From positions 1,071-65,070 of the IMG/VR virus record IMGVR_UViG_3300047408_000076: 64,000 nt of DNA; one strand, 5' to 3'. Made by a program: the position numbers and the translations under genes. The DNA comes from a virus. This document shows, one piece after another, positions 1-64,000 of this stretch; position 1 is the first letter of the stretch; every line of letters begins with the position of its first letter. The notes beneath the pieces are model-generated. The model was not told where the DNA came from and searched no databases. It saw nothing but the letters and a program-made list of their open reading frames with translations.

Positions 1-567
1 TGGGAGTACACCTATACGAATTTGAATACCAACACCATTGCTGCGGGCATTGCCTTGGCTTCTGCCGGTTTAACTGCGGGTGGTCCAGGCGCGGCATTTG
101 CGTCGAGGGCTACTGGTACTATTGTAATAAACAATGTGACCACAGGGAGTGTTCTTGGCTTAATCCCGGCTGCTGCTGTTATTGGAATTGCTGTTGATTT
201 CACCAACCAATTGATCTGGTTTCGCATCGCTCCATCCGGCAATTGGAACGGCAGTGGCACAGCCAATCCAGCGACAGGCACGGGTGGCCTTAGTATCAAT
301 TCCATTAGTAGTGGTCCATTGTATCCATTATGTATGTGGGGGGTTGGAGACGTGCTGACCGCAAATTTTGGTGCTAGCGCATTCACAGGCAGCGTCCCTT
401 CGGGATTTACAGCAGGCTTTTCAGGGTCTGGCATTTGGTCGCCGTTCAAGCTCACCACCACGCTGTCCGCGCCGCAGCCCGGTTTGGCAGGATACCTTGA
501 GGCTCGTGTACGCGCCGCCAAGCCGTCCACGACCTTCTACCTTGATCCGAGGCCCGTGTTGTCGTGA
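1..567 (+). CDS. SPRY/B30.2-like (concanavalin fold) virion protein, 5' truncated
   Basis: Frame 1 is open from base 1 (WEYTYTNLNTN...). Motifs VIGIAVDF..LIWFR, NWNG, ANPATG, TANFGASAF, VPSGF match the four domains in 17797-21207. Confidence 0.65.
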   Translation, partial: WEYTYTNLNTNTIAAGIALASAGLTAGGPGAAFASRATGTIVINNVTTGSVLGLIPAAAVIGIAVDFTNQLIWFRIAPSGNWNGSGTANPATGTGGLSINSISSGPLYPLCMWGVGDVLTANFGASAFTGSVPSGFTAGFSGSGIWSPFKLTTTLSAPQPGLAGYLEARVRAAKPSTTFYLDPRPVLS

Positions 568-1832
568 CGACGTATATCGGAACGGGCATCGACAGTGTTG
601 CGTTTGTCACCGATTCGACCGGGGTATTCAGTCTTGCGAGTGGTGTCCCGGTTGTTGAACTACAGCTTCCGGCGCAGGCGTTGCTGGCTGGGTTGGTCTC
701 CGACAGCGATAGCTTTCCAGCACCATCGATCGCGGCCATTGCTGGTCTGGCGACGTTGTTGCCAGCTCTGGTCGCTGATACTGATGCTGTCTATGCGCCT
801 TCGGTTCTGGGGCAGGCTGCGCTGCTACCAGCTCTGGTCACTGATGCCGATGCGATCTATGCCCCGTCATCCGCCGCGATCGGTAACCTATCGCCGAATC
901 TCATTACCGACACTGATGCGGTCTATGGCCCGGCAGTTCGTGGTGTGGCGACTCTGCTGCCGGCATTGGTCGTTGATGCCGAGACGTTCTACACGCAAGC
1001 TATTGGCGGAACTCTTGCCGCGTTTCTGCTGCCGCCGCTCCAAGTGGACAGCGATTCCGTATTCAGTCCGAGCGTTGTTGCTGGCAGTGTTACGCTCTCG
1101 CCTGCGCAGGTCACTGATGGCGATGCGATCTATGTGGCCACTGTCGGCATCGATCGCTTTTTGCGGCCGGCGCTGGTCAACGACACCGAGGCGGTTCCAG
1201 GTGCCTACAGCATTGTCGCGGCCGCACCTGGAAAAGATCAGAAGCTGCATGCGGCACGGCTGTTCTCGGACGATGTTTTCTTCTCGCCGAAGTTCTCGAT
1301 TTGCCCGCTGCTCGTGGTCGATGTCGACAGCATCTTTGCCGCATCGACGCTGCCGGTCTATCCGATTCGTCCTCCTTTCATGGCGAGCGACGATGTCATC
1401 CCGAGCATCGCCGTTTCGCCGTCGCTACCGGCCGCATTCCTTCCGAGTGACGATGCGATCTATCGTCCCGGCATCACGCTGTTCCTGTTGCCGCAGCTTC
1501 GAACCAGCGACGATGCAATCCCGGCGGCGGACGTAGGCTGGAAAGTCTTTGCACAATTTGTTGGTGACGTTGAGCAGATTCCGTCCGTCTTCGTCCAGGC
1601 TTACAACAAGCTGCTGCCAGCAACTTGGTTCGACGAGGAGCATGTCGACGACTATCCGTTCTTCGTTCATGGCCTAACTGGCGGCATCCCGGTGCCGAGG
1701 CCGCCAAATGTTCTCATCGGCTCGGTCAGTAATGCGCGCAGGCTCACTGGCTCGGTGAGTAAGCGCAAGCAACTGACCGGCAGCATCGTCAGCTCACGGC
1801 GCGTTCTCACAGGAAGCTTGAGGCAGCGATGA
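564..1832 (+). CDS. Repeat-rich putative virion structural protein
   Basis: 422 aa with more than 10 degenerate L.P.LV.D.D..Y.P repeats; GTGA overlap with upstream gene; head-tail module context. Confidence 0.6.
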   Translation: MTTYIGTGIDSVAFVTDSTGVFSLASGVPVVELQLPAQALLAGLVSDSDSFPAPSIAAIAGLATLLPALVADTDAVYAPSVLGQAALLPALVTDADAIYAPSSAAIGNLSPNLITDTDAVYGPAVRGVATLLPALVVDAETFYTQAIGGTLAAFLLPPLQVDSDSVFSPSVVAGSVTLSPAQVTDGDAIYVATVGIDRFLRPALVNDTEAVPGAYSIVAAAPGKDQKLHAARLFSDDVFFSPKFSICPLLVVDVDSIFAASTLPVYPIRPPFMASDDVIPSIAVSPSLPAAFLPSDDAIYRPGITLFLLPQLRTSDDAIPAADVGWKVFAQFVGDVEQIPSVFVQAYNKLLPATWFDEEHVDDYPFFVHGLTGGIPVPRPPNVLIGSVSNARRLTGSVSKRKQLTGSIVSSRRVLTGSLRQR

Positions 1833-2539
1833 CCGACATCAACCAGAATTTTTCGCTTCAGGTCGGCAATGATACCGAGGTGTTTTTTGACCTCGGGCCG
1901 GATGACTTGGGCATGAATCTTGAATTTGTCGAAGCGCTGACGTGGACAGCCTATCCGCAGATGCAGGGCATTCCCGATCTGAGTATGCCTCTGATCAGCA
2001 AGGACGTTCCCTCGGGCGGAATCATGGTCACCGATCCGCTGCTGTTGCAGTTCACGGTCAATCTCGCGGGTGCTGACACGGATGGATTGGCTGGCAATTT
2101 CTATCACGAGGTCACGATCATCAACCAGGGCGCGTTGACGACGGCGGCGACCGGCTTGATGACGGTGATCGATCCTGCCGTGGAGCCGAATGTCTCGGCC
2201 TTCAAGGCGATGTTTTCCACCTTCGCGACGGTTGATGATACCACGGTGCAGATCGCGCTCGACATGGCGGGCCAGTTTGTCGACGAGTCCTGGGGAGATT
2301 CGCAGGCCGTAGCGACGATGTATCTCGCGGCGCATTTCCTGTCGCTGGCGTCGACATCGACCAAAGTCAGTGGGCGGGTCGTCAGCTCGGAGACGATTGG
2401 CCCGATTTCACGCAGCTATGCCGTCTCGTCAGTGGCGGGCACGGCGGCTGGTCCCAGCGGCACGCTCGGGCAGACCACTTATGGCATGATCTTCGACACC
2501 ATGCTCACGGCTCAAGGCTACGGCATCATGGTGGTGTGA
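1829..2539 (+). CDS. Head-tail adaptor (DUF4054-like C-terminal domain) with extra N-terminal beta domain
   Basis: C-half FKAMFSTFATVDDTTVQIAL...YLAAHFLSL...TTYG resembles DUF4054 connector proteins. N-half (FTVNL...LAGNFYHEVTI) resembles BppU N-terminal-like domains. Confidence 0.6.
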   Translation: MTDINQNFSLQVGNDTEVFFDLGPDDLGMNLEFVEALTWTAYPQMQGIPDLSMPLISKDVPSGGIMVTDPLLLQFTVNLAGADTDGLAGNFYHEVTIINQGALTTAATGLMTVIDPAVEPNVSAFKAMFSTFATVDDTTVQIALDMAGQFVDESWGDSQAVATMYLAAHFLSLASTSTKVSGRVVSSETIGPISRSYAVSSVAGTAAGPSGTLGQTTYGMIFDTMLTAQGYGIMVV

Positions 2540-2883
2540 TGACAGACATCTGGGCCAGTCTGCGCTCGACTGCAACGGAAATGATCACCGAGTACGGGTG
2601 CCGTGCGATTCTGCGTCGCAATGAAGGCGACCGCGACTGCTTAGCTTCCATGATCGATTTCTTGCCGCGCGGTCAGCCTGGAAGCCTGCGCAACACGCCG
2701 GATCGTGTGTTTCTGGTGGCAGCGGAAGGGCTCACTGTGCCGCCCGATGCCGAGAAAGATTGTCTTGTCACGATTGATCCGATTACCGGGGCGGAGGTCG
2801 AGACTCTGCGCCTGATCTCACCCATCGGCAAGATCGCGCCGGCTGGCGTCGTGCTGTGTTGGAAATTGCAGGCTCGCAGATAA
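2536..2883 (+). CDS. Putative head closure / head-tail joining protein
   Basis: 115 aa; size and position after the adaptor; overlapping start/stop codons. Confidence 0.5.
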   Translation: MMTDIWASLRSTATEMITEYGCRAILRRNEGDRDCLASMIDFLPRGQPGSLRNTPDRVFLVAAEGLTVPPDAEKDCLVTIDPITGAEVETLRLISPIGKIAPAGVVLCWKLQARR

Positions 2884-3356
2884 TGTTCGACAAGCGCGAA
2901 GTGATCCTGCAACGCATGCTGGCGATTCTCACCACAATCGCAGGACCTCCCGTGGTCGATGGCCAGCTCTGCGTCTTCCGCAATCGCGGTGAGATACCCG
3001 TCGAGAAGATGCCAGCGCTCATACTGCTCGATGGCCGCGAGGCGATCAAGCTGTCGGCCAGTGGCAAGGGCGGCATTCTCGCGCCGACGACGTTCACGTT
3101 GCAGCCGCAAGTGTTCGTTGTGCTCAAGCCGACGGCGGAGAACGATAACGACGGCATCGGCGAATCGCTGTCGGACTACCGCATGCGCATCCTCAAGGCA
3201 TTCTCGATCGACGACAACTTGTTCGCGTTGCTCGGCACCAACGGCGAGCTTCAGTATCTCGGGCATGAAACCGACATGCAGACCGGCTCAACGATGCTCG
3301 GGCAGATGCAGATGCAGTTTGCGCTGACCTACGTGCTCAATCCGACCGATCTCTAA
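2883..3356 (+). CDS. Putative tail terminator / tail completion protein
   Basis: ATG at 2883 overlaps the TAA of the previous gene; lies directly before the tail tube genes. Confidence 0.55.
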   Translation: MFDKREVILQRMLAILTTIAGPPVVDGQLCVFRNRGEIPVEKMPALILLDGREAIKLSASGKGGILAPTTFTLQPQVFVVLKPTAENDNDGIGESLSDYRMRILKAFSIDDNLFALLGTNGELQYLGHETDMQTGSTMLGQMQMQFALTYVLNPTDL

Positions 3357-3364
3357 GAGGGAAC

Positions 3365-3880
3365 ATGCCGGTTTTTACGTCACCAGATGTCAGAAACCTC
3401 TCGGTCGGGACCGGCTTCATCGAGTTCAAGCCGGAAGGCGCGTCCAGCTACTATCATGTCGGTAATGTTCCGAATTTCACGTTTCAGATTTCGACCAAGA
3501 CGCTCGATCATTACGTGCCGGTAAATGGCATGCGGATCAAGGACTACACGTGGACGTTGGAGCTGACGGCTGACATCGCGATGGACATGGAGGAGATCAC
3601 TGCCCAGAACTTGGCGATGATCATGCTCGGGAACATCGGGACCGACGGCAGCGGGCGCACTCAGGTCGGCATTTCGGCGCAGCCTCCTCGCAGTGGCGCG
3701 CTGCGATACACCGCCACCAACGAGACTGGGCCGCGCTGGCTCATCGATCTCTACTCGGTCACGTTCAACGGCAACAACACCTTCGATCCACTTACTGGAG
3801 GGAGCAATTTCGACAAACTCTCGGTAACGGGATCGGCTATGGCAGTGAATGGAAGCTTCGGCGTGATGACGCTGATCTGA
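3365..3880 (+). CDS. Tail tube-like protein, paralog 1
   Basis: SD GAGG. Shares FKP..YHVGNVP.FTF...TLDH..MDMEE.TAQNLAM..LG and YYATNE.GPRW..DL with the next gene. Confidence 0.65.
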   Translation: MPVFTSPDVRNLSVGTGFIEFKPEGASSYYHVGNVPNFTFQISTKTLDHYVPVNGMRIKDYTWTLELTADIAMDMEEITAQNLAMIMLGNIGTDGSGRTQVGISAQPPRSGALRYTATNETGPRWLIDLYSVTFNGNNTFDPLTGGSNFDKLSVTGSAMAVNGSFGVMTLI

Positions 3881-3918
3881 AACTACCCGCAACCTCACCC
3901 AGCGAAAGGAGACTTCTC

Positions 3919-4737
3919 ATGGCTGGCAAGTATTCACCTGACGTTCAAAATCTCGCAGTCGGGAAGGGCTTTATACTTTTTAAGCCCGACGATGCCACGT
4001 CGTTCTATCACGTCGGCAACGTGCCCACGTTCACCTTCACGCCGAAGATCACGACGCTGGATCACTTCAGCTCGATGGAGGGCACCAAGCTGAAGGACTT
4101 GTCGATCACGCTGGAGAAATCCGGTCAGGTGAAGATGGACATGGAGGAATTGACGGCACAGAACCTCGCCATGCTGGTGCTTGGCGATGTCACTTACGAC
4201 GTGAGCGGCAATCCGACCGTGAGCATCTTCTCGCGCGATTCGCTGACCGGCGAGTTGAAATACTATGCGACCAACGAGGTTGGGCCGCGTTGGTATGTGG
4301 ATTTGCTGAACGTGCAGTTCAATCCCTCGGGCGACTTCTCGCCGATCGGCGATACGTTCGCCAAGCTGCCCGTCACCGGCACAGTGAACTCGGTGGACGG
4401 CGTGTTCGGCACGATGACGCTGAAGCCGCCAATCAGCACGGTAGTGCCAGAGAACGTGCTGCCGCCGTTCATCACGGGCCAGACCGGGACCGGCGGTGCG
4501 CCCAAGGTTGGCGACGTGCTGACCGCCAACATTGGCGGCTGGATCGGGGCCGCGAGCTATGCGTACTCGTGGAAGGCCGGTGCGGTCGCGGCGGGCGGCA
4601 CGCCGAACAACGCCAAGACCTATACGGTGGCCTCTGGTGATTCGACCAAGGTACTGACGGTGTCGATCATCGCCAGCAATGTGATCGGGGCCTCGCCAGC
4701 GGTTGTGAGCGCGCCTACACTGGCCGCGATTCCGTGA
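3919..4737 (+). CDS. Major tail tube protein, paralog 2, with C-terminal Ig-like domain
   Basis: SD AAGGAG; tube-like N-terminal ~170 aa plus an Ig-like extension (KVGDVLTA...SYAYSW...TYTV...LTVSI). Confidence 0.7.
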   Translation: MAGKYSPDVQNLAVGKGFILFKPDDATSFYHVGNVPTFTFTPKITTLDHFSSMEGTKLKDLSITLEKSGQVKMDMEELTAQNLAMLVLGDVTYDVSGNPTVSIFSRDSLTGELKYYATNEVGPRWYVDLLNVQFNPSGDFSPIGDTFAKLPVTGTVNSVDGVFGTMTLKPPISTVVPENVLPPFITGQTGTGGAPKVGDVLTANIGGWIGAASYAYSWKAGAVAAGGTPNNAKTYTVASGDSTKVLTVSIIASNVIGASPAVVSAPTLAAIP

Positions 4738-4771
4738 CCATCGCGCTTAACTCATGAAGGAGTAATTCGAA

Positions 4772-5263
4772 ATGACAAGTCTGCTCGACATCGGTCCTCT
4801 GACCGAGGAAGTGGAAATTCGCGGTCAGACGCTAACCGTGCAGGGCCTCACCGCTGGGCACATCTTTCAGCTCTTTGCCCAGTTTCCCGACATGCGCAAG
4901 CTGCTCGACGGTAAGCAGGGCAGCCCGCAGGAAGTGATGCTCGGCTTGGCTCCCGATCTGATCGCCAAGCTCATCGCAATGTCGCTCGGAGAGGGCCACA
5001 ACAAGGAGGTTGAAGCCAAGGCTTTGACCATGGGTGCTGGCGATCAGCTCACTATCCTGGCCGCCATGCAACGTCTGTCGTTTCCAGACGGCATCGGCCC
5101 TTTCGTCGACAAGGTGACGGCGATTATGACATCAGTAAAATCACCAACGACGCCCTCGACAACCTCATTGAACTCCACGACCGACTCGCCTGCTCCATTC
5201 AACGCCTCATTGCAAATGGACACACCCGGCATGCTGCGTGGGCATGCACGCCGCGCCAACTGA
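4772..5263 (+). CDS. Tail assembly chaperone (lambda G-like)
   Basis: SD AAGGAG; lies between the tail tube genes and the tape measure; overlapping open -1 frame. Confidence 0.7.
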   Translation: MTSLLDIGPLTEEVEIRGQTLTVQGLTAGHIFQLFAQFPDMRKLLDGKQGSPQEVMLGLAPDLIAKLIAMSLGEGHNKEVEAKALTMGAGDQLTILAAMQRLSFPDGIGPFVDKVTAIMTSVKSPTTPSTTSLNSTTDSPAPFNASLQMDTPGMLRGHARRAN

Positions 5264-5403
5264 GCGCATGGAGCGGGCTGATCGAGCGTGAGCGCATGCG
5301 GGTGCTGGCGGACGACTACATTAACGTCCGCAATGCGCAGATAGAGGTCGGGCCAGCGACCAAATATCACGACGGGCTGCTGGCGCAGGCCAAGAGGCGC
5401 TGA
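4772..5403 (+). CDS. Predicted -1 frameshift extension of the tail chaperone (G-T product)
   Basis: In-frame slippery heptamer C CCT TTC at 5098-5104. The -1 frame is open 5014-5403 and encodes SIQRLIANGH...WACTPRQLSAW...ERER. Confidence 0.6.
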
Positions 5404-5406
5404 GCC

Positions 5407-5949
5407 ATGCCCACCAGCATCGATCCTCTGTCACTAAAGCCTGATCTTGATGCGCACGCTGACAAGATACGGCAGCGCATCGAGAAGGCTGTTGCGGCGG
5501 CAACGCAGAAGCTTGCGGACAACATTCTAAAAGAAGGCCGCAGCGATATTTCCGGCGCTGGCAAGTTCGGCGCGCGCTGGACGGATGGGCTGACGGTCGA
5601 TGTGTCTACCGATCAGCCGCTCACGGGCTCGCTTACGATCCGTCATGCGGTCCCGTACTGGCATATTTTTCAGGTTGGCGGTGTTATCCACGGCAAGCCG
5701 CTGCTTTGGATTCCGCTATCCAACGCCGGTCTCACAGGCGTCAGCGCGCGCGACTTCCCCGGTCGCCTGTTCCGTGTCGATCGCAAGTCTGGTGGCGCGC
5801 CGTTGTTGATGTCGGCCGCCGACAAGCAAGTAAAATATACTGGACACGAGAGCGTGCGCATCCCCAAAAAATTTCATCTGGTCGAGATCATCACCGCGCA
5901 AGCGAAGACGTTTGGCGCGTTGTATCGCGTTGAGATGACGCAAGGGTAA
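5407..5949 (+). CDS. Putative neck / tail completion protein (HK97 gp10-like)
   Basis: 180 aa, basic; motifs IRHAVPYWHIFQVGGVI and KPLLWIPL; tail-module context. Confidence 0.5.
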   Translation: MPTSIDPLSLKPDLDAHADKIRQRIEKAVAAATQKLADNILKEGRSDISGAGKFGARWTDGLTVDVSTDQPLTGSLTIRHAVPYWHIFQVGGVIHGKPLLWIPLSNAGLTGVSARDFPGRLFRVDRKSGGAPLLMSAADKQVKYTGHESVRIPKKFHLVEIITAQAKTFGALYRVEMTQG

Positions 5950-5954
5950 TAGCC

Positions 5955-8900
5955 ATGGCAGACGATGATATCGTCCAGCGGATAAAGATCACGGCTGAAG
6001 GCGGCGATCAAGTCGCCGAGCAGTACCAGATTGCCGGTGACGCGGCCGAGAAGGCTGCCGAGCAGATCACTAAGGCCGGCGAGAGCGGCGGCGACGGCTT
6101 CACGCAGGCCGGCGAGGCGGCTGCGCAGGCTGCGGATGACCTCGCCAAGCTCGGTGACGCGGCACAACAACTTCAGGACAAGATCGCCGAGAGTACCGAT
6201 TCATTCGGTAAGGTTTCCGATTCGATTTCGAATGCCGCTGAGGCGGCGCAGAAGTTCAGCGATTCGACTGACCAATTGCAGGCGGCCGGAACCGCGTTCG
6301 ATGATCTTGCCGCCAAAAGCGATGATGCCGGCAAAGCCATAGCGCAGGCGAGCGAAGGGCTCGCGCAAAGCGGCGAGGCGGCTGATGCGGCGGCCACTGG
6401 CGTCGATAAGGTCGGCGAGGCTGCCTCTGGTGCGGCCGAGGGCATTGCCAAGGTTGGCGATGCTGCCGACCAGATGAGCGGCAAGCTCGATGTTATTGGT
6501 CAGGCTGAGCAATCGTTCAGCACCGCTGCCGAGAGTGCGAAGACTCTTACCGATGAGTTGACCGCGTCCAATGCGGCTGCCTCAGATTTCGACGCTACGT
6601 TCAAGCAAATTACTGATGATTGCGAGGCGGTTCATAGTTGTTTTGCAGACTTAGGCGCGAACGCCGATGCTGCGGCACAAGCGTTCGACCATGTTGCGCA
6701 GGAATCGGAGCGGGCGGTCGAGGATATTCAGAAGATCGCCGATGTCACTGCGGCGGCAGCCGGTGGGCTCGACAAGCTCGCTCAAAGCGCCGGGGCAGCG
6801 GGCGATGCCGCGCAGGGCATCACGATCAGTATCAACAACTCTGGTCAGGCAGTGCAGGATTCGACGCAATTCTGGGCGTCATATGTGCTTGAGCAGGAAA
6901 AGGTTGCCGTCCAGGCGGCACAGACCGGAGTTGCGGCCGGCGAACTCGCTGCCAAGGTCAGGGAGTTCCCGCTGGAAGCCATCAAAGCGGCGGCGGCGGC
7001 GGCGGCGGCGGTTGCGGCTCTCACGTTGGCGATTGTCGAGGCAGGCAAGCTCCTTCAAAGCCTCTTTTCCGGCCCTTCTATTTCGCAACAGGCCGATGCC
7101 TTTCGGCAGGCCCAACTCGAAGCGCAGAAAACCGCCGCCGAGATTGCACTTCTCAAGGCCCAGACGGACAGTCTCAGTGACGGATTTAAGGCAGCCAACG
7201 GCTCCATTCAGACTCATGTCGAAACTGTCGCCAAGATCGCCCCAGCGGCTGCGGCTGCCACCGCTGGAACAACTCAACTAGGTGAAGCCGCGACCTTGGT
7301 CGTAAAACAGTATGCCGATCTCAGTGATGCTCAGAAGAGAATCAACGATGCATTCACATCGAGCGGAATTGCTGGATCAAAGCTCTATCAGACGCTGACG
7401 GATTTATCTAGCGCCACCGGACAAAGCATCAACACCCTGCAAGTCGGGCAGCAGGCATTTGAACACATCGGAATCTCCGCAAGCAAATTCGGCGATGTCG
7501 TCGTCAATCTCAAGAATCAACTAAAGGACTTGGACCCCGCCAGAGCACTGCAAGATTCTGCCAACTCGATCGCCGATGCGACCAATAAGATAGCAGATGC
7601 AAACCTCAAGGTATTGGAAAGCAAGCGCGCGCTTTTACAGGCTGAGATAGCATCACAGGCAAGCGGGCGCGCCTCGTTCGACCAGCAACTGCAATTGGCC
7701 GAACTGAATCGTCAAATCGCCGATCAGACTAAGGGTCAAGCTGCTGTCGTGAGGGAGGTGGAAGCCGCCCATAGAGCGGTGCAGGATGCTGTCAATGCGG
7801 CGGCTGACGCGCAAGCAGCGAAGGCCAAGCTGGTAGCCACCTCACTCGGTACGGTCGTCGAGCAGATAAATAAGATAATTGCAGGGCAGAAGGACATCAA
7901 GTTTGACGAAGCGACGACGGCGGCTACCAAGATCAAGGCCGTTCAGGTCGCATTGGCGGAGATCGGGCAGACCGCAGGCAAGACCGGCGCGGATGTCGTG
8001 CAGGCGCTGGTTCAGATCATCGCCACCACGAAGAATCTCGATGACGCGCTTGCGATCGGAAAGCAATTCGGGTTCGACGATGCGCAAGTCAAGGCTATCC
8101 GCGACTATGGCATTCAAGTCAACACAGCGGCTGACGCGGTCGCCAGGATTCCGAATCTTTTCCAGAAAATACGCGAAGGCGGCGTGGCCATCGGCCCCGA
8201 GGCTGCCGCCGGATTCGACAAGATCAAGGACAGCATCGGCAACATAGATAGCGCTTCGCAGCGGCTGAAGACGGCGTGGACGAATCTTTTCCCGACGAAG
8301 GACATGGAGGATTTCAATACCAAGTCCGTCGAGATGACGAACAAGATCGCGGATCACATTGCTTATGTCAATAATTTGAAGGCGGCTTTTATCGGGGCAG
8401 GCGCTTCGGCTGTCGAGATGGCTGATGCGGTTGTCCAGGCCAGCGCCAAGATCGGCACTAATCTAGCCTCCGGGCAATTCTGGGAAGTGCTTGGCGGAAA
8501 GATTGGAGAGGCGGCCGGCAAGTTCGCGACCTTCTTTTCGGAGGTCGGCAGCTCGACAGCAACGATGGGATCGGATTTCGGGAAAGTATTTACCGATATG
8601 GTCGCAGCCGCTAAACGGTTTGCCGATCAATCGGGCTTTACCGAGTTCAGGGCGAAAGCCCAGGAGGATACGGAAGCAGTCAATCAGTATTTCTACAAGC
8701 TGTGGGCCGATATACTTTCCAGCAGCAAGGGATTTTTCGCCCAACTTGGCGATTCGCTGACGACATTCGCCAAGCTCACAGGAATTTCCGATGCGTGGGA
8801 AGCTATCAAGGCAAAGTCCAAGGAATCTGCCGACGCTTCTGCTGCATACTGGGCGCGTCCCGGCATGTGGTCTGCGTTCATTGCGACGGCGGAATCAGCG

Positions 8901-11096
8901 ATCACTTCCGTAGGTGGATTTTTCAAAGACCTCGGCAGCTCGCTGGGTATTTTTGGAAAGCTTGTAGGAACCGAGACTGGAGCAGCCTGGGATAGCTTCG
9001 TCACGGCTGCCGAAAGAGCATTTGCCACCGTCAATTCTTCCGTTGGTGGGTTTTTCACCGAACTCGGCAATTCACTTGGGATATTCACTAAACTTGTAGG
9101 ACAACAGTTCGACGACCTCGGCGCGTCAATCAAGAAGTGGTCGTCTGACATCGGTTTGACCGCCCTGTTCCAGAGCATTAGCGATGGAGCGGGGAAAATG
9201 GCGACCTCTGTCAGCAACTGGTTTGGCGATATCGGCACGTCGTTCACCAAGCTTGCTACTGATATCGGTGCCGTCGATCTCTGGTCGAATTTTGTCGCTT
9301 CCGCGAAAAAGGCGGAGAGCGATGTTCGAGGCGTTCTGGCCCAGATTGCCGGTGGGCTTGCAGTAGTCTTCGGCGCGAGCCCCCAGACTGGCGCGGCAAT
9401 CCGGGACTGGGTTAACGGACTGGAGAGCGTTACGACGGCGGCCAAGAATGCTGGAACCGCCACCGTCGATGCCGGTAAATCAACCGTTGATGCGGCCAAG
9501 AGCGCTGCTGCTGCCAACGCTGCTGTAGCTGAATCGCTCAGGCAGTTGTGGCAGAACGGATCGCTTTCCCTTGATCAGTACAGGGCCAAGCTACAAGCAC
9601 TGAACGCGGTGAAGCCGACGATCACAGCCGATCAGTACAGGCAGCAATGGCAGGATGGCATTATTTCTCTCGACCAGTACAGGAGCAAACTGGAGGCGTT
9701 AAATTCGGTCAAGCCACCGGCCTCTAAAGACCTCTACAATATGTGGCAGGACGGCATAATTTCCCTGGAACAATACAGGAGCAAGCTAGAGCAATTGTGG
9801 TCAATGCAGCCCGGCGGCGTGACTGCTGATGAGCTGCGTTATTTGTGGAAGACGGGACTGATTTCCCTGGACGAGTATAAGAGCAAGCTGGACGAGCTAG
9901 AGAAAGGTGCAGCTACATTTGGCACATCAGCGCAGCAGGCCGCGCAAAAGGGTGCCGATGGAATCAAGAATCTGGGCGATACTGCCAAACAGGCATCCGA
10001 TTCTGTCAAGAAAATAGGTGACAGCGCTGGACAGGGTGTCCAACAGATTGATCCGGCCATTGCCGACCTCAAAGCAAAAGTTCTCGATCTCCAAACACAG
10101 ATTCAAAAGCTTTCACAGGCACCGAAGATACCGACTCCAACTTATGATTTGAGTCCGCTCATTACCGCCGCCCAAAAAGGGGCGAAGGATGTCGAGAAAA
10201 TATTCAGTGACATCAAGCTTACCCTCAAGGGCTCGATAGATTTTAGCGCCGTCACCGACGCTGCGGACAAGGCGGCGCGCGACATCGAGAAGACTTTCAG
10301 CGGCATGACACTGACGTTCTCTGGGTCGGTCGACTTCAGCAGCGTCGTCACCGCAGCGCAAAACGCATTCAGCAATATACATTTGGCTGCGCCATCGATC
10401 GATTTCTCAAGCGTCATAACGAGCGCGCAGGCCACTGCTGACGCGGTCCAGCAGATTTTCCAAGCTCTACAGCAGCTCGCGGCTGTTGATTTGAGTTCTG
10501 TCATCGCCAGTTTGCAAGCTTTCTTGTCGGCGGTGCAGCAGATTGCGGCTGTGGATTTTGGCGGTCTGATCAGCGGAATCAACAACGCCACCACGGCATT
10601 CAATGCTATGGCCGAGGCGGCGAACAATGCGGCGGCGGCGGCGAATGCTGCTGCGTCGGCAGCAGCGAATGCGGCAGCAGCAGGAGCTGGAAGCTTTGCG
10701 CGTGGCGGCCTATTCCGGGGTCGCGCTGGCATCGACACCAATCTGGCATGGCTGAGCGACTACGAGTTCATCATGCGGCCAGAGGCGGTGATGCGCTACG
10801 GTGTGAACTTCATGCACATGATCAACAGCCTGCAATTCCCGTTTCAGGGGTTCCGCGAGGGCGGGTTGTTCCATCCTGGTGCCATGGTCATCCCGTCGTT
10901 CCAGGCTGGAGGAATCAATCAGGGTGGGGGTGGGAGAGGATCGAGCCCGGCGAGCATGCGGCCCTTGAATCTAACGATTGCCGGTGAGACGTTTGGCGGT
11001 CTGCTCGCACCGGAGGGGACTGCGAAGGCACTGGAGCGGGCGGCGATCGGCAGACAGGTCAGCTCCACCGGAACCCGGCCGCGCTGGAATAAGTAG
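5955..11096 (+). CDS. Tape measure protein
   Basis: 1713 aa Ala-rich helical ORF after the chaperone; W/F periodic repeats; C-terminal FARGG...LAWLSDYEFIMRPEAV motif. Confidence 0.9.
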   Translation: MADDDIVQRIKITAEGGDQVAEQYQIAGDAAEKAAEQITKAGESGGDGFTQAGEAAAQAADDLAKLGDAAQQLQDKIAESTDSFGKVSDSISNAAEAAQKFSDSTDQLQAAGTAFDDLAAKSDDAGKAIAQASEGLAQSGEAADAAATGVDKVGEAASGAAEGIAKVGDAADQMSGKLDVIGQAEQSFSTAAESAKTLTDELTASNAAASDFDATFKQITDDCEAVHSCFADLGANADAAAQAFDHVAQESERAVEDIQKIADVTAAAAGGLDKLAQSAGAAGDAAQGITISINNSGQAVQDSTQFWASYVLEQEKVAVQAAQTGVAAGELAAKVREFPLEAIKAAAAAAAAVAALTLAIVEAGKLLQSLFSGPSISQQADAFRQAQLEAQKTAAEIALLKAQTDSLSDGFKAANGSIQTHVETVAKIAPAAAAATAGTTQLGEAATLVVKQYADLSDAQKRINDAFTSSGIAGSKLYQTLTDLSSATGQSINTLQVGQQAFEHIGISASKFGDVVVNLKNQLKDLDPARALQDSANSIADATNKIADANLKVLESKRALLQAEIASQASGRASFDQQLQLAELNRQIADQTKGQAAVVREVEAAHRAVQDAVNAAADAQAAKAKLVATSLGTVVEQINKIIAGQKDIKFDEATTAATKIKAVQVALAEIGQTAGKTGADVVQALVQIIATTKNLDDALAIGKQFGFDDAQVKAIRDYGIQVNTAADAVARIPNLFQKIREGGVAIGPEAAAGFDKIKDSIGNIDSASQRLKTAWTNLFPTKDMEDFNTKSVEMTNKIADHIAYVNNLKAAFIGAGASAVEMADAVVQASAKIGTNLASGQFWEVLGGKIGEAAGKFATFFSEVGSSTATMGSDFGKVFTDMVAAAKRFADQSGFTEFRAKAQEDTEAVNQYFYKLWADILSSSKGFFAQLGDSLTTFAKLTGISDAWEAIKAKSKESADASAAYWARPGMWSAFIATAESAITSVGGFFKDLGSSLGIFGKLVGTETGAAWDSFVTAAERAFATVNSSVGGFFTELGNSLGIFTKLVGQQFDDLGASIKKWSSDIGLTALFQSISDGAGKMATSVSNWFGDIGTSFTKLATDIGAVDLWSNFVASAKKAESDVRGVLAQIAGGLAVVFGASPQTGAAIRDWVNGLESVTTAAKNAGTATVDAGKSTVDAAKSAAAANAAVAESLRQLWQNGSLSLDQYRAKLQALNAVKPTITADQYRQQWQDGIISLDQYRSKLEALNSVKPPASKDLYNMWQDGIISLEQYRSKLEQLWSMQPGGVTADELRYLWKTGLISLDEYKSKLDELEKGAATFGTSAQQAAQKGADGIKNLGDTAKQASDSVKKIGDSAGQGVQQIDPAIADLKAKVLDLQTQIQKLSQAPKIPTPTYDLSPLITAAQKGAKDVEKIFSDIKLTLKGSIDFSAVTDAADKAARDIEKTFSGMTLTFSGSVDFSSVVTAAQNAFSNIHLAAPSIDFSSVITSAQATADAVQQIFQALQQLAAVDLSSVIASLQAFLSAVQQIAAVDFGGLISGINNATTAFNAMAEAANNAAAAANAAASAAANAAAAGAGSFARGGLFRGRAGIDTNLAWLSDYEFIMRPEAVMRYGVNFMHMINSLQFPFQGFREGGLFHPGAMVIPSFQAGGINQGGGGRGSSPASMRPLNLTIAGETFGGLLAPEGTAKALERAAIGRQVSSTGTRPRWNK

Positions 11097-11109
11097 GGAG
11101 GCATCACAA

Positions 11110-11322
11110 ATGCCGGAACCGCAAATGTCGCAACGCTATCAGGTCGTGGAGACGACTGATCTGCTGACTGGAACCAAGAGCTATCGCATTTACGATCGCA
11201 GTCCTGCCATCACCCCGCCACTGGCCTCTGGCTTTGCCACTAGGGAGGCGGCGGAGGCGCGACTGCAAGAGTTGGAGGCGGGGAATGTGATCGTTGCGAA
11301 GCTACTGGAGCAGAAGCGATGA
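11110..11322 (+). CDS. Small hypothetical protein (70 aa)
   Basis: SD GGAGG upstream of ATG 11110; stop overlaps the next start (ATGA). Confidence 0.55.
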   Translation: MPEPQMSQRYQVVETTDLLTGTKSYRIYDRSPAITPPLASGFATREAAEARLQELEAGNVIVAKLLEQKR

Positions 11323-11756
11323 ATTTGCCCCCGGAAGGTACGGTATTGGTGCTTTCGGTTGGCGGTGTGCCGCTTTACAGCGCGCGCGATCTCAGCCAGA
11401 CGCTGGAGCCGATCAAGGCGGCAGGCAATACGCGCCGCACCATCAACGGCATTCTGGTCGACCTCTCGGCCGACAAGTTCCACAAATACCAATCGACCAT
11501 CCAATGTGCCGATATCGAAGCGCCCGCGCTCGATGGGATATTTCCCGGCATGACGCTGACTGTCGATTGCGTGGCGGAACTGGTCTTTCAGACTGGAGGC
11601 ACACCATCGCGTCCGGTGGTCGCGGGTTCGGCCCGCACGGTCGGGGCCTACACCATCTATCGCCCGCGTCTCGACATGATGGTCACCGCCGTCACTCAGA
11701 GCATTTCCGAATACAGCCACGAAGTAAAATGGGACATGGCGCTGGAAGAGGTTTGA
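11319..11756 (+). CDS. Putative distal tail (Dit-like) protein
   Basis: 145 aa immediately after the tape measure region; positional inference. Confidence 0.5.
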   Translation: MNLPPEGTVLVLSVGGVPLYSARDLSQTLEPIKAAGNTRRTINGILVDLSADKFHKYQSTIQCADIEAPALDGIFPGMTLTVDCVAELVFQTGGTPSRPVVAGSARTVGAYTIYRPRLDMMVTAVTQSISEYSHEVKWDMALEEV

Positions 11757-11759
11757 ATC

Positions 11760-13682
11760 GTGGTCAACAGCTCATTCTATTTTGCTTGGGTGTCCAGCAC
11801 TGAGACGGCGTTTAATGCGAGCCATCTGCGCGAAGACGAACTGATTTTCTCTTTCGAGCTGAAGCACGACGAAGGCCAGTTCGCCGAACTGAGCTTGGAG
11901 ATCGCCAATCCGCATGTCGGGCTGCTCAATCCCAGCCGCCTGTTCTGGGCATGGTTCGCGTGGAGCGACGGCAGCAGTGTCCATCCACTGTTCTTCGGTC
12001 GATTGATCGCCATCCCGGACGATCTGTTCGCGGATGTCATCACGATCAAGCTTGTGGCCAAGCCGATCGATTATGCGGTGCGGCAGATGGCGCTGGCTAA
12101 TAGTTTGCGGGTGTTGCCGTTCTACGATCCGATATTCATCGACAGCAAGAAGCTCGACGATCCCAATGCTGTGCTGGAAGGTTATTCGGCGCTATGGCAT
12201 GTCGATCGGATTACGCATGCGGTGACGATCTCTGACATTATTGCGGGCGAGGATGGAATCGTTGAGTTCTCGCAGAACGATGCGTTTTACGACAACGTGA
12301 GCATGAAACTCGCCGGGGCTCCGCTGATGGTGTGCGAGATCGACGCCGAGGTCGATTGGACGCAGTGCGATCACACCGGAGTTATCGAGTTCAAAACTGT
12401 CAGCAATCTGGTTGGCGACGCCAATCTTGGCAACGGCTACAACGTATCGTCTGGCGTGGCGAGCGCCGCGACTGTGAGTGGAGGCAGCAGCGATCCTGGG
12501 CAGACCACCTACACATGGGATTATAGCAATCCAGGCGGAGCGCATACGGATGGCGAGATCATCGAGTCGGGCGGAACAATAACGGTTCCGTTCACTGGCG
12601 GATTTTTGACCAGCCAGAGCGTCTCTTTCACGCCAGCGGATAAAGAAACCGGAACCGGCGAATCATACAGCATCAGCCAGAGTTTCACGAGCACCAAGGA
12701 AGTACCTTCGGGCAGCAGTGCTAGTAGTTCGACACCGACCAACATGCAGGTTGCGACCGAGGTGCAGCAGGATCGCAAGGAGGTCATCCACGTTCGTGTG
12801 CTGGCCGATTTGCAGCCGGTGCTGACCGAGGCCGACGAGGGCGACAATATCAAGCAGCAGTTGTCGATGAACTCACGCGATGCGGTGGAGGCTGGCGCTG
12901 CTACGCCGTCAGATGGTGTCTATTTTCCAACGGCGCGCGGTCAGCAGAGCGTCGAGTATCTTTTGATGGTAGCGCGCGCGCATCTGCTGGCGGGCTCGCG
13001 CGTGGTTGCAGTTGGATGGGAATGTCCGTTCTCCAAGATTCTCGGCCTGAGCTGCCGCATGAACGCGACGATCGAGGACCCGCGTATTCCAGGCGGCGTC
13101 GCCTTGGGCAAGATCGTCACTTACGGCATGACCGGCAACGGCGACAGCGGCCAATTCCTTGGCAATGTCACCATCCACTGCGCCGTCGGAAACGGCAGCT
13201 CTATCGTTCTGGCGAACGGCACGCCCGACTATGTCGATGAAGGCTACGTCGACCCTGGTTATCAGCACTACAGCGGCAGGCTGGTGGCTGCGACAACCAA
13301 TGACATGGCGTTCGAGCCACTCGGCTACGAAGCGGTCGGCATTCAACTCCCGATCACTGCGGATCAGGTACTCGTTCGCCACGAGTTCTTCGATGCTGGT
13401 AGTGCGTCCAACGAGCTTTTGTCATCTGGCGCACAGCACTTGATGACCTTGAACGTCGGGCCGATTGGCGACGTGATTACCTCGCCTCCTGCCGATGCTG
13501 TGGCTGCTTCTAATTATAACTATCAATTTAATTCAGCGGTCAATAAAGGGATGAAGCCTAGTTGGCTGGAGCTTGAGTTCAAGCCGATTCAACAAATTTC
13601 CACCAATGTGGACTACGACGCCAGAGTGAGTCCGCTGGTAGTGCCGATGCAGATCAATCTAGCGGCTTCCTCAACTCCGTAA
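11760..13682 (+). CDS. Putative tail tip / baseplate hub (Tal-like) protein
   Basis: 640 aa, beta-rich; canonical position after the Dit-like gene. Confidence 0.55.
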   Translation: MVNSSFYFAWVSSTETAFNASHLREDELIFSFELKHDEGQFAELSLEIANPHVGLLNPSRLFWAWFAWSDGSSVHPLFFGRLIAIPDDLFADVITIKLVAKPIDYAVRQMALANSLRVLPFYDPIFIDSKKLDDPNAVLEGYSALWHVDRITHAVTISDIIAGEDGIVEFSQNDAFYDNVSMKLAGAPLMVCEIDAEVDWTQCDHTGVIEFKTVSNLVGDANLGNGYNVSSGVASAATVSGGSSDPGQTTYTWDYSNPGGAHTDGEIIESGGTITVPFTGGFLTSQSVSFTPADKETGTGESYSISQSFTSTKEVPSGSSASSSTPTNMQVATEVQQDRKEVIHVRVLADLQPVLTEADEGDNIKQQLSMNSRDAVEAGAATPSDGVYFPTARGQQSVEYLLMVARAHLLAGSRVVAVGWECPFSKILGLSCRMNATIEDPRIPGGVALGKIVTYGMTGNGDSGQFLGNVTIHCAVGNGSSIVLANGTPDYVDEGYVDPGYQHYSGRLVAATTNDMAFEPLGYEAVGIQLPITADQVLVRHEFFDAGSASNELLSSGAQHLMTLNVGPIGDVITSPPADAVAASNYNYQFNSAVNKGMKPSWLELEFKPIQQISTNVDYDARVSPLVVPMQINLAASSTP

Positions 13683-13700
13683 ATAAAAGGAAAACACTCT

Positions 13701-13973
13701 ATGCCTGACATGGAAAAGATCATCCGGCCTCATTTGCCAGCCAACATTGCGCCGACGGTAACTACATCAAAGTGCCAGACGGAAGCTCCAAACACGGTGG
13801 CAACTCTCGTGCAGGCTGCCAGTGGTGGCGGCACGACCACGAAGACGATCAATTCGCAGTGGGCTCATCACCACAAGAAATACATGACCAAGAAGGAGAA
13901 GGAGCAAACTTCTGGGAAAGACACTGGTGGCGAAGGTGTTGTTGGTGGGCAGGCCACCGATCAGCCGTCGTAG
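13701..13973 (+). CDS. Hypothetical protein
   Basis: 90 aa; SD AAGGA. Confidence 0.55.
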   Translation: MPDMEKIIRPHLPANIAPTVTTSKCQTEAPNTVATLVQAASGGGTTTKTINSQWAHHHKKYMTKKEKEQTSGKDTGGEGVVGGQATDQPS

Positions 13974-14000
13974 TCAACTGGCAGAAGCAAGGAGGCTCGC

Positions 14001-15005
14001 GTGATCCTATATCGCACCGCTGGTCCATGGGGACCCGGCACCGGAGCCAATCTGTCGGCCGCCCAGGTCGATGGTAATTTCTTTGATCTGGTTGGCCGAG
14101 TGCGATCTATTGAGCTGAATCCGGCTGAGCCGGTTCAGATCGCATCCTTCTATGCGGTTGGCAATCAGTTTTATATCGCTATGTCGGACGGCACGGTGCA
14201 GGGGCCGGTAACGCTGCCGACGGTGCGATGGTTCTTTCGTGGCAACTGGGCGTCTGGAGTTAGTTATTCGCGCGATGACGTGGTCACCGGCCCTGATGGC
14301 GCGACGACCTATCTGATCATGTGGCCGCATGTTTCTGCTTCCAGCTTCGATTCTGGTGCCAACGACGGGCAGGGGCACAACTATTATTCGGTTCTGATGA
14401 AAGCGCCTGCTGCCGTGATGCCAGCCGGCGGTGTTCCCGGTATGGTGCTGACTAAAAACTCGTTCAATAATTTTGACGTGATATGGGACCAGCCTTTGGC
14501 ACCTCCTGGTGGCGATGCTGGACAGGTGCTCAAGAAGGGCAGCGATGCCGATGGCGATACGGTTTGGAATTTTGTTCGCGTCGATGAGTTGCAAGACGTG
14601 GTGCTCGTTCCCCTGAATCACGGCGACTATCTGCGATGGGATAGCACGGTTTTTCGATGGGTCAACAATCCGGGCGCGGTGTTGGCCGTTTACCGGGAAT
14701 CGTCGTGGGCTCCAGTGTTGGGCGATGGCGGCGCGTTCATGGTGCTGGTCAACGGCACTGCCGACACGACGGTGTTTATTCCGCCTGATGACGAGCAGAA
14801 CTTTCCGATCGGCACCGAGCTAACCGTGCATCAGGATGGCACAGGCAAGGTCACAATTGTCGGCGACAGCAGCCCAACAGTTCCCGTGACGATTCTCAAG
14901 CACGCTAGTTTCTCAAATCAACTTCTCGGGCAGTACGCCACAGCTACAGTGAAGAAGACCGGCGTCAACGAGTGGCGTTTATTTGGTCTATTGGCAGGAG
15001 CGTAA
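14001..15005 (+). CDS. Putative tail fibre / tail-associated structural protein
   Basis: N-terminal LSAAQVDGNFFDL anchor-like motif, carbohydrate-binding-like middle, GG..GQVL.K repeats, C-terminal ATATVKK..VNEWRLFG.L. Confidence 0.55.
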   Translation: MILYRTAGPWGPGTGANLSAAQVDGNFFDLVGRVRSIELNPAEPVQIASFYAVGNQFYIAMSDGTVQGPVTLPTVRWFFRGNWASGVSYSRDDVVTGPDGATTYLIMWPHVSASSFDSGANDGQGHNYYSVLMKAPAAVMPAGGVPGMVLTKNSFNNFDVIWDQPLAPPGGDAGQVLKKGSDADGDTVWNFVRVDELQDVVLVPLNHGDYLRWDSTVFRWVNNPGAVLAVYRESSWAPVLGDGGAFMVLVNGTADTTVFIPPDDEQNFPIGTELTVHQDGTGKVTIVGDSSPTVPVTILKHASFSNQLLGQYATATVKKTGVNEWRLFGLLAGA

Positions 15006-15008
15006 ACG

Positions 15009-15788
15009 ATGGCGACTACACAAGAGAAGCGCAGGACGACTGAGATCAAGAGGGTTTACGACTCCACCGGAAAATATTGGGTGGACGTTGAGGTTCTAAC
15101 AAATGCTTCGTTCGATGGCAGGCAATGGGAAGGACCAGATAAAGGCAACACAAGGCAGGAGACAATTCTGAGTCTCAAGCAGAAACTTTCGAAAGACGGT
15201 TCCAGTGGCGATGTCTTGTCGTTGGGATTAAATCCAGACAACCCGCTAATCGGACAGCCGCGAGGAGGTGTCCACGGCCCCAGGATAGAAGTCAAAGTTC
15301 CGGCAAGGGCTGTGGCTTCGCTTAAGGCCAGGAATAACGTCGATAGACAATTCAACAACACGAAGCGAACCAAGGATGCTGACACGCTCTCTGCTTGCGG
15401 CCAGATGAAACAGCGCATCAGCTTCAACGACATTGCCGACAGGTTTTTGACACAAGGCGGCGATGATCAAGGAAAGCAGCCGCCCACGAAACCAAAGGAC
15501 TACAAAAAGGCTGTCAGTGACACCGATGATGGCGCTAATCTCTGGGTCGATATTTGTATTCCTAGGGACCCCCCGTTCAGCCGAGCGCGCGGGTTTTGGC
15601 AGCAAACAATCAAATTTCAGAATATCTGGCAAGGCGGCAAAGTCGATCTTCCTGGGGCCGCTGACAATACAAGTAAGAATGGGCCGCATTTCAAGCTCGA
15701 TCTTTACCAAGTTCCGATCAATTTCGGCCCCGATACGCTCGCTGTCGAGTTTCACGACGGCGCTGGGCCTGCAAACAACACGAAGTGA
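15009..15788 (+). CDS. Hypothetical protein in tail accessory cluster
   Basis: 259 aa, tightly packed in the operon. Confidence 0.55.
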   Translation: MATTQEKRRTTEIKRVYDSTGKYWVDVEVLTNASFDGRQWEGPDKGNTRQETILSLKQKLSKDGSSGDVLSLGLNPDNPLIGQPRGGVHGPRIEVKVPARAVASLKARNNVDRQFNNTKRTKDADTLSACGQMKQRISFNDIADRFLTQGGDDQGKQPPTKPKDYKKAVSDTDDGANLWVDICIPRDPPFSRARGFWQQTIKFQNIWQGGKVDLPGAADNTSKNGPHFKLDLYQVPINFGPDTLAVEFHDGAGPANNTK

Positions 15789-17800
15789 GCCACATGAGTT
15801 ATCTGGAGGAAGGGGCGGCAGCGGCAGCAGCAGCGGCGGCAGCAGCGGGTGCGACACCAGCGCCACCAATGCCATCGGGCGGTGATGCCGGTGAGAAGCT
15901 CATCAATCAGGCGATTATATCGTTCTGGTTCAAGACCAGCAGCAACCAGGGGCCGGAGGACAAGTGGAATAAAGATTGGTTTCCAAAGCACATCGAGACC
16001 GTTCTTGGTCCCAACCAAATGAGCGCTGCGGGCGGATCGTATTACTTGGTAATCCCGCAGCAGTTCATTCAGCCGCATCTGTGGACGTGGCCTCCTGGTC
16101 CAGAGTTTTTTGGGGAAGCGGCTGGCACGACTTTCAAGGACAATATGGTCCCGTTTATTTCCTGGGGCGATCCGAAGCAGAGCTACAAGCGCGTGGAGTG
16201 GAAGATCAAGGTATTGCGTACCGATTATTGGGCTTTCCTTCCTGGCCGAGGCAGCACATATGGCGAGTTTGTCGGACAGTATCCAGGAGAACCGGGCGGC
16301 GGAGATGCGGGAGGAGATGGTGGATCAAGCACGCCTGCTCCCGCTCTTGCGCCAGCTCCGAGAGATAGTGGCCCGACCGTCACCCCAGCGCCCGGTTCCG
16401 ATGCTGGATCACCTCCAGGCGGTGGTGGTGAGTTGGGCGTCGTTCCGCCATCCTGCATCGGAGTGTATAAGGGCAAGCTACGGATTATTTTGCAGACCAG
16501 CTCCAGGGCGAAATACAGAGGCTATGCCTGGGCGATGGGCAAGGCGAAGGCGGTTCATATCAAGACGCCGCTCACGCCTTTCGGCGGCGGCATCGTGATG
16601 GGATACCGGGATTTCAGTGACCTATCTCCAGTATACATCGGCAATGCGATCTATTACGACGATGTTTCAGGTCTGGAGTTCAATCAACATCCCGAAACCT
16701 TCATCATGGACCCAGATGTCTATGTCGCCGACGACCAGTGGCATCACATCCTGTTGTCGTGGGATATGGGTGGTGGAGGTGGAGCGGGTGGCGGCAACGG
16801 CGGGACAGGCGGAGGTGGCGGCGGAGCCGGCGGCAGTGGCACTGCGATCACCGTTGAAGCGACGGGGCCAGACGCTGGGCCGCCGTTGCCCGGAACGTGG
16901 GGGCAGTATTCCGGCATCGACGGTCCAAATGCGCTCGCGCCAGCCCGTTACATGCTTACACCAGAAGGGCCGAATGGCACGTACAGCTATGCGCAACAGG
17001 CTGCCTACGGGGCTCCGTTCGAGGATAACGGCCTCGGGTCTGGGCCGACCGACGGCGCTAAGATCGACAGCATATGCAAAGCATGGCTGGTCGTGGATGG
17101 GAATGTCATGAAGGGGAGGGATTTACATTTCGCCCAGGTTTGGGATGCTGTGAAACAGCGCAAGGATGCCTTCGGCAACGATCTCAATATCGATCTCGGT
17201 GATCTTGAAGACGGCAACGCGATCGTGCCTGTGAGCGCCTTGATAGCGCTCACTGCCGATCCGAGGCTTCAACTTACAACAAATCAGACCGGATGGGAGC
17301 GTGACTACAGAACTCTTCTTGGTGGCTTCACCGGACCAGAAGCCATTATTGACGTGACCGACGAGAAGCGTCGCTTCACCTACGACACACCGAAATACGA
17401 GCTGGAAGAAGTGACGCTACCGCGCGGCAATTTCTCGATTCCTGCTGGCACGCTCTGGGACCCGGATGGCAAGGACACCAAATGGAATCTTGACTGCAAG
17501 TTAGCTGAGCTACAAATCTGGACAGGCAAGGCGCAGGACATAACGAAATCGAGCATAATCGAGTTGTTCAACAAGAATGGAAATCCAGTGCCGCCATACG
17601 AGGCGGAGCAGGTACTAGGTAAGCCCAACATCAAGATGCATTTTGCTTCCAACTGGAAGACGGGTAACAACACCGGCAGTGACGGATATCGAACCGTCGG
17701 CGATGGTCAGGTTAAAAAGAAGCAAAAGCTTCCCGCAGGACAGATGACGCCGACTGGAACGATCGATCGTTACGATCCCGATCTTGGAAGCGATCAATGA
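15785..17800 (+). CDS. LamG/concanavalin-like domain virion protein with Gly/Pro-rich linkers
   Basis: ISFWFK, DDQWHHILLSWD and LAELQIWTG motifs typical of LamG-like jelly-rolls. Confidence 0.6.
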   Translation: MSHMSYLEEGAAAAAAAAAAAGATPAPPMPSGGDAGEKLINQAIISFWFKTSSNQGPEDKWNKDWFPKHIETVLGPNQMSAAGGSYYLVIPQQFIQPHLWTWPPGPEFFGEAAGTTFKDNMVPFISWGDPKQSYKRVEWKIKVLRTDYWAFLPGRGSTYGEFVGQYPGEPGGGDAGGDGGSSTPAPALAPAPRDSGPTVTPAPGSDAGSPPGGGGELGVVPPSCIGVYKGKLRIILQTSSRAKYRGYAWAMGKAKAVHIKTPLTPFGGGIVMGYRDFSDLSPVYIGNAIYYDDVSGLEFNQHPETFIMDPDVYVADDQWHHILLSWDMGGGGGAGGGNGGTGGGGGGAGGSGTAITVEATGPDAGPPLPGTWGQYSGIDGPNALAPARYMLTPEGPNGTYSYAQQAAYGAPFEDNGLGSGPTDGAKIDSICKAWLVVDGNVMKGRDLHFAQVWDAVKQRKDAFGNDLNIDLGDLEDGNAIVPVSALIALTADPRLQLTTNQTGWERDYRTLLGGFTGPEAIIDVTDEKRRFTYDTPKYELEEVTLPRGNFSIPAGTLWDPDGKDTKWNLDCKLAELQIWTGKAQDITKSSIIELFNKNGNPVPPYEAEQVLGKPNIKMHFASNWKTGNNTGSDGYRTVGDGQVKKKQKLPAGQMTPTGTIDRYDPDLGSDQ

Positions 17801-20800
17801 TTGCCGGTATCATCGCGCAGGAATCGAGAGTCCCGCCAAAGGGGACGATTCCATTCAAGTTGTTTTTTGATGACGATAGTCTTTTTGGTGCGGTCATATC
17901 CACTGATGCGGACCAACTCGTGTTCGCAAATCTCGCGCTTGATGCGGTAGAAAACATCTTCCATGCAGACATGCCGAAGGCTTTGGTCCCGGATTTTTTC
18001 CCGATCGACGTGACCGAGTTTGTATTTAGGCCGTTGATTGCACAGGACCAGCGGCTACTGTTCTTGCTCCACAATGCGACGGATGTTTTTTTTCAGCCTG
18101 ACATTCGTATTCCAGGCACATTACAAGCTCCTTTCCATGTCGACCTCGATGTCGTTTTTGCCACGCCACTCATTCTGGCTCCTGGGATGTTGCGCGCTGA
18201 GGTGTATTTCGACTTCGATTCATTTATCCCGGCGACGATTGCTGTAATACAGACTCTGGCTCCAGCTCAGGTTGCTGCCGCCGATGTATTTTTTTCGCCA
18301 CGCGCTCGCATTGGTGTTGGTCCAGGTTTCTTCCTCTCGGACGATTACATACCTGCGTTTATCAGTACGGGGGCTCATGCAGCAGGATTGGTTTTCGATA
18401 GCGCGCGCCCGGTGACGGCCATCGCGACTTTCGACGGGCTCGCTACCGGCGTCACGCTGAGTCCTGACAACCTCACAGCCACGCACAACAACTACAACAA
18501 TTATTGCGGCGCGCGCAGCACGCTCATTCGCTCGACGGAGAAATTCTATTTTGAGGTCGCAATCGGACAGACCCACGGCTTCGTCGATTGCATCGGCATA
18601 GTCACCACGACAGCCACCTATCAAGACCTCGCTCAGGGCGCTAACTGCGTCGCGGTCTATGCGATCATCGGCGACGGCGGGATCATCGTCACTCAGTCCG
18701 CGCGTTCTGGGTTCTTCCTCGGCACCCTGGTCGACGGCGATATTGTCGGCGTGGCGATCGATTTCACCAACCGACTGGCGTGGTTCCGCAAGAACGGCGG
18801 TCACTGGAACGGCCAGAGCAGCGGTCACGACCCGGCCGCTACGTTGGGCGGCGTCTATATTCCTATCGGGGATTGGGTGCCAGCGATAGGTTTCGGCAGC
18901 CAAGCCGGTGTCGGTGGCCCGTATGCTGGGCTTCCCGGCGACAACATGACCGCGAATTTCGGCCAGTCGGCCTTCACAATGGACCCGCCAGCAGGCTTCG
19001 ACAATTGGCAAGCTCCCTCTCCGTTCGCTCCTTCGGGCACCGCCGATCGGTTTGGTGAGACCTACATTGTCAGTCCAGCGACGTTTGATGGACCGCCATA
19101 TCTAGCGGTCATGTCGAACGGGAATCTGACCGCGACGAGGTCTGGAGGTCCGTTCTCGATGGCGATGAGCGCATCGTCACAGAACTACGGCCGGTTTTAT
19201 TTTGAGGTCACCATCGATTCCACGCACGGCTCCGAGGATTGCCTTGGTATTTCGTTTGGCACCAATTCCCAGAGCTTCGATGGAGGTACGAATTGCACCG
19301 TCCTCTATTGCAACAACACCGGCAACGACGCGATCATCTGGTCGAACTACAGGAACTCAGGCAGTTCGCTGGGCCGTCCTCTGGTGGCTGGTGACATCAT
19401 CGGCGTTGCGGTCGATATCACGAATCAGAGTAAGACATTTGGCGGCAATACTTGGTTCAGCCTGAATGGTGGTCCTTGGAACGGAGATGCGAGCGCCGAC
19501 CCGTTCGTAGGCGCAGGCGGCGTTGCTGTGTCTGGTGCAAATTACGCTCTGAATTGGTTCCCTGCTGTTGGATTTGGCGGCACAAACTCAACTCTCGGCG
19601 ATCAGATGACGGCGAACTTCGGCCAGATTCCATTCGCCTTGACGAAGCCCGGTGGCTACTCGCCTTGGCCAACCAAGATACTTCAGGTCGTGCAAGGGCT
19701 AGTGGCTGCGCTGGTGGCAGACGACGTGGACACCGAAAGCTTGCCGCTGCCGTTTGCCGACACAAGCATCAAGAATTTGTATGTCGTGGATGTCTTGGAC
19801 GACACCTTGGTTGAGGCGATATTCGGCAGCGCGAGCTTCGGCGGCAATCTGTTCCTCGGTGCCGCTACCGTAGTGCAAGACCAGGACGCGATCTTCTCTC
19901 CGGGGACTTATGGTTCGCTGGCGGGCGGCTTCGAATCGCCAAACGTGACTGTATCGAACAACTCGCGCACAGCAACGCTGACCACTTCGATCAACAATAC
20001 CGGCGCTCGCAGTATCAGTTTCCAGAACGTCGGCAAATACTATTTCGAGGTCAATTGCGACAAGATCAACAGCTCTGACTGCGCAGGCGTGCTTCTGTCG
20101 AATGGCACCTATGCCAACATGGTGAATAACGGCACCAACTGCGTCTCCATCTTCGCGAGCAACGGCACCATCTGGTCGAACAATGGTTCTTCTGGCAAGA
20201 CACTTGGCGCAATCTTGTCCGGCAATGTGCTCAGCTTTGCGATCGATCTCGTGGCGCGCAGGGCCTGGATCAGAAAGAGCGGTGGTCCCTGGAACGGCGA
20301 CGCTCTCGCCAACCCAGCCACCAACACGGGCGGTGTTGCTGTTGGGGCGGGCGCTTTTGCTCCCGCGTTTGCCTTCGGGGGCGGTGGCCAGCAGATAAAC
20401 GATGCCTGGACCGGCAACTTTGGACAGAGCCCTTTTGCTTATCTGGTGCCAACCGGCTTCGGCGCTGGCTGGCCAGCTTCCAGCGTGCTCACCCTTCTGA
20501 ACTCCAATCTGGTCGCGGTGGACGATGCGTTCCCAACGCCAACGGTCATCCTTTACACGCGCTTCCTCGCGCCTGGGATCGTCACCGATGCCGACAGCTT
20601 GTTTGCGGTGGCGAAGGTGGGGTCGACCTCTGCTACGTTCGACGGAACACCATCCAACGTCACACTGACGAATACGAATCTGACAGCGACGCACGCCAAC
20701 ACGACCAACAACTCTGGTGCGCGCAGCAACTCGAATCAGAGCACCGGCAAATTTTATTTTGAGGTGGCGGTCACTACCACGCACGGTGCTTTCGATTGCG

Positions 20801-21207
20801 TTGGCATTCTAACGGCGGCTGGCACCTACACCGACTTGGTGACAAGTGGTGTGAACTGCATGGCAATCTACAAAGGGACTGGCAACATCTCCTCGAACAA
20901 TGCCAATTCTGGCAGGACGTTGGGTGCGATTGCGCTTGGCGACACCATCGGTGTTGCGGTGGACCTTGCAGCGCGCCGGGGCTGGATCAGGAAGAACGGC
21001 GGCAACTGGAATGGGCTCGCCATAGGCTCTGAGAATCCGGCGACTGGGCTGGGCGGTGTGGTGGTGGCTGCGACCGTGAGCTTCGCGCCAGCGGTTGGCT
21101 TCGGCGGCAGCGGGACGGCGGCGAACGACGCCATGACCGCCAACTTCGGTGACACCGCGTTCCAGGCCGCAGCTCCTGTTGGTTTCGCTAATTGGCCCAT
21201 CTCATGA
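17797..21207 (+). CDS. Putative receptor-binding protein with four tandem SPRY/B30.2-like domains
   Basis: Four repeats of NLTAT...G(K/R)(F/Y)YFEV...GD.(I/V)GVA(V/I)D...W...NG.W...ANFG...F...P.GF..W. Confidence 0.7.
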   Translation: MIAGIIAQESRVPPKGTIPFKLFFDDDSLFGAVISTDADQLVFANLALDAVENIFHADMPKALVPDFFPIDVTEFVFRPLIAQDQRLLFLLHNATDVFFQPDIRIPGTLQAPFHVDLDVVFATPLILAPGMLRAEVYFDFDSFIPATIAVIQTLAPAQVAAADVFFSPRARIGVGPGFFLSDDYIPAFISTGAHAAGLVFDSARPVTAIATFDGLATGVTLSPDNLTATHNNYNNYCGARSTLIRSTEKFYFEVAIGQTHGFVDCIGIVTTTATYQDLAQGANCVAVYAIIGDGGIIVTQSARSGFFLGTLVDGDIVGVAIDFTNRLAWFRKNGGHWNGQSSGHDPAATLGGVYIPIGDWVPAIGFGSQAGVGGPYAGLPGDNMTANFGQSAFTMDPPAGFDNWQAPSPFAPSGTADRFGETYIVSPATFDGPPYLAVMSNGNLTATRSGGPFSMAMSASSQNYGRFYFEVTIDSTHGSEDCLGISFGTNSQSFDGGTNCTVLYCNNTGNDAIIWSNYRNSGSSLGRPLVAGDIIGVAVDITNQSKTFGGNTWFSLNGGPWNGDASADPFVGAGGVAVSGANYALNWFPAVGFGGTNSTLGDQMTANFGQIPFALTKPGGYSPWPTKILQVVQGLVAALVADDVDTESLPLPFADTSIKNLYVVDVLDDTLVEAIFGSASFGGNLFLGAATVVQDQDAIFSPGTYGSLAGGFESPNVTVSNNSRTATLTTSINNTGARSISFQNVGKYYFEVNCDKINSSDCAGVLLSNGTYANMVNNGTNCVSIFASNGTIWSNNGSSGKTLGAILSGNVLSFAIDLVARRAWIRKSGGPWNGDALANPATNTGGVAVGAGAFAPAFAFGGGGQQINDAWTGNFGQSPFAYLVPTGFGAGWPASSVLTLLNSNLVAVDDAFPTPTVILYTRFLAPGIVTDADSLFAVAKVGSTSATFDGTPSNVTLTNTNLTATHANTTNNSGARSNSNQSTGKFYFEVAVTTTHGAFDCVGILTAAGTYTDLVTSGVNCMAIYKGTGNISSNNANSGRTLGAIALGDTIGVAVDLAARRGWIRKNGGNWNGLAIGSENPATGLGGVVVAATVSFAPAVGFGGSGTAANDAMTANFGDTAFQAAAPVGFANWPIS

Positions 21208-21791
21208 TCGACGAATTGCAAAGCCCACCGATCGCGCCTGGGCGCTCCTGCGGCAAGTGCTCGCTGTGCTGCAAGCTCCTGCATGTTGTCGAGTTGAACA
21301 AGCCGGCGGGCAAATGGTGCAAGCACTGCCGTCCAGGCCGCCCCGAGGGTGGCTGCACGATCCATGAGACGCGGCCGCCGATCTGCCGGGGCTACGCTTG
21401 CGGCTGGCTGATGAGCAATACCGTGAGCGAGGATTGGTATCCGCCGATCTCGCATATGGTCCTCTCGCTCGCGCCGCTCGACGGCATATTGACGTGTACG
21501 GTCACGGTCGATCCAAACTTCTCTGGCATGTGGAAGCGTGAGCCGTACTATTCGCAGCTCAAGGCGATGGCTTACAATGGCCTGCACGTCTCAAGGCCAC
21601 GCGAGATTCTGCTGGTACAGGTTCGCTGCGACGCTCGGGTGTGGCTGTTGACGGACAAGAACGACATCGACATTTCCAAGTTATCCTACGTCGTGAAACT
21701 CGTCGGCGATGGCCACTACGGCATCGAGCTATTCAACACCCAGGAAGAGGCGCGCGAGCGGGTGCAGGAACTGATGCAGCAGATTCAATAG
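21204..21791 (+). CDS. Cys-rich metal-binding protein (YkgJ-like cysteine cluster)
   Basis: CGKCSLCC...WCKHC...CTIHETRPPIC...C pattern. Confidence 0.6.
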   Translation: MIDELQSPPIAPGRSCGKCSLCCKLLHVVELNKPAGKWCKHCRPGRPEGGCTIHETRPPICRGYACGWLMSNTVSEDWYPPISHMVLSLAPLDGILTCTVTVDPNFSGMWKREPYYSQLKAMAYNGLHVSRPREILLVQVRCDARVWLLTDKNDIDISKLSYVVKLVGDGHYGIELFNTQEEARERVQELMQQIQ

Positions 21792-21829
21792 AGGTGCCCG
21801 CCAAGTCCGGTCCCGGATTGGCGAACACG

Positions 21830-21872
21830 AGGCCCGCAGCTCCGTCACCCGGCGAGCTGCGGGCCTTTTTTT
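21830..21872 (+). terminator. Rho-independent terminator ending the tail operon
   Basis: 13-bp stem AGGCCCGCAGCTC/GAGCTGCGGGCCT followed by a T run. Confidence 0.85.
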
Positions 21873-21896
21873 ACAGTTGACAGGTAATCACCTACT

Positions 21897-22244
21897 GTGG
21901 CCATAATGGCCCGTGGCCGATTTGGCCGCTTTTGGGGGCAAAATATGCGAACGATTTCAGCGGCCCGGATGAAGGGCAACTCGATGGGGCACGCGAACAA
22001 AGTCCCGACCCAGGGGTCTCGGCTCCGCAAGATATGGGATATGTTCCAAGGATCGCGCGGGGTGGTGCTCAAGGTGGGCTTGCCCCAGGAGGACAAGAAC
22101 GCAATCCAGCAGTTGCGTGACTTCTATGGGCTGGATATCCGCTGCATCAAGTACGGCCATTGGTGCCTGTGCGGCGAGTGGGTCGTTGGCGGCGGCTACA
22201 TTGATTACGTGGCAGCGCGCCATCAGGATGCGGTGGATGGATGA
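21897..22244 (+). CDS. Hypothetical protein (start uncertain, possibly 21945)
   Basis: ORF track; fills the gap between terminator and next gene. Confidence 0.45.
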   Translation: MAIMARGRFGRFWGQNMRTISAARMKGNSMGHANKVPTQGSRLRKIWDMFQGSRGVVLKVGLPQEDKNAIQQLRDFYGLDIRCIKYGHWCLCGEWVVGGGYIDYVAARHQDAVDG

Positions 22245-22309
22245 ACAGGAGGGCGATGACAGAACAGAATGCGGAATAGATTTTCACTTTCACAAATGAG
22301 GAAACCTTC

Positions 22310-23083
22310 ATGAAGAAGCTTCTAGCTACGACCGCGCTCCTGGCGGTCTTCACCCTCCCCGCTGCCGCCAGCACCGTCACGCTGGGCGGTCAGACCTGGG
22401 ACACCACCAACTCGGGCAGCCTGAGCCTCGGCAACGTAGTGCCGGCCGGCAATCAGCCGCAGAACGCCCCGTGCGTGATCTGCGGTGCCAACCAGCCACA
22501 ACAGCCGGCAAACTTCGGCTACAACGACTACCAGAACGGCGGCAATCTGACGGCGGCTACCGCCTTCTCCGACCAGGGTTCCGGTGGCAGGAATACACTG
22601 TCCAACAACACCATCGGTTCGGTGAACCCAGGCTACCAAGTCGGCGCGGGGAGCGCTTTCCTGGCCTACCTACTCGCCAACAACGATACCAGCCTCGGGT
22701 TCAGCATCGGCGTGGACGTGAACGATAACGGCAACGCGCAGACACTGAACGCCTTCTACTTTCTCGACTACACGACACACACCGTGCTCGCCAGCTTCAC
22801 TGGCGGCGCGACCGGCAACGTGCCGTCGGTTCACAACGGCACCGGGCTCCCGGACTACAGCATCACCGGGGCGCTGCTCAACTTGAACGATGTCCACCTG
22901 GGCGACACGATTGGCTTCGTGGCGATCATGACCGGACTAAACGATGGCCCGGACAGCTTCTTTATTGAAGCTGCCCCGGCGGTGGCGCAGACTCCGCTGC
23001 CGGCCTCGCTGCCGTTTATGCTGGCGGGGCTCGCTGGGCTCTACGGCCTAACCAAGAGGAAGAAGCCTGTTGTTAAGGCTTGA
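22310..23083 (+). CDS. Secreted protein with PEP-CTERM / VPLPA-CTERM-like sorting tail
   Basis: Signal peptide MKKLLATTALLAVFTLPAAA; C-terminal TPLPASLPFMLAGLAGLYGLTKRKK (motif, TM helix, basic cluster); SD GAGGA. Confidence 0.8.
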   Translation: MKKLLATTALLAVFTLPAAASTVTLGGQTWDTTNSGSLSLGNVVPAGNQPQNAPCVICGANQPQQPANFGYNDYQNGGNLTAATAFSDQGSGGRNTLSNNTIGSVNPGYQVGAGSAFLAYLLANNDTSLGFSIGVDVNDNGNAQTLNAFYFLDYTTHTVLASFTGGATGNVPSVHNGTGLPDYSITGALLNLNDVHLGDTIGFVAIMTGLNDGPDSFFIEAAPAVAQTPLPASLPFMLAGLAGLYGLTKRKKPVVKA

Positions 23084-23327
23084 GGTGGTTGTCGCCGTCG
23101 CGTTGATGGTGGCCACCGTCATCCTTTTGGCACTCGTGATCTAAAGAGGTAGGCTGACTTGCTCCCGCTCGTCAGCGTACAGGCCCGCCGGGATGATCCC
23201 GCCATCCATCGGCATCCCGCCCGGCGGGCCACAGATTGACCGGCAAGGTGCCCCCTAGTCGGTCATAGGCCCACCGAGTCCCGACCACCATTGAGCCCGG
23301 TGGGCCGCCCATTCTTCGAGGTACACC

Positions 23328-23561
23328 ATGAATATTCCGATTGGCTGGTTCCTGCGAGCGTGGGATCGCTTCGGTGACTGGGCGTGCGTGCCCCTCAGAC
23401 ATAGCGGCAAGATCACCCGGTTCGATGTACTGTTCGCCATCAGTATCGTTGGTGTGGGTGCGGGCGCTTGGTACACGGATGGCTTGGATGGCTTCGTAAA
23501 GACGGAAGCCTCGGTCGCATTCGGGTATTTCGGTTTGTGGTTGTTGATGCCCAAGACATGA
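23328..23561 (+). CDS. Small membrane protein
   Basis: Two hydrophobic segments; SD GAGG. Confidence 0.45.
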   Translation: MNIPIGWFLRAWDRFGDWACVPLRHSGKITRFDVLFAISIVGVGAGAWYTDGLDGFVKTEASVAFGYFGLWLLMPKT

Positions 23562-24121
23562 GCGGTATGAGCATCGGTCGTGGCCATTTTTGGTATGGCG
23601 ATTATCCGTTTGTTGATCCAGATTTTGACGACGAGTGGAGCGACTGCGAGTTTCTCGCGCACGAAATTGAAATGACCGGCGCGGCCGAATTGCACCCTGA
23701 CGGCTTTTGCCACGACCTCGACGTGGTGCCATTGGTCAGCCGGCAATATACTGAGGGCATTGTCGCCGAGCTAAAGAAGCGCGAGTGGGCGCAGCACCTC
23801 AAGGACCGCAAGGCATGGCAGGAGCAGCACGAACACGAGCGGGAACTCCGGTCGCGCGCACTCGACATGCGGAACCTTGAGGTCACGCAGGCGCAACTGG
23901 ACGAGGCGCTGAGCGAGCTTCCGGCAGGGGAGCGGCCGCCGAGTATTCTCGCCGAGATGAAGCCGCACGATCCGCTCGCGCCCGGACAGGGCCGGGTCGT
24001 GGGCGACTATGTGATGATTCGCGAGCAAGATCGCGCCGTCTGGGCCGGCGATCCGGGGCGCGCCCGCCTGCCGCTGGTCTGGCAGGGGAGGGGGCTCCTC
24101 ATCTTCCGGCTGCGGTCCTGA
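23558..24121 (+). CDS. Hypothetical protein
   Basis: ATGA overlap at 23558; 187 aa with a coiled segment. Confidence 0.55.
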   Translation: MSGMSIGRGHFWYGDYPFVDPDFDDEWSDCEFLAHEIEMTGAAELHPDGFCHDLDVVPLVSRQYTEGIVAELKKREWAQHLKDRKAWQEQHEHERELRSRALDMRNLEVTQAQLDEALSELPAGERPPSILAEMKPHDPLAPGQGRVVGDYVMIREQDRAVWAGDPGRARLPLVWQGRGLLIFRLRS

Positions 24122-24319
24122 CCCCCCGGAACCCGGTCACCATTGCCATATGGATGGACCATTGGCCGTTTGTTTGGGCCATAAAGGCCATTTCGCCGCT
24201 AGTGCGCCTCCGGGCCGGCCCGGCTACCGGGGAGGCCCGGAAAAAAGGACGCGCCAGCGGCCCGCGCTGGGGCTTGGCGGGGCCTCCTATGGGCTTGCGG
24301 GATTCCGGCCTCCGGGCTT

Positions 24320-24510
24320 TCCGGGGCGGATTCGTGCCTCCCGGACGCGGGGCGGACGCGGGGCGGGGAAAGATAGACTCGCAAGCGAATATCTTGGCGC
24401 GGCCCGGAGCGGGGCCGGTGCGGCTTGGCGCGGGGAGCGGGGAGCGGGGCCGCGCGCGGTGCGGCTTGGCGCGACCCGGTGCGGGTCTCCGGGATTCGGG
24501 GCTCCCGGTG
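24320..24510 (+). repeat. G-run low-complexity tract (left), G-quadruplex-prone
   Basis: About 9 GGGG runs on the + strand, built from GCGGGG(A/C), GGCTTGGCGCG and GGTGCGG words. Confidence 0.7.
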
Positions 24511-24539
24511 AAGCGGACAATTTGGCCTAGTGAATCAAG

Positions 24540-24569
24540 TTGCAACGCGCGGAAAAATTTGCCATATAT
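24540..24569 (+). promoter_or_regulatory. Putative sigma70-type promoter for the AAA/vWA module
   Basis: TTGCAA-N17-CATATA, close to the rhizobial RpoD consensus TTGAC-N17/18-CTATAT; followed directly by GAGTC. Confidence 0.55.
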
Positions 24570-24778
24570 GAGTCCACCTTCGGGTTGCAAGCGGCGCGCC
24601 AATGCGCCCCCGATACCGGAGGGAAAGGACTCGGAGCGCTCCCGCATTAGATTGCGGACTCGTTGCTCCGATAGCCTGACAACGGACTCGCGCTAATGCG
24701 GGGAGGTTGTGAAGCGGCGGAACAAGCCGGGGCGCGCGTTGCGACTCGGTGAAACAAAATCCGCCAATGACTCCTAAC

Positions 24779-24879
24779 GTGAACACTAAGAGGGCCGCGC
24801 GCGTTGCGGCCCTTCATAGTGTCCATACGGATGCTCCCGGCTTGCTACCGGGCCTTTCCCAGATGAGGAGTCTAAAACA
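24779..24879 (+). ncRNA. Structured ~100-nt leader element, copy 1
   Basis: Long hairpin GTGAACACTA-AGAGGGCCGC/GCGGCCCTTC-ATAGTGTCCAT, then hairpin CCCGG-CTTGCTA-CCGGG, then SD GAGGAG. Confidence 0.7.
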
Positions 24880-25896
24880 ATGGCAGTAAATCAAGAGCAT
24901 GAAATCACGATATCGGAAGCGGCCGTCCGCTTAGAGATTCTAACGGACGCGGGCGACTCCGTTATGCTTTGGGGCGCGCCCGGAATCGGCAAGTCCGATA
25001 TCGTGCATCAATTGGGGGCGAAAAAGGGCCGCAAGGTAATTGAGTTCCATGCGGCATTGCGGGAGACGGTAGACCTTCGGGGAATCCCGGTTCCAGATTT
25101 GGCAACGGGCAAGACTCGATGGCTCATTCCCGATGAGCTTCCCAATGCGGAACGCGACGGGGAACACGGGTATTTATTTTGCGATGAAATCAATCAAGCT
25201 TCACCGCAAATGCAAGGAGTCCTTGGCGGACTCATTCTCTATGGCACAATTGGCGATTACAGACTCCCGGCCGGATGGCGGGTTATTGCCGCTGGCAATC
25301 GAGTCTCTGATCGCGCGGCCGCGCAAAGAATGCCGACTCATATGCGCAATCGGTTCGCTCATCTATTCATAGCACCCGACGTTAATGCGTGGTGCCAGTG
25401 GGCAAACGCGAATCGAGTCGCCCCGGAGGTTGTCGCGTTCGTCCGCTTGCGGCGCGAATTGATTCACCTAATGCCGAAGGGCGACGAAAATGCTTTCCCG
25501 ACTCCCCGCTCAATTACCAAAGCGGCGAAATACGTGAGCGCTCCGAAAGAGCATCGCTTGTCACTATTCGGGGCTTTGATTGGCGACGCGGTAGCGGCGG
25601 AATTGGACGGTTTTCTAGAGCTTTACCGTTCACTCGGTTCGCTGGACGATATCATAGCGAATCCGGCCGGTGCGCCCGTTCCTACGGAACCGTCATGCCG
25701 CTTTGCGGTCTGCACCGGGCTTGCTCGCATGGCCTCCCGCAAAAACTTTGGCGCGATCATTGACTACGCCAAGCGCTTGAACCGCGAGTCCGAAATCTTG
25801 CTGGTAACGGACGCAACGGGGCGCGATGAGAGTCTGAAAAATACTGCGCCATACGGGCAATGGGCGGTAGCCAATCAAGATTTGACAATCCAATGA
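24880..25896 (+). CDS. MoxR-type AAA+ ATPase
   Basis: Walker A WGAPGIGKS, Walker B LFCDE, AAGNR sensor I, RNRF arginine finger, FPTPRS sensor II. Confidence 0.9.
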   Translation: MAVNQEHEITISEAAVRLEILTDAGDSVMLWGAPGIGKSDIVHQLGAKKGRKVIEFHAALRETVDLRGIPVPDLATGKTRWLIPDELPNAERDGEHGYLFCDEINQASPQMQGVLGGLILYGTIGDYRLPAGWRVIAAGNRVSDRAAAQRMPTHMRNRFAHLFIAPDVNAWCQWANANRVAPEVVAFVRLRRELIHLMPKGDENAFPTPRSITKAAKYVSAPKEHRLSLFGALIGDAVAAELDGFLELYRSLGSLDDIIANPAGAPVPTEPSCRFAVCTGLARMASRKNFGAIIDYAKRLNRESEILLVTDATGRDESLKNTAPYGQWAVANQDLTIQ

Positions 25897-26054
25897 TTCA
25901 GCAAATCTTGATCTATGCGGCATATCTTTGCGGCATTGCCGCGTTTGGTTATGTCGCGCACCGTCGCGGCCATAACGGATTTTATTGGGGCTTGCTCGCG
26001 CTCCTGATAACTCCGCTTTTCGCATGGCCGCTTCTAAAACGGAGGCCAGAGTGA
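25893..26054 (+). CDS. Small two-TM membrane protein (53 aa)
   Basis: ATGA overlap; TM-HRRGHNGFYW-TM with terminal PL motif and basic tail. Confidence 0.6.
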   Translation: MIQQILIYAAYLCGIAAFGYVAHRRGHNGFYWGLLALLITPLFAWPLLKRRPE

Positions 26055-26150
26055 ACACTACAGAGTCGCCCTTCGGGGCGATTCGATAGTGTCCATACGG
26101 ATGCTCCCCGGCTTGCTCCGGGGCCTTTCCCAGATGAGGAGTCTAATACC
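26051..26150 (+). ncRNA. Structured ~100-nt leader element, copy 2
   Basis: Same lower stem; different upper stem GAGTCGCCC/GGGCGATTC capped by a C-UUCG-G tetraloop; 3' part nearly identical to copy 1. Confidence 0.75.
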
Positions 26151-27041
26151 ATGACAACAACAACTAAAATTGCGTCCCCTCTTTCCCGCAAGGCTACGCT
26201 TGTGGCCGTTAAAATCGGCGGATGGTCCGCGCGCAAATTAGACCGTGAAATCACAGCGGAGACGAACGCGCGGCACAATGCTTCGGCGGACGCGGGACGC
26301 TACAATAAGTTGCTGATCAATACGGAACGACTCGCCAAGCTCACGTCCCTCGCATCGCAAGCCCGGACGCTGCACTATTCCCTAACGAGTCCATGGGCGG
26401 ATGAGGGCGCGCGCGTTCTCCCCAATGCGTTCTATTCCAAGTTCACCGATGAGTTTAGAATCTTAAAGCGGGAGTTTAGTGCAGCGGCGGATGAGTTCGC
26501 ACGCGATTATCCCGCGTTCGTTCAAGAGCGAAAAGCGCAATTGAACGGTGCTTTCAAGGAGTCCGATTATCCTTCCGCTTCGGAGATTCGCGGCAAGTTC
26601 CGGCTTGAAATCGCGGTGCTTCCGTTCCCGGACGCGGCGGACTTCCGCTCCGATTTGGACGATGACACCGTGGCCGATATCAGGGCGGAGATTGAAGCGA
26701 CTTCGGGCGCGGTGCTGCAAGACTCTTTGAAGGACGCGGCAGAACGTATCATCAAAAAAGTCGGACATATGGCCGCGAAGCTTAAGGAATATAAGACTGG
26801 CAAGCCCGGTGAACGTAAGTTTTTCGCGGACTCGCTTGTGGAAAATGTCCGCGAGCTTGCGGCAATGCTCCCGGCTTTCAATCTTGCGGACGATGCGGCA
26901 TTGACTGCCATAACGGAGCGAATTGAAAAAGAGTTGTGCGCGGAGGACGCACAAGCGCTCCGGGATAACGACTCCGCCCGCGAGTCCGTCGCAAAATCGG
27001 CGGACGATATTGTAGCGGAGGTTTCAAAGTTTTTAGCCTAA
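26151..27041 (+). CDS. DUF3150-like helical protein
   Basis: 296 aa with TSPWADEGARVLP and DYPSASEIRGKF motifs; typical partner of AAA/vWA pairs in phages and ICEs. Confidence 0.55.
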   Translation: MTTTTKIASPLSRKATLVAVKIGGWSARKLDREITAETNARHNASADAGRYNKLLINTERLAKLTSLASQARTLHYSLTSPWADEGARVLPNAFYSKFTDEFRILKREFSAAADEFARDYPAFVQERKAQLNGAFKESDYPSASEIRGKFRLEIAVLPFPDAADFRSDLDDDTVADIRAEIEATSGAVLQDSLKDAAERIIKKVGHMAAKLKEYKTGKPGERKFFADSLVENVRELAAMLPAFNLADDAALTAITERIEKELCAEDAQALRDNDSARESVAKSADDIVAEVSKFLA

Positions 27042-27138
27042 GCCCTACTAAGCGGAGTCCCAATGGGACTCCGTCATAGTGTGGCCAAAGCCCCGCTCCC
27101 CGGCTTGCTCCGGGGCCTTCAATCAAGAGGAGTCCAAT
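27042..27138 (+). ncRNA. Structured leader element, copy 3 (diverged)
   Basis: GCCCTACTA/TAGTGTGGC lower stem, CGGAGTCCC/GGGACTCCG upper stem, CCCCGG-CTTGCT-CCGGGG hairpin, SD GAGGAG. Confidence 0.7.
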
Positions 27139-28656
27139 ATGAATCTCGACTCGACGACAACGGACGAACGCGCGGCATATCGTGTTATGCAGGCCCGTTC
27201 CGCCCTGATCAAAGCTCGCCGATTCTACGGTGTATTGGTTTCAAATGTGGAACCCGTAGCATCGCGACAATTCCCGACAATGGCAACGGATTCAAAGCGT
27301 CACTTCTATAATCCCGATTTTGTTGCGACACTGACTCAAGAGCAATTAGAAGCGGTGCAAGCTCACGAAACGGAGCATGACGCGCGGCACCATTCGACGC
27401 GGCGCGGGAATCGCGACCCGCAAGAATGGAATATCGCTTGCGACCTTGCGATTAATCCTGACTTGAAGGCGGAAGGATTCAAGCTCCCCGATTGGGTGCT
27501 ATTCGAAGAACGGTTCCGGGGAATGTCCGCCGAAGACATATACCGGACGCGCGAGCTAGACCGGCAAAAGCAAAATCCGCCACCGCCTCCGCCGACTCAA
27601 AAGGGCGACGATGAGGAATCCGAATCTGGACTCGAACAAGCCGACACTAATCCGGGCGGGAATGAGGGCGAGTCCGATGAGGGCGACGAGTCCGAAGGCC
27701 CCGCCGGCCCCGATGAGGGCGACGATGAGGGCGACGATGAGGGCGACGGGGAGGCCGGCCCCGGTGAAGGCCCGGAGGGCGACGGGGAGGGCGAGTCCGA
27801 AGGCCCCGCCAAGGGCGACGGGGAGGCCGGTGAAGGCCCCGCCGAAGCCGGGGAGGCCGGGGACGCTGGCAACGGTGCGGGCGACGGTGAAGGCCCGGAG
27901 GGCGACGGGGAGGCCCCGAAGGGCGAACCGCGTTCGTCCGGTGATCCCGGCCGGTGCGGGGAGGTTTTAGACGCGGGCGAATCGGCCGGCGAAAAAGCGG
28001 AGACTGACCAGAAATGGGAAAGGATAGTGCGCCAAGCCGCTTCTATGGCACGGGGAATCGGGCAACTCCCCGGCCACATTTCCCGCGACATTGAACGGGC
28101 GAATAATCCGCCGCAAGATTGGCGGGAGGTTCTCCGGGCTTGGTTTGATCAGGGGTCGCTTTGGGTTGAGTCCTGGAACCGGCCCAATCGTCGCTTTGCG
28201 GGCGCGGGCTTGTACCTTCCGGGGCGGCAACGCGACGGACTCAATCGAGTCGCGTTCATAATTGACACAAGCGGGTCGATGGACAATGTGGCATTGCAAT
28301 TGATCAGGAATGAAACGCAAGCCGCTTTGGACGATGGCGCAATAGATGAGGTTGTTTGCATCTATGGTGACACACAAGTAAATCGGGTGGACACTTGGCG
28401 CACGGGCGATGAAATGATTTTCGACCCGCGCGGCGGCGGCGGAACGGTGCTTCGTCCGCTTTTCGACTACGTTGCGGAACAAATAGACGATGCTTCCCTA
28501 ATCGTTTGTTTCACCGATATGGAAATAGATGATTTGGGGCCGGAGCCTCCCGCTTGTCCGGTGCTATTCGCCGCGACGGGCTATCCTGACAGAGTCCGTT
28601 ATTATCTTGAAAACGCCCCATGGGGCGCGCCCGGAATCGATATCGGGGCGCACTAG
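27139..28656 (+). CDS. Putative metallopeptidase + vWA-like protein (DUF2201-type)
   Basis: N-terminal HETEH (HExxH), WNIACD..IN, acidic Gly/Glu/Asp/Pro linker, C-terminal IDTSGSM (MIDAS DxSxS), GGGGT and FTD. Confidence 0.85.
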   Translation: MNLDSTTTDERAAYRVMQARSALIKARRFYGVLVSNVEPVASRQFPTMATDSKRHFYNPDFVATLTQEQLEAVQAHETEHDARHHSTRRGNRDPQEWNIACDLAINPDLKAEGFKLPDWVLFEERFRGMSAEDIYRTRELDRQKQNPPPPPPTQKGDDEESESGLEQADTNPGGNEGESDEGDESEGPAGPDEGDDEGDDEGDGEAGPGEGPEGDGEGESEGPAKGDGEAGEGPAEAGEAGDAGNGAGDGEGPEGDGEAPKGEPRSSGDPGRCGEVLDAGESAGEKAETDQKWERIVRQAASMARGIGQLPGHISRDIERANNPPQDWREVLRAWFDQGSLWVESWNRPNRRFAGAGLYLPGRQRDGLNRVAFIIDTSGSMDNVALQLIRNETQAALDDGAIDEVVCIYGDTQVNRVDTWRTGDEMIFDPRGGGGTVLRPLFDYVAEQIDDASLIVCFTDMEIDDLGPEPPACPVLFAATGYPDRVRYYLENAPWGAPGIDIGAH

Positions 28657-28660
28657 ACGC

Positions 28661-28696
28661 AAGGGCCGGCCCCGCAACGGGCCGGCCCTTTTTTTT
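28661..28696 (+). terminator. Rho-independent terminator after the vWA gene
   Basis: 12-bp perfect stem AAGGGCCGGCCC/GGGCCGGCCCTT plus T8. Confidence 0.9.
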
Positions 28697-28699
28697 GTC

Positions 28700-28860
28700 C
28701 GCGCTCCGGGCTTGGCGCGCGCGGGGAGGCCGGTGCGGGGAGGCGGGGAGCGGGGAGGCCGGCGGGAGCGGGGAGGCCAGCGGCGCGCGCGGTGCGGGGA
28801 GCGGGGCCGGTGCGGGGAGGCCGGCCGGTGCGGGGAGCGCTCCGGGCCTCCGGGGAGTCG
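28700..28860 (+). repeat. G-run tract (right), 8 copies of GCGGGGAG, G-quadruplex-prone
   Basis: GCGGGGAG at 28721, 28735, 28743, 28750, 28768, 28794, 28812 and 28830; shares an 18-mer with the left tract. Confidence 0.8.
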
Positions 28861-28891
28861 CGCCGCGAATTGGACCATACCATTGAACGTC

Positions 28892-28930
28892 AAAGGCCCG
28901 CTCCGGGGAACCGGGGCGGGCCTTTTTTTT
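28892..28930 (+). terminator. Second rho-independent terminator
   Basis: Stem AAAGGCCCGCTCCGG/CCGGGGCGGGCCTTT, GGAA loop, T run. Confidence 0.85.
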
Positions 28931-29183
28931 GTCCCGCTTGCTACAGGACAAAAGAGGAGTCGCTAATCTTTCGATTGGCAATGGCAATGGTACGCGCACC
29001 GCTCCGCCAAAGCAACAGCTAAAGGATTCTCACATTGTGAGCGGAGCAATGTCGGAAAGATTTTCACATTGCATGGCGACCAATAGTTCTTGCATTTCGG
29101 AAAAATATTCCATACACAATGTTTGATTGATTGAAGCGAATGAGGTCGCGCACGGGATATCGCGACGCGGAGCAAACAAACAA

Positions 29184-29402
29184 ATGACAGCGCAAGAATA
29201 TCTCGAAGCGATTCAACGTCTCGGGTTGAGCAAAGAACAGGCTGCGGAATTTATGGATATTGCAGGGCGCACGTCGAGGAATTACGCGACAACGGGGCCG
29301 CCGGTTGTTGTTGCTATGCTTCTGCGCGTGATGCTCGCGGAGGGCCTGAGCGTAGATGACGTTAATCTCATTATGCGTAGATCAGAAAGGAAGCGGAAAT
29401 GA
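29184..29402 (+). CDS. XRE/Cro-like HTH transcriptional regulator
   Basis: AIQRLGLSKEQAAEFMDIAGRTSRNY helix-turn-helix pattern. Confidence 0.7.
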   Translation: MTAQEYLEAIQRLGLSKEQAAEFMDIAGRTSRNYATTGPPVVVAMLLRVMLAEGLSVDDVNLIMRRSERKRK

Positions 29403-29725
29403 TACGGCGAGCAATCACGCAACGCGATTTAACGCTATTCACAATCAACACCGGGGAATTTTATCAACTGCATTGCCTTATGGCGCGCAAGAATTGCAGC
29501 GTCGATGGCTGGCGAGATTGGCTGCGCGACCGTGTGCTTCCGCTGTACGCGAAGCAAGTCGAGCCGGTCACCTATGACTATGACACGCTGATCAACAGCG
29601 CTCGCGAAGTGCGGGACTATTACGCGAATCATGTGACCGAGATGCGCGAGATCGAGGAATGTATCTGCGGGCGAATTTCCCCGCCCTTCCACTGCCCGAT
29701 ACACGGGCAAATAGGAGGAATCTAA
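29399..29725 (+). CDS. Hypothetical protein
   Basis: 108 aa; ATGA overlap. Confidence 0.55.
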   Translation: MIRRAITQRDLTLFTINTGEFYQLHCLMARKNCSVDGWRDWLRDRVLPLYAKQVEPVTYDYDTLINSAREVRDYYANHVTEMREIEECICGRISPPFHCPIHGQIGGI

Positions 29726-29952
29726 ATGAATTGGGAATCTTTGAGGGTGACTGAAACCAAATAGGAGAAAGAAGTGACGCAGGACGAGCACGACACTCGC
29801 ACGACTGCGGGAATTGGCTGACAAGGTAATGGTGTCAGAGATTGAAACGGCAGACTCCTACAATGAGATATCGGAGTTGTTCCAAGCTCTGGACGAATGG
29901 ATTTCGAAGGGTGGATTCCTGCCCAAAGATTGGAAAGAAAGGGTTTAACCAA

Positions 29953-30180
29953 ATGAGTCAGTACGGAACGACGCAAGATTACTGCACCGGCTACGACGAG
30001 GGGGCAGATGAGACCATGCGGCTGCACAAGCCACTGGTCAAAGCCGCCAAGGCTTTGTCGAAGCGATGGGCGACCGGCAAGAACATGAGCGCTCAAATTC
30101 AAGCGCTGGATGCCGCGCTCGCCGCGATTGGCGACGGCCGGCACTATTTGGACGAAACAACATACCCGGAGAGAGGTTGA
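29953..30180 (+). CDS. Hypothetical protein
   Basis: ATG 29953 with upstream AAAGGG. Confidence 0.45.
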   Translation: MSQYGTTQDYCTGYDEGADETMRLHKPLVKAAKALSKRWATGKNMSAQIQALDAALAAIGDGRHYLDETTYPERG

Positions 30181-30182
30181 AA

Positions 30183-30356
30183 ATGTTCACCGAAAGCGAG
30201 TTGTTGATCATGTCTTATGCGGTTGACCGCATAGCCGCTGAGGCAAATCAGGGCGGTTTGTTTTTCTCATACGCGGACGCGAATATCCTGTGCAACAAGA
30301 TTCACAACATCTTGCGCGCAATGCGATCTAAAAAGGTGTGTGATGACCAAAGCTAA
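30183..30356 (+). CDS. Hypothetical protein
   Basis: SD GAGG upstream of ATG 30183. Confidence 0.45.
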   Translation: MFTESELLIMSYAVDRIAAEANQGGLFFSYADANILCNKIHNILRAMRSKKVCDDQS

Positions 30357-30813
30357 AATCAACTATGGCGTACCCGGTCGCAATCAATTCGGGGAGCCGT
30401 ACAAGGTCGCAAAGGAAGCTGGAGTCGGTGCTGTGAAAAACTATCAGAGAATCGCGAGTTCTTTGCAGGCTTTCGTTAATTGCTGCAAGAGCGGGAACGA
30501 GGAATGGAAACAGAAGCACCATGACACGATCAAAGATATCGTGAGAAACAAATTCCCATCCGGCAGTGGATGGGATTGCGGGACACAATTTGATTATGCC
30601 GAAAGCAATCCTGAGCGACTCGTTTTTACCGGATCGTTCCATCATATGGACGAAGGCGGAGGTTATGACGGTTGGACTGAGCACCGGATCATCGTCACGC
30701 CGTCGCTTGCATCCGGCATAAACATCAAGATCACCGGGCGAGATCGCAATCAAATCAAAGACTATCTGCACGATATCTTTCACAACGCCTTGACTGAGGA
30801 GTCTGTGCCGTGA
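30340..30813 (+). CDS. Conserved-looking phage hypothetical protein
   Basis: 157 aa with FPSGSGWDCG and FHHMDEGGGYDGWTEH motifs. Confidence 0.6.
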   Translation: MMTKAKINYGVPGRNQFGEPYKVAKEAGVGAVKNYQRIASSLQAFVNCCKSGNEEWKQKHHDTIKDIVRNKFPSGSGWDCGTQFDYAESNPERLVFTGSFHHMDEGGGYDGWTEHRIIVTPSLASGINIKITGRDRNQIKDYLHDIFHNALTEESVP

Positions 30814-31040
30814 AGCCGACAGCTTATGTCCCGCGCGCGGCGCACGAAAGAAAGTATGGGGAGCACGAACGCATGACAATTAAGAGCGATGCATTGTCCG
30901 TAATCGGTTGCTTTCAAACCGAGTTCGGTTGGACCGACGACACTGCCATCCTTCATCTAGCCGAGTTCATCGATCATTGCGAATTGGGCGAACGGTTAGC
31001 GGAGTACCTGACCTATATCACCAAGGAGCAGGAAGCATGA
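30810..31040 (+). CDS. Hypothetical protein
   Basis: SD GAGGAG; GTGA overlap. Confidence 0.5.
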   Translation: MKPTAYVPRAAHERKYGEHERMTIKSDALSVIGCFQTEFGWTDDTAILHLAEFIDHCELGERLAEYLTYITKEQEA

Positions 31041-31195
31041 CTAAAGATGAAGTAGATGAAGCTGCCGACCAGCTTGAGAAGCTGATCGAGCGCGCAACGC
31101 TTGCGGTAGCTGCCGACCAATTTGCGGTCGCGGAAAGTCTGATGGCTAAAGCGGTCGCTCTCGCAAAGACACTTCCGCAAAAACTGAGAGGATGA
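31037..31195 (+). CDS. Small helical hypothetical protein
   Basis: ATGA overlap; SD AGGA. Confidence 0.45.
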   Translation: MTKDEVDEAADQLEKLIERATLAVAADQFAVAESLMAKAVALAKTLPQKLRG

Positions 31196-31198
31196 AAA

Positions 31199-31459
31199 GT
31201 GAGTGAAGCTGATTTCGAGATTCATTGGATCGACAGTGGGCGCGAACCGACACACCCGTCGAATCCGAATTATCCCGATGGGGTTGACCTTGACATGAGC
31301 AAGGGCCGCCCGTTCTGCGAGAGCGCGCTGCCTTATCCCACGGCGCGCTGCGGCGCGTTTATGATCAAGTGCAATCGCTGCGGCACCGATGCGCTGGTCA
31401 CCACGGCCGGCCGCCGCGACGACCCGCGCTCAATCAAGCTCGCGTGCCGCAATGCGTGA
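31199..31459 (+). CDS. Small Cys-containing hypothetical protein
   Basis: 86 aa with C..CG motif; SD GAGG. Confidence 0.55.
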   Translation: MSEADFEIHWIDSGREPTHPSNPNYPDGVDLDMSKGRPFCESALPYPTARCGAFMIKCNRCGTDALVTTAGRRDDPRSIKLACRNA

Positions 31460-31617
31460 CGAGCGGAGCCAGCGCAGGCGCAAGCGCCGCGCTGAGGCGG
31501 AAGCCGTGGCCCAGGAAGCCCGCTTTTGGCTGTGTCCCCGGAGCGCTGATCGACTCGGCTACGACCAGCCGGTCAACCGGCAAGCTGCTCGCGAACTGAA
31601 TCATCCTCGGAGGCGTC

Positions 31618-31995
31618 ATGCGCGATCTTCACGAGCTTGACGGTCACCGTGTAGATTCCAGTGAGCATTTTGGCTGGAGTGGCGATGGAAGCTGCGGCAT
31701 GTTCAAGTTGCCTTCGCCAATCGATGGGCAATCGCTGCGCGTGATCGCTTCGAGCGCAAACGGCTGGGATCACGTCTCCGTCTCACGTCAATCACGGGTG
31801 CCGAATTGGCCTGAGATGGATTTGATCAGGCGCAAGTTCTTCAAAGATGACGAGTGCGTGATGCAGCTTCATGTGCCGCTGACTGAGCATATCAATTATC
31901 ATCCACATACTTTGCATCTTTGGCGACCGCAGCACGTCGAGATACCGCGCCCACCTTCGTGGATGGTGGGGCCGTCAAAGGAGATGCCGAAATGA
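31618..31995 (+). CDS. Conserved phage protein (DUF7694-like)
   Basis: GWDHVSVS...P.W.EM...FF...ECVMQ.H...N.HP.TLHLWRP motif. Confidence 0.65.
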   Translation: MRDLHELDGHRVDSSEHFGWSGDGSCGMFKLPSPIDGQSLRVIASSANGWDHVSVSRQSRVPNWPEMDLIRRKFFKDDECVMQLHVPLTEHINYHPHTLHLWRPQHVEIPRPPSWMVGPSKEMPK

Positions 31996-32309
31996 TGAGC
32001 GAGAGCTTAAAGCATAACATTACTGCCATGAGGCAGACCCAGCAAATGCCGTCCTTCGTGCAAGTGTTGGTGACATTTGAAGCGGCGCTAGAGGAGATTG
32101 AGCAATTGCGCGCGGCGCTCAATAATCTTGATGCCTGCGCTGTTCCTACTGCGGAGCAAATCGAGCAAATGGAAAAAGGAATGGGTGCAATCTTCACACC
32201 GGCGATGGCGCTGAAACTTGGGATGAAAACAGCAATTGGAAACGTGAAACGCGCCATGGCCGCCATAGAGCGCGGCCCACATACGGAAAGTGCGAAGGAG
32301 GGGAAATGA
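31992..32309 (+). CDS. Hypothetical coiled-coil protein
   Basis: ATG 31992; EIEQLR motif. Confidence 0.5.
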   Translation: MMSESLKHNITAMRQTQQMPSFVQVLVTFEAALEEIEQLRAALNNLDACAVPTAEQIEQMEKGMGAIFTPAMALKLGMKTAIGNVKRAMAAIERGPHTESAKEGK

Positions 32310-32629
32310 GGTGTACTCATGAAGTCCATGAGATGGACACGGCGGCAGTAGCGGATGGCTTTTGCCCACTTTGCCTCGCGGCCGAGATCGAGCAACTGCG
32401 GGCCGACAAGGACGTGATCCGCTCGCAGAATGCTGCTTACGAGCGCGGGATTGATATGCTGGAAATTGGCATTGACCTGCGAGACGCCGAGATTGACCGG
32501 CTGCGGGTGGCGCTCAGAGAAGCGGAAGATCGGCTTGCAACGGCTTTATCTGGAGGTGAAATTTGTACAGGTTGCCTCGATGTTGCCTTGACTAATATTC
32601 GCGCCGCCCTGGAGCAGAAATTCCCATGA
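32306..32629 (+). CDS. Hypothetical coiled-coil protein (ead/ea22-like mosaic)
   Basis: C..C motif, EIEQLR/EIDRLR repeats. Confidence 0.5.
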   Translation: MRCTHEVHEMDTAAVADGFCPLCLAAEIEQLRADKDVIRSQNAAYERGIDMLEIGIDLRDAEIDRLRVALREAEDRLATALSGGEICTGCLDVALTNIRAALEQKFP

Positions 32630-33105
32630 GCTACGCCAGCCTGATTGAGCCGTTACGTGCCGAACGCGATGACCTGATGAAGGTCAACGCGCTGTTGCAC
32701 GCGCTTATCGGCAACCGCGAGGTCGAGATCGAGCGGCTGCGAGCCGCGCTCAAGGAAATCAAGGATAATGGCTATCGTGCCGCTTTATGCCATGCGGTAG
32801 CAAAAACCGCCCTGGAGCAAATCCCCATGACCATTCGCGAGCTTCCCCAGAAGGAAGCGGTGGTCGAGATCGAGCGGCTTAAGGCCGACAAGGACGTGAT
32901 CCGCTCGCAGGAACGCAATGCTGCTTACGAGCGTGATATTGCTGCGCTGGAGACCGAGATCGAGCGGCTGCGGACGGTGCTCAAGGACGGATGGTCAACA
33001 TTGGCGCGATTCAACGTCAAGAGCTACCACCATACTTTGGTAACGCTACAGGTGCGGTTACTGGCTGGCCTGGAGCAATCAAACATGAAAGGACAAGACC
33101 TATGA
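32626..33105 (+). CDS. Hypothetical coiled-coil protein, probable fusion of two cassettes
   Basis: Three EIERL repeats; shares DNA blocks with the previous gene. Confidence 0.5.
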   Translation: MSYASLIEPLRAERDDLMKVNALLHALIGNREVEIERLRAALKEIKDNGYRAALCHAVAKTALEQIPMTIRELPQKEAVVEIERLKADKDVIRSQERNAAYERDIAALETEIERLRTVLKDGWSTLARFNVKSYHHTLVTLQVRLLAGLEQSNMKGQDL

Positions 33106-33338
33106 CCGAGCGGCTTTGGTTTCAGCGAAAGCAATCCTACAACGAAATGTGGACGGGTGAATCAATGAAGGATCGTAACGAACGGTTAACGAACATGATA
33201 GCGCGTCATGGCGAATGCGACCATTGCGGCCGAAGGCGGAGGCTCACGAGATGTTGGACTTCCATCGGCAAGGAAATGCTTTGCTGCGAGGAATGCCAGG
33301 ACCATGAAAGCGAGCTTCAGGATTCGATGAGGGGTTGA
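33102..33338 (+). CDS. Small zinc-finger-like protein
   Basis: CDHC and CEEC pairs; ATGA overlap. Confidence 0.5.
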   Translation: MTERLWFQRKQSYNEMWTGESMKDRNERLTNMIARHGECDHCGRRRRLTRCWTSIGKEMLCCEECQDHESELQDSMRG

Positions 33339-33344
33339 TTATTT

Positions 33345-33707
33345 TTAGGGCGAGGCTTGGGCATAATCCTGTTCGTGAAAATCCTTGCGCAGCGAGCGCA
33401 CCTCGACCGGGACATCCGCCAACTCGGCCTCTCCCATGGCCGCGCGCATACCGGGGCTGACGCCGTAATCGACATAGACCACCATAGCGTCTGCCACCGG
33501 GAGCCACGCGAGGCCGGCTGCGATTCCAAGCGCGCGCTCGCCCGGAACGTCGTCGTCCAACACGCCTGGATAAAGGAGATGCGACGCCAGCGGAGCTTCA
33601 CCACGCAAGAGGCAATCTTGCAGGCAATCCTTCGCATAACGAACATGCTCTTCGACGCTACCTGTCGGAGACGCGGCGAACGCGCTCTCTAAGATGACCT
33701 TGCGCAT
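33345..33707 (-). CDS. Nucleoside deoxyribosyltransferase-like fold phage protein
   Basis: MRKVILES.F...YA..C..DCL.RGEAPLASHLLY...VVYVDYGVS.GM pattern. Confidence 0.6.
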   Translation of the reverse strand: MRKVILESAFAASPTGSVEEHVRYAKDCLQDCLLRGEAPLASHLLYPGVLDDDVPGERALGIAAGLAWLPVADAMVVYVDYGVSPGMRAAMGEAELADVPVEVRSLRKDFHEQDYAQASP

Positions 33708-33979
33708 GATTATCCCCTTTCCTGTGATTCTCTCAGCCGGACAGATTGGCCATGCGATTCCGGCTATGGCAATGGCGTCACCGATTCCGTCCACAAAAAT
33801 TATTTTCGCTGAAACCAACCCAATGGATATGGGCACAACTCACGCTCAACCTCGAATTAGATGTGCGAGAAGTTCAATATCCACCGGAGTCAAGTTTGAG
33901 AAACAAACAAAGAAACCCTTGTGCCGCAGCGATTGTTTGAATCGAAAGTGCCAGAAATCGCAAAACCCCAAAACCCGTT

Positions 33980-33988
33980 TGCTATAAT
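33980..33988 (+). promoter_or_regulatory. Extended -10 promoter element
   Basis: TG-C-TATAAT in the intergenic region upstream of 34104. Confidence 0.45.
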
Positions 33989-34103
33989 GCTGGCGTCACT
34001 CAGGAATGAGCTTGAGCGGCGGGCTGTTTGAAAACTGAAGCCCTAAACGAAAGAGAGCGCGCCAGCCTGTAAGCTGACGCGCCCAAGATAGAAAGATATT
34101 GGC

Positions 34104-34610
34104 ATGACAAATCTAACTGCACGTGAGCTTCGCCACAAGGCCCTGCTCGCGAAGATCGACCGGATGAAGGCTGCGCGAGCGGCCGGCATCAAGGCCCTGG
34201 TCCGGGCCGAAACGGAACTGCCGGTCCTGGAACGGAAGGCGGCGCGCCTTGCCGCCCCACCCAAGCCCCGCAAGCCGAAGCCGGTCGAGCCACCACCCGC
34301 CCCGCCCAAGCCGACGCGCAAGGCAAGGGAGAAGACCGGAAGAAAAGTGGGAGAAGACCGGGAGAAGCCCAAGGCTATGGCCAGGGTGGCTGAGGTCGAT
34401 CCGACCACCCAACTCGGGTTCCTCGGCCCAGCTCCCGGCTTCAACTCCAGGGGCGAGCGGGTGCCCGACGAGGACGAGCCGCCGAAGGCCGGGAGTCATG
34501 CGAAAGCGTTAGAGGATTACCTCAACGCTCCAGCCCAGCACCCGATGGTCAAGAAGACCTACGCGGAGCGGATGGAGGCCGCAGGCTTCCGTAGGACGAG
34601 CAAGCGATAA
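34104..34610 (+). CDS. Basic Pro/Lys-rich hypothetical protein
   Basis: 168 aa followed by a terminator. Confidence 0.55.
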   Translation: MTNLTARELRHKALLAKIDRMKAARAAGIKALVRAETELPVLERKAARLAAPPKPRKPKPVEPPPAPPKPTRKAREKTGRKVGEDREKPKAMARVAEVDPTTQLGFLGPAPGFNSRGERVPDEDEPPKAGSHAKALEDYLNAPAQHPMVKKTYAERMEAAGFRRTSKR

Positions 34611-34620
34611 TCCAACGGTG

Positions 34621-34656
34621 GGCCATCCTCAGAAATGAGGGTGGCCTATTTTTTTT
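34621..34656. terminator. Terminator between convergent genes
   Basis: Stem GGCCATCCTCA/TGAGGGTGGCC with GAAA loop and T8. Confidence 0.8.
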
Positions 34657-35182
34657 ACAGCGCCAACTCAGCCTGTACATTCACGTTGCCATCCTTGGAG
34701 ATGGGCGCGCGCGGCCGGTGCGGAACCCCAAGCCGGTCAACACGCGGGCGACGGCTCTTGCCCGGTTTAACCTTCGCACCCGCCTTAATCTCCGCGTTAC
34801 GGCGGCCGTTGAGCTTGCTGCGGTGGGCCAGTGTGCGGCCCTTGGTTGGTTTGGATAGCGTAATGATTTGCGATTGGCATTTCTTCTCGACATCAAACTT
34901 GTCGATTATCTTGCGCACCGAAGTCCTGATGATGAAATGCTCAGCGTGCGCCTCGTCGTCGTCTGTGGCTTTGAAAACCACATAAGCGTCAAGCCCGGAC
35001 CCGACATAAACGTCAGCAACATCCTTGTGCCGGCGGATACCTTTCGCAAGCACGCAGGAGTGTGGATCGCTTTGGACCGCCTTGCGCCGATCCGACTTGT
35101 AGGTCTTAAAGGCCATATCGTACTTTGCTTCCCGCAACGGGTACTCCGTTCCGTCTGGGGCTGTATAGATTCTCGGTTTCAT
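34655..35182 (-). CDS. Hypothetical basic protein
   Basis: ATG at 35182 with SD GGAGG upstream on the - strand. Confidence 0.6.
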   Translation of the reverse strand: MKPRIYTAPDGTEYPLREAKYDMAFKTYKSDRRKAVQSDPHSCVLAKGIRRHKDVADVYVGSGLDAYVVFKATDDDEAHAEHFIIRTSVRKIIDKFDVEKKCQSQIITLSKPTKGRTLAHRSKLNGRRNAEIKAGAKVKPGKSRRPRVDRLGVPHRPRAPISKDGNVNVQAELAL

Positions 35183-35699
35183 GGAAATCCTCCGTCTCGC
35201 GGCTGTGAGCCACCATGCACTTCGGCCAGCCGCATAGCCTCGTCCGCACATGGTGGGCGAATCACATACTGCGGCCAATCTGGCCACGAGTCAAAATTTT
35301 TTGCACAACCCCGAAAGATGGGACTCGACTCCCGTCCGGGAATCGGCTTCCATAACTAACAAGCCCGCTCGGCAGGAACCGGAGCGGGCTTGAAAGAGCG
35401 GCAGCTTTTCCAGCGAACTGCCGCGCGTGCCAGACACGAAGTTGATAGCTTCTGTTGGCGTGACACACGAACTGGGATTTCGCATGTACCTCTCAAATAA
35501 CGTAGCTTTACGACAAACGCAAGACCTCGCGGGGCCATCTTGGCCGTCCCCACTAGGTGTTGCGTCAGTTGAGTGACATAGCGGGCCGCTGGCGAAAGCT
35601 GGCGGCCCGTTTTGCGTCCGGGATTGATCAACCGGAGCCATGGGGTGTTTTCCAAGCGTAGCTGGGTTCCCCACCCCGGCGCGATTGCGAAGCCGTGCC

Positions 35700-35870
35700 C
35701 ACCCCTCTCTCTCCTCTCTTACTTAAGAGAGTCCTTCTCTTAACTGCCTCTCAACAAAGGAAGATTCAAATGTTGAAACTCAGAGTCAACCAAGAGTCAC
35801 TTCTACCTCGGTAGACCTCTTTCTTTCTTGGACTCTCAACGGACTCGGAGCCGCGCGAGTCCAAAAATCG
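35700..35870. promoter_or_regulatory. GANTC-dense, purine/pyrimidine-skewed noncoding segment; candidate replication origin
   Basis: 7 GANTC sites in 35729-35861 plus CT tracts, upstream of the helicase operon. Confidence 0.4.
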
Positions 35871-35909
35871 GGCCATGACGCGGTGCAATAAAAGCGAAAG
35901 GTGTTGGAT

Positions 35910-36110
35910 ATGAAAACGATCCCCGACGATAATCTCGAAGTCGATTCCCCTCACGAAGCAGCGATAGTCGAGAAGCTGACCGAGAGCATTTTCGCTTTCG
36001 TGCAGATGCACCTCAAGCGGCTGAGCAGCTCGCAGCAAGCCATGCTCGCGGTGGCCGGCCTGTCGATGTTCGCACTGGTGGCGGCGGCGCTGCGGGAGGG
36101 TAAGCAATGA
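35910..36110 (+). CDS. Hypothetical protein
   Basis: SD AAGGTG; stop overlaps the helicase start. Confidence 0.5.
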   Translation: MKTIPDDNLEVDSPHEAAIVEKLTESIFAFVQMHLKRLSSSQQAMLAVAGLSMFALVAAALREGKQ

Positions 36111-37777
36111 AAACGCTGCGCCTCGACCAGAGCACAGCCCTTACGGGGCTTCGCGAAGCCTTACGGGAGACGCGGCGGGTGGTGCTGCAATTCCCGACCG
36201 GGGCCGGCAAGACCGTCATTGCGGCGGAGATAATCCGCATGGCGCGCGACAAGGACAAGCGAGCGCTGATCACGGTTCCGGCGTTGGAGCTTGTAGATCA
36301 GACGGTTGAAGCGCTCTGGGAGCAGGACGTGACCGAAGTCGGAGTGATCCAAGCCGACAATCCAATGACAGATTGGTCGAAGCCGGTGCAAGTCGCGAGC
36401 GTGCAGACTCTAATCAGGCGTGGGCTTCCAGACGCCGACATTGCGCTCATAGACGAGTGCCACCGCTGGCACCACTTTTTTGAAAACTGGTTTGGGGGCA
36501 AAGAGATTTTCGCGAAGTGGCGCAAGATACCGATTATCGGATTGAGCGCCACGCCATGGTCGAAGGCGCTTGGCGGCTATTTCGACAAGCTCATAATCGG
36601 CAACACGATCGGCAAGATGATTATCGAGAAGTCGCTGGTGCCGTTCAAGGTGTTTGCCGCCAGCCATCCCGACCTGGATGGTGTGCGGTCGCGCATCGAC
36701 AAGGAGACGGGCGAAACTGATTACGTGCAGGACGATCTGCATGGGGCTATGATTCGGCCGAAGCTGGTGGCGGATGCGGTCGAATCGTGGAAGGCGCTCG
36801 CGGAAGGACGGCCGACAATCTGCTTTGCGGTCAGCCGGGATCACGCTGCGTGCCTCGCCAAGAAATTTCAGGATGAAGGTGTGCCAAGCGGCTACATGGA
36901 TTGCGACACGCCGTCACCGCAGCGCAAGGAGCTTCGGCAAAGGTTTTTGGTTGGCGAGATAAAGGTGGTCTGCAACGTGGATGTGATTGGGCTGGGCGTC
37001 GATTGGCCAGAGGTTTCCTGCATCAGCTATTGCCGGCCGACGCGGAGCGAGATGCGGTTCGTGCAGAACATTGGGCGCGGGCTGCGCATCTGCGCTGGCA
37101 AGGAAGATTTGCTGGTTCTCGATCATAGTGACACGACCATGCGACTCGGCTTCGTGAGCGACATCATCCACGAGGAATTGATTGATGGGCGGCCGGATAT
37201 CAATGGTGCGAAGCTGGTCGAGCTTCCGAAGGAATGTCCCGCCTGCCACTACCTCAAGCCGCCGCGCACGGCTGTGTGTCCTGCATGCGGCCACAAGACA
37301 GAGCACCACGCCAAGCCGATCCTGCACGACAAGGGCTCGCTCAAGGAACTAAGCGCGGAAGATATCGCTGGCCGTGAAATGCCGGTGGCGAAGAAGTTGG
37401 GCAAGACGCTGGAGGACAAGGCGAAGGTCTATGGCCAGCTTCTCTGGTACGCCCGCGCACACAAGTACCGCGACGGCTGGGCAATCGTGAAGTACAAGGA
37501 AATTTATGGCGTGCTGCCGTGGCCGGTGATCAACGCCAAGACCTGGGTGGAGGATTTCCACGCGCCCGATATGGTGCTGGCTTCGTGGATCAAGTCTCAG
37601 TTCATCAAATACGCCAAGCGCAAGAATCGGTGGGGTGAGAATGGCCACGCCAACGGCAATGGTCACGCCGATGATGATGGCGCGCTGAGCGAGCGTGGGC
37701 AAGCAATCATCGACCGGGCGCAGGAATATGTCGATGGCACGCTGATGACCGAGGCTGATTTTGAGGAGTTCCGATGA
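36107..37777 (+). CDS. SF2 DEAD/DEAH-box helicase with C-terminal zinc ribbon
   Basis: PTGAGKT, DECH, GLSATP, GVDWP, QNIGRGLR; CPAC...CPAC. Confidence 0.9.
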   Translation: MKTLRLDQSTALTGLREALRETRRVVLQFPTGAGKTVIAAEIIRMARDKDKRALITVPALELVDQTVEALWEQDVTEVGVIQADNPMTDWSKPVQVASVQTLIRRGLPDADIALIDECHRWHHFFENWFGGKEIFAKWRKIPIIGLSATPWSKALGGYFDKLIIGNTIGKMIIEKSLVPFKVFAASHPDLDGVRSRIDKETGETDYVQDDLHGAMIRPKLVADAVESWKALAEGRPTICFAVSRDHAACLAKKFQDEGVPSGYMDCDTPSPQRKELRQRFLVGEIKVVCNVDVIGLGVDWPEVSCISYCRPTRSEMRFVQNIGRGLRICAGKEDLLVLDHSDTTMRLGFVSDIIHEELIDGRPDINGAKLVELPKECPACHYLKPPRTAVCPACGHKTEHHAKPILHDKGSLKELSAEDIAGREMPVAKKLGKTLEDKAKVYGQLLWYARAHKYRDGWAIVKYKEIYGVLPWPVINAKTWVEDFHAPDMVLASWIKSQFIKYAKRKNRWGENGHANGNGHADDDGALSERGQAIIDRAQEYVDGTLMTEADFEEFR

Positions 37778-38040
37778 CCAAGTTACTTATGCGGTTGGCG
37801 CTACGCGAGGAGGGTAGCTTGTGGGTTGCCTATTGCGCGAAGGCCGACACCATGGATGACGCGCTCTTTCTCGGCTCGATCAGGCGGCGATTCGTGGATA
37901 ATCCGGTGCATAAGGCGATCTTCATGGGGCTCATGCAGGATGCGGTGGGCGATCTCATCGAGGAAGCGAGCGGGCAACGGCCGACATGGCCCTATGCCGC
38001 ACAGGCCGCTCCAGAAAGCGAGCGGGGAGGGAACGGATGA
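37774..38040 (+). CDS. Hypothetical protein
   Basis: ATGA overlap; SD GAGGAG. Confidence 0.55.
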   Translation: MTKLLMRLALREEGSLWVAYCAKADTMDDALFLGSIRRRFVDNPVHKAIFMGLMQDAVGDLIEEASGQRPTWPYAAQAAPESERGGNG

Positions 38041-38210
38041 GCTTCACGGCGGAGGAAAAGCGCCGCGAGGCTCTACGCGAGGTTGCTATGCGCAAGGCGG
38101 TCTACGCGCGCCGTGGTGTGAATCCGCAGGAAGCGAAGTACAGGATCGATATCATGGCCGAGATAGCCGACGATTACGATAAGTTGGCGCAGAAGGAGAG
38201 GCTGCTGTGA
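38037..38210 (+). CDS. Small conserved-looking phage protein
   Basis: REVAMRKAVYAR motif; SD GGAGG. Confidence 0.55.
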   Translation: MSFTAEEKRREALREVAMRKAVYARRGVNPQEAKYRIDIMAEIADDYDKLAQKERLL

Positions 38211-38413
38211 ATGAAACAACTAAACTAAGAACATGGGATGAGCCGGTGCTTGAAGCCACTGCATTTCAGATGGCCAAGTGCAGGCACTGCGGCGGCGTTA
38301 TTTTGATATTGCAGGCGCAAGACGGATCAGAGTTTGCGTTGGCGCATATCGGGAAAAATCCAAACGAGGTCATGGAGTGGATGGCTGATAGCTTCGAGGG
38401 GCATCTGCAATGA
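38207..38413 (+). CDS. Small protein with CxxC
   Basis: GTGA overlap; CRHC. Confidence 0.5.
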   Translation: MNETTKLRTWDEPVLEATAFQMAKCRHCGGVILILQAQDGSEFALAHIGKNPNEVMEWMADSFEGHLQ

Positions 38414-38658
38414 ACTTCGAGAGCCACAAGGAGTTCCTGCTCGCCGCCCTGCGGGCCGGGTCGTTGCGCTGCAAGCTGTTTGACGCGGAGCTGACCAGCA
38501 TCGGGGTGTCGCTCAAGCACGACATGATTAGCCCTGAGATTGCGGTGAAGTGGATTCGCGACATGGATTTGATGTGGCTGGTCGCGCCCGTCCCCGACGC
38601 GGTAGCGGCTGTCACGGTGGGTCTAGACGCTGCGACGCCCATTGAAGATAGCCGTTGA
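38410..38658 (+). CDS. Hypothetical protein
   Basis: ATGA overlap. Confidence 0.5.
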   Translation: MNFESHKEFLLAALRAGSLRCKLFDAELTSIGVSLKHDMISPEIAVKWIRDMDLMWLVAPVPDAVAAVTVGLDAATPIEDSR

Positions 38659-38821
38659 TCGTCGTTGCGAACTTCAGGCTTTTGGCAAGCTGAAGCCAGT
38701 GCCGTTCCAGCCTAAGATATTCACGTTGTATTTTAAGGTCAGAGGCCAGCGCAGCTTTGAGGCGCGCGAGGGTGGCCCCTTCCTCGCAGAGGATGATCTG
38801 GTCACGTAGTCGCGATAGCAT
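38612..38821 (-). CDS. Small helical protein on the opposite strand
   Basis: 69 aa, C.E.A.LA......REYLRLERHWLQLAKS pattern reminiscent of small rhizobial proteins. Confidence 0.45.
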   Translation of the reverse strand: MLSRLRDQIILCEEGATLARLKAALASDLKIQREYLRLERHWLQLAKSLKFATTINGYLQWASQRLDPP

Positions 38822-38960
38822 GGGCCTTCCCCGGAATCCCCGTCGCGCGCCGACACTCCCCTGATTCGCGGTTCTGCGCAACGGCAAAAATGGCCACTTG
38901 CAAAAGCGGCCAAAATGGCCGATATGTGTGCAGCGTCGAATCACAGAGCGGAGAAATCGA

Positions 38961-39770
38961 ATGTCTGACGTATCGCGAATGGGCGACAATATCGTCCCCT
39001 ATGCGGAAGGAGTGGTTGACCGGCTTGAGCTTGATTACGGCGAACTACTGAACTCGGCCCGCGACATACTCACTGATTCAGAATTGCTGCCGCGCAGTGT
39101 CGAGAGCGACATCGATGTGGCGGCAATCGCGAGCATGGTTGTCAAGCTGCGCGATATCGCCAATCGCGGCGACGCGCACCGCGTAGCTGAGAAGGAGCCG
39201 CACCTTCGCGCTGGCGATGCCATACAGGCGTTCTTTATGAAGCGCGTGGTTGAGCCGCTCAACGCCAAGCGCTTCGAGTTAGCCAAGCGCATTGATATCT
39301 ACAAGCAGCGGCAGCTTGCGGAGGAGCGTGCTCGACGTGAGGCTGAGGCGGCTGCGCTGCGCAAGCAACAGGCTGAGGCGCTGCGGGCCAAGGAAGCGGC
39401 CGAATTGGCGGCGCGGCGCGCCCGCTCGGCGGAGACTATCGAGCAACGCAAGGCGGAAGCCACCGAGGCCCGCGTCGAGGCCAATATCGCTGTCGCCAGG
39501 GCTGAGGAAGCGACGCTCGCGACCATGGCCTCTGCTACGCAGATCGTCGGTGAGCGCTTCGAGGGCGACCGCTCCGGGCTCGTTTCAATGCGCAAGACTC
39601 CCGTGGTCTACATTGATGATATCGAGAAGATCAATCTCGAAGCGCTGCGCCCGTACCTCAAGGAGGAGCATGTGCTCTCGGCGCTCAAGGCGTGGGCCAA
39701 GGCTACCAATTACGCGCGTGAAATGCCGGGTGCCACCATTGGCATGCGCGACGCAACGGTGGTGCGATGA
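38961..39770 (+). CDS. Coiled-coil protein of the recombination module
   Basis: SD GGAG; long Ala/Glu/Arg heptads; EKEPHLRAG..IQAFF motif. Confidence 0.6.
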   Translation: MSDVSRMGDNIVPYAEGVVDRLELDYGELLNSARDILTDSELLPRSVESDIDVAAIASMVVKLRDIANRGDAHRVAEKEPHLRAGDAIQAFFMKRVVEPLNAKRFELAKRIDIYKQRQLAEERARREAEAAALRKQQAEALRAKEAAELAARRARSAETIEQRKAEATEARVEANIAVARAEEATLATMASATQIVGERFEGDRSGLVSMRKTPVVYIDDIEKINLEALRPYLKEEHVLSALKAWAKATNYAREMPGATIGMRDATVVR

Positions 39771-39997
39771 GCGCGAAACTTACACAGGCTGAGGTCGCGC
39801 GCGCTTGCGAAGCGGCTTACCAGCAATTCGTTGGTGTGCCACCCGCGATGGCGGCGCTGGCGTTCTCCTACATGCTTCAGGGCTTCGCCAAATACATGGT
39901 CAAGGATTGCGATTCGTCGCTTCCTGAAGTGCGCCGCAGAGTTATCGAGTTGCTCGACCTTCTGGATGAGGCGAACAGCGATGAAAAAAATATTTGA
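39767..39997 (+). CDS. Hypothetical protein
   Basis: ATGA overlap. Confidence 0.45.
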   Translation: MSAKLTQAEVARACEAAYQQFVGVPPAMAALAFSYMLQGFAKYMVKDCDSSLPEVRRRVIELLDLLDEANSDEKNI

Positions 39998-40012
39998 CGT
40001 GACGGTGGTGCG

Positions 40013-40264
40013 GTGATGTTCAAGGTGATGGCAGAGCCATGCGAGACATGCATCTACAAGAAAGGCTTAGGCTGGAACTTGGAAGACCTCGAAGCACAGG
40101 TTAAGGACAAGTACATCGGCTTCAAAACATTCCGCGAGTGTCACCATGCCAAACAGGGCAGCGGCGTGTGCTGTCGAGGATTCTGGAATGCCCATAAGGA
40201 CGAGTTTCAGGCTGGACAGCTCGCGCAGCGTCTCGGTTTCGTTGAGTTCGTCAAGGGGAAATGA
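40013..40264 (+). CDS. Cys-rich hypothetical protein
   Basis: CETC, CHH and CCRG motifs. Confidence 0.55.
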   Translation: MMFKVMAEPCETCIYKKGLGWNLEDLEAQVKDKYIGFKTFRECHHAKQGSGVCCRGFWNAHKDEFQAGQLAQRLGFVEFVKGK

Positions 40265-40265
40265 A

Positions 40266-40496
40266 ATGGACGGGAAGCTCACGATGTGGGTGATCTACGA
40301 CCACCCGAAGGACTACCCGCACGATTGGGTAGCGCGGCAATGGAGTATCGGCTGGGAGGGGCGCTATGCGGCATCGGGCAACGCGCTGCGCTCCAACAAG
40401 CTCGACACGCTCCGGGGCCAGATGGTGAAGTTGGGGCTCACCTGTCTCGCGCGCTCACCCGAGGATGATCCCGTCATTGTGGAGGCGTGGGTATGA
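40266..40496 (+). CDS. Small conserved-looking phage protein
   Basis: WVIYDHPKDYP...R...DDPVIVEAW motif. Confidence 0.55.
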   Translation: MDGKLTMWVIYDHPKDYPHDWVARQWSIGWEGRYAASGNALRSNKLDTLRGQMVKLGLTCLARSPEDDPVIVEAWV

Positions 40497-41455
40497 TGAA
40501 GGGAGAACTGAAGTTTTCCAAGTGGAACGGCGGCTCTGTTGGTGTTGGCGGGCTCTACGAAAACATGACGTTGGAGCACTATCACAGCCGTGATGTTTGC
40601 GACGGCATCAGCATAAGTTCGTCGGGGCTGCGCACGATCTTCAACGACAGCCCCGCGCATTATTGGGCAAGGAGCGTCTACAACAAGGACCGCGTTGAGA
40701 AGGAACCAAGCCGAGAGATGACTATCGGCCGCGCCATGCACCACTTGATGATGGGCGAATCGTACTTTGCCGAGGTGTTCCGCAGCGCGCCCGCTCAAGT
40801 GCCGGATGCTAAGGGCAATCTGTGTGATTGGTCGCTGCGCACGAACTACGCCAAGGAGTGGATGGATGCACGCAGGCGAGAAGGAAAAGAGGTCATTTTC
40901 CCGAAGGAGGTCGAGCAGATCAGGGGAATGGCCGAGGCGCTGGGCGCGCATCCCATGGTGAAGGCTGGCGCGTTCAACGGGTATCCTGAGCGCTCGGGCT
41001 TTTATCTCGACAAGGAAACCACTGTCTGGCTCAAGGTCAGGCCCGACGTGATCCCGAATGCGAGCGGCGATTTCGTTGATCTCAAGACCACAGCCAGCGT
41101 GAAATGGAACGACTTGCAGCGCACGATTGCCGATATGGGATATGTGCAGCAATTTGCTCTCATGCGTGAGGTTTTCCGCAAGCTTGGATTCCCGGCAGCG
41201 AGCGCCACGCTGATCTTTGTTGAGCGAGAGTTTCCTCATTGCGTGAGAATCGTTTCACTGAAGCCGCAAGACCTCGACCGGGGCGAGCGGATGAATCGCC
41301 ATGCGCTGCGCGCTTTCGTGCGCTGCCTCAAGTCTGGCGAATGGCCGGGACCGGGAGGCATCCGCCGCGACGCTGAAGAGATTTGGATGCCGGATTGGCA
41401 CCGTGATAGTGTCGAGGCCAAATTGGCCTCATTCAAGGAGGAGGAAGCAGCATGA
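40493..41455 (+). CDS. PD-(D/E)XK exonuclease (RecE/ExoVIII, DUF3799-like)
   Basis: ISSSGLR, GRAMH, PERSGFY, KVRPD and VDLKTT motifs; upstream of the RecT-like gene. Confidence 0.85.
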   Translation: MMKGELKFSKWNGGSVGVGGLYENMTLEHYHSRDVCDGISISSSGLRTIFNDSPAHYWARSVYNKDRVEKEPSREMTIGRAMHHLMMGESYFAEVFRSAPAQVPDAKGNLCDWSLRTNYAKEWMDARRREGKEVIFPKEVEQIRGMAEALGAHPMVKAGAFNGYPERSGFYLDKETTVWLKVRPDVIPNASGDFVDLKTTASVKWNDLQRTIADMGYVQQFALMREVFRKLGFPAASATLIFVEREFPHCVRIVSLKPQDLDRGERMNRHALRAFVRCLKSGEWPGPGGIRRDAEEIWMPDWHRDSVEAKLASFKEEEAA

Positions 41456-41724
41456 GAGGAAGCAGCAAGAGAAAAGACCCCATGGCCCCAAAGGTCGTCA
41501 AAGTCGTTCCGATTGATCGATCATTCAAAGGACTACGCGATGCTTTGTTCGATGAGTTCGACCAGCTTCGGAATGGTAAGACGAAGCCAGAGCGAGCCAA
41601 TGCTTGTGCCCGTCTAGCTGGTGAGATCACCAAGAGCGTAGCCATTCAGTGTGAATTACTGCGGCTGACAACCCGCAATGGCGAGGTGCGGGAACTGGAT
41701 GGTGTGCGAGGTCTACTGCAATGA
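41452..41724 (+). CDS. Hypothetical protein
   Basis: SD GGAGG; ATGA overlap. Confidence 0.5.
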   Translation: MRGSSKRKDPMAPKVVKVVPIDRSFKGLRDALFDEFDQLRNGKTKPERANACARLAGEITKSVAIQCELLRLTTRNGEVRELDGVRGLLQ

Positions 41725-42185
41725 AGACGTGCCGTCTATGTGGCACAGCCGATGACTTGAATTGGAGACGACGGAAGCATCATATTCCCGAGTTTTGCTT
41801 CTTTTGCAATCACAGATACTCTGAGTACGAACGGAACCTCAGAGTGTCTTCTCGTCAAAACCTTAATCGTCTAAGTTTGGAAGAATACAACGTATACCAG
41901 AACCGCGTCCTCATCGACTTCATTGCACGTCGGCTTCACATATTGGCGTTGCGTGCGCGACAGGGGCTATCGATCACGCTCTGTGAAGCCATCACGCCGA
42001 GAAATGCGCGGTGCTCTAAACGGTGGGACAAGGAAGTTCGCGGACACAAGTTCTGCACGCGCCATGCCCAAGCCTTTCGGCGTGGCAGGGTGAATAGGTT
42101 CGCGCGTGAAGATACGACGTGGGTGGAAAAGGTCATGGCATTCATCAACAACAACGGAGAGATCGATGGCAGAGGACCCCCTTGA
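41721..42185 (+). CDS. Hypothetical protein with Cys motifs
   Basis: CRLC, CFFC, C..RW...FCTRH. Confidence 0.45.
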   Translation: MKTCRLCGTADDLNWRRRKHHIPEFCFFCNHRYSEYERNLRVSSRQNLNRLSLEEYNVYQNRVLIDFIARRLHILALRARQGLSITLCEAITPRNARCSKRWDKEVRGHKFCTRHAQAFRRGRVNRFAREDTTWVEKVMAFINNNGEIDGRGPP

Positions 42186-43434
42186 GAATCCCTCGCCCAA
42201 CGACGACGTGATTCCGCCTTCGCAGGCTGACCAGCAGCAGCAGCCGCAGAACGGCAATGGTGTCCAGCCCGAGGTAATTTCGGATCGCGTTCAGAAGGCG
42301 CGCGAGATGATTCCGGTTGGCGACCGGGGAGTCACGCCACAGACATACGCGCAATGGATCGATGTGGCGAAGGACGTTTGCCGTGCCTACCTGATGCTGC
42401 CGCAGCATCTACACAACAACGCTTCGGTAGTTGCTGGCCTCTTGGAAATCGCGGCACGCTTCAATCTCTCGCCCTATCTGTTGGCGTCGCAGACCTACAT
42501 CCAAAACAATCGGCTGTGCTTTCAGGCGCAGGCATTCGGCGCGATTCTCTATGCCTCGAAGCTCTTGATTGGCCGCCTTCGATTTGAGTTCCGGGGCGAG
42601 GGCGACGACATGCTTTGCATGGTGAGTGGCCGGTTCAAAGATGATCCTGATGTTATTCACAGTGCAACCACACCGCCGCTCAAGCTGCTCCACCCTGGCT
42701 ATTCGAAGAAGGAAGGCAAGGAAAGCATGGTGAGGGGCTCGCCGCTTTGGGACAAAGACCCTGAGCAGCAACTCGCCTATTTCGCTGAGCGGCGCTGGAT
42801 TCGGCGGCATGCGCCCGACGCCTGCATGGGTATGTATACGAAGGAGGAGATTGCCGAGATTGACGACTATCGGATCGAGCGCCACGGCGGGATTCCGCTG
42901 AGCGCCGACCGGCTTGGGCAACTGGATACGGGCGAGGGGTGGGGCGACGGCAGCCACCTTGAAATGGACTTGGCCGCGCTCCAGCCCGAGCGGCCCGAGG
43001 AGCAGCTAGAGGATAATCCAGAACCCGAGAATCCTGACCCGCCGAAGGGCCGGAAACCAGCCCCACAGCCGGCCAGGAAGGCGGCCCATGGGCGAAAGCC
43101 GATTGCGCGCGCCAAGGCGGTCTCTCCCCCCAAAGGCCGCCCAGCGAAGCCCGGAGGCCCGTCGCGGGCCGTTGTGGCCGCAGTCGTCAGCCGTGCCCAG
43201 CATGCGCCGCCCAAACGGGGTGCTCCGATACCGAAATGGCTGGACTACGTGACCGACGCCGAAGCCTGGATCAAGGGCCTGACGGCGGAGAAGGTCGAGA
43301 AGGCCGAAGCCGCGTGGGACAAGGAGCGTGACTATCGCGACAAGGTTCAGCTTCCGGTGGGCGAGCGGTCACGGCTGCGCGCCATGCTCGACCGCAAGCT
43401 GGCTCAGCTTCGGCCGAAGGAGGCGCAGGCATGA
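42166..43434 (+). CDS. recT: RecT-like ssDNA annealing protein with low-complexity C-terminal extension
   Basis: LSPYLLASQTY and W.KDPEQQLAY.AERRW.R.HAPD..MG.YT.EE motifs. Confidence 0.75.
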   Translation: MAEDPLENPSPNDDVIPPSQADQQQQPQNGNGVQPEVISDRVQKAREMIPVGDRGVTPQTYAQWIDVAKDVCRAYLMLPQHLHNNASVVAGLLEIAARFNLSPYLLASQTYIQNNRLCFQAQAFGAILYASKLLIGRLRFEFRGEGDDMLCMVSGRFKDDPDVIHSATTPPLKLLHPGYSKKEGKESMVRGSPLWDKDPEQQLAYFAERRWIRRHAPDACMGMYTKEEIAEIDDYRIERHGGIPLSADRLGQLDTGEGWGDGSHLEMDLAALQPERPEEQLEDNPEPENPDPPKGRKPAPQPARKAAHGRKPIARAKAVSPPKGRPAKPGGPSRAVVAAVVSRAQHAPPKRGAPIPKWLDYVTDAEAWIKGLTAEKVEKAEAAWDKERDYRDKVQLPVGERSRLRAMLDRKLAQLRPKEAQA

Positions 43435-43844
43435 GATTCGCCACCATTGAACCGGGTGAGGCGCGCTGGGCCGTGGTCGAGGCCAATGAGCCGCACGATC
43501 TCTACGAGCAGCTTGGCCTTGGCCACAATGTTGATCACGGCACGGTGGTGCCGCCGCACGTGCTGCCCAGTGGATTCGGCATCGCCATCGTGGTCGACGG
43601 CTTCGGGCTGTTCAAGCCGGTGGCCGAGCAGCGTTATTTCGCCATCGCTCGCGAGCTGTACGCTGGCAACGCCGTGCTCTACGGCTTCGATGAGGCTGGC
43701 GAGTGCGTCGATCTCGCGGAAATGCCGATAGTGATCTTCATGACGGCGGCCGGGGTCGAGGAGGCGATTACGCGCGGCCAGATCGACCGGCCCCGCACCA
43801 TGGTGAACGGAGCGCAAGTTTGGCAATGGCCCGATCCACCCTAG
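43431..43844 (+). CDS. Hypothetical protein
   Basis: SD AAGGAGG; IVVDGFGL and YAGNAVLYG motifs. Confidence 0.55.
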   Translation: MRFATIEPGEARWAVVEANEPHDLYEQLGLGHNVDHGTVVPPHVLPSGFGIAIVVDGFGLFKPVAEQRYFAIARELYAGNAVLYGFDEAGECVDLAEMPIVIFMTAAGVEEAITRGQIDRPRTMVNGAQVWQWPDPP

Positions 43845-43854
43845 AGGCAAAGCT

Positions 43855-43995
43855 ATGAAACAACGTGATTGTCCAAAGTGCGGCATGCCAATGAGGTACG
43901 TGGAACTGGAACCGGAGCCGGATGATGTTGACGGTGTCTGGACTTGTACGCAATGCGACCACACTGAGCTTGAAGAAGACGAGGCCGACCAGTGA
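43855..43995 (+). CDS. Small zinc-ribbon protein (46 aa)
   Basis: Translated by hand: MKQRDCPKCG...WTCTQCDH...; SD GAGG; stop overlaps the next GTG. Confidence 0.55.
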   Translation: MKQRDCPKCGMPMRYVELEPEPDDVDGVWTCTQCDHTELEEDEADQ

Positions 43996-44426
43996 AGCTA
44001 GTGCGGCCATATGTGTCTTTGCATGTCCGCCTTCAGGTGATTGCTTGGCAATTACAAGAATGCGGCCAGACCATCGATGTGCTCGCGGCGGCCGGCCTTC
44101 CAACCAGCGCTCAGCGGCTTGCTTTCATGCTCAAGCGCAGATTCGGCGACGAGAAGGTCCATCTCGACCATGACCCTCCTCTGATGCTGCGCTATCTCGA
44201 TGACGAGACGGGTGAATATGACCCGCCAGCCAATGACCCGCGCTATCTGATTTACCGCACCGAGGAGGATCATCGCGTCAAGACCTTCATCCGTGGTGAT
44301 GGTGCGCAGCTCAGTGACGCGGCCAAGCGCCGCAAAAAAATCAAAAGTGAGCGGCAAGATCGGCCATGGCCTAAGTGGCCGCCTGGGCGTAAACTACGGA
44401 GCAGGCCATTCAGGAGAGCGAGATGA
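43992..44426 (+). CDS. HNH-like nuclease
   Basis: HLDHDPPL...NDPRYL...DHRVKT resembles a degenerate HNH motif. Confidence 0.5.
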   Translation: MKLVRPYVSLHVRLQVIAWQLQECGQTIDVLAAAGLPTSAQRLAFMLKRRFGDEKVHLDHDPPLMLRYLDDETGEYDPPANDPRYLIYRTEEDHRVKTFIRGDGAQLSDAAKRRKKIKSERQDRPWPKWPPGRKLRSRPFRRAR

Positions 44427-44626
44427 AATCGCTTGTCAGCTACATCCGCGTCTGGCACCTAACCCAAAAGTACGTTGGCGACGCTGAGTTTATTACAAAG
44501 TGCTTGGAGCTTTGGGACCAAGGCAAAGACACTAAGGATATTTCGGTGGCCCTGTTCCAGCCCGAGCATGTTGTTGAAGCGGCGACGCGGCTTGGACGTG
44601 AACGACGCAGGCAAACGGAGGCATGA
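44423..44626 (+). CDS. Small HTH-like protein
   Basis: LELWDQGKDTKDISVAL...VE pattern. Confidence 0.45.
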   Translation: MKSLVSYIRVWHLTQKYVGDAEFITKCLELWDQGKDTKDISVALFQPEHVVEAATRLGRERRRQTEA

Positions 44627-44881
44627 ATGCCATCGACAAGGAAGGCCACCAACGGGCGCAAGCGCACAGTGCGGCCCTACGTGGCGCGTGCGCGCGAGTA
44701 CGAGGAACTGATGGGAACGCTTGGGCTGAACCAATTAGAATGCGGCGAGATGTTCGAGTTCGCTGGGCGAACCTCGCGGCGCTACAAGCGTGGCGAAGGC
44801 AAGGTGCCGCTGGCGACGCTCAAGCTCATGCGCCTGATGGCGCGCGGCATCCTGACCAAGCGGCAAGTTATGCGGGCGTGA
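44627..44881 (+). CDS. XRE/Cro-like HTH regulator, paralog of 29184-29402
   Basis: LGLNQLECGEMFEFAGRTSRRY; SD GGAGG. Confidence 0.65.
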   Translation: MPSTRKATNGRKRTVRPYVARAREYEELMGTLGLNQLECGEMFEFAGRTSRRYKRGEGKVPLATLKLMRLMARGILTKRQVMRA

Positions 44882-45690
44882 CCGAGAACTCGACCCGCTG
44901 GGCGATTGGGCTGCTGGTGTTGGCGGCTCTCGTGGTTCTCTTGCTCGCCATGTTTGGCCGTCCAGCGCGATCCGAGGAGATCATCCAATGCAGCTCCGCG
45001 CGCGGGCACGATAACGTCTGGTGGGCTTACCGCGAGATCGACGGCCGCCAGTGTTGGTATCCCGGCCGACCCGGCCGCCCGAAGAATCTGTTGAGTTGGG
45101 GCAGGCTTGAGCCGAAGCCAGAGCGAATCGTAAGCCGCCCCGAGCGAATCGTGGCTCCAGCTCCAGCCGAGCCTCCCAAACCCGAGCCGATTCAAGACGA
45201 GCCTCTACGACCGAAGCAGGTTGCCACCGTGGCTGTGGTGCCGGGATTCCCGTGGCCGCCCGCCGCAGTTCACAAGCCGCCGCTTGCGGCATTGCCACCC
45301 ACGCCGCCGCCAGAAAGACCATCGCCACTCTGGCTGCTTCTGCTCCCTGTGATCCTGCTCGCAGCGGGGTTCTTTGTGACCACCTTCCACCAACCAAGAA
45401 AGGCCAACCATGACCAACTATATCGAAGACGAGTTCCGCCGTTCGGTCGACGCCTTGCCGCCCTATCAGGGCAATGGCGCAAAGCGGCTGCTGCCATCGG
45501 CACCGCAGCTCACGGAGTCTTCAACACAGCCACCCGAGCAGCGCTACGACTTCGTGCATCTTGGCGAGAAAATCGCCGAGAGTATGGTGAGGGCGGTGGA
45601 AGATCAGCTCACCGAGGTTACGAATATGCTGGAGCAAACCAAGGTTTTCGCCCAAGACATGCAGCAGAAGATTACGACGAAGGCGCGTGA
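44878..45690 (+). CDS. Membrane-anchored Pro-rich protein
   Basis: GTG start overlapping the previous stop; N-terminal TM/signal, C..W.YR.IDGRQCWY domain, Pro-rich linker, second TM. The 3' end overlaps the next gene. Confidence 0.55.
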   Translation: MTENSTRWAIGLLVLAALVVLLLAMFGRPARSEEIIQCSSARGHDNVWWAYREIDGRQCWYPGRPGRPKNLLSWGRLEPKPERIVSRPERIVAPAPAEPPKPEPIQDEPLRPKQVATVAVVPGFPWPPAAVHKPPLAALPPTPPPERPSPLWLLLLPVILLAAGFFVTTFHQPRKANHDQLYRRRVPPFGRRLAALSGQWRKAAAAIGTAAHGVFNTATRAALRLRASWRENRREYGEGGGRSAHRGYEYAGANQGFRPRHAAEDYDEGA

Positions 45691-45778
45691 GCTGGCGGAG
45701 ACGAACGAGCGGCTCAAGGCGTATGCCGAGACCATCCTCGAAGCGCACAAGCAATTCCATGGTGAAGAAATCAAATAG
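45410..45778 (+). CDS. Coiled-coil hypothetical protein
   Basis: AGAAAGG upstream; clean heptad pattern. Confidence 0.55.
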   Translation: MTNYIEDEFRRSVDALPPYQGNGAKRLLPSAPQLTESSTQPPEQRYDFVHLGEKIAESMVRAVEDQLTEVTNMLEQTKVFAQDMQQKITTKARELAETNERLKAYAETILEAHKQFHGEEIK

Positions 45779-45855
45779 CCCGCTTGCCGGAAGCGCGGCG
45801 ATGGTGCCTTATTCGCAGGCGGCCAAGCCGGCCGATTCCCCATAGGAGGTAATTC

Positions 45856-46308
45856 ATGGCGAAGGCATCGAGGAAGGCCGCCCCGAAGGCGGCCGCGAAG
45901 GCGCGCGGCAAGAAGGGCGAAGCCAAGAAGGCGTTCCCGTTGGTTGGCAGGAACGACCTCAACCGGCTACTGGAGCAAGCCGCGATTCTCAAGAACCGCG
46001 CAGCGAGCGCCAACGGTTCTCGCAGCGAACTGATCGGCACCTATGTGACGAAGAAGCATCTGCATGCCGGGGCTTTCCGCTCCATCAGCCGGCTGTGGAA
46101 GCTCGGTCAGGACGATCCGCAGAAGCTGTGGCTGGAACTAGCCCACTTCGATGATATGCGCGAGAAGGCCGGCCTCGACCGAATGGCCAAGGAGCAGGGC
46201 CAGCTTCTGCCGGCAATCGAGGACGGCGAGGAATCGAAGCCCGAGAAGGCTGAGAAAGTCGTGAGCTATCCTCGTGAGGTCGAGGAGCGGGCGGGTGATG
46301 CGGCATGA
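45856..46308 (+). CDS. GapR/DUF2312-like DNA-binding protein with basic N-terminal tail
   Basis: SD AGGAGG; L..L......L......S.L....V.K.H.H..AFR....L.K...P.K...L..FD......GL helical pattern resembles GapR-type proteins. Confidence 0.5.
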   Translation: MAKASRKAAPKAAAKARGKKGEAKKAFPLVGRNDLNRLLEQAAILKNRAASANGSRSELIGTYVTKKHLHAGAFRSISRLWKLGQDDPQKLWLELAHFDDMREKAGLDRMAKEQGQLLPAIEDGEESKPEKAEKVVSYPREVEERAGDAA

Positions 46309-47279
46309 GCTTTCGCACAACCCCAGGACAACAGCTTGCTCGGACAAGCGCCCGCCACGACGGGCGCGATCTCGAAAGCTTTGATCCAAAACGCTATCAC
46401 CGCAATCAGATTGTCCATGATGCGATCATCAAGGAGGCCAAGCTGCGTTTTAACGAGACGTTTCGCGAGTACGGACTTGAGGAGGCAAAGAAAATCAAGG
46501 AATGGGACACGCTGCACCGAGCAGCCGCCGACAAGCTCGCCGAGCAGCAATTGTTCGTTGGGTGGTGGCAGGCGAATGTCACCATCGGACACGGAGCCGG
46601 ACGTGGAAATAAAAAGAGCCGGGTTCCCGGCGCTTTTTCCTTGAGCGAAGCCGAGCGCCTCACCGGCATGAAGCATCAGCGGGTATCAGAGCTTGGCAAG
46701 CGACTTCAGGACGAGGCCGCGTATTTTCGGCATCTGGTGGGCGCTGTGTATTTTGCGGCGTTTCTGGAAATCCCACCGACGCGCGGTACGATGGGGACCG
46801 GCGAGAACGAATGGTTCACGCCGGAGTCTTACATAACGCTTGTGCGCAAGGTGCTCGGCGGAATCGATCTTGATCCAGCGACGAGCGCTGTGGCGCAAAA
46901 GATAGTCCGCGCCAGAAAATTCCACACTGAGGAAACAGACGGGCTCAAACATAATTGGCGCGGGCGCGTGTGGCTCAATCCGCCATATGGGCAACCGACA
47001 ATCCAGAACTTCGTTTCTAAGATGGTGGCTGAGTACAAAGCCAAGCGAGTGATTGCCGCCATCATGCTCACGCACAATTTCACCGACACAACTTGGTTTC
47101 ACGACGCCGTCAATACCGCCAAGGTGATCTGCTTTACGCGCGGTCGCGTCAAGTTCTACAAAGCTGATGGAAGCATCGCTGCGCCAACGCAGGGACAAGC
47201 ATTCTTTTACTTCGGCCGCAATCCTGCGCGATTCATCAAGGCATTCAAGGAAGTCGGATTCATTGTGAGGCTGACGTAA
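46305..47279 (+). CDS. DNA N6-adenine methyltransferase (phage Dam-like) with N-terminal extension
   Basis: NEWFTP, IDLDPATS, DGL...W.GRVWLNPPYG, GRVKF. Confidence 0.85.
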   Translation: MSFRTTPGQQLARTSARHDGRDLESFDPKRYHRNQIVHDAIIKEAKLRFNETFREYGLEEAKKIKEWDTLHRAAADKLAEQQLFVGWWQANVTIGHGAGRGNKKSRVPGAFSLSEAERLTGMKHQRVSELGKRLQDEAAYFRHLVGAVYFAAFLEIPPTRGTMGTGENEWFTPESYITLVRKVLGGIDLDPATSAVAQKIVRARKFHTEETDGLKHNWRGRVWLNPPYGQPTIQNFVSKMVAEYKAKRVIAAIMLTHNFTDTTWFHDAVNTAKVICFTRGRVKFYKADGSIAAPTQGQAFFYFGRNPARFIKAFKEVGFIVRLT

Positions 47280-47281
47280 AA

Positions 47282-47743
47282 ATGACCATCCTGCACCCGG
47301 AGCGATTCAAGCAATCGAATCCATGCAATTCGGACGGTCTTTTCGATTGGGATGCTTTCACCATCATTAACGGAAAGAGTTGTTTCCCGCGTGACATCAC
47401 GCCGATGGACATTGATCTAAATGTCGAGGTCAAATACCAGCACCTGATTATGGAAAGTAAAGATGAAGATAAAGAGATACCGGCTGGCCAGTTGCGAGCT
47501 TTGCACAGTTTGATTGATACGTATAAAATTACGCTGGTTTGCATCTGGGGTAAGCTGTCTCCGACATCGTGGTCGCTCGAAACCAGATCGAAGCGCGTGA
47601 TGCCAATTGTAGTGAAGTTTGGAGGTCAGATCACCAAGCGGCTTGGTGATATCGCAATATTGGATCGACAGCCCACCGACTGTCAGCGCGTATTCGATTT
47701 CCTGCAAGAATGGTCAGCCGTGGTTGATGGGCGACGAGGATGA
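47282..47743 (+). CDS. Possible PD-(D/E)XK-fold nuclease-like protein
   Basis: PMDID..VE......MESK.....GQ...L pattern. Confidence 0.45.
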   Translation: MTILHPERFKQSNPCNSDGLFDWDAFTIINGKSCFPRDITPMDIDLNVEVKYQHLIMESKDEDKEIPAGQLRALHSLIDTYKITLVCIWGKLSPTSWSLETRSKRVMPIVVKFGGQITKRLGDIAILDRQPTDCQRVFDFLQEWSAVVDGRRG

Positions 47744-47955
47744 TTGGCCTCGATGAGAAGGGACGCTTGCTGCACTACTGCCATTGCGGCAAGTGGGGAG
47801 CGCACGGATTCGGCTATTTCCCGCGCCAAGGCAAGCTCGGGCAATGGTTCTGCGCGGAGCACAAACCTTCGGCCCCGCCCGTGGCCGCGCCGGCCGTCTC
47901 GGCCACGCCGCAAGCGCCCAAACCAGAGCTTCCTGCGCAAGGCAAGCTGTTATGA
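47740..47955 (+). CDS. Small zinc-finger protein
   Basis: HYCHCG...WFCAEH. Confidence 0.55.
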   Translation: MIGLDEKGRLLHYCHCGKWGAHGFGYFPRQGKLGQWFCAEHKPSAPPVAAPAVSATPQAPKPELPAQGKLL

Positions 47956-48173
47956 ATCAACGGCATGTGGGATTTCACGAGTTGAAATGCGTTCAATGTA
48001 ATGAGCAACCACGGTATAAAACGACAGACCAGAATGCAAGGATTCTCAGGCACTGGACCATGTGCCGCGCCTGCCTGCTGAAAATCTGGCGCGCAGCCTC
48101 GCTGAAGGGCGCTCGCGCTCGCAAGAGAATGGCCAATGCCCGAGCCCGATCTCCAACTACCGCTCCTGGCTGA
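47952..48173 (+). CDS. Small zinc-finger-like basic protein
   Basis: ATGA overlap; CVQC and CRAC. Confidence 0.4.
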   Translation: MNQRHVGFHELKCVQCNEQPRYKTTDQNARILRHWTMCRACLLKIWRAASLKGARARKRMANARARSPTTAPG

Positions 48174-48648
48174 AGCTGCGCCGCTTGTGGTGTCGGCCAA
48201 GGTCTTCTGCGTCTTCGAGGTTGAGGGCGAGCCGCGAGCTTGGTCACGTGCTGGTGCCACCATCAAGTGGGGGCAAGGTCGTCCGTACATTCACTGGTAC
48301 ACACGCCCCGATGACGAGCACTATCGCGAGGCCATTGCCTGGAGCGCCAAGGGCGCAATGCGCGGCCGGCTGCCCACCGAGAAGCCCGTGGCGCTGCTGG
48401 TCCACGCCTTCCTGCCGATTCCCGAGAGCTGGCACTGGAAGCGCAAGCTGGAGGCGCGCGCGGGCTCGTTGCTGCCAACAGGCAAGCCTGACTTCGACAA
48501 TCTTGGCAAGGCTGCTGCCGACGCGATCAAGGGCATCGTCTGGGGCGACGACGCGGCCGTGGTCGATGGCAGGATAATCAAGCGCTACAGCGACAAACCC
48601 GCGCTGCGAGTCGAGGTTCGCGAAATGGTGGCTCCCCATGGCAACTGA
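48136..48648 (+). CDS. rusA: RusA-family Holliday junction resolvase
   Basis: GEP..W.R, KPDFDNLGK...DAIKGIVWGDDAAVV motif. Confidence 0.85.
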   Translation: MPEPDLQLPLLAEAAPLVVSAKVFCVFEVEGEPRAWSRAGATIKWGQGRPYIHWYTRPDDEHYREAIAWSAKGAMRGRLPTEKPVALLVHAFLPIPESWHWKRKLEARAGSLLPTGKPDFDNLGKAAADAIKGIVWGDDAAVVDGRIIKRYSDKPALRVEVREMVAPHGN

Positions 48649-48790
48649 GGTAATCGAGAAGTGGCTCAAGGCTTTGATCCACAATCTCAAACGCCGGATC
48701 AACAAGGGTGAACTGGACCCGTTGTTTCAGCTCGCCATCGCGCTTCAAGAGCGTGCCAAGGTCGTAATCCGCATGGAGCGCGGTCGGTGA
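48638..48790 (+). CDS. Small hypothetical protein (50 aa)
   Basis: Hand-translated MATEVIEKWLKAL...; fills the gap and its stop overlaps GTG 48787. Confidence 0.4.
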   Translation: MATEVIEKWLKALIHNLKRRINKGELDPLFQLAIALQERAKVVIRMERGR

Positions 48791-48996
48791 CACCGCCGTT
48801 CGATCCGATCCAGGCGGTACGCGAGGAGCTTATGGGCATGGGCGACATACTCGCGACGTTGCGCAGGCGCGAGAATATCGCCGAGGAAGCCATGGGCGTC
48901 GCCGAGGTCGAGCTGAACGCGATTCGCAAGCTGCGTGGCTATTGCCAGTCTGAGGTTGATCGATTGCGTGCGCGGCTCAAGGCCATGGAGGCTTGA
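48787..48996 (+). CDS. Small coiled-coil protein
   Basis: ORF track; heptad pattern. Confidence 0.5.
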   Translation: MTPPFDPIQAVREELMGMGDILATLRRRENIAEEAMGVAEVELNAIRKLRGYCQSEVDRLRARLKAMEA

Positions 48997-49062
48997 CCGA
49001 AGCCATGGAATAGACGAAAGAATCGCCGCTTCCGGGACCGACTCGTCTGGACGGAGTCGGAA

Positions 49063-49563
49063 TTGCAACAGCACTGGTATGTGGCGCAGCTCAAGGCTGG
49101 GCGCGAGCGCGTGGCCATCCATGGTCTAGGCGAGCAAGGCTTCGAGAGTTACTACCCGCAAATGCAGGTCTCACGTGCCCGCAATGGGCGCTGGATCGAC
49201 GCGCCCGAGCCGGTGTTCCCGCGCTATTTATTCCTGCGATCACAAGCGGATGCCCATAGATGGCGGGCCGTTAACAACACCCGTGGAGTTGTCCGTTTGC
49301 TCGGCAATCTTGAACCATGCGCTCTGCGCGCTGGCGAGGTCGAGGCCCTCCAAGAGCGCGAGCGCGCCGGCCTACTGCGCCACCCTTACCGCCGCCAGAT
49401 CAGGATCGGCGACCGCGTAGAGTTCAAGGTCGGCACTTTCGTCGGCCTCATCGGCATCTGCCAATGGACCAAACGCGAGCGAATCGGCGTATTGCTTCAA
49501 ATTCTTGGAGGGGATACGGTCGTCATGTCCCCACGTGACTGGCTCAAGCTCGCAGTCGCCTGA
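49063..49563 (+). CDS. NusG/RfaH-family transcription antiterminator paralog
   Basis: HWYVAQ, P.FPRYLF, VNNTRGVVRLLG (NGN domain); IGDRV..K.G.F.GL.G (KOW). Confidence 0.85.
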   Translation: MQQHWYVAQLKAGRERVAIHGLGEQGFESYYPQMQVSRARNGRWIDAPEPVFPRYLFLRSQADAHRWRAVNNTRGVVRLLGNLEPCALRAGEVEALQERERAGLLRHPYRRQIRIGDRVEFKVGTFVGLIGICQWTKRERIGVLLQILGGDTVVMSPRDWLKLAVA

Positions 49564-49685
49564 AGGTCCTTCGAGGTTGGCCATGGTGTTGGTGGCCATC
49601 AAGCGGCGGGAAACCGTGCGACGCTAAAGCCGGAAGGCTGTGTTTGATAGGTGGAGGGATCGAACCTGAGCCCGATCCCTCCAAT

Positions 49686-49750
49686 GCCAAGCTAAGCTAC
49701 GCTATGCTGTGATAAGCTGTGCTACGCGATGCTCTGCTAAGCCTTGCCAC
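49686..49750. repeat. Tandem pentamer array (GCTAN-like)
   Basis: 13 consecutive 5-mers: GCCAA GCTAA GCTAC GCTAT GCTGT GATAA GCTGT GCTAC GCGAT GCTCT GCTAA GCCTT GCCAC. Confidence 0.75.
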
Positions 49751-49789
49751 TCTACTCAAAGGCAAGCTGACTAACAAGATCGATCCGCC

Positions 49790-49975
49790 ATGACCGAAGA
49801 AGATTTCATCCACGATCTCACCTCCCTGGTCGCTCGTGCCTCCATGTTCATCCACCCAATCGTACTGCGTGAGTTCCTCAACGAAGCTGCCGTCGCCCAA
49901 GACGGCATGATCATCAAGTACCAGCTCGATACCGCACCATGGCCGCCAGAGGCCAAGAGTCTACTGTCGGACTAA
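49790..49975 (+). CDS. Small hypothetical protein
   Basis: ORF track. Confidence 0.45.
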   Translation: MTEEDFIHDLTSLVARASMFIHPIVLREFLNEAAVAQDGMIIKYQLDTAPWPPEAKSLLSD

Positions 49976-49982
49976 GTTAAAA

Positions 49983-50495
49983 ATGAATCTTCGCGATCTC
50001 TCAAAGCCACGTACCGGAGATCGGCGCAAGGCCCGCGTCAAACCAGGACGCAAACGCGGCAGGCCGAAGGGCGCGCTCAGCAAGGCCACGATCGAGAAAA
50101 CGCTCAAAGCGCAGCGCGCGCTGCTCAAGTCAGCTCAGTACAAGATCGCGACCGAGCATATGGATGAGCAGATTGGCAAGCTCGAAGGACTGGTGGCGCT
50201 GCTCTACCCGTTCGACGAAGCTGGGGATGTGCGGAAAGGCAAGGACACAAGCCTCTATTTCCATGCTTTCGATCTGTTCCGCGATTTCCTCTGCATGCGC
50301 GCGCCCTATCAAAGCCCGAGGCTGAGCGCAGTTCAGGTGGTGCCAGCGCAGGCGCGGCAACAGACGACAGTTAATGTTACAATTTTGAACGAGCGCGGCG
50401 AGCAAGTTTACAGCGATAGTGAGAATCCTCCCGGCAACGCCAAGCTGATCGAGAACGAGCCCATGGTTCCGGCCAAGGACGAGGAGGCGGCGTGA
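49983..50495 (+). CDS. Putative terminase small subunit
   Basis: RKRGRPKGA.SKAT N-terminus and APYQSPRLSAV motif; upstream of TerL. Confidence 0.65.
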   Translation: MNLRDLSKPRTGDRRKARVKPGRKRGRPKGALSKATIEKTLKAQRALLKSAQYKIATEHMDEQIGKLEGLVALLYPFDEAGDVRKGKDTSLYFHAFDLFRDFLCMRAPYQSPRLSAVQVVPAQARQQTTVNVTILNERGEQVYSDSENPPGNAKLIENEPMVPAKDEEAA

Positions 50496-50878
50496 AAGTT
50501 CCCAAGTGCCGAGGCTGCGGCGAACTCACCTGGGATCGGATATGTGGTGGTCCTGGATCGCATGGCGCGTCGGTTGGTCGGCGTCACAGCGACGCGGACA
50601 TCAGGCGCGAGGTGGTGGTTGTTACGAGGCCGCGTAACACACCACCCCAGTTGGCTTCTGTTACGAAATCGCGTAACAAGGCTGACGATAGCTTTGAGGG
50701 CGAGGTCAAAGCGCTCAAGCGGGCGCTCGCCGAATCGAATGCGAAGCTCGCCGAAGCTCTTGCCAAGATCGAGAGATTGGAGGCGGGCAAGACGAAGGCT
50801 GTGCCTGCGGTGGAGCGCATGCGTAAAATGCGTGAGAAGCGCAAGGCGAAGAACGGCACCACAGAGTTTCGAGGATAG
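50492..50878 (+). CDS. Hypothetical protein (CxxC, coiled coil, basic C-terminal helix)
   Basis: SD GAGGAGG; ERMRKMREKRK. Confidence 0.55.
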   Translation: MKVPKCRGCGELTWDRICGGPGSHGASVGRRHSDADIRREVVVVTRPRNTPPQLASVTKSRNKADDSFEGEVKALKRALAESNAKLAEALAKIERLEAGKTKAVPAVERMRKMREKRKAKNGTTEFRG

Positions 50879-50995
50879 GCTGGACGGTGATTCGGTGTCG
50901 CGGACTGGATCACTCGTGACACATGAGGGAAGATTGAATGCGCCGGGGACACCCGGAGAGTGCAGGCCCTCGCCTTTTCATATGGAGAATGCGTG

Positions 50996-51241
50996 ATGGC
51001 GAATCCTGGCATGGACTTCGGCGGTGCGCTGCATTGCATGAAGGGCGGCGACAAGTGTTTCCGGCAAGGGTGGGCGGGCGGCGTGTACGTCAATCTTCAG
51101 AAGCCTGATGATCATTCGAAGATGACCGAGCCGTATCTCTATGAGATTCGCGGTGAAATGGACGGCGAGTGCGTGCCATGGACACCGACGCAAGCTGACA
51201 TGCTGGCGGAGGACTGGGTGATGATGGGGGAGAACGGCTAA
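50996..51241 (+). CDS. DUF2829 / Tad2-like anti-defence sponge candidate
   Basis: MDFGGAL..MK.G.K..R.GW...PWTPTQADMLAEDW signature. Confidence 0.8.
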   Translation: MANPGMDFGGALHCMKGGDKCFRQGWAGGVYVNLQKPDDHSKMTEPYLYEIRGEMDGECVPWTPTQADMLAEDWVMMGENG

Positions 51242-51429
51242 TGCCGTGCGGCTGCGCGGAGCGACGCAAGGCGATCAAGGACGCATGGATGCGGCTGGTC
51301 GGCAAGTCGGTGATGCTGAGCGGCGATCGTCAAGCGCAGGCGCGAGCTGAGGCCGAAGCGCAGGTTCGACGGCAGCAGATGACGAGCCCGAGCTGGGCGC
51401 AACGCAAGCAACAGGATGCGCGGCCATGA
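51241..51429 (+). CDS. Small hypothetical protein
   Basis: MPCGCAERR start, overlapping the previous stop. Confidence 0.5.
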   Translation: MPCGCAERRKAIKDAWMRLVGKSVMLSGDRQAQARAEAEAQVRRQQMTSPSWAQRKQQDARP

Positions 51430-51573
51430 CGAGTTCCGAGCGCTGACGGATGATTGGATGCCCTGTCCTGGTGACAATCATTCGGGAAAGCCAATGACGG
51501 CCAGTTTCTGCACACGGTTGACACCAGACCGATCAACGGAGTGTGGCGCTCGGAAGCTAAACAGGAGAAGATC

Positions 51574-51801
51574 ATGACGGTTGGTAGTCTTGGCGCGGCG
51601 CGGGTACGTGAGAGCTTCAATCCGAGCGGCAACGAGCTGGTCGACAAGATCAAGCGCTACACGGCCGATCTGATCGATCTGTGCCACTCCGAAATGGGCA
51701 AGAACATCGAGCCCGAGGAAGCGCGCTTGTGGGGACTGGCGATGACGCATTACGAGGATGCCGCCATGTGGTCGGTCAAGGCTGCCACCACGCCGAAATG
51801 A
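51574..51801 (+). CDS. Acb2/Tad1-like helical-hairpin anti-defence sponge candidate
   Basis: SD AGGAG; FNPS....VDKIK.....LIDL.....R...LA.T.YEDAAMW.VKAAT pattern. Confidence 0.6.
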   Translation: MTVGSLGAARVRESFNPSGNELVDKIKRYTADLIDLCHSEMGKNIEPEEARLWGLAMTHYEDAAMWSVKAATTPK

Positions 51802-52004
51802 TGCAGTCCCTCATGGGTGCGTATCTTGACGCGGTCGCGAATCAGAACGTGTGGCTGCTTGAGGACATACTGATTCTTAAGGACTCGCGTGAGCCTTGGG
51901 ATAGTTCAGACATTTTCAGGTTTGTGCTTCTGGACATGGCGCGCGAGCACGCCGAGGCGGACTTGAAGGCTGCGGTGGATTGGGATGAAGCACGAGTGGA
52001 TTGA
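51798..52004 (+). CDS. Small hypothetical protein
   Basis: ATGA overlap. Confidence 0.4.
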   Translation: MMQSLMGAYLDAVANQNVWLLEDILILKDSREPWDSSDIFRFVLLDMAREHAEADLKAAVDWDEARVD

Positions 52005-52124
52005 GGTTGGTGCTCGCCGCTGGTGCTTAGCTTGCGGCAGTTTCCAGGTTCGCCATGATGGCCGTTGGTTCGACAGCATGGTCGGGCCGTGGCCTGGATA
52101 CAATAAAACGGATTTGTCGGCGCA

Positions 52125-54434
52125 TTGAGCACGCAAGCGCACGAGATCGTCTACCGGCGGCCGCCGCTCTATGACAAGCAGCGGGAGGCCATGTTCGATC
52201 CGGCGCGCATCTCACTGATTGAGGCGTCGACCAAGAGCGGCAAGACGGTCTCGGGCATCATCTGGCTGTACGAGCAAGCCATGATGGGCAAGCCTGGGCA
52301 GAATTTCTGGTGGGTTGCGCCAGTTTCGATGCAGGCGCGCATCGCGTTCAATCGCATGCGGCAGAACTTCCTCGATCAGGACGGGCGACCGATCTTCACG
52401 GTCAATGCCACTGACCACACGCTGACCAACGCGCGCGGTGCAGTGATCGCGTTCCGCTCTGGCGATCATCCTGACTGCTACGATGACCAGACCGATGTGC
52501 TGACGCAGCGAGGATGGATACCGTTCTCGGAACTGGTCGATAGCGACAGCATCATGACCCGCTCGCCTGCGGGGGAGGCGCAGTGGCAGAAGCCGACGCG
52601 GATCGTGCGCCATTTCTACGACGGCGAGATGGTTTCAATTCAGAACAGCCGCATCAGCTTGCGGGTCACGCCGCATCACCGGATGCTGGTCGAGCGCAGG
52701 CGCAAGGACGGGCTCAAGGAGCTATGGACGCGGGCCGATGAACTGAAGCCGCATGACAGCATCCCGGCCCAAGCAAGCTGGGTTGGCGTGGACGATCCAG
52801 CGATCACGGAGGATCAGTGCGCGCTACTTGGGTTCTATCTCGCCGAGGGATCGGCGCTTGGCAATGCGAGTAGCGAAGAGAAGGCGCGGGCGCTCACGGC
52901 AAGGATGGGATACCGCATCTTCTTCGCGCAGACAGCGGGCGTGAAGGGCGGCAACAAGGGCGATGTGCGAACAGCTTTTGCTGATCTACTGACGCGCATG
53001 AATTATCATGTGCGAGAGCGGCGAGATGGCCTGCTGATCTGGGACAAGGCACTGTGGGCGAAGCTGATCGCTCTTGGCAACAAATACACCAAGACGATCC
53101 CGCAGAAGATCAAGGACCTTCCACCGCACAAGCTGCGCGTGCTGTTGCACTGGATGATCTTGGGCGACGGCACAAGCAGGACGACGGTTGGCGGTTTGGA
53201 TGATCTGACCTATGCGAGTGCAAGCAAGCGGCTTGCCGACGACGTGCAGGAGATCGCGATCAAGTGCGGCCTCTCCGCGACGATCAAGACCAAGCCAACG
53301 GTGGCCTATCCGCGCGCAGGCGCGAGACCGTCAGGTTACCCGCTCTACATCGTTCGCATTCATTCGCCGCGCTCGCATCATCTGTCGTCCTCGAAGTGCG
53401 GGCGCTATTACGGCAAGGTCGGCTATCGCGGTATGATCTACTGCGCCAGCGTTCCCAACACGTGCATGTTGGTACGACGTGAAGGCAAGCCGTGCTGGTC
53501 GGGCAACACGCTCTATGGTGAAGATGTCTATGCCTGTGTGATTGACGAGGCGTCGCGCTTCAAGGAAGAAAGCTGGCACGCGATACGTTCGACATTAACG
53601 GCGACGCGCGGGCCGATCCGCATCATCGGCAACGTCAAAGGCCGCAAGAATTGGTTCTACCAGCTCGCGCGGCAGGCTGAGCAAGGACTTCCGAATCTTG
53701 CGTACCACAAGCTCACGGCATGGGACGCGGTCAATGCTGGCGTGCTCACCAAGGAAGAGATCGCGTCGGCCAAGGCGATGCTGCCCGAGCAAGTGTTCCG
53801 CGAGCTGTATCTCGCTGAGCCGAGCGACGACGAGGGCAATCCGTTCGGTGTGCAGCACGTTCGCGCATGTCTTGCGCCGCTTTCGGAGCGGCCGGCAATC
53901 GCATGGGGTTGGGACCTCGCGCGCAAGCAGGACTGGACGGTCGGCATCGGTCTCGATGCTGATGGGCGCGTGTGCGAGGCATTTAGGTTTCAGAAGCCAT
54001 GGCACGAGCAAGTCGAAATCATTAAAAAGTTCGTGGGCAACTCTCCAGCCCTGGTGGACGAGACAGGTGTTGGCGATCCGATCGTGGAGGCGATCAAGCT
54101 GCCGGTGCGCAAGGGCAGCAACGGAGCCGAGGTTATCGAGCTGAGCTGCCCGAGGCTTGAAGGCTATCGCTTCACCACGGCCAGCAAGCAGATGCTGATG
54201 GAAGGGCTGGCGCTGGCGATTCACGAGCGCAAGATTCGTTTCCCTGAAGGCCCGATCTCGATGGAGCTGATGAACTTCGAATATGAGTTCACGCGGCTCG
54301 GCATCAGGTACGGTGCGCCTCCTGGCATGCACGACGATTGCGTCTGTGCGCTCGCGCTGGCGTGGCGCTGCTTCGACAATAGGAAGCTGGCCTACGATCA
54401 GGACCTGTCATGGATCAGCGGTGACGACAAATGA
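52125..54434 (+). CDS. terL: Terminase large subunit containing an intein
   Basis: EASTKSGKT Walker A, VIDEA Walker B, IIGN motif, nuclease GWDLARKQDWTV and HDDCVCALALA. Confidence 0.9.
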   Translation: MSTQAHEIVYRRPPLYDKQREAMFDPARISLIEASTKSGKTVSGIIWLYEQAMMGKPGQNFWWVAPVSMQARIAFNRMRQNFLDQDGRPIFTVNATDHTLTNARGAVIAFRSGDHPDCYDDQTDVLTQRGWIPFSELVDSDSIMTRSPAGEAQWQKPTRIVRHFYDGEMVSIQNSRISLRVTPHHRMLVERRRKDGLKELWTRADELKPHDSIPAQASWVGVDDPAITEDQCALLGFYLAEGSALGNASSEEKARALTARMGYRIFFAQTAGVKGGNKGDVRTAFADLLTRMNYHVRERRDGLLIWDKALWAKLIALGNKYTKTIPQKIKDLPPHKLRVLLHWMILGDGTSRTTVGGLDDLTYASASKRLADDVQEIAIKCGLSATIKTKPTVAYPRAGARPSGYPLYIVRIHSPRSHHLSSSKCGRYYGKVGYRGMIYCASVPNTCMLVRREGKPCWSGNTLYGEDVYACVIDEASRFKEESWHAIRSTLTATRGPIRIIGNVKGRKNWFYQLARQAEQGLPNLAYHKLTAWDAVNAGVLTKEEIASAKAMLPEQVFRELYLAEPSDDEGNPFGVQHVRACLAPLSERPAIAWGWDLARKQDWTVGIGLDADGRVCEAFRFQKPWHEQVEIIKKFVGNSPALVDETGVGDPIVEAIKLPVRKGSNGAEVIELSCPRLEGYRFTTASKQMLMEGLALAIHERKIRFPEGPISMELMNFEYEFTRLGIRYGAPPGMHDDCVCALALAWRCFDNRKLAYDQDLSWISGDDK
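52476..53507 (+). mobile_element. Intein with LAGLIDADG homing endonuclease (344 aa)
   Basis: N-terminal CYDDQTDVLTQRGW, block B TPHHRML, LLGFYLAEGS and LLHWMILGDG blocks, C-terminal WSGN followed by Thr. Confidence 0.9.
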
Positions 54435-54529
54435 AGCTTCTGTCGCGGACGCGCCTCAAGCCTCCCGACGTGCCCGCGAACAGCGGCAGCTTCGACTGAT
54501 GGCGATTCGTCGGTTCGGAGCTGCCCGCT

Positions 54530-54907
54530 TTATACCGGCGGTGTCCAGGTCTGGGCATAGAGAATGTAGCCGACCTCGCAATTGCATAAGCCCTGCTTGA
54601 TGCACTCATCGATGTTGAGAGGATGATCGCTGGCGTCGCGCGTTGTTGCTGCGACGGCGTTTGCAGGACAAGCATGCTGGACGGTTGCTGCCAGCAAGCG
54701 CGCGATGGTGTCGCTCTGGCTCGCGACTGTGGTGTTGAGTAGATCGATCTGGGCTTGCAGACGATCGACATAGATTTGCACATTGTCGGCAGCTTCGGCA
54801 GCCATCACGGCGTTACGCATAGCTTGAGCGGCGGCCTCATTAGGGCCGATCATATTCGGTGCGGCTGCGGCGATGTTTTGTTGGCGTACCGGGTCTGGTT
54901 CGGTCAT
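54530..54907 (-). CDS. Hypothetical protein
   Basis: SD AAGGAG on the - strand; coiled-coil segment. Confidence 0.55.
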   Translation of the reverse strand: MTEPDPVRQQNIAAAAPNMIGPNEAAAQAMRNAVMAAEAADNVQIYVDRLQAQIDLLNTTVASQSDTIARLLAATVQHACPANAVAATTRDASDHPLNIDECIKQGLCNCEVGYILYAQTWTPPV

Positions 54908-55155
54908 GGCTTTGGCTCCTTCGGTGGCACTAAGGCATCGATGCGCTCGATGAACTCTGCGTCCCAGTCTCCGAGATCGACGAACATCCAGGCGCGGATG
55001 TCACCCAGTAATTCGCATGCCTTAGCGAATTGATGCTTCGAGATCATAGCGTCGGTTCGCAGCACACCGATCTCGGATTCGAGCTGCGCGATCTTTTTCA
55101 AGCCTGCGGCGACGCCCTGAGCGAGTTCGTCGTAGCTCGGTGTCGTATCTGTCAT
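54904..55155 (-). CDS. Hypothetical protein
   Basis: Stop overlaps the next - strand start. Confidence 0.5.
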   Translation of the reverse strand: MTDTTPSYDELAQGVAAGLKKIAQLESEIGVLRTDAMISKHQFAKACELLGDIRAWMFVDLGDWDAEFIERIDALVPPKEPKP

Positions 55156-55201
55156 GTGACGAGCCTATATGGGCGTTTCTGCAACAACAGGAGTACACGC
55201 G

Positions 55202-55747
55202 ATGCAGCCTTTTTTGGCAATGATCATTCCCGTCAGTCAGATTCCTGGCGGCCCGTCTGGGCCTGTTGATCCCGGCTACAGCCCGCCATGGGCTCAAGTG
55301 CCGGGTGGAGGTCCATCGCGGCCGCCGACCGGCCCGGTCGATCCGGGTTATAGCCCGCCGTGGGCACGACCTCCGGTCGACCCTGGGTACTCACCGCCAT
55401 GGGCGCGGCCGCGACCTCCTGGGCAGGGCGGCGGCGGCCCAGTCGATCCCGGCTATTCGCCGCCGTGGGCGCGGCCGGGTGGCGGGCCGGTCGATCCAGG
55501 ATACAGCCCACCATGGGCACAGGTGCCTGATCACCCGCCGCCGATATTCTTTCCGCCGCCGGGGCCAATCGATCCGGGCTATTCGCCACCGTGGGCTCAA
55601 GTTCCTGAGCTTCCGCCCACTGTTCCGCCGGCCACTGGTGGTGGTGAGCCGATTCCGGTCGTGTGGAAGACGGCATGGACGCCTGCGACCGGCTGGATTG
55701 TGGTGGGCGTTCCGCAAGGCCCGCACGTCACGCCGTCGAAGGCGTGA
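55202..55747 (+). CDS. Proline-rich protein with six P(V/I)DPGYSPPWA repeats
   Basis: SD AGGAG; repeats identical at the protein level but synonymously divergent. Confidence 0.8.
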   Translation: MQPFLAMIIPVSQIPGGPSGPVDPGYSPPWAQVPGGGPSRPPTGPVDPGYSPPWARPPVDPGYSPPWARPRPPGQGGGGPVDPGYSPPWARPGGGPVDPGYSPPWAQVPDHPPPIFFPPPGPIDPGYSPPWAQVPELPPTVPPATGGGEPIPVVWKTAWTPATGWIVVGVPQGPHVTPSKA

Positions 55748-55859
55748 AGCTTGGCGGTGTTGGTTCCATGCTGACGACACCGTCATGGGCGCGGCTGGAT
55801 GAATCGACATCCGGGGAGCTGGCGAGGCCGGATGACAGCGGCCTCCGCGCCTTACATTT

Positions 55860-56033
55860 ATGATCGTCGAAGACGCTGAGCGCAGAGAGTTCGAGAAGTG
55901 GGTTATTGAGCGCTCGCCTCCACGTTCCAACGCTGATTTATTGTTAGAAACATACGACGACGGGGAATACATGACTACTATTGTGAGGTGGGCCTGGGCT
56001 GCCTGGATGGAACGGGCGAAACGCATAGGGTGA
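55860..56033 (+). CDS. Small hypothetical protein (57 aa)
   Basis: Hand-translated REFEKW...EYM...WAWAAWMERA; fills the gap before the endolysin. Confidence 0.4.
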   Translation: MIVEDAERREFEKWVIERSPPRSNADLLLETYDDGEYMTTIVRWAWAAWMERAKRIG

Positions 56034-56040
56034 GGATGGA

Positions 56041-57423
56041 TTGAAGATGGCAAGCTGGCGAGTCGCACGAGCGCTTGAGACGCTGCTCACGCAGATCAAC
56101 GAGGCCGCGCCGAATCGCAGCAAGAGTTCTGATGGCAGCATCGGTGATGCGTCGCATCAGGCGAGTAAGAGCGACCATAATCCGAACAGTGCTGGTGTTG
56201 TGCAGGCACGTGACTTCACGCACGATCCGCGTGGAGGTTTCGACAGCTATCGCTTCGCCGAGCACTTGCGCACGCATCCCGACAAGCGCGTCAAGTACGT
56301 GATCTCGAATCGCAAGATATTTGCTGGCTATGGTGGCCCGCAGCCGTGGGAGTGGCGGAGCTATTCGGGATCGAATCCGCATGACCAGCACGCGCATGTC
56401 TCGGTCGAGGATAGCGCAACTCTTTATGACGACGGCTCGCCATGGCAGATGGGCATCACGGTTGGGCTGCCCGATCCGAGCGCGCCGACGATCACGCTGC
56501 CGGTGCTGCGTGTGGGCTCCAAGGGCTTCTATGTCTCGATGCTGCAAACGCTGCTCGGCATGACGGGCAAAGCCGTGGACGGCATTTTCGGCGAAGGCAC
56601 CAAGGCCGCGCTTCAACAGTTCCAGCGCGATCACAAGCTCGACGCTGATGGTGTCTGCGGCGTCTATAGCTGGCGCGAGCTGATGCGGCCGTGGGCGAAA
56701 GAGACCGGCATCCTACCGACTGATCCTAAGGCGAAGCTCACCGAGATGGCGATGGTTGCGCAGCAGACCGGCTCGACTGCGAGTGTGGATGAGCTTGTCG
56801 CGGCCTTTGTGGTGGTGCTGGAGGATATTTTGCCTCCGGGCTTTGTGCTCACGGCTGACGTGCCGCCTGTTCCGGTGGACGGCGAAGACTGGCTGCCACC
56901 GCCGCTGCCCGATCCTGATCCCGATCGCACCGAGTATCACGCCGTGGTGGATGGTGGTTATTACAGCGATGATCCGCTCAACAAGAAGAATCCGACTGCG
57001 ATTCGCTGCAACAATCCTGGTGCGATCAACACCACGTCGCACATTGCGAGCCTGCCCGGATACAATACGGCTTACGAGACCTCGAAGGGCAATCGCACGG
57101 CGGTGTTCTGGGCTCCAGAGTACGGCGTGCTCGCCTACCATGATTTGTTGAAGCGTTACCGCGACGCGGGCGCGGTGACGATTCGGCAGATCATCAAGCG
57201 CTATGGTGGGGGACAGGACTACAGCGCCTATGAGAAGTTCGTGTGCGAGTACACGGGGCTTCATGCCAACTACGAGATCAAGATCGATGGTAGCGACGAC
57301 GATGAGCTGCTGAGTTTCGCGCATGCCATGTTCCGTTACGAGGCTGGCAAGGAAACGCCGCTCTCTGATTTGCAGATCACCACTGGGTTCGGCCTCGCGC
57401 GCGAGCGCGAACGCATGGCATAG
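56041..57423 (+). CDS. Modular endolysin: Zn-peptidase-like + peptidoglycan-binding + lysozyme-like domains
   Basis: GSIGD.SH...SDHNP...ARD...KYVI...HDQHAHVS; DGIFG.GTKAAL.QFQ...L.ADG; CNNPGAI...F..PEYG...LLKRY...TIRQII.RY. Confidence 0.8.
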   Translation: MKMASWRVARALETLLTQINEAAPNRSKSSDGSIGDASHQASKSDHNPNSAGVVQARDFTHDPRGGFDSYRFAEHLRTHPDKRVKYVISNRKIFAGYGGPQPWEWRSYSGSNPHDQHAHVSVEDSATLYDDGSPWQMGITVGLPDPSAPTITLPVLRVGSKGFYVSMLQTLLGMTGKAVDGIFGEGTKAALQQFQRDHKLDADGVCGVYSWRELMRPWAKETGILPTDPKAKLTEMAMVAQQTGSTASVDELVAAFVVVLEDILPPGFVLTADVPPVPVDGEDWLPPPLPDPDPDRTEYHAVVDGGYYSDDPLNKKNPTAIRCNNPGAINTTSHIASLPGYNTAYETSKGNRTAVFWAPEYGVLAYHDLLKRYRDAGAVTIRQIIKRYGGGQDYSAYEKFVCEYTGLHANYEIKIDGSDDDELLSFAHAMFRYEAGKETPLSDLQITTGFGLARERERMA

Positions 57424-57433
57424 GGATTAGACC

Positions 57434-59242
57434 ATGGCTGCTTTCATTGATTTCGTGAGCTGGGCTCAGCGTTGGACCAACGAGGAATATTCGTTGTTTC
57501 GCACCCGCATGCGCGGTGTTCAGTTTCTCGGCCCCGATGTGCAGAGGAAATGGGATGTCGCGATTGCGCTCGACTACATCGACCTCGACGATCCGATCAT
57601 GGAGCCGTTCAAGGAGCAATTGGTAGTACAGAATATTCTCTCGCAAGATCGTGTGGACGTGATCTTCTCGCCGGATGGCACCAGTGCTACGCCGCCTGTG
57701 GGTGCTGGTCCGCCAGAAGGTGTTGGTCCACCAGGACTGCAAGGCCCGCCCGGACCTCAAGGTGAAGCTGGACCGCAGGGCGAGCCAGGACCGCAAGGCG
57801 ATCCTGGGCCTGTTGGCCCAGAAGGCCCGCAAGGCGAGGACGGCGCTCAAGGTCCAGAAGGTCTGCAAGGCCAGATTGGTCAGCAGGGAACACCGGGTGA
57901 CGCTGGGCCAATGGGACCAGAAGGCCCCGCTGGCGAAGATGGCACGCAGGGGCCTGCCGGTGTGCAGGGTTTGCCGGGACCGGAAGGTCCAGCGGGCATC
58001 CAGGGTTCGATCGGTGCGCAAGGACCGGCTGGGCCGCAAGGTGGTCAAGGCGAGCCTGGGTTGGTCGGCGCAGGAGGGCCGCAAGGGCCGCAGGGTGTGC
58101 AAGGACCGCCGGGAAACACTGCCACGATCATCGGCAGCTTCACCAACAAGACGATCGCCGAGCTACCGCCGTCAGGTTACATCCCGCAGGATTGGGATTC
58201 GCCCGGTAATCCGCCGCTCGGCAATCAGATGGCGAACGGGCAGGGGCTGCTCCATCAGCCGACGCAAGAGGTTTGCTTGTGGGTTGGCCCTACGCTGACG
58301 CCCGAGGGCTGGATCACGCTGGGCGACGTGCAAGGACCAGCGGGGCCAGCAGGGCCGCAAGGTCAGGACGGTGTGCAAGGGCCGCAGGGCATCCAAGGTC
58401 CACCGGGCTCTGACGCTTCGCCGGGGCAGCCGGGGCCGCAAGGTATACCTGGGCTGCAAGGTATCCAGGGCGAGCAGGGGCCTCAAGGCATCCAAGGCGT
58501 TGCTGGACCTCCGGGGCCGAAAGGCAATCCGGGTGATCCTGGCGCAACGGGTTTGCAGGGACCGCAAGGCGCGCCCGGCAACACGGGCGCGCAAGGCCAG
58601 AAGGGCGACACGGGCGTACAGGGGCCGCAGGGCGTTGCTGGCACGCAAGGTGCGCCCGGTGCGCAGGGCCTTGCTGGGCCGCAAGGACCGGCTGGCGCTG
58701 CTGGCGTGCAAGGACCTGCGGGTCCGTCTGCTGTCAGCGCGAACGCGGGCAACATAGCCAAGCTCGGTAGCGACAATCTCATCCTTGTCCCGGACAACGC
58801 GCCGCGCCGAGGCGTCACGGATGGCACTGACGCTGCTGCCGGGATGGTGGGCGAATATCTGCTGGCCAACAACACCGCTGGCAGCGCCTTGACCACAGGC
58901 GTGCCGATCAACGTCGCGACATTGACGTTGTCAGCAGGCGACTGGGACGTGTGGGGACAGACCATTTTCACTGAAGGAGCCAACACGATCCCGACCGTGC
59001 TGGCCTCAGCCACTTCTCCGAACTCTGCGACTCTGCCGACTCCTGCGCAGCTCGCGACCGGATTGGGAGCAATGTCGCAGATCGCCGCGACCATGACCAA
59101 GGGGCTCACTCAGATCATGCAGACGGGGCCGGATCGTTACAATTCCAGCGCTTCACAAAACGTCTACCTCGTATCGCAGGCGACTTTCAGCGGTGGGACG
59201 TTGAGTGTGACGGGCTTCATCTCGGCGCGACGAATCCGGTGA
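57434..59242 (+). CDS. Collagen-like (Gly-X-Y) fibre protein
   Basis: Two long G-P-Q/G-X-Y runs separated by a small globular insert; C-terminal beta domain ([12 protein letters not shown]...ISARRIR). Confidence 0.85.
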
Positions 59243-59254
59243 GTTTCGCACGGC

Positions 59255-59596
59255 ATGAACATCACTGAGCAGGTTGGCCAGACGACGCGGAGCTTCTTCG
59301 AGGCGCTCAAGGATCAGCCTTTGTCGATCGCGCTGGTCGTAATGAATTTCGTGCTGCTCGGATTCCTGTTCTACAGCGGTTCCACGACCGCATCAGCTCG
59401 CCAGGAAACGGTGAAGATGATCGTGGCATGGCAGGAGAAGACCGACACGCTGATGGCGAATTGCGTCTCGAAAGACGTGCTCGAATCGGTAGTGGGTGCG
59501 CTGGAGCGGCAACTGCAAGAGATGCGCAGGCAGCTCGATGGCGCTGGCCGCGAGCAGGTTCCGCTGCCGCGTCCGCGTTCTGAGCCTAATCCATGA
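59255..59596 (+). CDS. Single-TM coiled-coil protein, possible holin/spanin-type lysis component
   Basis: TM SIALVVMNFVLLGFLFYSG followed by a coiled segment; near the endolysin. Confidence 0.45.
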   Translation: MNITEQVGQTTRSFFEALKDQPLSIALVVMNFVLLGFLFYSGSTTASARQETVKMIVAWQEKTDTLMANCVSKDVLESVVGALERQLQEMRRQLDGAGREQVPLPRPRSEPNP

Positions 59597-59727
59597 ATCT
59601 CTGGCGCGCGTTTCGTTATTCGCAGTGGTGGCAAGAGATGCCGACGTGGCGGCGCATCCTGCTTGGAGCTACCGCGCTCGCGATCCTGGGGCTGATGATC
59701 TCGTTGATTTACGGGCAGTTCACATGA
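59593..59727 (+). CDS. Small membrane protein (44 aa)
   Basis: Hand-translated MNLWRAFRYSQWW...ILLGATALAILGLMISLIYGQFT; ATGA overlaps at both ends. Confidence 0.55.
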   Translation: MNLWRAFRYSQWWQEMPTWRRILLGATALAILGLMISLIYGQFT

Positions 59728-62708
59728 CCGACATCAAAGACAACATCGTCCCATTGCCTGGGCAAGGCGGTCAGGTGCAATGGGACGACAGCTACGTCAA
59801 CTTGCTGGCGGGCCTTGGCGTGCCGGGTCGCGACAAGTTCGCGTCGCAAGCTTACGCCCTCAAGCTGATGTCGATCCAGGATTTGGAGTTCGCCTATCGC
59901 GGCGACTGGATTGCGCGCAAGGCGGTGACGATTCCGGCCTGGGATATGACGCGGGAATGGCGGCAATGGGAGGCCGACCAGGATCAAGTCACGCTGCTGG
60001 AGGCGTTGGAGAAGAGCCTATTCATCCAGCAGAAGGTGCAGCAGGCGCTGATCAAGGCGCGGCTCTACGGCGGTGCGGCGATCATCATCGGCGTCGACGC
60101 GGGTGACCCGGAAGAAGAGCTTGATCTCGATCTGGTGACTAAAGACTCGCTCAAGTTCCTGCATGTCGTGTCGAAGAATCAGGTCACCGTTGGGCCGGTC
60201 ATTTACGACATATCTTCGAAGTATTTCGGAGAGCCGGAATACTACATGGCGAACAACATTCCGGTGGACAAAAGCTTTTCGCAAGAGTCCAGCGCCGGCA
60301 CGCTGTTCGGCAACAAGCAGCAAGTGAAGCTGCATCCATCGCGCGTGGTCAAGCTGATCGGCATGGATACGGCCGACCAAATGCTCAGTCAGGTCTGGGG
60401 CGACAGCGTTCTGCAAGCGATCGACGATTCGATCAAGATGTGCGGGTTGGTGACGGGATCGTTGGCCACGCTCGTGGCCGAGATGAAGATCGACATCATC
60501 CAAGTTCCTGAGCTGAAGAGCATTCTTTCCACGAAAGCCGGTACTGCGAAAATGCAGGAGCGTTTTGCGGCCGCAAACGCCATGAAAAGCGTGATCAACA
60601 CGCTGGTGATCGACGGTAACGAGAAATGGCAGCGTGTTACGGCCTCGCTCAACGGCTTCGACCAGATCGTGGTGACCTATTTGCAGATCGCGGCGGGCGC
60701 GGTCGACATTCCGGCCGGTCGGTTCCTGGGACTGCCGCATCGCGGCTTGAACGTGACCGGCGAGGCTGATTTCAGGAACTACTACGACCGGCTGGCCTCC
60801 GAGCAGGAAGTCACGCTGACGCCAGCGATGACGCCGCTCGATGAGGTGATCATTCGCTCGGCGCTGGGCGAGCGGCCACCGGAAATCTGGTATGAGTGGC
60901 GCTCGCTCTGGCAATTGAGCGACGGCGACAAGGCCGACATCGCGCTGAAGAAGGCGCAGACGTATCAGATCGATGTGAACGCGGCGCAGATTCCGCCGGT
61001 AGCTCTGGCCAATGCGCGCGCCAACCAGCTTATCGAGGATGGGTTCTATCCGGGCTTGGAAAAGGCGCTCGACGACGCGGCGAGCGAAGGCGACACCATC
61101 GAGGAGCAGAACGCGCCTGCGCCACCTCCGCCGCAACTGGCTCCGTTCATGGGGCAGCCCGATCCGAACAAGCCGCCTGATCCCAATGCGCCGCCAAATC
61201 CGCCACCGCCTCCGCCTTCGAATGTGAGGCCGTTCCCGCCGAAGCCGTTCCCGCCGAAGTCGACCGGGTTGCCGCGCCGTGGAGCGGTTGCTGGCGCTGA
61301 CAGCGCGATCGAGGACGAGGGCGGCGGCAATCCCAATCATGATCCAGCCACAGGCAGATTCACGACCGGCTCGGGCTCTGGTGGTGGCATTCCCAAGCTT
61401 TCAGGGCCGCGTGGGGTGAGGGCGAACGTCAAGCACTACGTTGAGCGCGGGAAGAATGCGGCGATTCGCGGCGCGCGGCTTGCGCTCCATGAGGCTGGCC
61501 AGGGCATCAAGGGCGTCACGCATGGCGCGTACAAGGCGGCGCAAGAGGAGGCAGCCGTCGAGGGCGTCAGGCGCGGGCTTGGGAAAATTGTTGGGCAGAA
61601 GAAGACGGCTGCTGCCGTCGCGAAGGTTCGCGAGGAGTTTGCGAGGGCGGCGGGGGAGATGGGCGTCGCCGAGCACGTCGGCCATGTTGCTATGAAGGGT
61701 GTCATTCGCGCGCTGAAGGCGCACCACGCTTCGGAGCAGGCGAAGACACATGCTGAGAATGTTCAGAGGCATACGACTACGCCTCGTTTACCCCCACCCG
61801 AAAAGATGAGCCCGATCCGCCTGCATCATTACCCGTCAGGCGACAGCGATCCCATGCCGGTTGATCCGACTATAGCTATGCCTGACCCGAACGGGCCGAC
61901 TTACGAAGAGCTTGATCAAGCGCTGCAACAGCTTTCCGACATTCTCGATCTGATCATGGCCGAGTATCAGGGCAACGAGCCTTCGCCAGACAACCCTTTC
62001 GGCGATTTCAACCAGAACCACGGTCCTGACGGCAAGTTCTCAAGCGGCGAAGGTGGTGGCTCGGGCGGAGGCAAAAAGAAGAAGGAATCAGGCGGCGGCG
62101 GTGGTGGCGGCGAATCCAAGCCGGCTGAGGGTGGAGCGAAGCCGAGCGAAGGCAAGCAGCCCACCGCGCCGGCCGCGAAGACCGCTCCTGCCAAGCCAGA
62201 GAAGGGCGCTGGTAAGGGTGCCACCAAGCCGGCAGCCAAGGCGGCCCCGGCTGCGAAAGCCACTGGAAAGCCCAAAGCGGCAGGCTCGAAGGCAGCTAAA
62301 CCGACATCGAAGGCAGTGAAGCCCGCCAAGGCCGCCAAGGCCGCGCCCGCGAAGCCCGCCAAGGCGGCAGCACCCGCGAAGGCCGCGAAGCCAGCCAAGG
62401 CCGCGAAGCCAGCCAAGGCTACGTCCGCGAAACCCACCAAGGCCGCGAAGCCCAAGAAGCCAGCGAAGCCCGCCAAAGCTCCCAAAGGGAAGATGGAGAA
62501 GAAGCCGAAAGAATCGAAAGGTCCGCACGGCCACTCGACGGCGAAGCATAAACCGGCCCCAAAGGGCAAGGCGGCGAAGGCACCGGCAGCGAAGGCTCCG
62601 AAATCGACCAAGCCGATTAACGTGGCGAATCTTCCAGCACAACGGCCCGCGTCCATAAGTCCATCGCAGTGGGCAGAACTCCAGGCGTATCGCAAGCAGC
62701 TTGAATGA
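59724..62708 (+). CDS. Portal protein (DUF1073-type) with ~500-aa C-terminal extension
   Basis: YRGDWIARKAV.IPAWDMTREW, ARLYGGAAI, HPSRV, WGDSVLQ, DIP..RFLG...GLN.TGE.D.RNYYD; then Pro-rich linker, NPxH..GRF motifs and an Ala/Lys/Pro tail. Confidence 0.85.
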   Translation: MTDIKDNIVPLPGQGGQVQWDDSYVNLLAGLGVPGRDKFASQAYALKLMSIQDLEFAYRGDWIARKAVTIPAWDMTREWRQWEADQDQVTLLEALEKSLFIQQKVQQALIKARLYGGAAIIIGVDAGDPEEELDLDLVTKDSLKFLHVVSKNQVTVGPVIYDISSKYFGEPEYYMANNIPVDKSFSQESSAGTLFGNKQQVKLHPSRVVKLIGMDTADQMLSQVWGDSVLQAIDDSIKMCGLVTGSLATLVAEMKIDIIQVPELKSILSTKAGTAKMQERFAAANAMKSVINTLVIDGNEKWQRVTASLNGFDQIVVTYLQIAAGAVDIPAGRFLGLPHRGLNVTGEADFRNYYDRLASEQEVTLTPAMTPLDEVIIRSALGERPPEIWYEWRSLWQLSDGDKADIALKKAQTYQIDVNAAQIPPVALANARANQLIEDGFYPGLEKALDDAASEGDTIEEQNAPAPPPPQLAPFMGQPDPNKPPDPNAPPNPPPPPPSNVRPFPPKPFPPKSTGLPRRGAVAGADSAIEDEGGGNPNHDPATGRFTTGSGSGGGIPKLSGPRGVRANVKHYVERGKNAAIRGARLALHEAGQGIKGVTHGAYKAAQEEAAVEGVRRGLGKIVGQKKTAAAVAKVREEFARAAGEMGVAEHVGHVAMKGVIRALKAHHASEQAKTHAENVQRHTTTPRLPPPEKMSPIRLHHYPSGDSDPMPVDPTIAMPDPNGPTYEELDQALQQLSDILDLIMAEYQGNEPSPDNPFGDFNQNHGPDGKFSSGEGGGSGGGKKKKESGGGGGGGESKPAEGGAKPSEGKQPTAPAAKTAPAKPEKGAGKGATKPAAKAAPAAKATGKPKAAGSKAAKPTSKAVKPAKAAKAAPAKPAKAAAPAKAAKPAKAAKPAKATSAKPTKAAKPKKPAKPAKAPKGKMEKKPKESKGPHGHSTAKHKPAPKGKAAKAPAAKAPKSTKPINVANLPAQRPASISPSQWAELQAYRKQLE

Positions 62709-64000
62709 GCGATCCGACGGGCACGGCTGGACTTCGCCGCTCATTCCTCGCTGAGGGCAATCGGCGACTCGGGCAGCTTCGCTCGCAGACGCATACGATT
62801 CTGGTCGAGCGCGACCTCATGGCCGCGAAAAACGACCCCTTGGCGCAGCTAATGCCGAATCCGGGCCACAGGCTTTCTGCTTTCACTGGATGGTTCGAGC
62901 GCACGGCGACGGCGCTGTTGGTAGGCGAGGATTGGTGGTCGCGCTTCCTGGCGCGCGCGCAGGAATCGGGAACCAGGGCGAGCGCGGCTTTGATTGGAGT
63001 GTCGCCGCACGGTCAAGTGCCGGTGCCTGCCGTCTATCGCGAGATGGTTCAGCGCGAGTTCGAGGGCATTGCAGCGGCGATGGTGCAGCAAGTCTCGCGG
63101 CAGGCGGGCAATGCGGCAATCGCGGGGAACAAGCCTCTGCCAATGTATCGTGCAGTGCTCAGCGTTCTGCGTAAGGTTGGTGAAGCTCGTGTGAGGGCGA
63201 CGGTCAACACGACCACGGTGCAACTGCACAATGCGGCGCGGCTCATGCAGTACCGTGCGGCCGGCATCGCGCAAGTTGGTATCGTTCCTGAAATTCCTGA
63301 GCCGGCGCGGTCATCGCCGTTCGGTGCGCGGCGAACGTCACACGATGCGAATCCCTATCACGATCCGCATGGGCGATTCACGACGGGCGGAGGCGCTGGA
63401 GGGAGCGGAGGCGAAGGTGGCGCTGCGGCGGTAACCAAGACGCCAGCCTTCAAGAACTGGTTCGGTAAGAGCAAGGTCGTCAATCCTGATGGCTCGCCGC
63501 GCACTGTCTATCACGGCACGACGACGCCAGAGGACTTCCACCACTTCTCGGTCGGCGAGCCGGTGGAAGACCCGACCGGCGAGTATCACCGGAGCGGTAG
63601 CGGCTCCGACCCACGCACGTTTCTCGGCAGTCATTTTGCGCAGGAGCCGCATGTCGCCAATAAGTTCGCCCAAGGGCTCTATGGCGAGCGCGCTGGTCGA
63701 TCTGAGGGTGGTCGCGTGCTGCCGGTCCATTTGCGTGTCGAGAATCCGCACGTCTCAAGCGACAGCAAGATGCTAAACGAAATGATGCGAGGCAATTACA
63801 ATCACCATGACATTGACGCTGCGCTTGATGAGCATGGTGACATCGAAGAAACCGGACCAAAGTACGACAGCGACCCGAATTATCGCGAGGAAATCAATCA
63901 AAGAGCGATTGATATGGGTCAGCAGGCCGACGAGCCTGATCACAGCTTGGCGCAGGAAATGGCGCAGCAGTATCGCCAGAAGCTTCAGGAAAAAGGTCAC
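62705..64000 (+). CDS. MuF-like head morphogenesis protein fused to an ADP-ribosyltransferase-like (ART-PolyVal-type) domain, 3' truncated
   Basis: Not in the ORF track (no stop in window). Hand translation: MSDPTGTAGLRRSF...DANPYHDPHGRFTTGGG...TPAFKNWFGKSKVVNPDGSPRTVYHGT...SHFAQEP.VA..FA...VLPVHLRVENP. Confidence 0.75.
   Translation, partial: MSDPTGTAGLRRSFLAEGNRRLGQLRSQTHTILVERDLMAAKNDPLAQLMPNPGHRLSAFTGWFERTATALLVGEDWWSRFLARAQESGTRASAALIGVSPHGQVPVPAVYREMVQREFEGIAAAMVQQVSRQAGNAAIAGNKPLPMYRAVLSVLRKVGEARVRATVNTTTVQLHNAARLMQYRAAGIAQVGIVPEIPEPARSSPFGARRTSHDANPYHDPHGRFTTGGGAGGSGGEGGAAAVTKTPAFKNWFGKSKVVNPDGSPRTVYHGTTTPEDFHHFSVGEPVEDPTGEYHRSGSGSDPRTFLGSHFAQEPHVANKFAQGLYGERAGRSEGGRVLPVHLRVENPHVSSDSKMLNEMMRGNYNHHDIDAALDEHGDIEETGPKYDSDPNYREEINQRAIDMGQQADEPDHSLAQEMAQQYRQKLQEKGH

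Follow-up and report, generated by a model that had tools for sequence, protein, structure and literature searches.

Why is one operon of a phage written in a DNA vocabulary that the genome around it does not share? The question is raised by a sharply bounded word island at positions 24,122 to ~29,100 of the window, the 64,000-nt stretch of DNA that we analysed from an uncultured 75.7-kb soil phage, where the island occupies the junction between the late (tail) and early gene blocks. Most studies of DNA-word selection in phages look at whole genomes and at words that are avoided. In this phage, a single 5-kb operon both avoids two words and is enriched in a third to near saturation.

The island is enriched in GASTC and depleted of CWG and GATC

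Throughout, GASTC denotes GAGTC/GACTC, CWG denotes CAG/CTG and GAWTC is the other half of GANTC. The island contains 44 GASTC where ~4 are expected, a ~tenfold excess equivalent to ~1 site per 114 bp, and these sites are symmetric between strands (22 GAGTC and 22 GACTC), use all three frames and occur in both coding and non-coding DNA. Relative to the backbone, CWG occurs at a rate of 0.27 and GATC at ~0.3. When the window was divided into 1-kb bins, 24–29 kb was the sole outlier, with 8–18 GANTC per kb vs ~1–8 elsewhere (one bin reached 9; a cluster at 35–36 kb is set aside here) and 6–13 CWG per kb vs 21–56 elsewhere. In total, the island has 69 GANTC sites (13.9 per kb) at a GC content (0.60) near equal to that of the backbone (0.59). 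An earlier note on this DNA had reported ~25 GANTC sites in 24570–25900, together with ~33 CAG+CTG and ~7 GATC in the three large genes, and our recounts were exactly 25, 33 and 7. In agreement with its remarks on codons, Gln is mostly CAA (31/35) and Leu avoids CTG (8/86).

The word bias is a DNA-level property, beyond codon usage and dinucleotide content. For the three large genes, shuffles that preserved the encoded protein and the codon usage of the individual gene gave expectations of 10.3 ± 2.4 GASTC (29 observed; z 7.9), 63.0 ± 4.8 CWG (33 observed; z −6.2) and 14.0 ± 2.9 GATC (7 observed). Expected GASTC was still 10.6 when CWG and GATC were forced to their observed levels, and therefore the GASTC excess is not a by-product of the purge. 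As a non-coding control, the 1,395 bp of island spacers were shuffled with dinucleotides preserved, and they held 15 GASTC vs 1.3 ± 1.2 expected, 9 CWG vs 34.3 ± 4.4 and 0 GATC vs 5.1 ± 2.0. Both kinds of shuffle thus bear out the earlier claim that the bias covers coding and noncoding DNA at similar GC and, since it stays when codons are preserved, it is not due to amino-acid content.

Enrichment concerns GASTC and does not extend to GANTC as a whole. The description of the island as GANTC-rich was right for the GASTC half and failed for GAWTC, which occurred 18 times in the three genes vs 15.0 in the codon-preserving shuffles (not significant). GASTC fills 43–48% of its synonymous opportunities in the island, compared with a median of 5% across 31 genes of the backbone and 0–8% in homologues, while GAWTC fills 20–38% and is not raised over the backbone (range 0–50%). 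Rare codons (GGA, CGA and AGT) are employed to build GASTC in the island genes, and other codon choices are also unlike the backbone (CAA 89%, AGC 4%, ACC 9% and AAT 79%; GC3 0.61 vs 0.71 in the backbone). The dinucleotide signature differs likewise, with a delta* of 189 for the island vs ≤76 in non-overlapping 5-kb windows of the backbone. Avoidance of defence motifs had been proposed earlier; CWG and GATC are purged, but 4- and 6-bp palindromes in general are kept.

Edges and assembly of the island

Dense CWG ends at 24118, where the upstream gene has its stop, and CWG density is back at 29188. From CWG density, the edges fall within 24119–24255 and 29016–29188, both at gene boundaries. The island adjoins, from the upstream side, an early regulator gene with operator-like palindromes.

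We regard it as highly improbable that the island is an assembly artefact, in which one chimeric contig would combine DNA of two phages. The source-run contigs do break within both G-rich tracts of the island (described below), and two short contigs across 28529–29036 have low depth (2.9 and 3.55). However, a 1,790-bp contig of the source run (22538–24327) crosses the left edge, and the right edge is tiled by short source-run contigs without any mismatch. Contig depth is also alike in the island (8.2–8.7) and the backbone (9.2–10.7), and identical pieces of both co-occur at matching depth in three further soil metagenomes, which come from separate studies.

The island operon encodes a MoxR-type ATPase and a vWA-like protein

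The operon comprises a putative 53-aa ORF and three large genes, for a MoxR-type AAA ATPase, a DUF3150 protein and a vWA/metallopeptidase protein, with a leader copy before each large gene, two terminators at the end and G-rich tracts on both sides; all of its features are on the plus strand. The sequence, its repeats and the site list define an upstream non-coding part (24122..24879), in which G-rich repeat tract 1 (~24200–24510; repeat families D6, D8, D16 and D19) is followed in the site list by a GAGTC at 24570 and five GACTC in the same orientation (24628–24769), and then by leader copy 1 from the repeat analysis (24775–24879). No sigma-70-type promoter was detected by a scan upstream of the operon. 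The 338-aa MoxR-type AAA+ ATPase (24880..25896) matches Pfam AAA_5 (E 4.6e-6) and PHROG 1297 'ATPase' (E 8e-78), and has a homologue of 28% identity in one N4-like Pseudomonas phage record, annotated 'N4 gp24-like protein'. Its gene realises 11/23 synonymous opportunities for GASTC and 11/122 for CWG. The ATPase stop codon overlaps (ATGA) the start of a putative 53-aa ORF with hydrophobic stretches (25893..26054), recognised in the sequence; relative L011 has a 62-aa ORF in this position, to which it shows no similarity.

The three leaders are one repeated design, and their consensus fold has 25 predicted pairs, four with compensatory changes. Leader copy 2 (26046..26150; three-leader alignment, repeat families D9 and D11) has the order variable hairpin, AGTGTCCATACGGATGCT, hairpin CCCCGGCTTGCTCCGGGG and ribosome-binding word GAGGAGTC, while copy 3 (27034..27138; repeats and the same alignment) includes a perfect hairpin, GGAGTCCC-AAT-GGGACTCC. 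Between them is the gene for the 296-aa DUF3150-like protein (26151..27041; Pfam DUF3150 E 1.7e-4, below the curated cut-off), which has 473 homologues, the closest at 73% identity, and realises 7/15 GASTC and 9/114 CWG opportunities. Copy 3 is followed by the gene for a 505-aa vWA-like/putative metallopeptidase protein (27139..28656; Pfam DUF2201_N E 5.6e-40 and DUF2201 E 1.1e-11; PHROG 1314), in which an acidic Gly/Glu/Asp-rich repeat linker joins a putative metallopeptidase domain (DUF2201_N, with an HETEH motif) to a vWA-like domain (DUF2201). This gene has internal 12-nt periodic repeats (family D1) and realises 11/26 GASTC and 13/163 CWG opportunities. Downstream, a terminator scan identified two strong intrinsic terminators (28661–28698 and 28892–28933) that flank G-rich repeat tract 2 (~28700–28860; families D3, D4, D6 and D19), and an exact 17-mer, GAGCGGGGCCGGTGCGG, is common to the two tracts.

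Relatives of the module and of the backbone use ordinary words

An AAA_5 ATPase beside a vWA-domain protein (by Pfam and PHROG) is found in the same gene order in >20 related loci. The island shares AAA_5, DUF3150 and DUF2201_N plus DUF2201 with this phage MoxR-AAA/vWA pair (N4 gp24-like ATPase; MoxR-like ATPase of cyanophage S-TIM5), but all other members examined are ordinary-worded and the family is uninformative about vocabulary. The earlier note had suggested a comparison with homologous modules: >30 of them, and the backbone's own relatives, have ordinary words, and therefore the bias is not a gene-family trait. In particular, the large-terminase relatives of the backbone (67–70% identity, read around the terminase) have the backbone vocabulary, with GASTC at 0.6–0.85 per kb and CWG at 34–40 per kb. 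A search of 5.8 billion proteins for a donor found none; the closest matches have 88% (AAA) and 73% (DUF3150) identity, and every match examined has ordinary words. Synonymous sites are saturated among all relatives, and so the date of a transfer is not estimable. With ordinary proteins, and with unmodified homologues >85% identical as controls, the locus is a clean natural experiment.

One part of the vocabulary was found elsewhere. An unrelated 39.6-kb viral contig (70% GC) is purged of CWG and GATC over its whole length, with CAG at 0.42 of Markov expectation, GATC at 0.5, CAA at 61% and CTG at 9%. Phages purged of CWG genome-wide therefore exist, and a CWG-poor vocabulary can belong to a whole lineage. 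GASTC enrichment was absent from this contig, and thus no single known lineage has both traits.

GASTC as a word that may be read in place

The island had been proposed to load host methylation marks for protection or for GcrA-driven transcription, GANTC being the CcrM site. Its word is indeed a subset of GANTC. However, the central base of GANTC is not discriminated by CcrM, and the island is enriched in the G/C-centred form only. A related AAA gene (41–49% identity) is present in 13 bacterial genomes, 13/13 of them Hyphomicrobiales, which makes an alphaproteobacterial link plausible; in Ensifer, of this order, genomes have 0.9–1.8 GANTC per kb, compared with the 13.9 per kb of the island (PMC8725594). 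The published GcrA consensus is YGAKTCK, with sites at promoters (PMC4647560), and the flanks that it prefers are not favoured in the island, where 14/69 sites fit (chance ~25%, backbone 29%) and 47/69 GANTC sites are inside the three ORFs. A domain search of the whole record found no CcrM-type methylase and no GcrA. The sole DNA methyltransferase found in the phage is of the Dam family (46305..47279, plus strand; Pfam PF05869 E 1.7e-18; PHROG 111), with no match to PF01555, PF00145 or PF07750 in the whole record. CcrM/GcrA reading is therefore not supported.

The core of the earlier idea can be widened beyond CcrM and GcrA: the island may work in place, as a dense GASTC array for a host or phage reader (e.g. 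a methylase, a methylated-DNA reader or a DNA-binding factor). Such an array would either titrate the reader or set the operon apart in its epigenetic state or occupancy. We consider this doubtful, although several observations agree with it. Filling 45% of synonymous opportunities with the help of rare codons requires positive selection for the word, GACTC words are also found upstream of the AAA gene in relatives, and the bacterial homologues of the module all come from Hyphomicrobiales, in whose genomes GANTC is sparse (the 0.9–1.8 per kb given above). Furthermore, the backbone has a second, small GASTC cluster of 9 sites in 570 bp with ordinary CWG (35288..35861; Poisson P 2e-9 at the backbone rate). 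This cluster lies in the control region between a minus-strand gene (34655–35287) and the helicase gene starting at 36107; some adjacent sites are 11 bp apart, and in relative L001 the helicase gene is preceded by a stretch with 80% identity to 35550–35617. Outside its early control region, the backbone holds GASTC at 0.74 of Markov expectation. Clustering in the early control region, with avoidance elsewhere, suggests a role for the word in the present host too, and a GASTC reader acting in this phage is possible.

Other properties of the island argue against action in place. The absence of a GAWTC increase over the backbone does not fit CcrM, the GcrA consensus is not favoured, and the sites are spread randomly or evenly within the ORFs without clustering (spacing CV 0.85, P = 0.12). 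Whole-record domain searches found no candidate reader and no matching methylase gene. Finally, reading in place leaves the foreign dinucleotide and codon signature and the CWG/GATC purge unexplained. In a more specific version, the island would be a selected GASTC docking or methylation platform for a host methylation-reading system or a phage factor. It would be cleared of CWG and GATC words open to marking by a defence or by the Dam-type methylase of the phage, and the operon would hold a separate epigenetic state. This version is, in our judgement, somewhat less likely again.

Improbable alternatives: local mutation bias and first entry into the cell

The losses in the island are balanced by gains. 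CWG is 59 below Markov expectation, matched by a surplus of CAA/TTG (+62) and TAG/CTA (+15); the GATC deficit (−24) is matched by AATC/GATT (+22); and GAGCC/GGCTC, the C-to-T precursor of GASTC, is at 0.25 of the backbone rate. Such exchanges are in line with a local, sequence-specific mutation or repair bias in place of selection, for example deamination at methylated CWG and GATC, or short-patch repair making GASTC from near-copies, a process proposed for highly iterated palindromes. We regard this explanation as improbable. The ~9 lost GAGCC are too few for ~40 extra GASTC, many codon shifts need several substitutions or transversions (AGC to TCC, C3 to A3) and there is no cytosine methylase in the phage. 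In addition, we know of no mechanism by which such a process would act on 5 kb alone and stop at gene boundaries.

The earlier note also took the island for a first-entering or immediate-early segment shaped to avoid defence motifs. On this reading the purge would reflect exposure before anti-defence genes act, as for T5 first-step-transfer DNA or the T7-like leading region. In the T5 first-step-transfer region, motif avoidance limited to that region sets restriction sensitivity, and the island can be compared with it. CWG, for its part, is a trinucleotide with no cognate enzyme known to us. In Autographiviridae, region-limited motif avoidance in the leading region sets restriction sensitivity (PMC12455610), and the island resembles such first-injected DNA in that the purge of short palindromic words (CWG and GATC) is limited to a single part of the genome, beside early genes. 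Its position directly upstream of the early regulator would fit the order early, replication, late.

Entry of the island first is nevertheless quite improbable, slightly more so than mutation bias. Assembled contig depth over 18–36.5 kb has no doubling and no step, including at 24.1 and 29 kb, and gives no sign of a genome end or of an island that enters first. What the record lists as a 'terminal repeat' is an assembly overlap of 127 bp. Genes for the large terminase and the portal are at 52–63 kb, >20 kb from the island. JGI labels close homologues of this terminase 'FluMu gp28-like', a hint that packaging is headful and the ends are permuted. Relatives carry the same operon in the middle of the early region. 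The purge is limited to two words and, unlike in first-injected DNA, is accompanied by a strong excess of another palindromic word.

A proposed import of a cassette from another lineage

The reading that we prefer, with a probability of about 0.45, is that the cassette took its shape in another lineage and was imported afterwards. The island would be a self-contained accessory operon cassette whose DNA was shaped by selection on short words reading alike on both strands, which would have driven GASTC to nearly half of its synonymous capacity and purged CWG and GATC ~fourfold. This vocabulary would have been gained while the cassette resided for a long time in some other phage lineage or under another host regime, before it recombined into the present backbone. 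Footprints of this sort are left by readers of double-stranded DNA, such as restriction, methylation or DNA-binding enzymes. We infer that restriction- or methylation-type readers caused the vocabulary, and that the cassette reached the present backbone by import.

Several observations are consistent with import. The signature of the island is foreign (delta*, GC3 and codons), its edges at gene boundaries are sharp and it has its own terminators. The module is relocated relative to the helicase gene, being downstream of that gene in relatives and upstream here. Its ribosome-binding word, GAGGAGTC, resembles GGAGTCAC of the module's relatives and is not used by the backbone. The phage encodes a recombination pair, a RecT-family protein and a PDDEXK-like nuclease-fold protein (DUF3799). 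The CWG-poor whole-genome contig, and the relatives that share the backbone vocabulary, also favour import. Counted against it are the lack of a donor, the absence of a GASTC excess from the CWG-poor contig, the saturated synonymous sites, and the backbone's own early-region GASTC cluster with avoidance elsewhere.

An imported cassette would have parallels in morons (e.g. the lambda b region), which the island resembles in its own terminators, its place between tail genes and the early region, its atypical composition and codon usage, its sharp edges at gene boundaries and its different position in related genomes. It differs from them in that its GC equals that of the backbone and the anomaly is in specific short words, one of which is ~tenfold up and occupies nearly half of the synonymous positions open to it, an effect that passive donor signatures do not produce. 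HIP1 of cyanobacteria, DNA uptake sequences and Chi are highly iterated short words that occur genome-wide. The island word is similarly far over expectation, in all frames, both orientations and non-coding DNA and at the cost of rare codons, but GASTC is confined to 24.1–29.1 kb and 35.3–35.9 kb and is under-used elsewhere.

The vocabulary implies that something reads GASTC and that something else targets CWG, which at least one phage lineage avoids genome-wide. Identification of these readers could bring to light a specificity new for soil bacteria, in restriction, methylation or DNA binding, and, if the cassette was imported, the island would show the persistence time of donor word usage in a mosaic phage genome.

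A possible trace of the donor operon is present at the right edge. In relatives, a gene with the same kind of ribosome-binding word lies directly 3′ of the vWA gene. At this place in the island (28950..29100, plus strand), the sequence has an orphan GAGGAGTC followed only by a 15-codon ORF, which may be the scar of the donor operon's next gene.

The island differs sharply from the rest of the phage genome

Within the operon-bearing island (window 24,122 to ∼29,100), GANTC reached 8–18 sites per kb in 24–29 kb compared with ∼1–8 in the backbone, i.e. the rest of the phage genome (one bin had 9; a cluster at 35–36 kb is excluded). Conversely, CAG/CTG (CWG) fell to 6–13 per kb compared with 21–56. 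Hand counts in the earlier note of 25 GANTC sites in 24570–25900, and of 33 CAG+CTG and 7 GATC in the three large genes, proved exact. Gln had been described as nearly always CAA, and indeed 89% of Gln codons in the island are CAA; the bias also occurs at similar GC as proposed, with island and backbone having the same GC content. GC3 is 0.61 in the island versus 0.71 in the backbone, codon use shuns AGC, ACC, AAC and CAC, and the dinucleotide-signature distance (delta*) is 189 versus at most 76 for 5-kb backbone windows. Both edges are sharp: dense CWG ends at 24118, where the upstream gene has its stop codon, and returns at 29188, where the next gene starts.

The two S-centred forms of GANTC, GAGTC and GACTC (together GASTC), are equally common in the island (22 each) and randomly spread, with sites in every one of the three frames. 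Therefore, the bias belongs to the double-stranded DNA and not to translation or RNA. Lattice-like regular spacing of GANTC was looked for in the island and not found (CV 0.85, P = 0.12). Flanks of GASTC mildly favour S on either side, and CGAGTCCG occurs 8 times, including 3 copies inside a coding repeat; a longer core motif was rejected.

Word biases persist in coding and non-coding controls

To control for protein content, synonymous codons were permuted while preserving the protein and the codon usage of each gene. The GASTC and CWG biases persisted in this shuffle, which the earlier note had suggested as a check. In the three genes, GASTC was observed 29 times versus 10.3 ± 2.4 expected, CWG 33 versus 63.0 ± 4.8 and GATC 7 versus 14.0 ± 2.9. 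The A/T-centred form, GAWTC, was not significantly changed (18 versus 15.0 ± 3.0) and lies inside the backbone range, hence the description of the island as GANTC-rich holds for GASTC only. Fixing CWG and GATC at their low observed values left the GASTC expectation at 10.6 against the 29 observed, which shows that the enrichment does not depend on the purge; its origin as a by-product of CWG/GATC avoidance was rejected. GASTC was realised at 43–48% of synonymous opportunities in island genes, compared with 0–8% in homologous genes of other phages and, across 31 backbone genes, a median of 5% and a maximum of 22%; CWG was realised at 8–9% in the island versus 21–42% in the backbone.

Dinucleotide-preserving shuffles of the island spacers (1,395 bp in total) gave GASTC 15 observed versus 1.3 expected, CWG 9 versus 34.3 and GATC 0 versus 5.1. 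Coding and non-coding DNA are thus biased alike, as the earlier note had it, and the signal is genuine and holds up statistically. Among palindromes, clear depletion is confined to CWG and GATC; AATT and CATG are more weakly reduced, 6-bp palindromes are at least as frequent as in the backbone, and a general palindrome purge was rejected. A local mutation or repair bias would agree with some of the compensating word counts, but could yield neither the GASTC excess nor multi-step codon changes, and we consider it distinctly unlikely.

The contigs and phage genome around the island

An assembly artefact is extremely unlikely as the source of the island. Independent contigs from the source run cover the region with no mismatch, the left edge is bridged by one of them (22538–24327), read depth is similar in island and backbone, and identical pieces of both were present in three further soil metagenomes from different studies.

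The virus record containing the window is 75,675 bp, from a soil metagenome; the 127 bp shared by its two ends are an assembly overlap and reflect a circular or permuted genome. Tail genes extend up to ∼23 kb, followed by the island (24.1–29.1 kb), an early regulator gene (29.1 kb), genes for a helicase, a RecT-family protein, a PDDEXK-like nuclease-fold protein and a Dam-family methylase (between 36 and 47 kb), a NusG-like antiterminator (49 kb), and large terminase, portal and head genes from ∼52 kb through the record end. Motif avoidance limited to the first-injected region of DNA is documented (PMC12455610), and the earlier note proposed the island as such a first-entering segment; however, contig depth and gene layout give this no support, and we regard it as very unlikely. 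Its CcrM/GcrA reading fails three tests, namely central base, flanking consensus and promoter position (consensus from PMC4647560), and the phage has neither a CcrM nor a GcrA gene.

The island is a single operon encoding a MoxR-type AAA ATPase, a 53-aa ORF, a DUF3150-like protein and a protein that combines a putative metallopeptidase domain with a vWA-like domain. Homologues of the ATPase are common across phages, including N4-like phages, and one in a Pseudomonas phage record is annotated 'N4 gp24-like'. Upstream of each large gene is a ∼100-nt leader copy, in which a variable hairpin showing compensatory changes is accompanied by a conserved hairpin and by the ribosome-binding word GAGGAGTC; the leader word CCCAGATGAGGAGTCTAA had no exact match among viral contigs. 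Two strong terminators close the operon, and G-rich repeat tracts inside both island ends share an exact 17-mer. An orphan GAGGAGTC, followed by no gene, lies after the second terminator, at the point where relatives have their next gene. An Rfam search of 23–37 kb gave no family at threshold, and a tblastx search for gene remnants in the island spacers returned low-complexity noise only.

Related modules and genomes do not share the vocabulary

Island DNA had no blastn match in the GenBank phage collection. The large terminase and AAA protein matched that collection at no more than 36% identity, so the host cannot be deduced from cultured phages, and relatives of the flanking proteins in viral contigs are only 36–59% identical. 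AAA homologues in viral and metagenome contigs (∼20 genes examined, 30–88% protein identity) contain 0–2.8 GASTC and 22–38 CWG per kb, compared with 10.8 per kb for each in the island AAA gene. In 13 bacterial loci with the module (AAA ATPase, DUF3150 and vWA/metallopeptidase genes), all Hyphomicrobiales, GANTC is scarce and CWG ordinary. None of the ∼20 AAA genes or 13 loci shows the island bias, which the earlier note would have taken, in modules of non-alphaproteobacterial elements, as the mark of a mere donor signature. On these word counts, the vocabulary is not a trait of the gene family. Contigs with a large terminase 67–70% identical to that of the window phage share the backbone vocabulary (per kb, GASTC 0.6–0.85, CWG 34–40, GAWTC 1.7–2.7 and GATC 8.5–10), and by the same measure it is not a trait of the backbone lineage. 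Synonymous sites are saturated among all AAA homologues compared; there was thus ample time for the island lineage to arrive at a word usage of its own, and the timing of any transfer is not readable from the sequence.

Nothing like the island signature was present among >30 homologous modules and the sampled backbone relatives. In ∼1.6 Mb of other viral loci, no 1-kb window combined a GASTC excess and a CWG purge as strong as those of the island, and none of ∼200 loci matching two 14-base patterns came from a GANTC-saturated genome. One of these ∼200 loci lies in an unrelated viral contig, IMGVR_UViG_3300048928_000218 (39.6 kb, 70% GC), that avoids CWG over its whole length (∼8–16 per kb versus ∼37 expected). 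CAG is at 0.42 of Markov expectation there versus 0.43 in the island, GATC is at 0.5 of expectation, and CAA accounts for 61% of Gln and CTG for 9% of Leu codons. This contig has no GASTC excess and lacks the module. Island-type vocabulary can, in part, belong to a whole lineage, and a factor in the host of this contig probably targets CWG-containing words.

In the related phages L010, L011, L001 and L008, many early genes have GGAGTCAC 3–6 nt ahead of their ATG (e.g. L011:9991, 11285, 12270 and 13872), and this word contributes a large fraction of all GASTC sites in these otherwise GANTC-poor genomes; its match to the 16S rRNA tail does not extend beyond GGAG. The operon of L010 is 87% identical to that of the island. 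At L294:5533–6953, in a backbone relative (large terminase 67% identical), a ParB_N gene adjoins a PF01555 (N6_N4) methylase gene. Since the window phage has a Dam-family methylase only, methylase type varies within the lineage.

Proposed import of a sculpted cassette and possible reading in place

We tentatively favour, at a probability of about 0.45, that the island is an operon cassette that would have been motif-sculpted in another lineage and later imported into the backbone. Import would explain why the edges are sharp and fall at gene boundaries, why codon and dinucleotide usage is foreign throughout, why the island sits at a classic accessory-DNA site, why an orphan ribosome-binding word is present and why this word is common to the module family and absent from the backbone. 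It would also account for the changed position relative to the helicase gene (the module lies downstream of it in module-carrying relatives and upstream in the window phage) and for the existence of lineages with a CWG/GATC purge. However, no donor was found, and no known lineage combines a GASTC excess with the CWG/GATC purge.

The island might instead be a platform of GASTC sites read in place, which we judge unlikely but worth serious consideration. In its favour are the sheer strength of selection for GASTC, its under-use elsewhere in the backbone, and a backbone cluster of 9 sites within a 570-bp part of the early control region (35.3–35.9 kb; P ∼2e-9). The import and in-place readings are not exclusive, as a GASTC reader may be present in the current host too. 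The interest of the island lies in what reads GASTC and CWG. As speculation, CTG could be the host DnaG start site and the GTC within GASTC a T7-type primase site; no Toprim primase was found in the phage.

Other features of the phage genome

Upstream of the helicase gene, 68 nt of non-coding DNA (35550–35617) are 80% identical to L001:465–533, with the remaining flanks unalignable, and may represent a conserved control element or small RNA. Candidate operator palindromes CTCACATTGTGAG and TTTTCACATTGCATGG lie at 29030–29075, just upstream of a small gene (29127–29402) matching a transcriptional-regulator PHROG family. The large terminase (52125–54434, 769 aa) has a ∼310-aa insertion at residues ∼149–460 with a LAGLIDADG_3 match at residues 344–392. 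Insertion-free homologues are ∼425 aa, with 78–88% identity across both flanks; the inserted part probably represents an intein or homing endonuclease. The ORF that follows the portal gene (62705–63997) carries an ART-PolyVal ADP-ribosyltransferase domain (Pfam, E 3.5e-9). Finally, a coding repeat of 38–50 nt (GAGATCGAGCGGCTGCG...) occurs in six copies at 32088–32987, across the neighbouring ORFs 31920–32309, 32306–32629 and 32626–33105, with one pair 88% identical over 49 nt.

Follow-up and report, generated by a model that had tools for sequence, protein, structure and literature searches.

The early genes of phage T7 are separated by RNase III sites (R0.3–R1.3), among which R1.1 serves as the model substrate. 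R1.1 RNA is cut by the RNase III of both E. coli and Sinorhizobium meliloti, as reported in PMC6121014, and similar sites are found in polycistronic messages of other phages. The leaders described here resemble the T7 sites in being repeated intercistronic hairpins that span approximately two helical turns and are interrupted by an internal loop at their center, in having an upper stem of free sequence, in lying downstream of a stop codon and ahead of the following ribosome-binding site, and in the product expected from them, an upstream mRNA with a 3′ hairpin cap. A two-turn dsRNA helix with a central interruption represents the reactivity features of bacterial RNase III substrates, in which internal loops can confine cutting to one strand, leaving protective 3′ hairpins; the antideterminant base-pair rules and the proximal and distal boxes are those of the E. 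coli enzyme (PMC1540722). The SAS motif of Cluster K phages is a conserved, Shine-Dalgarno-containing sequence with a 13-nt consensus, which is located 3–8 bp upstream of many start codons (PMC3203893; PMC12699233).

The stretch of DNA analyzed here (64,000 nt; referred to as the window) is part of the complete, 75.7-kb genome of an uncultured soil phage, whose DNA was present in five soil-metagenome DNA sequencing runs, and in no RNA run, among the matches listed. We confirmed the observation, made in a first-pass annotation of the window, that one module of this phage contains three leaders of ~100 bases; a check of the sequence found the three copies where that annotation had placed them (Table 1). 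One leader precedes each large gene of the island in the window, as had been proposed; however, the leaders are not private to this phage, but belong to a family found across the corresponding module of a phage clade. They represent a previously undescribed intercistronic RNA family of uncultured soil phages, punctuating a module that encodes an ATPase, a DUF3150 protein, and a VWA-metallopeptidase.

Table 1. Leaders, their structural parts, and associated genes in the window (R1 and R2, covariance models; see text).
Feature	Position	Strand	Context	Evidence
Leader copy 1	24779..24882	+	precedes AAA_5 ATPase gene	sequence, folds, 79.9 bits (R1), 73.5 bits (R2)
Copy 1, hairpin 1, A strand	24779-24788	+		
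Copy 1, hairpin 1, upper stem	24790-24799 / loop 24800-24804 / 24805-24814	+		
Copy 1, internal-loop CA	24815-24816	+		
Copy 1, B strand	24817-24826	+		
Copy 1, alternative middle hairpin	24818-24824 / 24829-24835	+		
Copy 1, hairpin 2	24836-24840 / loop 24841-24847 / 24848-24852	+		
Copy 1, GAGGAGUC	24865-24872	+		
Copy 1, ATG	24880-24882	+		
AAA_5 (MoxR-like) ATPase gene	24880..25896	+	behind copy 1	Pfam PF07728; PHROG 1297, ATPase, E 7.7e-78
53-aa ORF	25893..26054	+	stop codon embedded in copy 2	sequence and translation
Leader copy 2	26051..26153	+	precedes DUF3150 gene	sequence, folds, 70.4 bits (R1), 61.2 bits (R2)
Copy 2, A strand	26051-26060	+	contains TGA stop (26052-26054) of 53-aa ORF	
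Copy 2, upper stem	26063-26071 / UUCG 26072-26075 / 26076-26084	+		
Copy 2, B strand	26087-26096	+		
Copy 2, middle hairpin	26088-26094 / 26099-26105	+		
Copy 2, hairpin 2	26106-26111 / 26112-26117 / 26118-26123	+		
Copy 2, GAGGAGUC	26136-26143	+		
Copy 2, ATG	26151-26153	+		
DUF3150-like gene	26151..27041	+	behind copy 2	Pfam PF11348, E 1.7e-4, under curated cutoff
Leader copy 3	27041..27141	+	precedes DUF2201_N/VWA gene	sequence, folds, 41.4 bits (R1), 43.6 bits (R2)
Copy 3, A strand	27042-27050	+		
Copy 3, upper stem	27052-27061 / AAU / 27065-27074	+		
Copy 3, internal-loop CA	27075-27076	+		
Copy 3, B strand	27077-27085	+		
Copy 3, middle hairpin	27078-27085 / 27090-27097	+		
Copy 3, hairpin 2	27098-27103 / 27104-27109 / 27110-27115	+		
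Copy 3, GAGGAGUC	27127-27134	+		
Copy 3, ATG	27139-27141	+		
DUF2201_N metallopeptidase-like + VWA-like gene	27139..28656	+	behind copy 3	Pfam PF13203 (E 5.4e-40), PF09967
Canonical intrinsic terminator, 12-bp GC-rich stem + T8	28661..28698	+	closes three-gene unit	terminator scan, sequence
Degenerate fourth copy (relic)	28889..28971	+		12.8 bits, E 0.18 (R1); 17.7 bits, E 0.007 (R2)

Across the family, hairpin 1 (H1) is built on an 8-bp lower stem, formed by strands A and B; above a small internal loop, its 9–10-bp upper stem is free in sequence and capped by a stable tetra- or pentaloop. Linker C, which is also complementary to strand B, is followed by hairpin 2 (H2), which has 5–6 bp and a conserved loop of the CUUGCA(A) type, and, in the 3′ part of the element, by an A-rich spacer bearing the conserved Shine-Dalgarno motif GGAGUC (GAGGAGUC in the window; GGAGUCAC or AGGUCAC in relatives). 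A middle hairpin (Hm; AGUGUCC-AUAC-GGAUGCU, or AGUG.GGC-CAAA-GCC.CGCU in copy 3) re-uses the lower-stem 3′ strand. Folding of window copies 1, 2, and 3 yielded H1 stems of 3+6+10, 3+6+9, and 3+5+10 bp (18–19 bp in total), with z-scores of −2.8 to −3.65 as compared to dinucleotide shuffles. The folds reproduced the previously described lower stem ACACUA/UAGUGU and its compensatory form in copy 3 (GCC.UACUA/UAGUG.GGC); as compared to copies 1 and 2, strands A, B, and C of copy 3 are altered in concert (GCC / GGC / GCC). As the first-pass annotation had it, the upper stems are unrelated in sequence among copies yet paired, here fully, with a UUCG cap in copy 2. H2 has the form CCC(C)GG-CUUGCU(A)-CCGGG(G); GAGGAGUC lies downstream of it, and the ATG begins 4–7 nt further. 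The architecture given there is correct for hairpins 1 and 2 but incomplete, since both the middle hairpin and the relic of a fourth copy had been overlooked. In this relic, the place of H1 is taken by a canonical terminator hairpin with a T8 tract (28892–28933); a hairpin-2-like GUCC-CGCUUGCUACA-GGAC and then GAGGAGUC (28954–28961) are found downstream of the terminator, with no usable start codon at the correct spacing.

Gene order at the DUF3150 locus is the same in relatives (62–63% identity). The ATG of the 53-aa ORF, which has no leader upstream, overlaps the stop codon of the ATPase gene (ATGA); the encoded peptide contains two hydrophobic segments, as judged by eye. No homologue of this ORF, or of the ORFs upstream of copy 1, was found in the relatives' loci. 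The TAA stop of the DUF3150 gene (27039–27041) directly abuts the A strand of copy 3. No match to positions 24500–28700 was obtained among cultured phages by blastn; the ATPase protein shows at most 36% identity to cultured-phage proteins, and a 769-aa ORF (52125–54434), taken for the large terminase, presented only remote matches in cultured phages. Because the closest ATPase in prokaryote genomes is 41% identical, it provides no clue to a prophage or a host. A literature search for DUF3150 in phages gave nothing relevant, and a scan for tRNAs and tmRNA identified none.

A first covariance model (R1), the seed of which included the window copies, presented three strong matches over the entire 75.7-kb genome and zero matches in 650 kb of unrelated viral DNA. 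Because a model built from relatives' sequences only (R2, whose alignment had been gathered with R1) scores copies 1–3 at 73.5, 61.2, and 43.6 bits (E 2.6e-18 to 5e-10), chance is excluded as an explanation for the three copies; nothing comparable was found by R2 elsewhere in the window. Covariance model searches identified 186 matches at E < 0.01 in 60 relatives' loci, and the family comprises 110 distinct copies on the gene strand, distributed over about 45 contigs of related phages; minus-strand matches presented far lower scores. While a loose palindrome pattern matched many contigs across IMG/VR, the element was present in 0 of 75 outside the clade. The covariance model search that the first-pass annotation had proposed as a check returned covarying homologues in many related phages, and no known motif was matched: no Rfam 15 family reached its gathering score over the whole window, matches at E ≤ 10 over 24400–27400 were at chance level, and nothing was found over the elements at E ≤ 0.1 in the loci of six relatives. 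Within five complete genomes from relatives, the elements are limited to a 4.6–6.3 kb ATPase module; small variable genes, too, are preceded by elements in relatives.

Several lines of evidence support that the element works as a folded RNA of the gene strand. MAFFT and RNAalifold applied to the raw copies recovered only four pairs, because the stems share no sequence similarity, and were replaced by a hand-annotated seed and covariance models. In the resulting 110-copy family, covariation is strong: compensatory changes occur in 22/22 modelled pairs of H1 and H2, and 89.9% of H1 and H2 cells are paired (versus 67.7% after shuffling and 34–48% after sliding), counts that are biased towards structure as the alignment was fitted to the model. 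The alternative B:C pairing (89.8% versus 77.6% shuffled and 27–47% slid; 67 double changes versus 12.9 expected) is less exposed to this bias, because C was aligned as unpaired sequence. Variant B bases kept pairing with A in 69/96 cases and with C in 65/96, and the predicted energy difference between the A:B and B:C conformers is −2.3 ± 2.5 kcal/mol. G·U exceeded A·C by 81:5 in the upper stems and by 41:18 in Hm, and GNRA or UNCG sequences make up 30 of the 43 distinct apical tetraloops (chance approximately 5% by our estimate). Conservation reaches at least 90% at only four positions, the GUG of strand B and one Shine-Dalgarno G. The suggestion that structure conserved over sequence points to function as RNA is borne out by the covariation, the wobble asymmetry, the tetraloop enrichment, and the covarying homologues in relatives.

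The same signatures make it very unlikely that the repeats act at the DNA level, either as a terminator/promoter cassette similar to PeSLs or as a recombination hotspot that shuffles genes, with hairpins that are incidental palindromes. Element and gene do behave as a cassette in relatives; for example, a gene encoding a small basic protein (...AVVKA[N/A]GYRVSKP...) takes a different place in each of three relatives: in L097 it separates the ATPase gene from the DUF3150 gene, in L099 it follows the VWA gene, and in L148 it lies ahead of the ATPase gene, with an element upstream each time, and repeated intergenic PeSLs mediate such shuffling in T4-like phages (PMC4122927). However, wobble asymmetry and GNRA/UNCG enrichment are RNA signatures; none of the three leaders contains an early sigma-70-type promoter, a feature of PeSLs, and no conserved −10-like block was apparent by eye; U-tracts are absent after the hairpins; and the stems differ within one genome yet remain complementary, which argues against sequence-specific recognition of dsDNA. 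Shuffling may be a by-product of the repeats.

Other readings of the element were rejected. With regard to intrinsic termination, at least 5 U in the following 8 nt were found in 1/110 copies after H1, in 0/110 after Hm, and in 8/110 after H2, and a scan of the window flagged true terminators only at 28661 and 28892. Integron attC sites carry core sites R″/R′ (RYYYAAC ... GTTRRRY) at the ends of an imperfect palindrome; neither the 5′ end of the element (GUGAACAC) nor its 3′ strand (UAGUGUYC) fits this consensus. GANTC (CcrM) sites, suggested by the conserved GAGTC, are approximately 3.7-fold enriched over 24.0–28.7 kb of the phage; they are not a property of the element family, because they are not enriched in the relatives' islands (2.3 vs 2.4 per kb) and are absent from GGUCAC, the motif of sub-clade L011. 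Readings of CTTGCA as part of a sigma-54 or sigma-70 promoter misfit in their spacings when checked by hand; the distance from the H2 loop to GGAGUC ranges from 20 to 25 nt among copies and, therefore, does not fit a fixed −35/−10 spacing. The 13-nt SAS consensus GGGATAGGAGCCC is also absent, so the likeness to Cluster K SAS/ESAS is in architecture only.

The dimensions of H1 are constrained. Its helical span (base pairs plus interruptions) is 19–21 in 79/110 copies, with 16–18 bp in total, and the apical helix measures 9–10 bp in 64/110 copies, with a loop of 4–5 nt. The first interruption consists of 1–2 nt on the 5′ side in 85/109 copies, approximately 9–10 bp under the apical loop, and the interruption on the 3′ side of 2 nt in 76 of 109–110 copies. 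H1 shares with T7 R1.1-type RNase III sites a dsRNA helix of about two turns and an internal loop, and its geometry is consistent with the RNase III analogy. By this analogy, the best reading of the element, which we hold tentatively and at slightly below an even chance, is cleavage followed by a strand swap that would cap the new 5′ end; we infer from fold and analogy that the RNA is cut, by which enzyme, in what order it refolds, and how stability and translation are affected. In the primary transcript, A:B pairing would complete the two-turn dsRNA, and an endonuclease specific for dsRNA, probably RNase III of the host, would cut at the H1 internal loop, with the upper hairpin staying on the upstream message as a 3′ cap. 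The new 5′ end would then be formed by strand B, which would swap to C, and the resulting 5′-terminal Hm, stacked directly on H2, would shield the downstream message from 5′-end-dependent decay. In line with this, folding of the window copies without A and the upper hairpin places Hm next to H2 with zero spacer. The first-pass annotation had hairpin 2 protecting the new 5′ end; we amend this, as the middle hairpin would probably be the first cap, stacked on hairpin 2. The same insulated ribosome-binding region on every cistron would favor balanced output of the module's proteins.

A self-cleaving ribozyme would also part the cistrons, with no protein nuclease. The compact multi-helix fold and the intercistronic site would suit one, and the GCAA-type H2 loop could make a tertiary contact; however, no known ribozyme family matches, and only the four positions named above reach 90% conservation. 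The invariant cores of known small ribozymes contain far more positions than this, and we regard the ribozyme reading as extremely improbable.

The position of the element between genes bears on a further explanation. The element spans from the upstream stop codon, often within the lower stem, to the next start codon; 94/113 copies start −12 to +14 nt from a stop codon that closes an ORF of ≥50 codons, and 105/113 end where an ORF of ≥40 codons opens. In 55–56 of 110–113 copies, the stop codon of such an upstream ORF (≥50 codons) begins at model position +1, inside strand A; window copy 2 is among them, and in copy 3 the stop abuts strand A. This embedding would fit a ribosome-driven switch equally well: in a termination-sensing translational coupler, a ribosome at the stop in A would melt A:B, B would flip to C, and downstream initiation would be licensed or timed, giving a fixed ratio with no cleavage. 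The nearly isoenergetic conformers, both of which covary, agree with such a coupler, as does the fact that the sole ATGA-overlapping gene pair in the window lacks an element. Nevertheless, we consider it unlikely. Blocking A raises predicted Shine-Dalgarno accessibility only marginally, from 0.32 to 0.37 (p 0.03; 23 copies up, 9 down), and neither C nor any other part of the element provides a conserved pairing partner for the Shine-Dalgarno motif, so sequestration of this motif is not supported; pairing of the stop-codon GUGA with the UCAC that follows this motif, as a closing helix, was rejected, being 65.5% paired versus 64.7% shuffled and lacking covariation. Furthermore, UGA at +1 is retained in 26 copies in which it closes no long ORF, no long ORF lies upstream of window copy 1, and a coupler leaves unexplained why the H1 span is fixed at two helical turns.

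The pairing data could also be read, possibly though on balance doubtfully, as a two-state RNA device, in which B has two independently covarying partners of near-equal stability, A and C, and A holds the upstream stop, such that the fold would report upstream translation or cutting and re-wire the 5′ end of the next cistron. If so, the element would be a natural protein-independent intercistronic insulator and switch, serving a MoxR-type ATPase/VWA machine and its accessory genes as a portable, reusable cassette boundary.

The H2 loop is most commonly CUUGCAA or CUUGCA (35/83 copies in which a simple parser found the loop), with the sub-clade variants CUAGCAA and CGCAAC. Such conservation beyond the needs of simple end protection hints at a specific binding partner. 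The element could be an operator for a putative RNA-binding protein of phage or host that would read the H2 loop, and perhaps the H1 internal loop, and co-regulate translation, stability, or antitermination of the module, similar to coat-protein or boxB-type operators. A conserved loop on a covarying stem, loop variants by sub-clade as expected if the loop co-evolves with its partner, and confinement of the elements to a single module in complete genomes all speak for an operator. We find this reading rather improbable, as no candidate RNA-binding protein is common to all islands, the window island encodes only the ATPase, the 53-aa hydrophobic peptide, the DUF3150 protein, and the VWA protein, and an operator alone would explain neither the length-constrained H1 nor the two partners of B.

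If cleavage followed by strand-swap capping is the right reading, the family would be a well-populated, strongly covarying addition to the few known phage intercistronic processing or insulating elements, with more than 100 distinct copies and none in Rfam; the same strand would complete a nuclease substrate before the cut and cap the new 5′ end after it, with both states conserved. The leaders also offer a handle on a widespread AAA ATPase / DUF3150 / VWA-metallopeptidase module, the role of which in phages is not known; the fact that each gene bears an identical leader suggests that the stoichiometry of expression is important to this module. Such compact natural insulators could serve as parts for balanced synthetic operons.

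Among known systems, the PeSL cassettes of T4-like phages are, similar to the leaders, repeated composite intergenic motifs that flank small variable genes and coincide with gain, loss, and reshuffling of cassettes among related phages (PMC2839356, PMC4122927); however, PeSLs are composites of terminator and promoter (PMC4122927), whereas the leaders have no promoter and no U-tract and present RNA signatures. The SAS/ESAS of Cluster K, too, often have upstream of the motif an inverted repeat that is imperfect and variable in its spacer, and share with the leaders a single orientation, a location mostly outside structural genes, and a consensus that varies by sub-clade (PMC3203893; PMC12699233). 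They differ in consensus (GGGATAGGAGCCC versus GGAGUC(AC) in the leaders), with SAS phages infecting hosts of the phylum Actinobacteria; ESAS is a conserved 17-bp repeat, whereas the leaders have a free apical stem of fixed length, three helices, and an alternative pairing; and SAS are scattered across the genome's right arm, while the leaders are confined to one module. As compared to the T7 sites, the leaders have no sequence relationship and their cleavage is predicted only; they add a covarying B:C strand-swap hairpin, an H2 whose loop is conserved, and a Shine-Dalgarno motif that is conserved as well, and they are confined to one gene module rather than to the early region.

Three copies of a folded intergenic leader of about 100 nt were located in the window by sequence check and folding, and they are built as the first-pass annotation described: an interrupted hairpin of 18–19 bp (H1; lower stem formed by strands A and B, internal loop, upper stem) and, 3′ of it, a short GC hairpin (H2), then GAGGAGUC and an ATG. 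Their fold energies lie 2.8–3.65 standard deviations under those of dinucleotide shuffles. Copies 1 and 2 are nearly identical except in the upper stem; as had been reported from the sequence, the upper stems are unrelated yet fully paired in all three copies, and copy 3 carries compensatory changes in its lower stem. In the whole phage genome, three strong copies and a decayed fourth were recovered with a pattern search and two covariance models; the fourth has a true terminator in place of H1 and no gene after it. The source record (75,675 bp with direct terminal repeats) is a complete phage genome, of which the window represents bases 1071–65070; near-identical DNA was found only in soil metagenomes.

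Features of the three-gene module and its leaders
Feature	Position	Strand	Remark
Leader copy 1	24779-24882	+	precedes ATPase gene
AAA_5 (MoxR-like) ATPase	24880-25896	+	domain match
53-aa hydrophobic ORF	25893-26054	+	start overlaps ATPase stop as ATGA
Leader copy 2	26051-26153	+	precedes DUF3150 gene
DUF3150-like protein	26151-27041	+	domain match below curated cutoff
Leader copy 3	27041-27141	+	precedes VWA gene
DUF2201_N metallopeptidase/VWA protein	27139-28656	+	domain match
Canonical terminator	28661-28698	+	12-bp stem then T8; closes three-gene unit
Second canonical terminator	28892-28933		near-identical to the first
Decayed leader copy 4	28889-28971		relic

Upstream of the module lie an ORF of 1136 aa with a SPRY domain and further large ORFs, which we took for putative tail genes; downstream lies a recombination/helicase block. 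The 53-aa ORF encodes two hydrophobic segments and ends inside leader copy 2; no homologue of it, or of the ORFs in 23100–24780, was found in the relatives' loci. Upstream of copy 1 (24620–24775), GGACTCG/GACTC motifs recur at about 24626, 24655, 24683, 24741, and 24768, and the GACUCCU at the last of these is complementary to, and in the predicted minimum-energy fold paired with, the copy 1 Shine-Dalgarno AGGAGUC. G-rich imperfect GGGGAGGCCGG / GCGGGGAG repeats (28700–28850) lie between the two terminators, just 5′ of the decayed leader, and the next gene block is preceded (29030–29110) by an operator-like palindrome TCACATTGTGA (29030–29040), its half-copy TCACATTGCA (29064–29073), and a promoter-like pair, TTGCAT...TACACA.

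Protein-guided IMG/VR searches with the DUF3150 and ATPase proteins as queries gathered about 55 contigs with ATPases 52–84% identical to that of the window; identity reached at most 36% in cultured phages and 41% in prokaryote genomes. The relatives' intergenic regions have the same architecture with different sequence. A covariance model (R1) seeded with 18 copies and a hand-drawn structure gave 186 matches at E < 0.01 across 60 relatives' loci, representing 110 distinct gene-strand copies, and zero matches in 650 kb of DNA from unrelated viruses; with a second model built from the relatives' matches only (R2), the scores of the window copies were 73.5, 61.2, and 43.6 bits. Searches against Rfam and phage sequences, as proposed in the first-pass annotation, yielded many homologues in related phages and no Rfam family, in the window or the relatives. 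One locus (L123, identical to L006) has no element, with gaps of only about 14–20 nt among the three genes, and another (L113/L012) has a long H1-like hairpin only, without H2; as these clade members lack the full element, loss or remodelling of it has occurred repeatedly. A sub-threshold Rfam match to the Bradyrhizobiaceae sRNA BjrC68 (L148:423–495; 25.3 bits, gathering score 39, E = 0.018) points at most weakly to an alphaproteobacterial host.

Covarying homologues do exist: all 22 pairs of H1 and H2 show compensatory changes among 117 distinct rows, with 89.9% of cells paired (67.7% in column shuffles, 34–48% with slid partners) and a covariation score of 0.53 versus 0.17, and one lower-stem pair switches cleanly between two states, being G-C in 57 rows and A-U in 54. 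The consensus H1 reads g-UGA-nCACUg, a 1–2 nt interruption, the upper stem, CA, and cAGUGUUC, followed by a 4–5 nt loop, GAACACU, H2 (5–6 bp stem, loop CUUGCAA), an A-rich spacer, and GGAGUCAC, with the AUG 3–5 nt downstream. H2 (in the window at 24836–24852, for example) most commonly has a 5-bp stem and this 7-nt loop; sub-clade variants are CUAGCAA and CGCAAC, GCAA being common to all, or GC in the window's CUUGCU. The commonest form of H2 resembles a tRNA anticodon arm in dimensions and in its Y-U-NNN-R-N pattern (anticodon UGC). Only four positions of the element have at least 90% identity, and a ribozyme is very improbable.

The ratio of G·U wobbles to A·C is 81:5 for upper stems and 41:18 for the middle hairpin (Hm) described below, GNRA or UNCG apical tetraloops make up 30 of 43 distinct cases (our own chance estimate being about 5%), and strong R1 matches fall nearly all on the gene strand, those on the opposite strand being weak echoes. 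These are signatures of a folded sense-strand RNA, as the first-pass annotation had it; an element acting at the DNA level, as a cassette, is unlikely. In the five relatives' genomes used for a position test (64–82 kb, CheckV completeness 91–100%), all matches lie within one 4.6–6.3 kb stretch around the ATPase gene, where a copy of the element stands before each of the ATPase, DUF3150, and VWA genes and before each member of a variable assortment of 57–98-aa genes. A gene for a small basic protein (...AVVKA[N/A]GYRVSKP...; L097:5107–5280, L099:7664–, L148:2767–3048) occupies three different positions relative to the ATPase, DUF3150, and VWA genes in three related phages, always with the element upstream, a pattern suggestive of cassettes being shuffled at the repeats.

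Strand B has a second complement in the linker on its 3′ side (C), with which it forms the 7-bp Hm adjoining H2 (AGUGUCC/GGAUGCU in the window; AGUG.GGC/GCC.CGCU in copy 3). B:C pairing is kept in 89.8% (77.6% shuffled, 27–47% slid), with 67 double changes against 12.9 expected; in the 96 cases where B deviates from the consensus, pairing is retained with A in 69 and with C in 65. The mean energy difference between the conformers is only −2.3 kcal/mol. We class the element as a module-specific RNA family, not described before, in which an unusual strand-swap is conserved. In 94/113 copies it starts −12 to +14 nt from the stop of an ORF that has 50 codons or more; in 56 of these the stop (UGA in 54/55 relatives' copies) occupies model position +1 and so belongs to strand A. 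In 105/113 the element ends where an ORF of 40 or more codons begins. A switch between the two pairings driven by the ribosome is possible, though less probable than the cleavage proposed below.

Several further readings were rejected. The element is not a terminator, as U-tracts rarely follow its hairpins and the phage has canonical terminators elsewhere; nor is it a promoter cassette, as promoter-like sites are absent from the leaders and spacing is variable; no conserved partner that would sequester the Shine-Dalgarno motif was found; and a stop/start-closing helix shows no covariation. GANTC is about 3.7-fold enriched in window 24000–28700 (68 in about 5 kb versus roughly 9 per 2.5 kb elsewhere), but a methylation link was dismissed, as the relatives' homologous islands are unenriched (2.3 vs. 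2.4 per kb) and one sub-clade has no site in the motif; GANTC is nearly absent in some relatives (0 in 9 kb in L111 and L112; 0.2–0.8 per kb in the islands of L120, L131–L133, and L143).

Within H1, sequence is free and geometry fixed (apical helix 9–10 bp, loop 4–5 nt, 2-nt interruption on the 3′ side, span 19–21). E. coli RNase III substrates typically comprise two helical turns, and internal loops that confine cutting to a single phosphodiester leave behind a 3′ hairpin protective against exonucleases (PMC1540722). On this basis we tentatively favour cleavage at the internal loop of H1: the upper hairpin would remain on the upstream message, B would switch to C and so form a cap at the new 5′ end, and H2 would stack on the cap. 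Window RNA beginning at the internal loop is predicted to fold with Hm stacked on H2 with zero spacer. Cleavage would explain why H1 is constrained in length, why B has two partners, and why the element sits between cistrons; it leaves the conserved H2 loop unexplained. A protein operator is a possible, though less probable, alternative.

Among known systems, three come closest: the intercistronic RNase III sites of T7 type, which share geometry and position with the element; the SAS/ESAS of Cluster K mycobacteriophages, of unknown function, which share a start-linked motif and an upstream inverted repeat (PMC3203893, PMC12699233); and the PeSLs of T4-like phages, repeated cassettes that bound shuffled genes, as the element may too, but that, unlike the element, are promoter/terminator DNA (PMC4122927).
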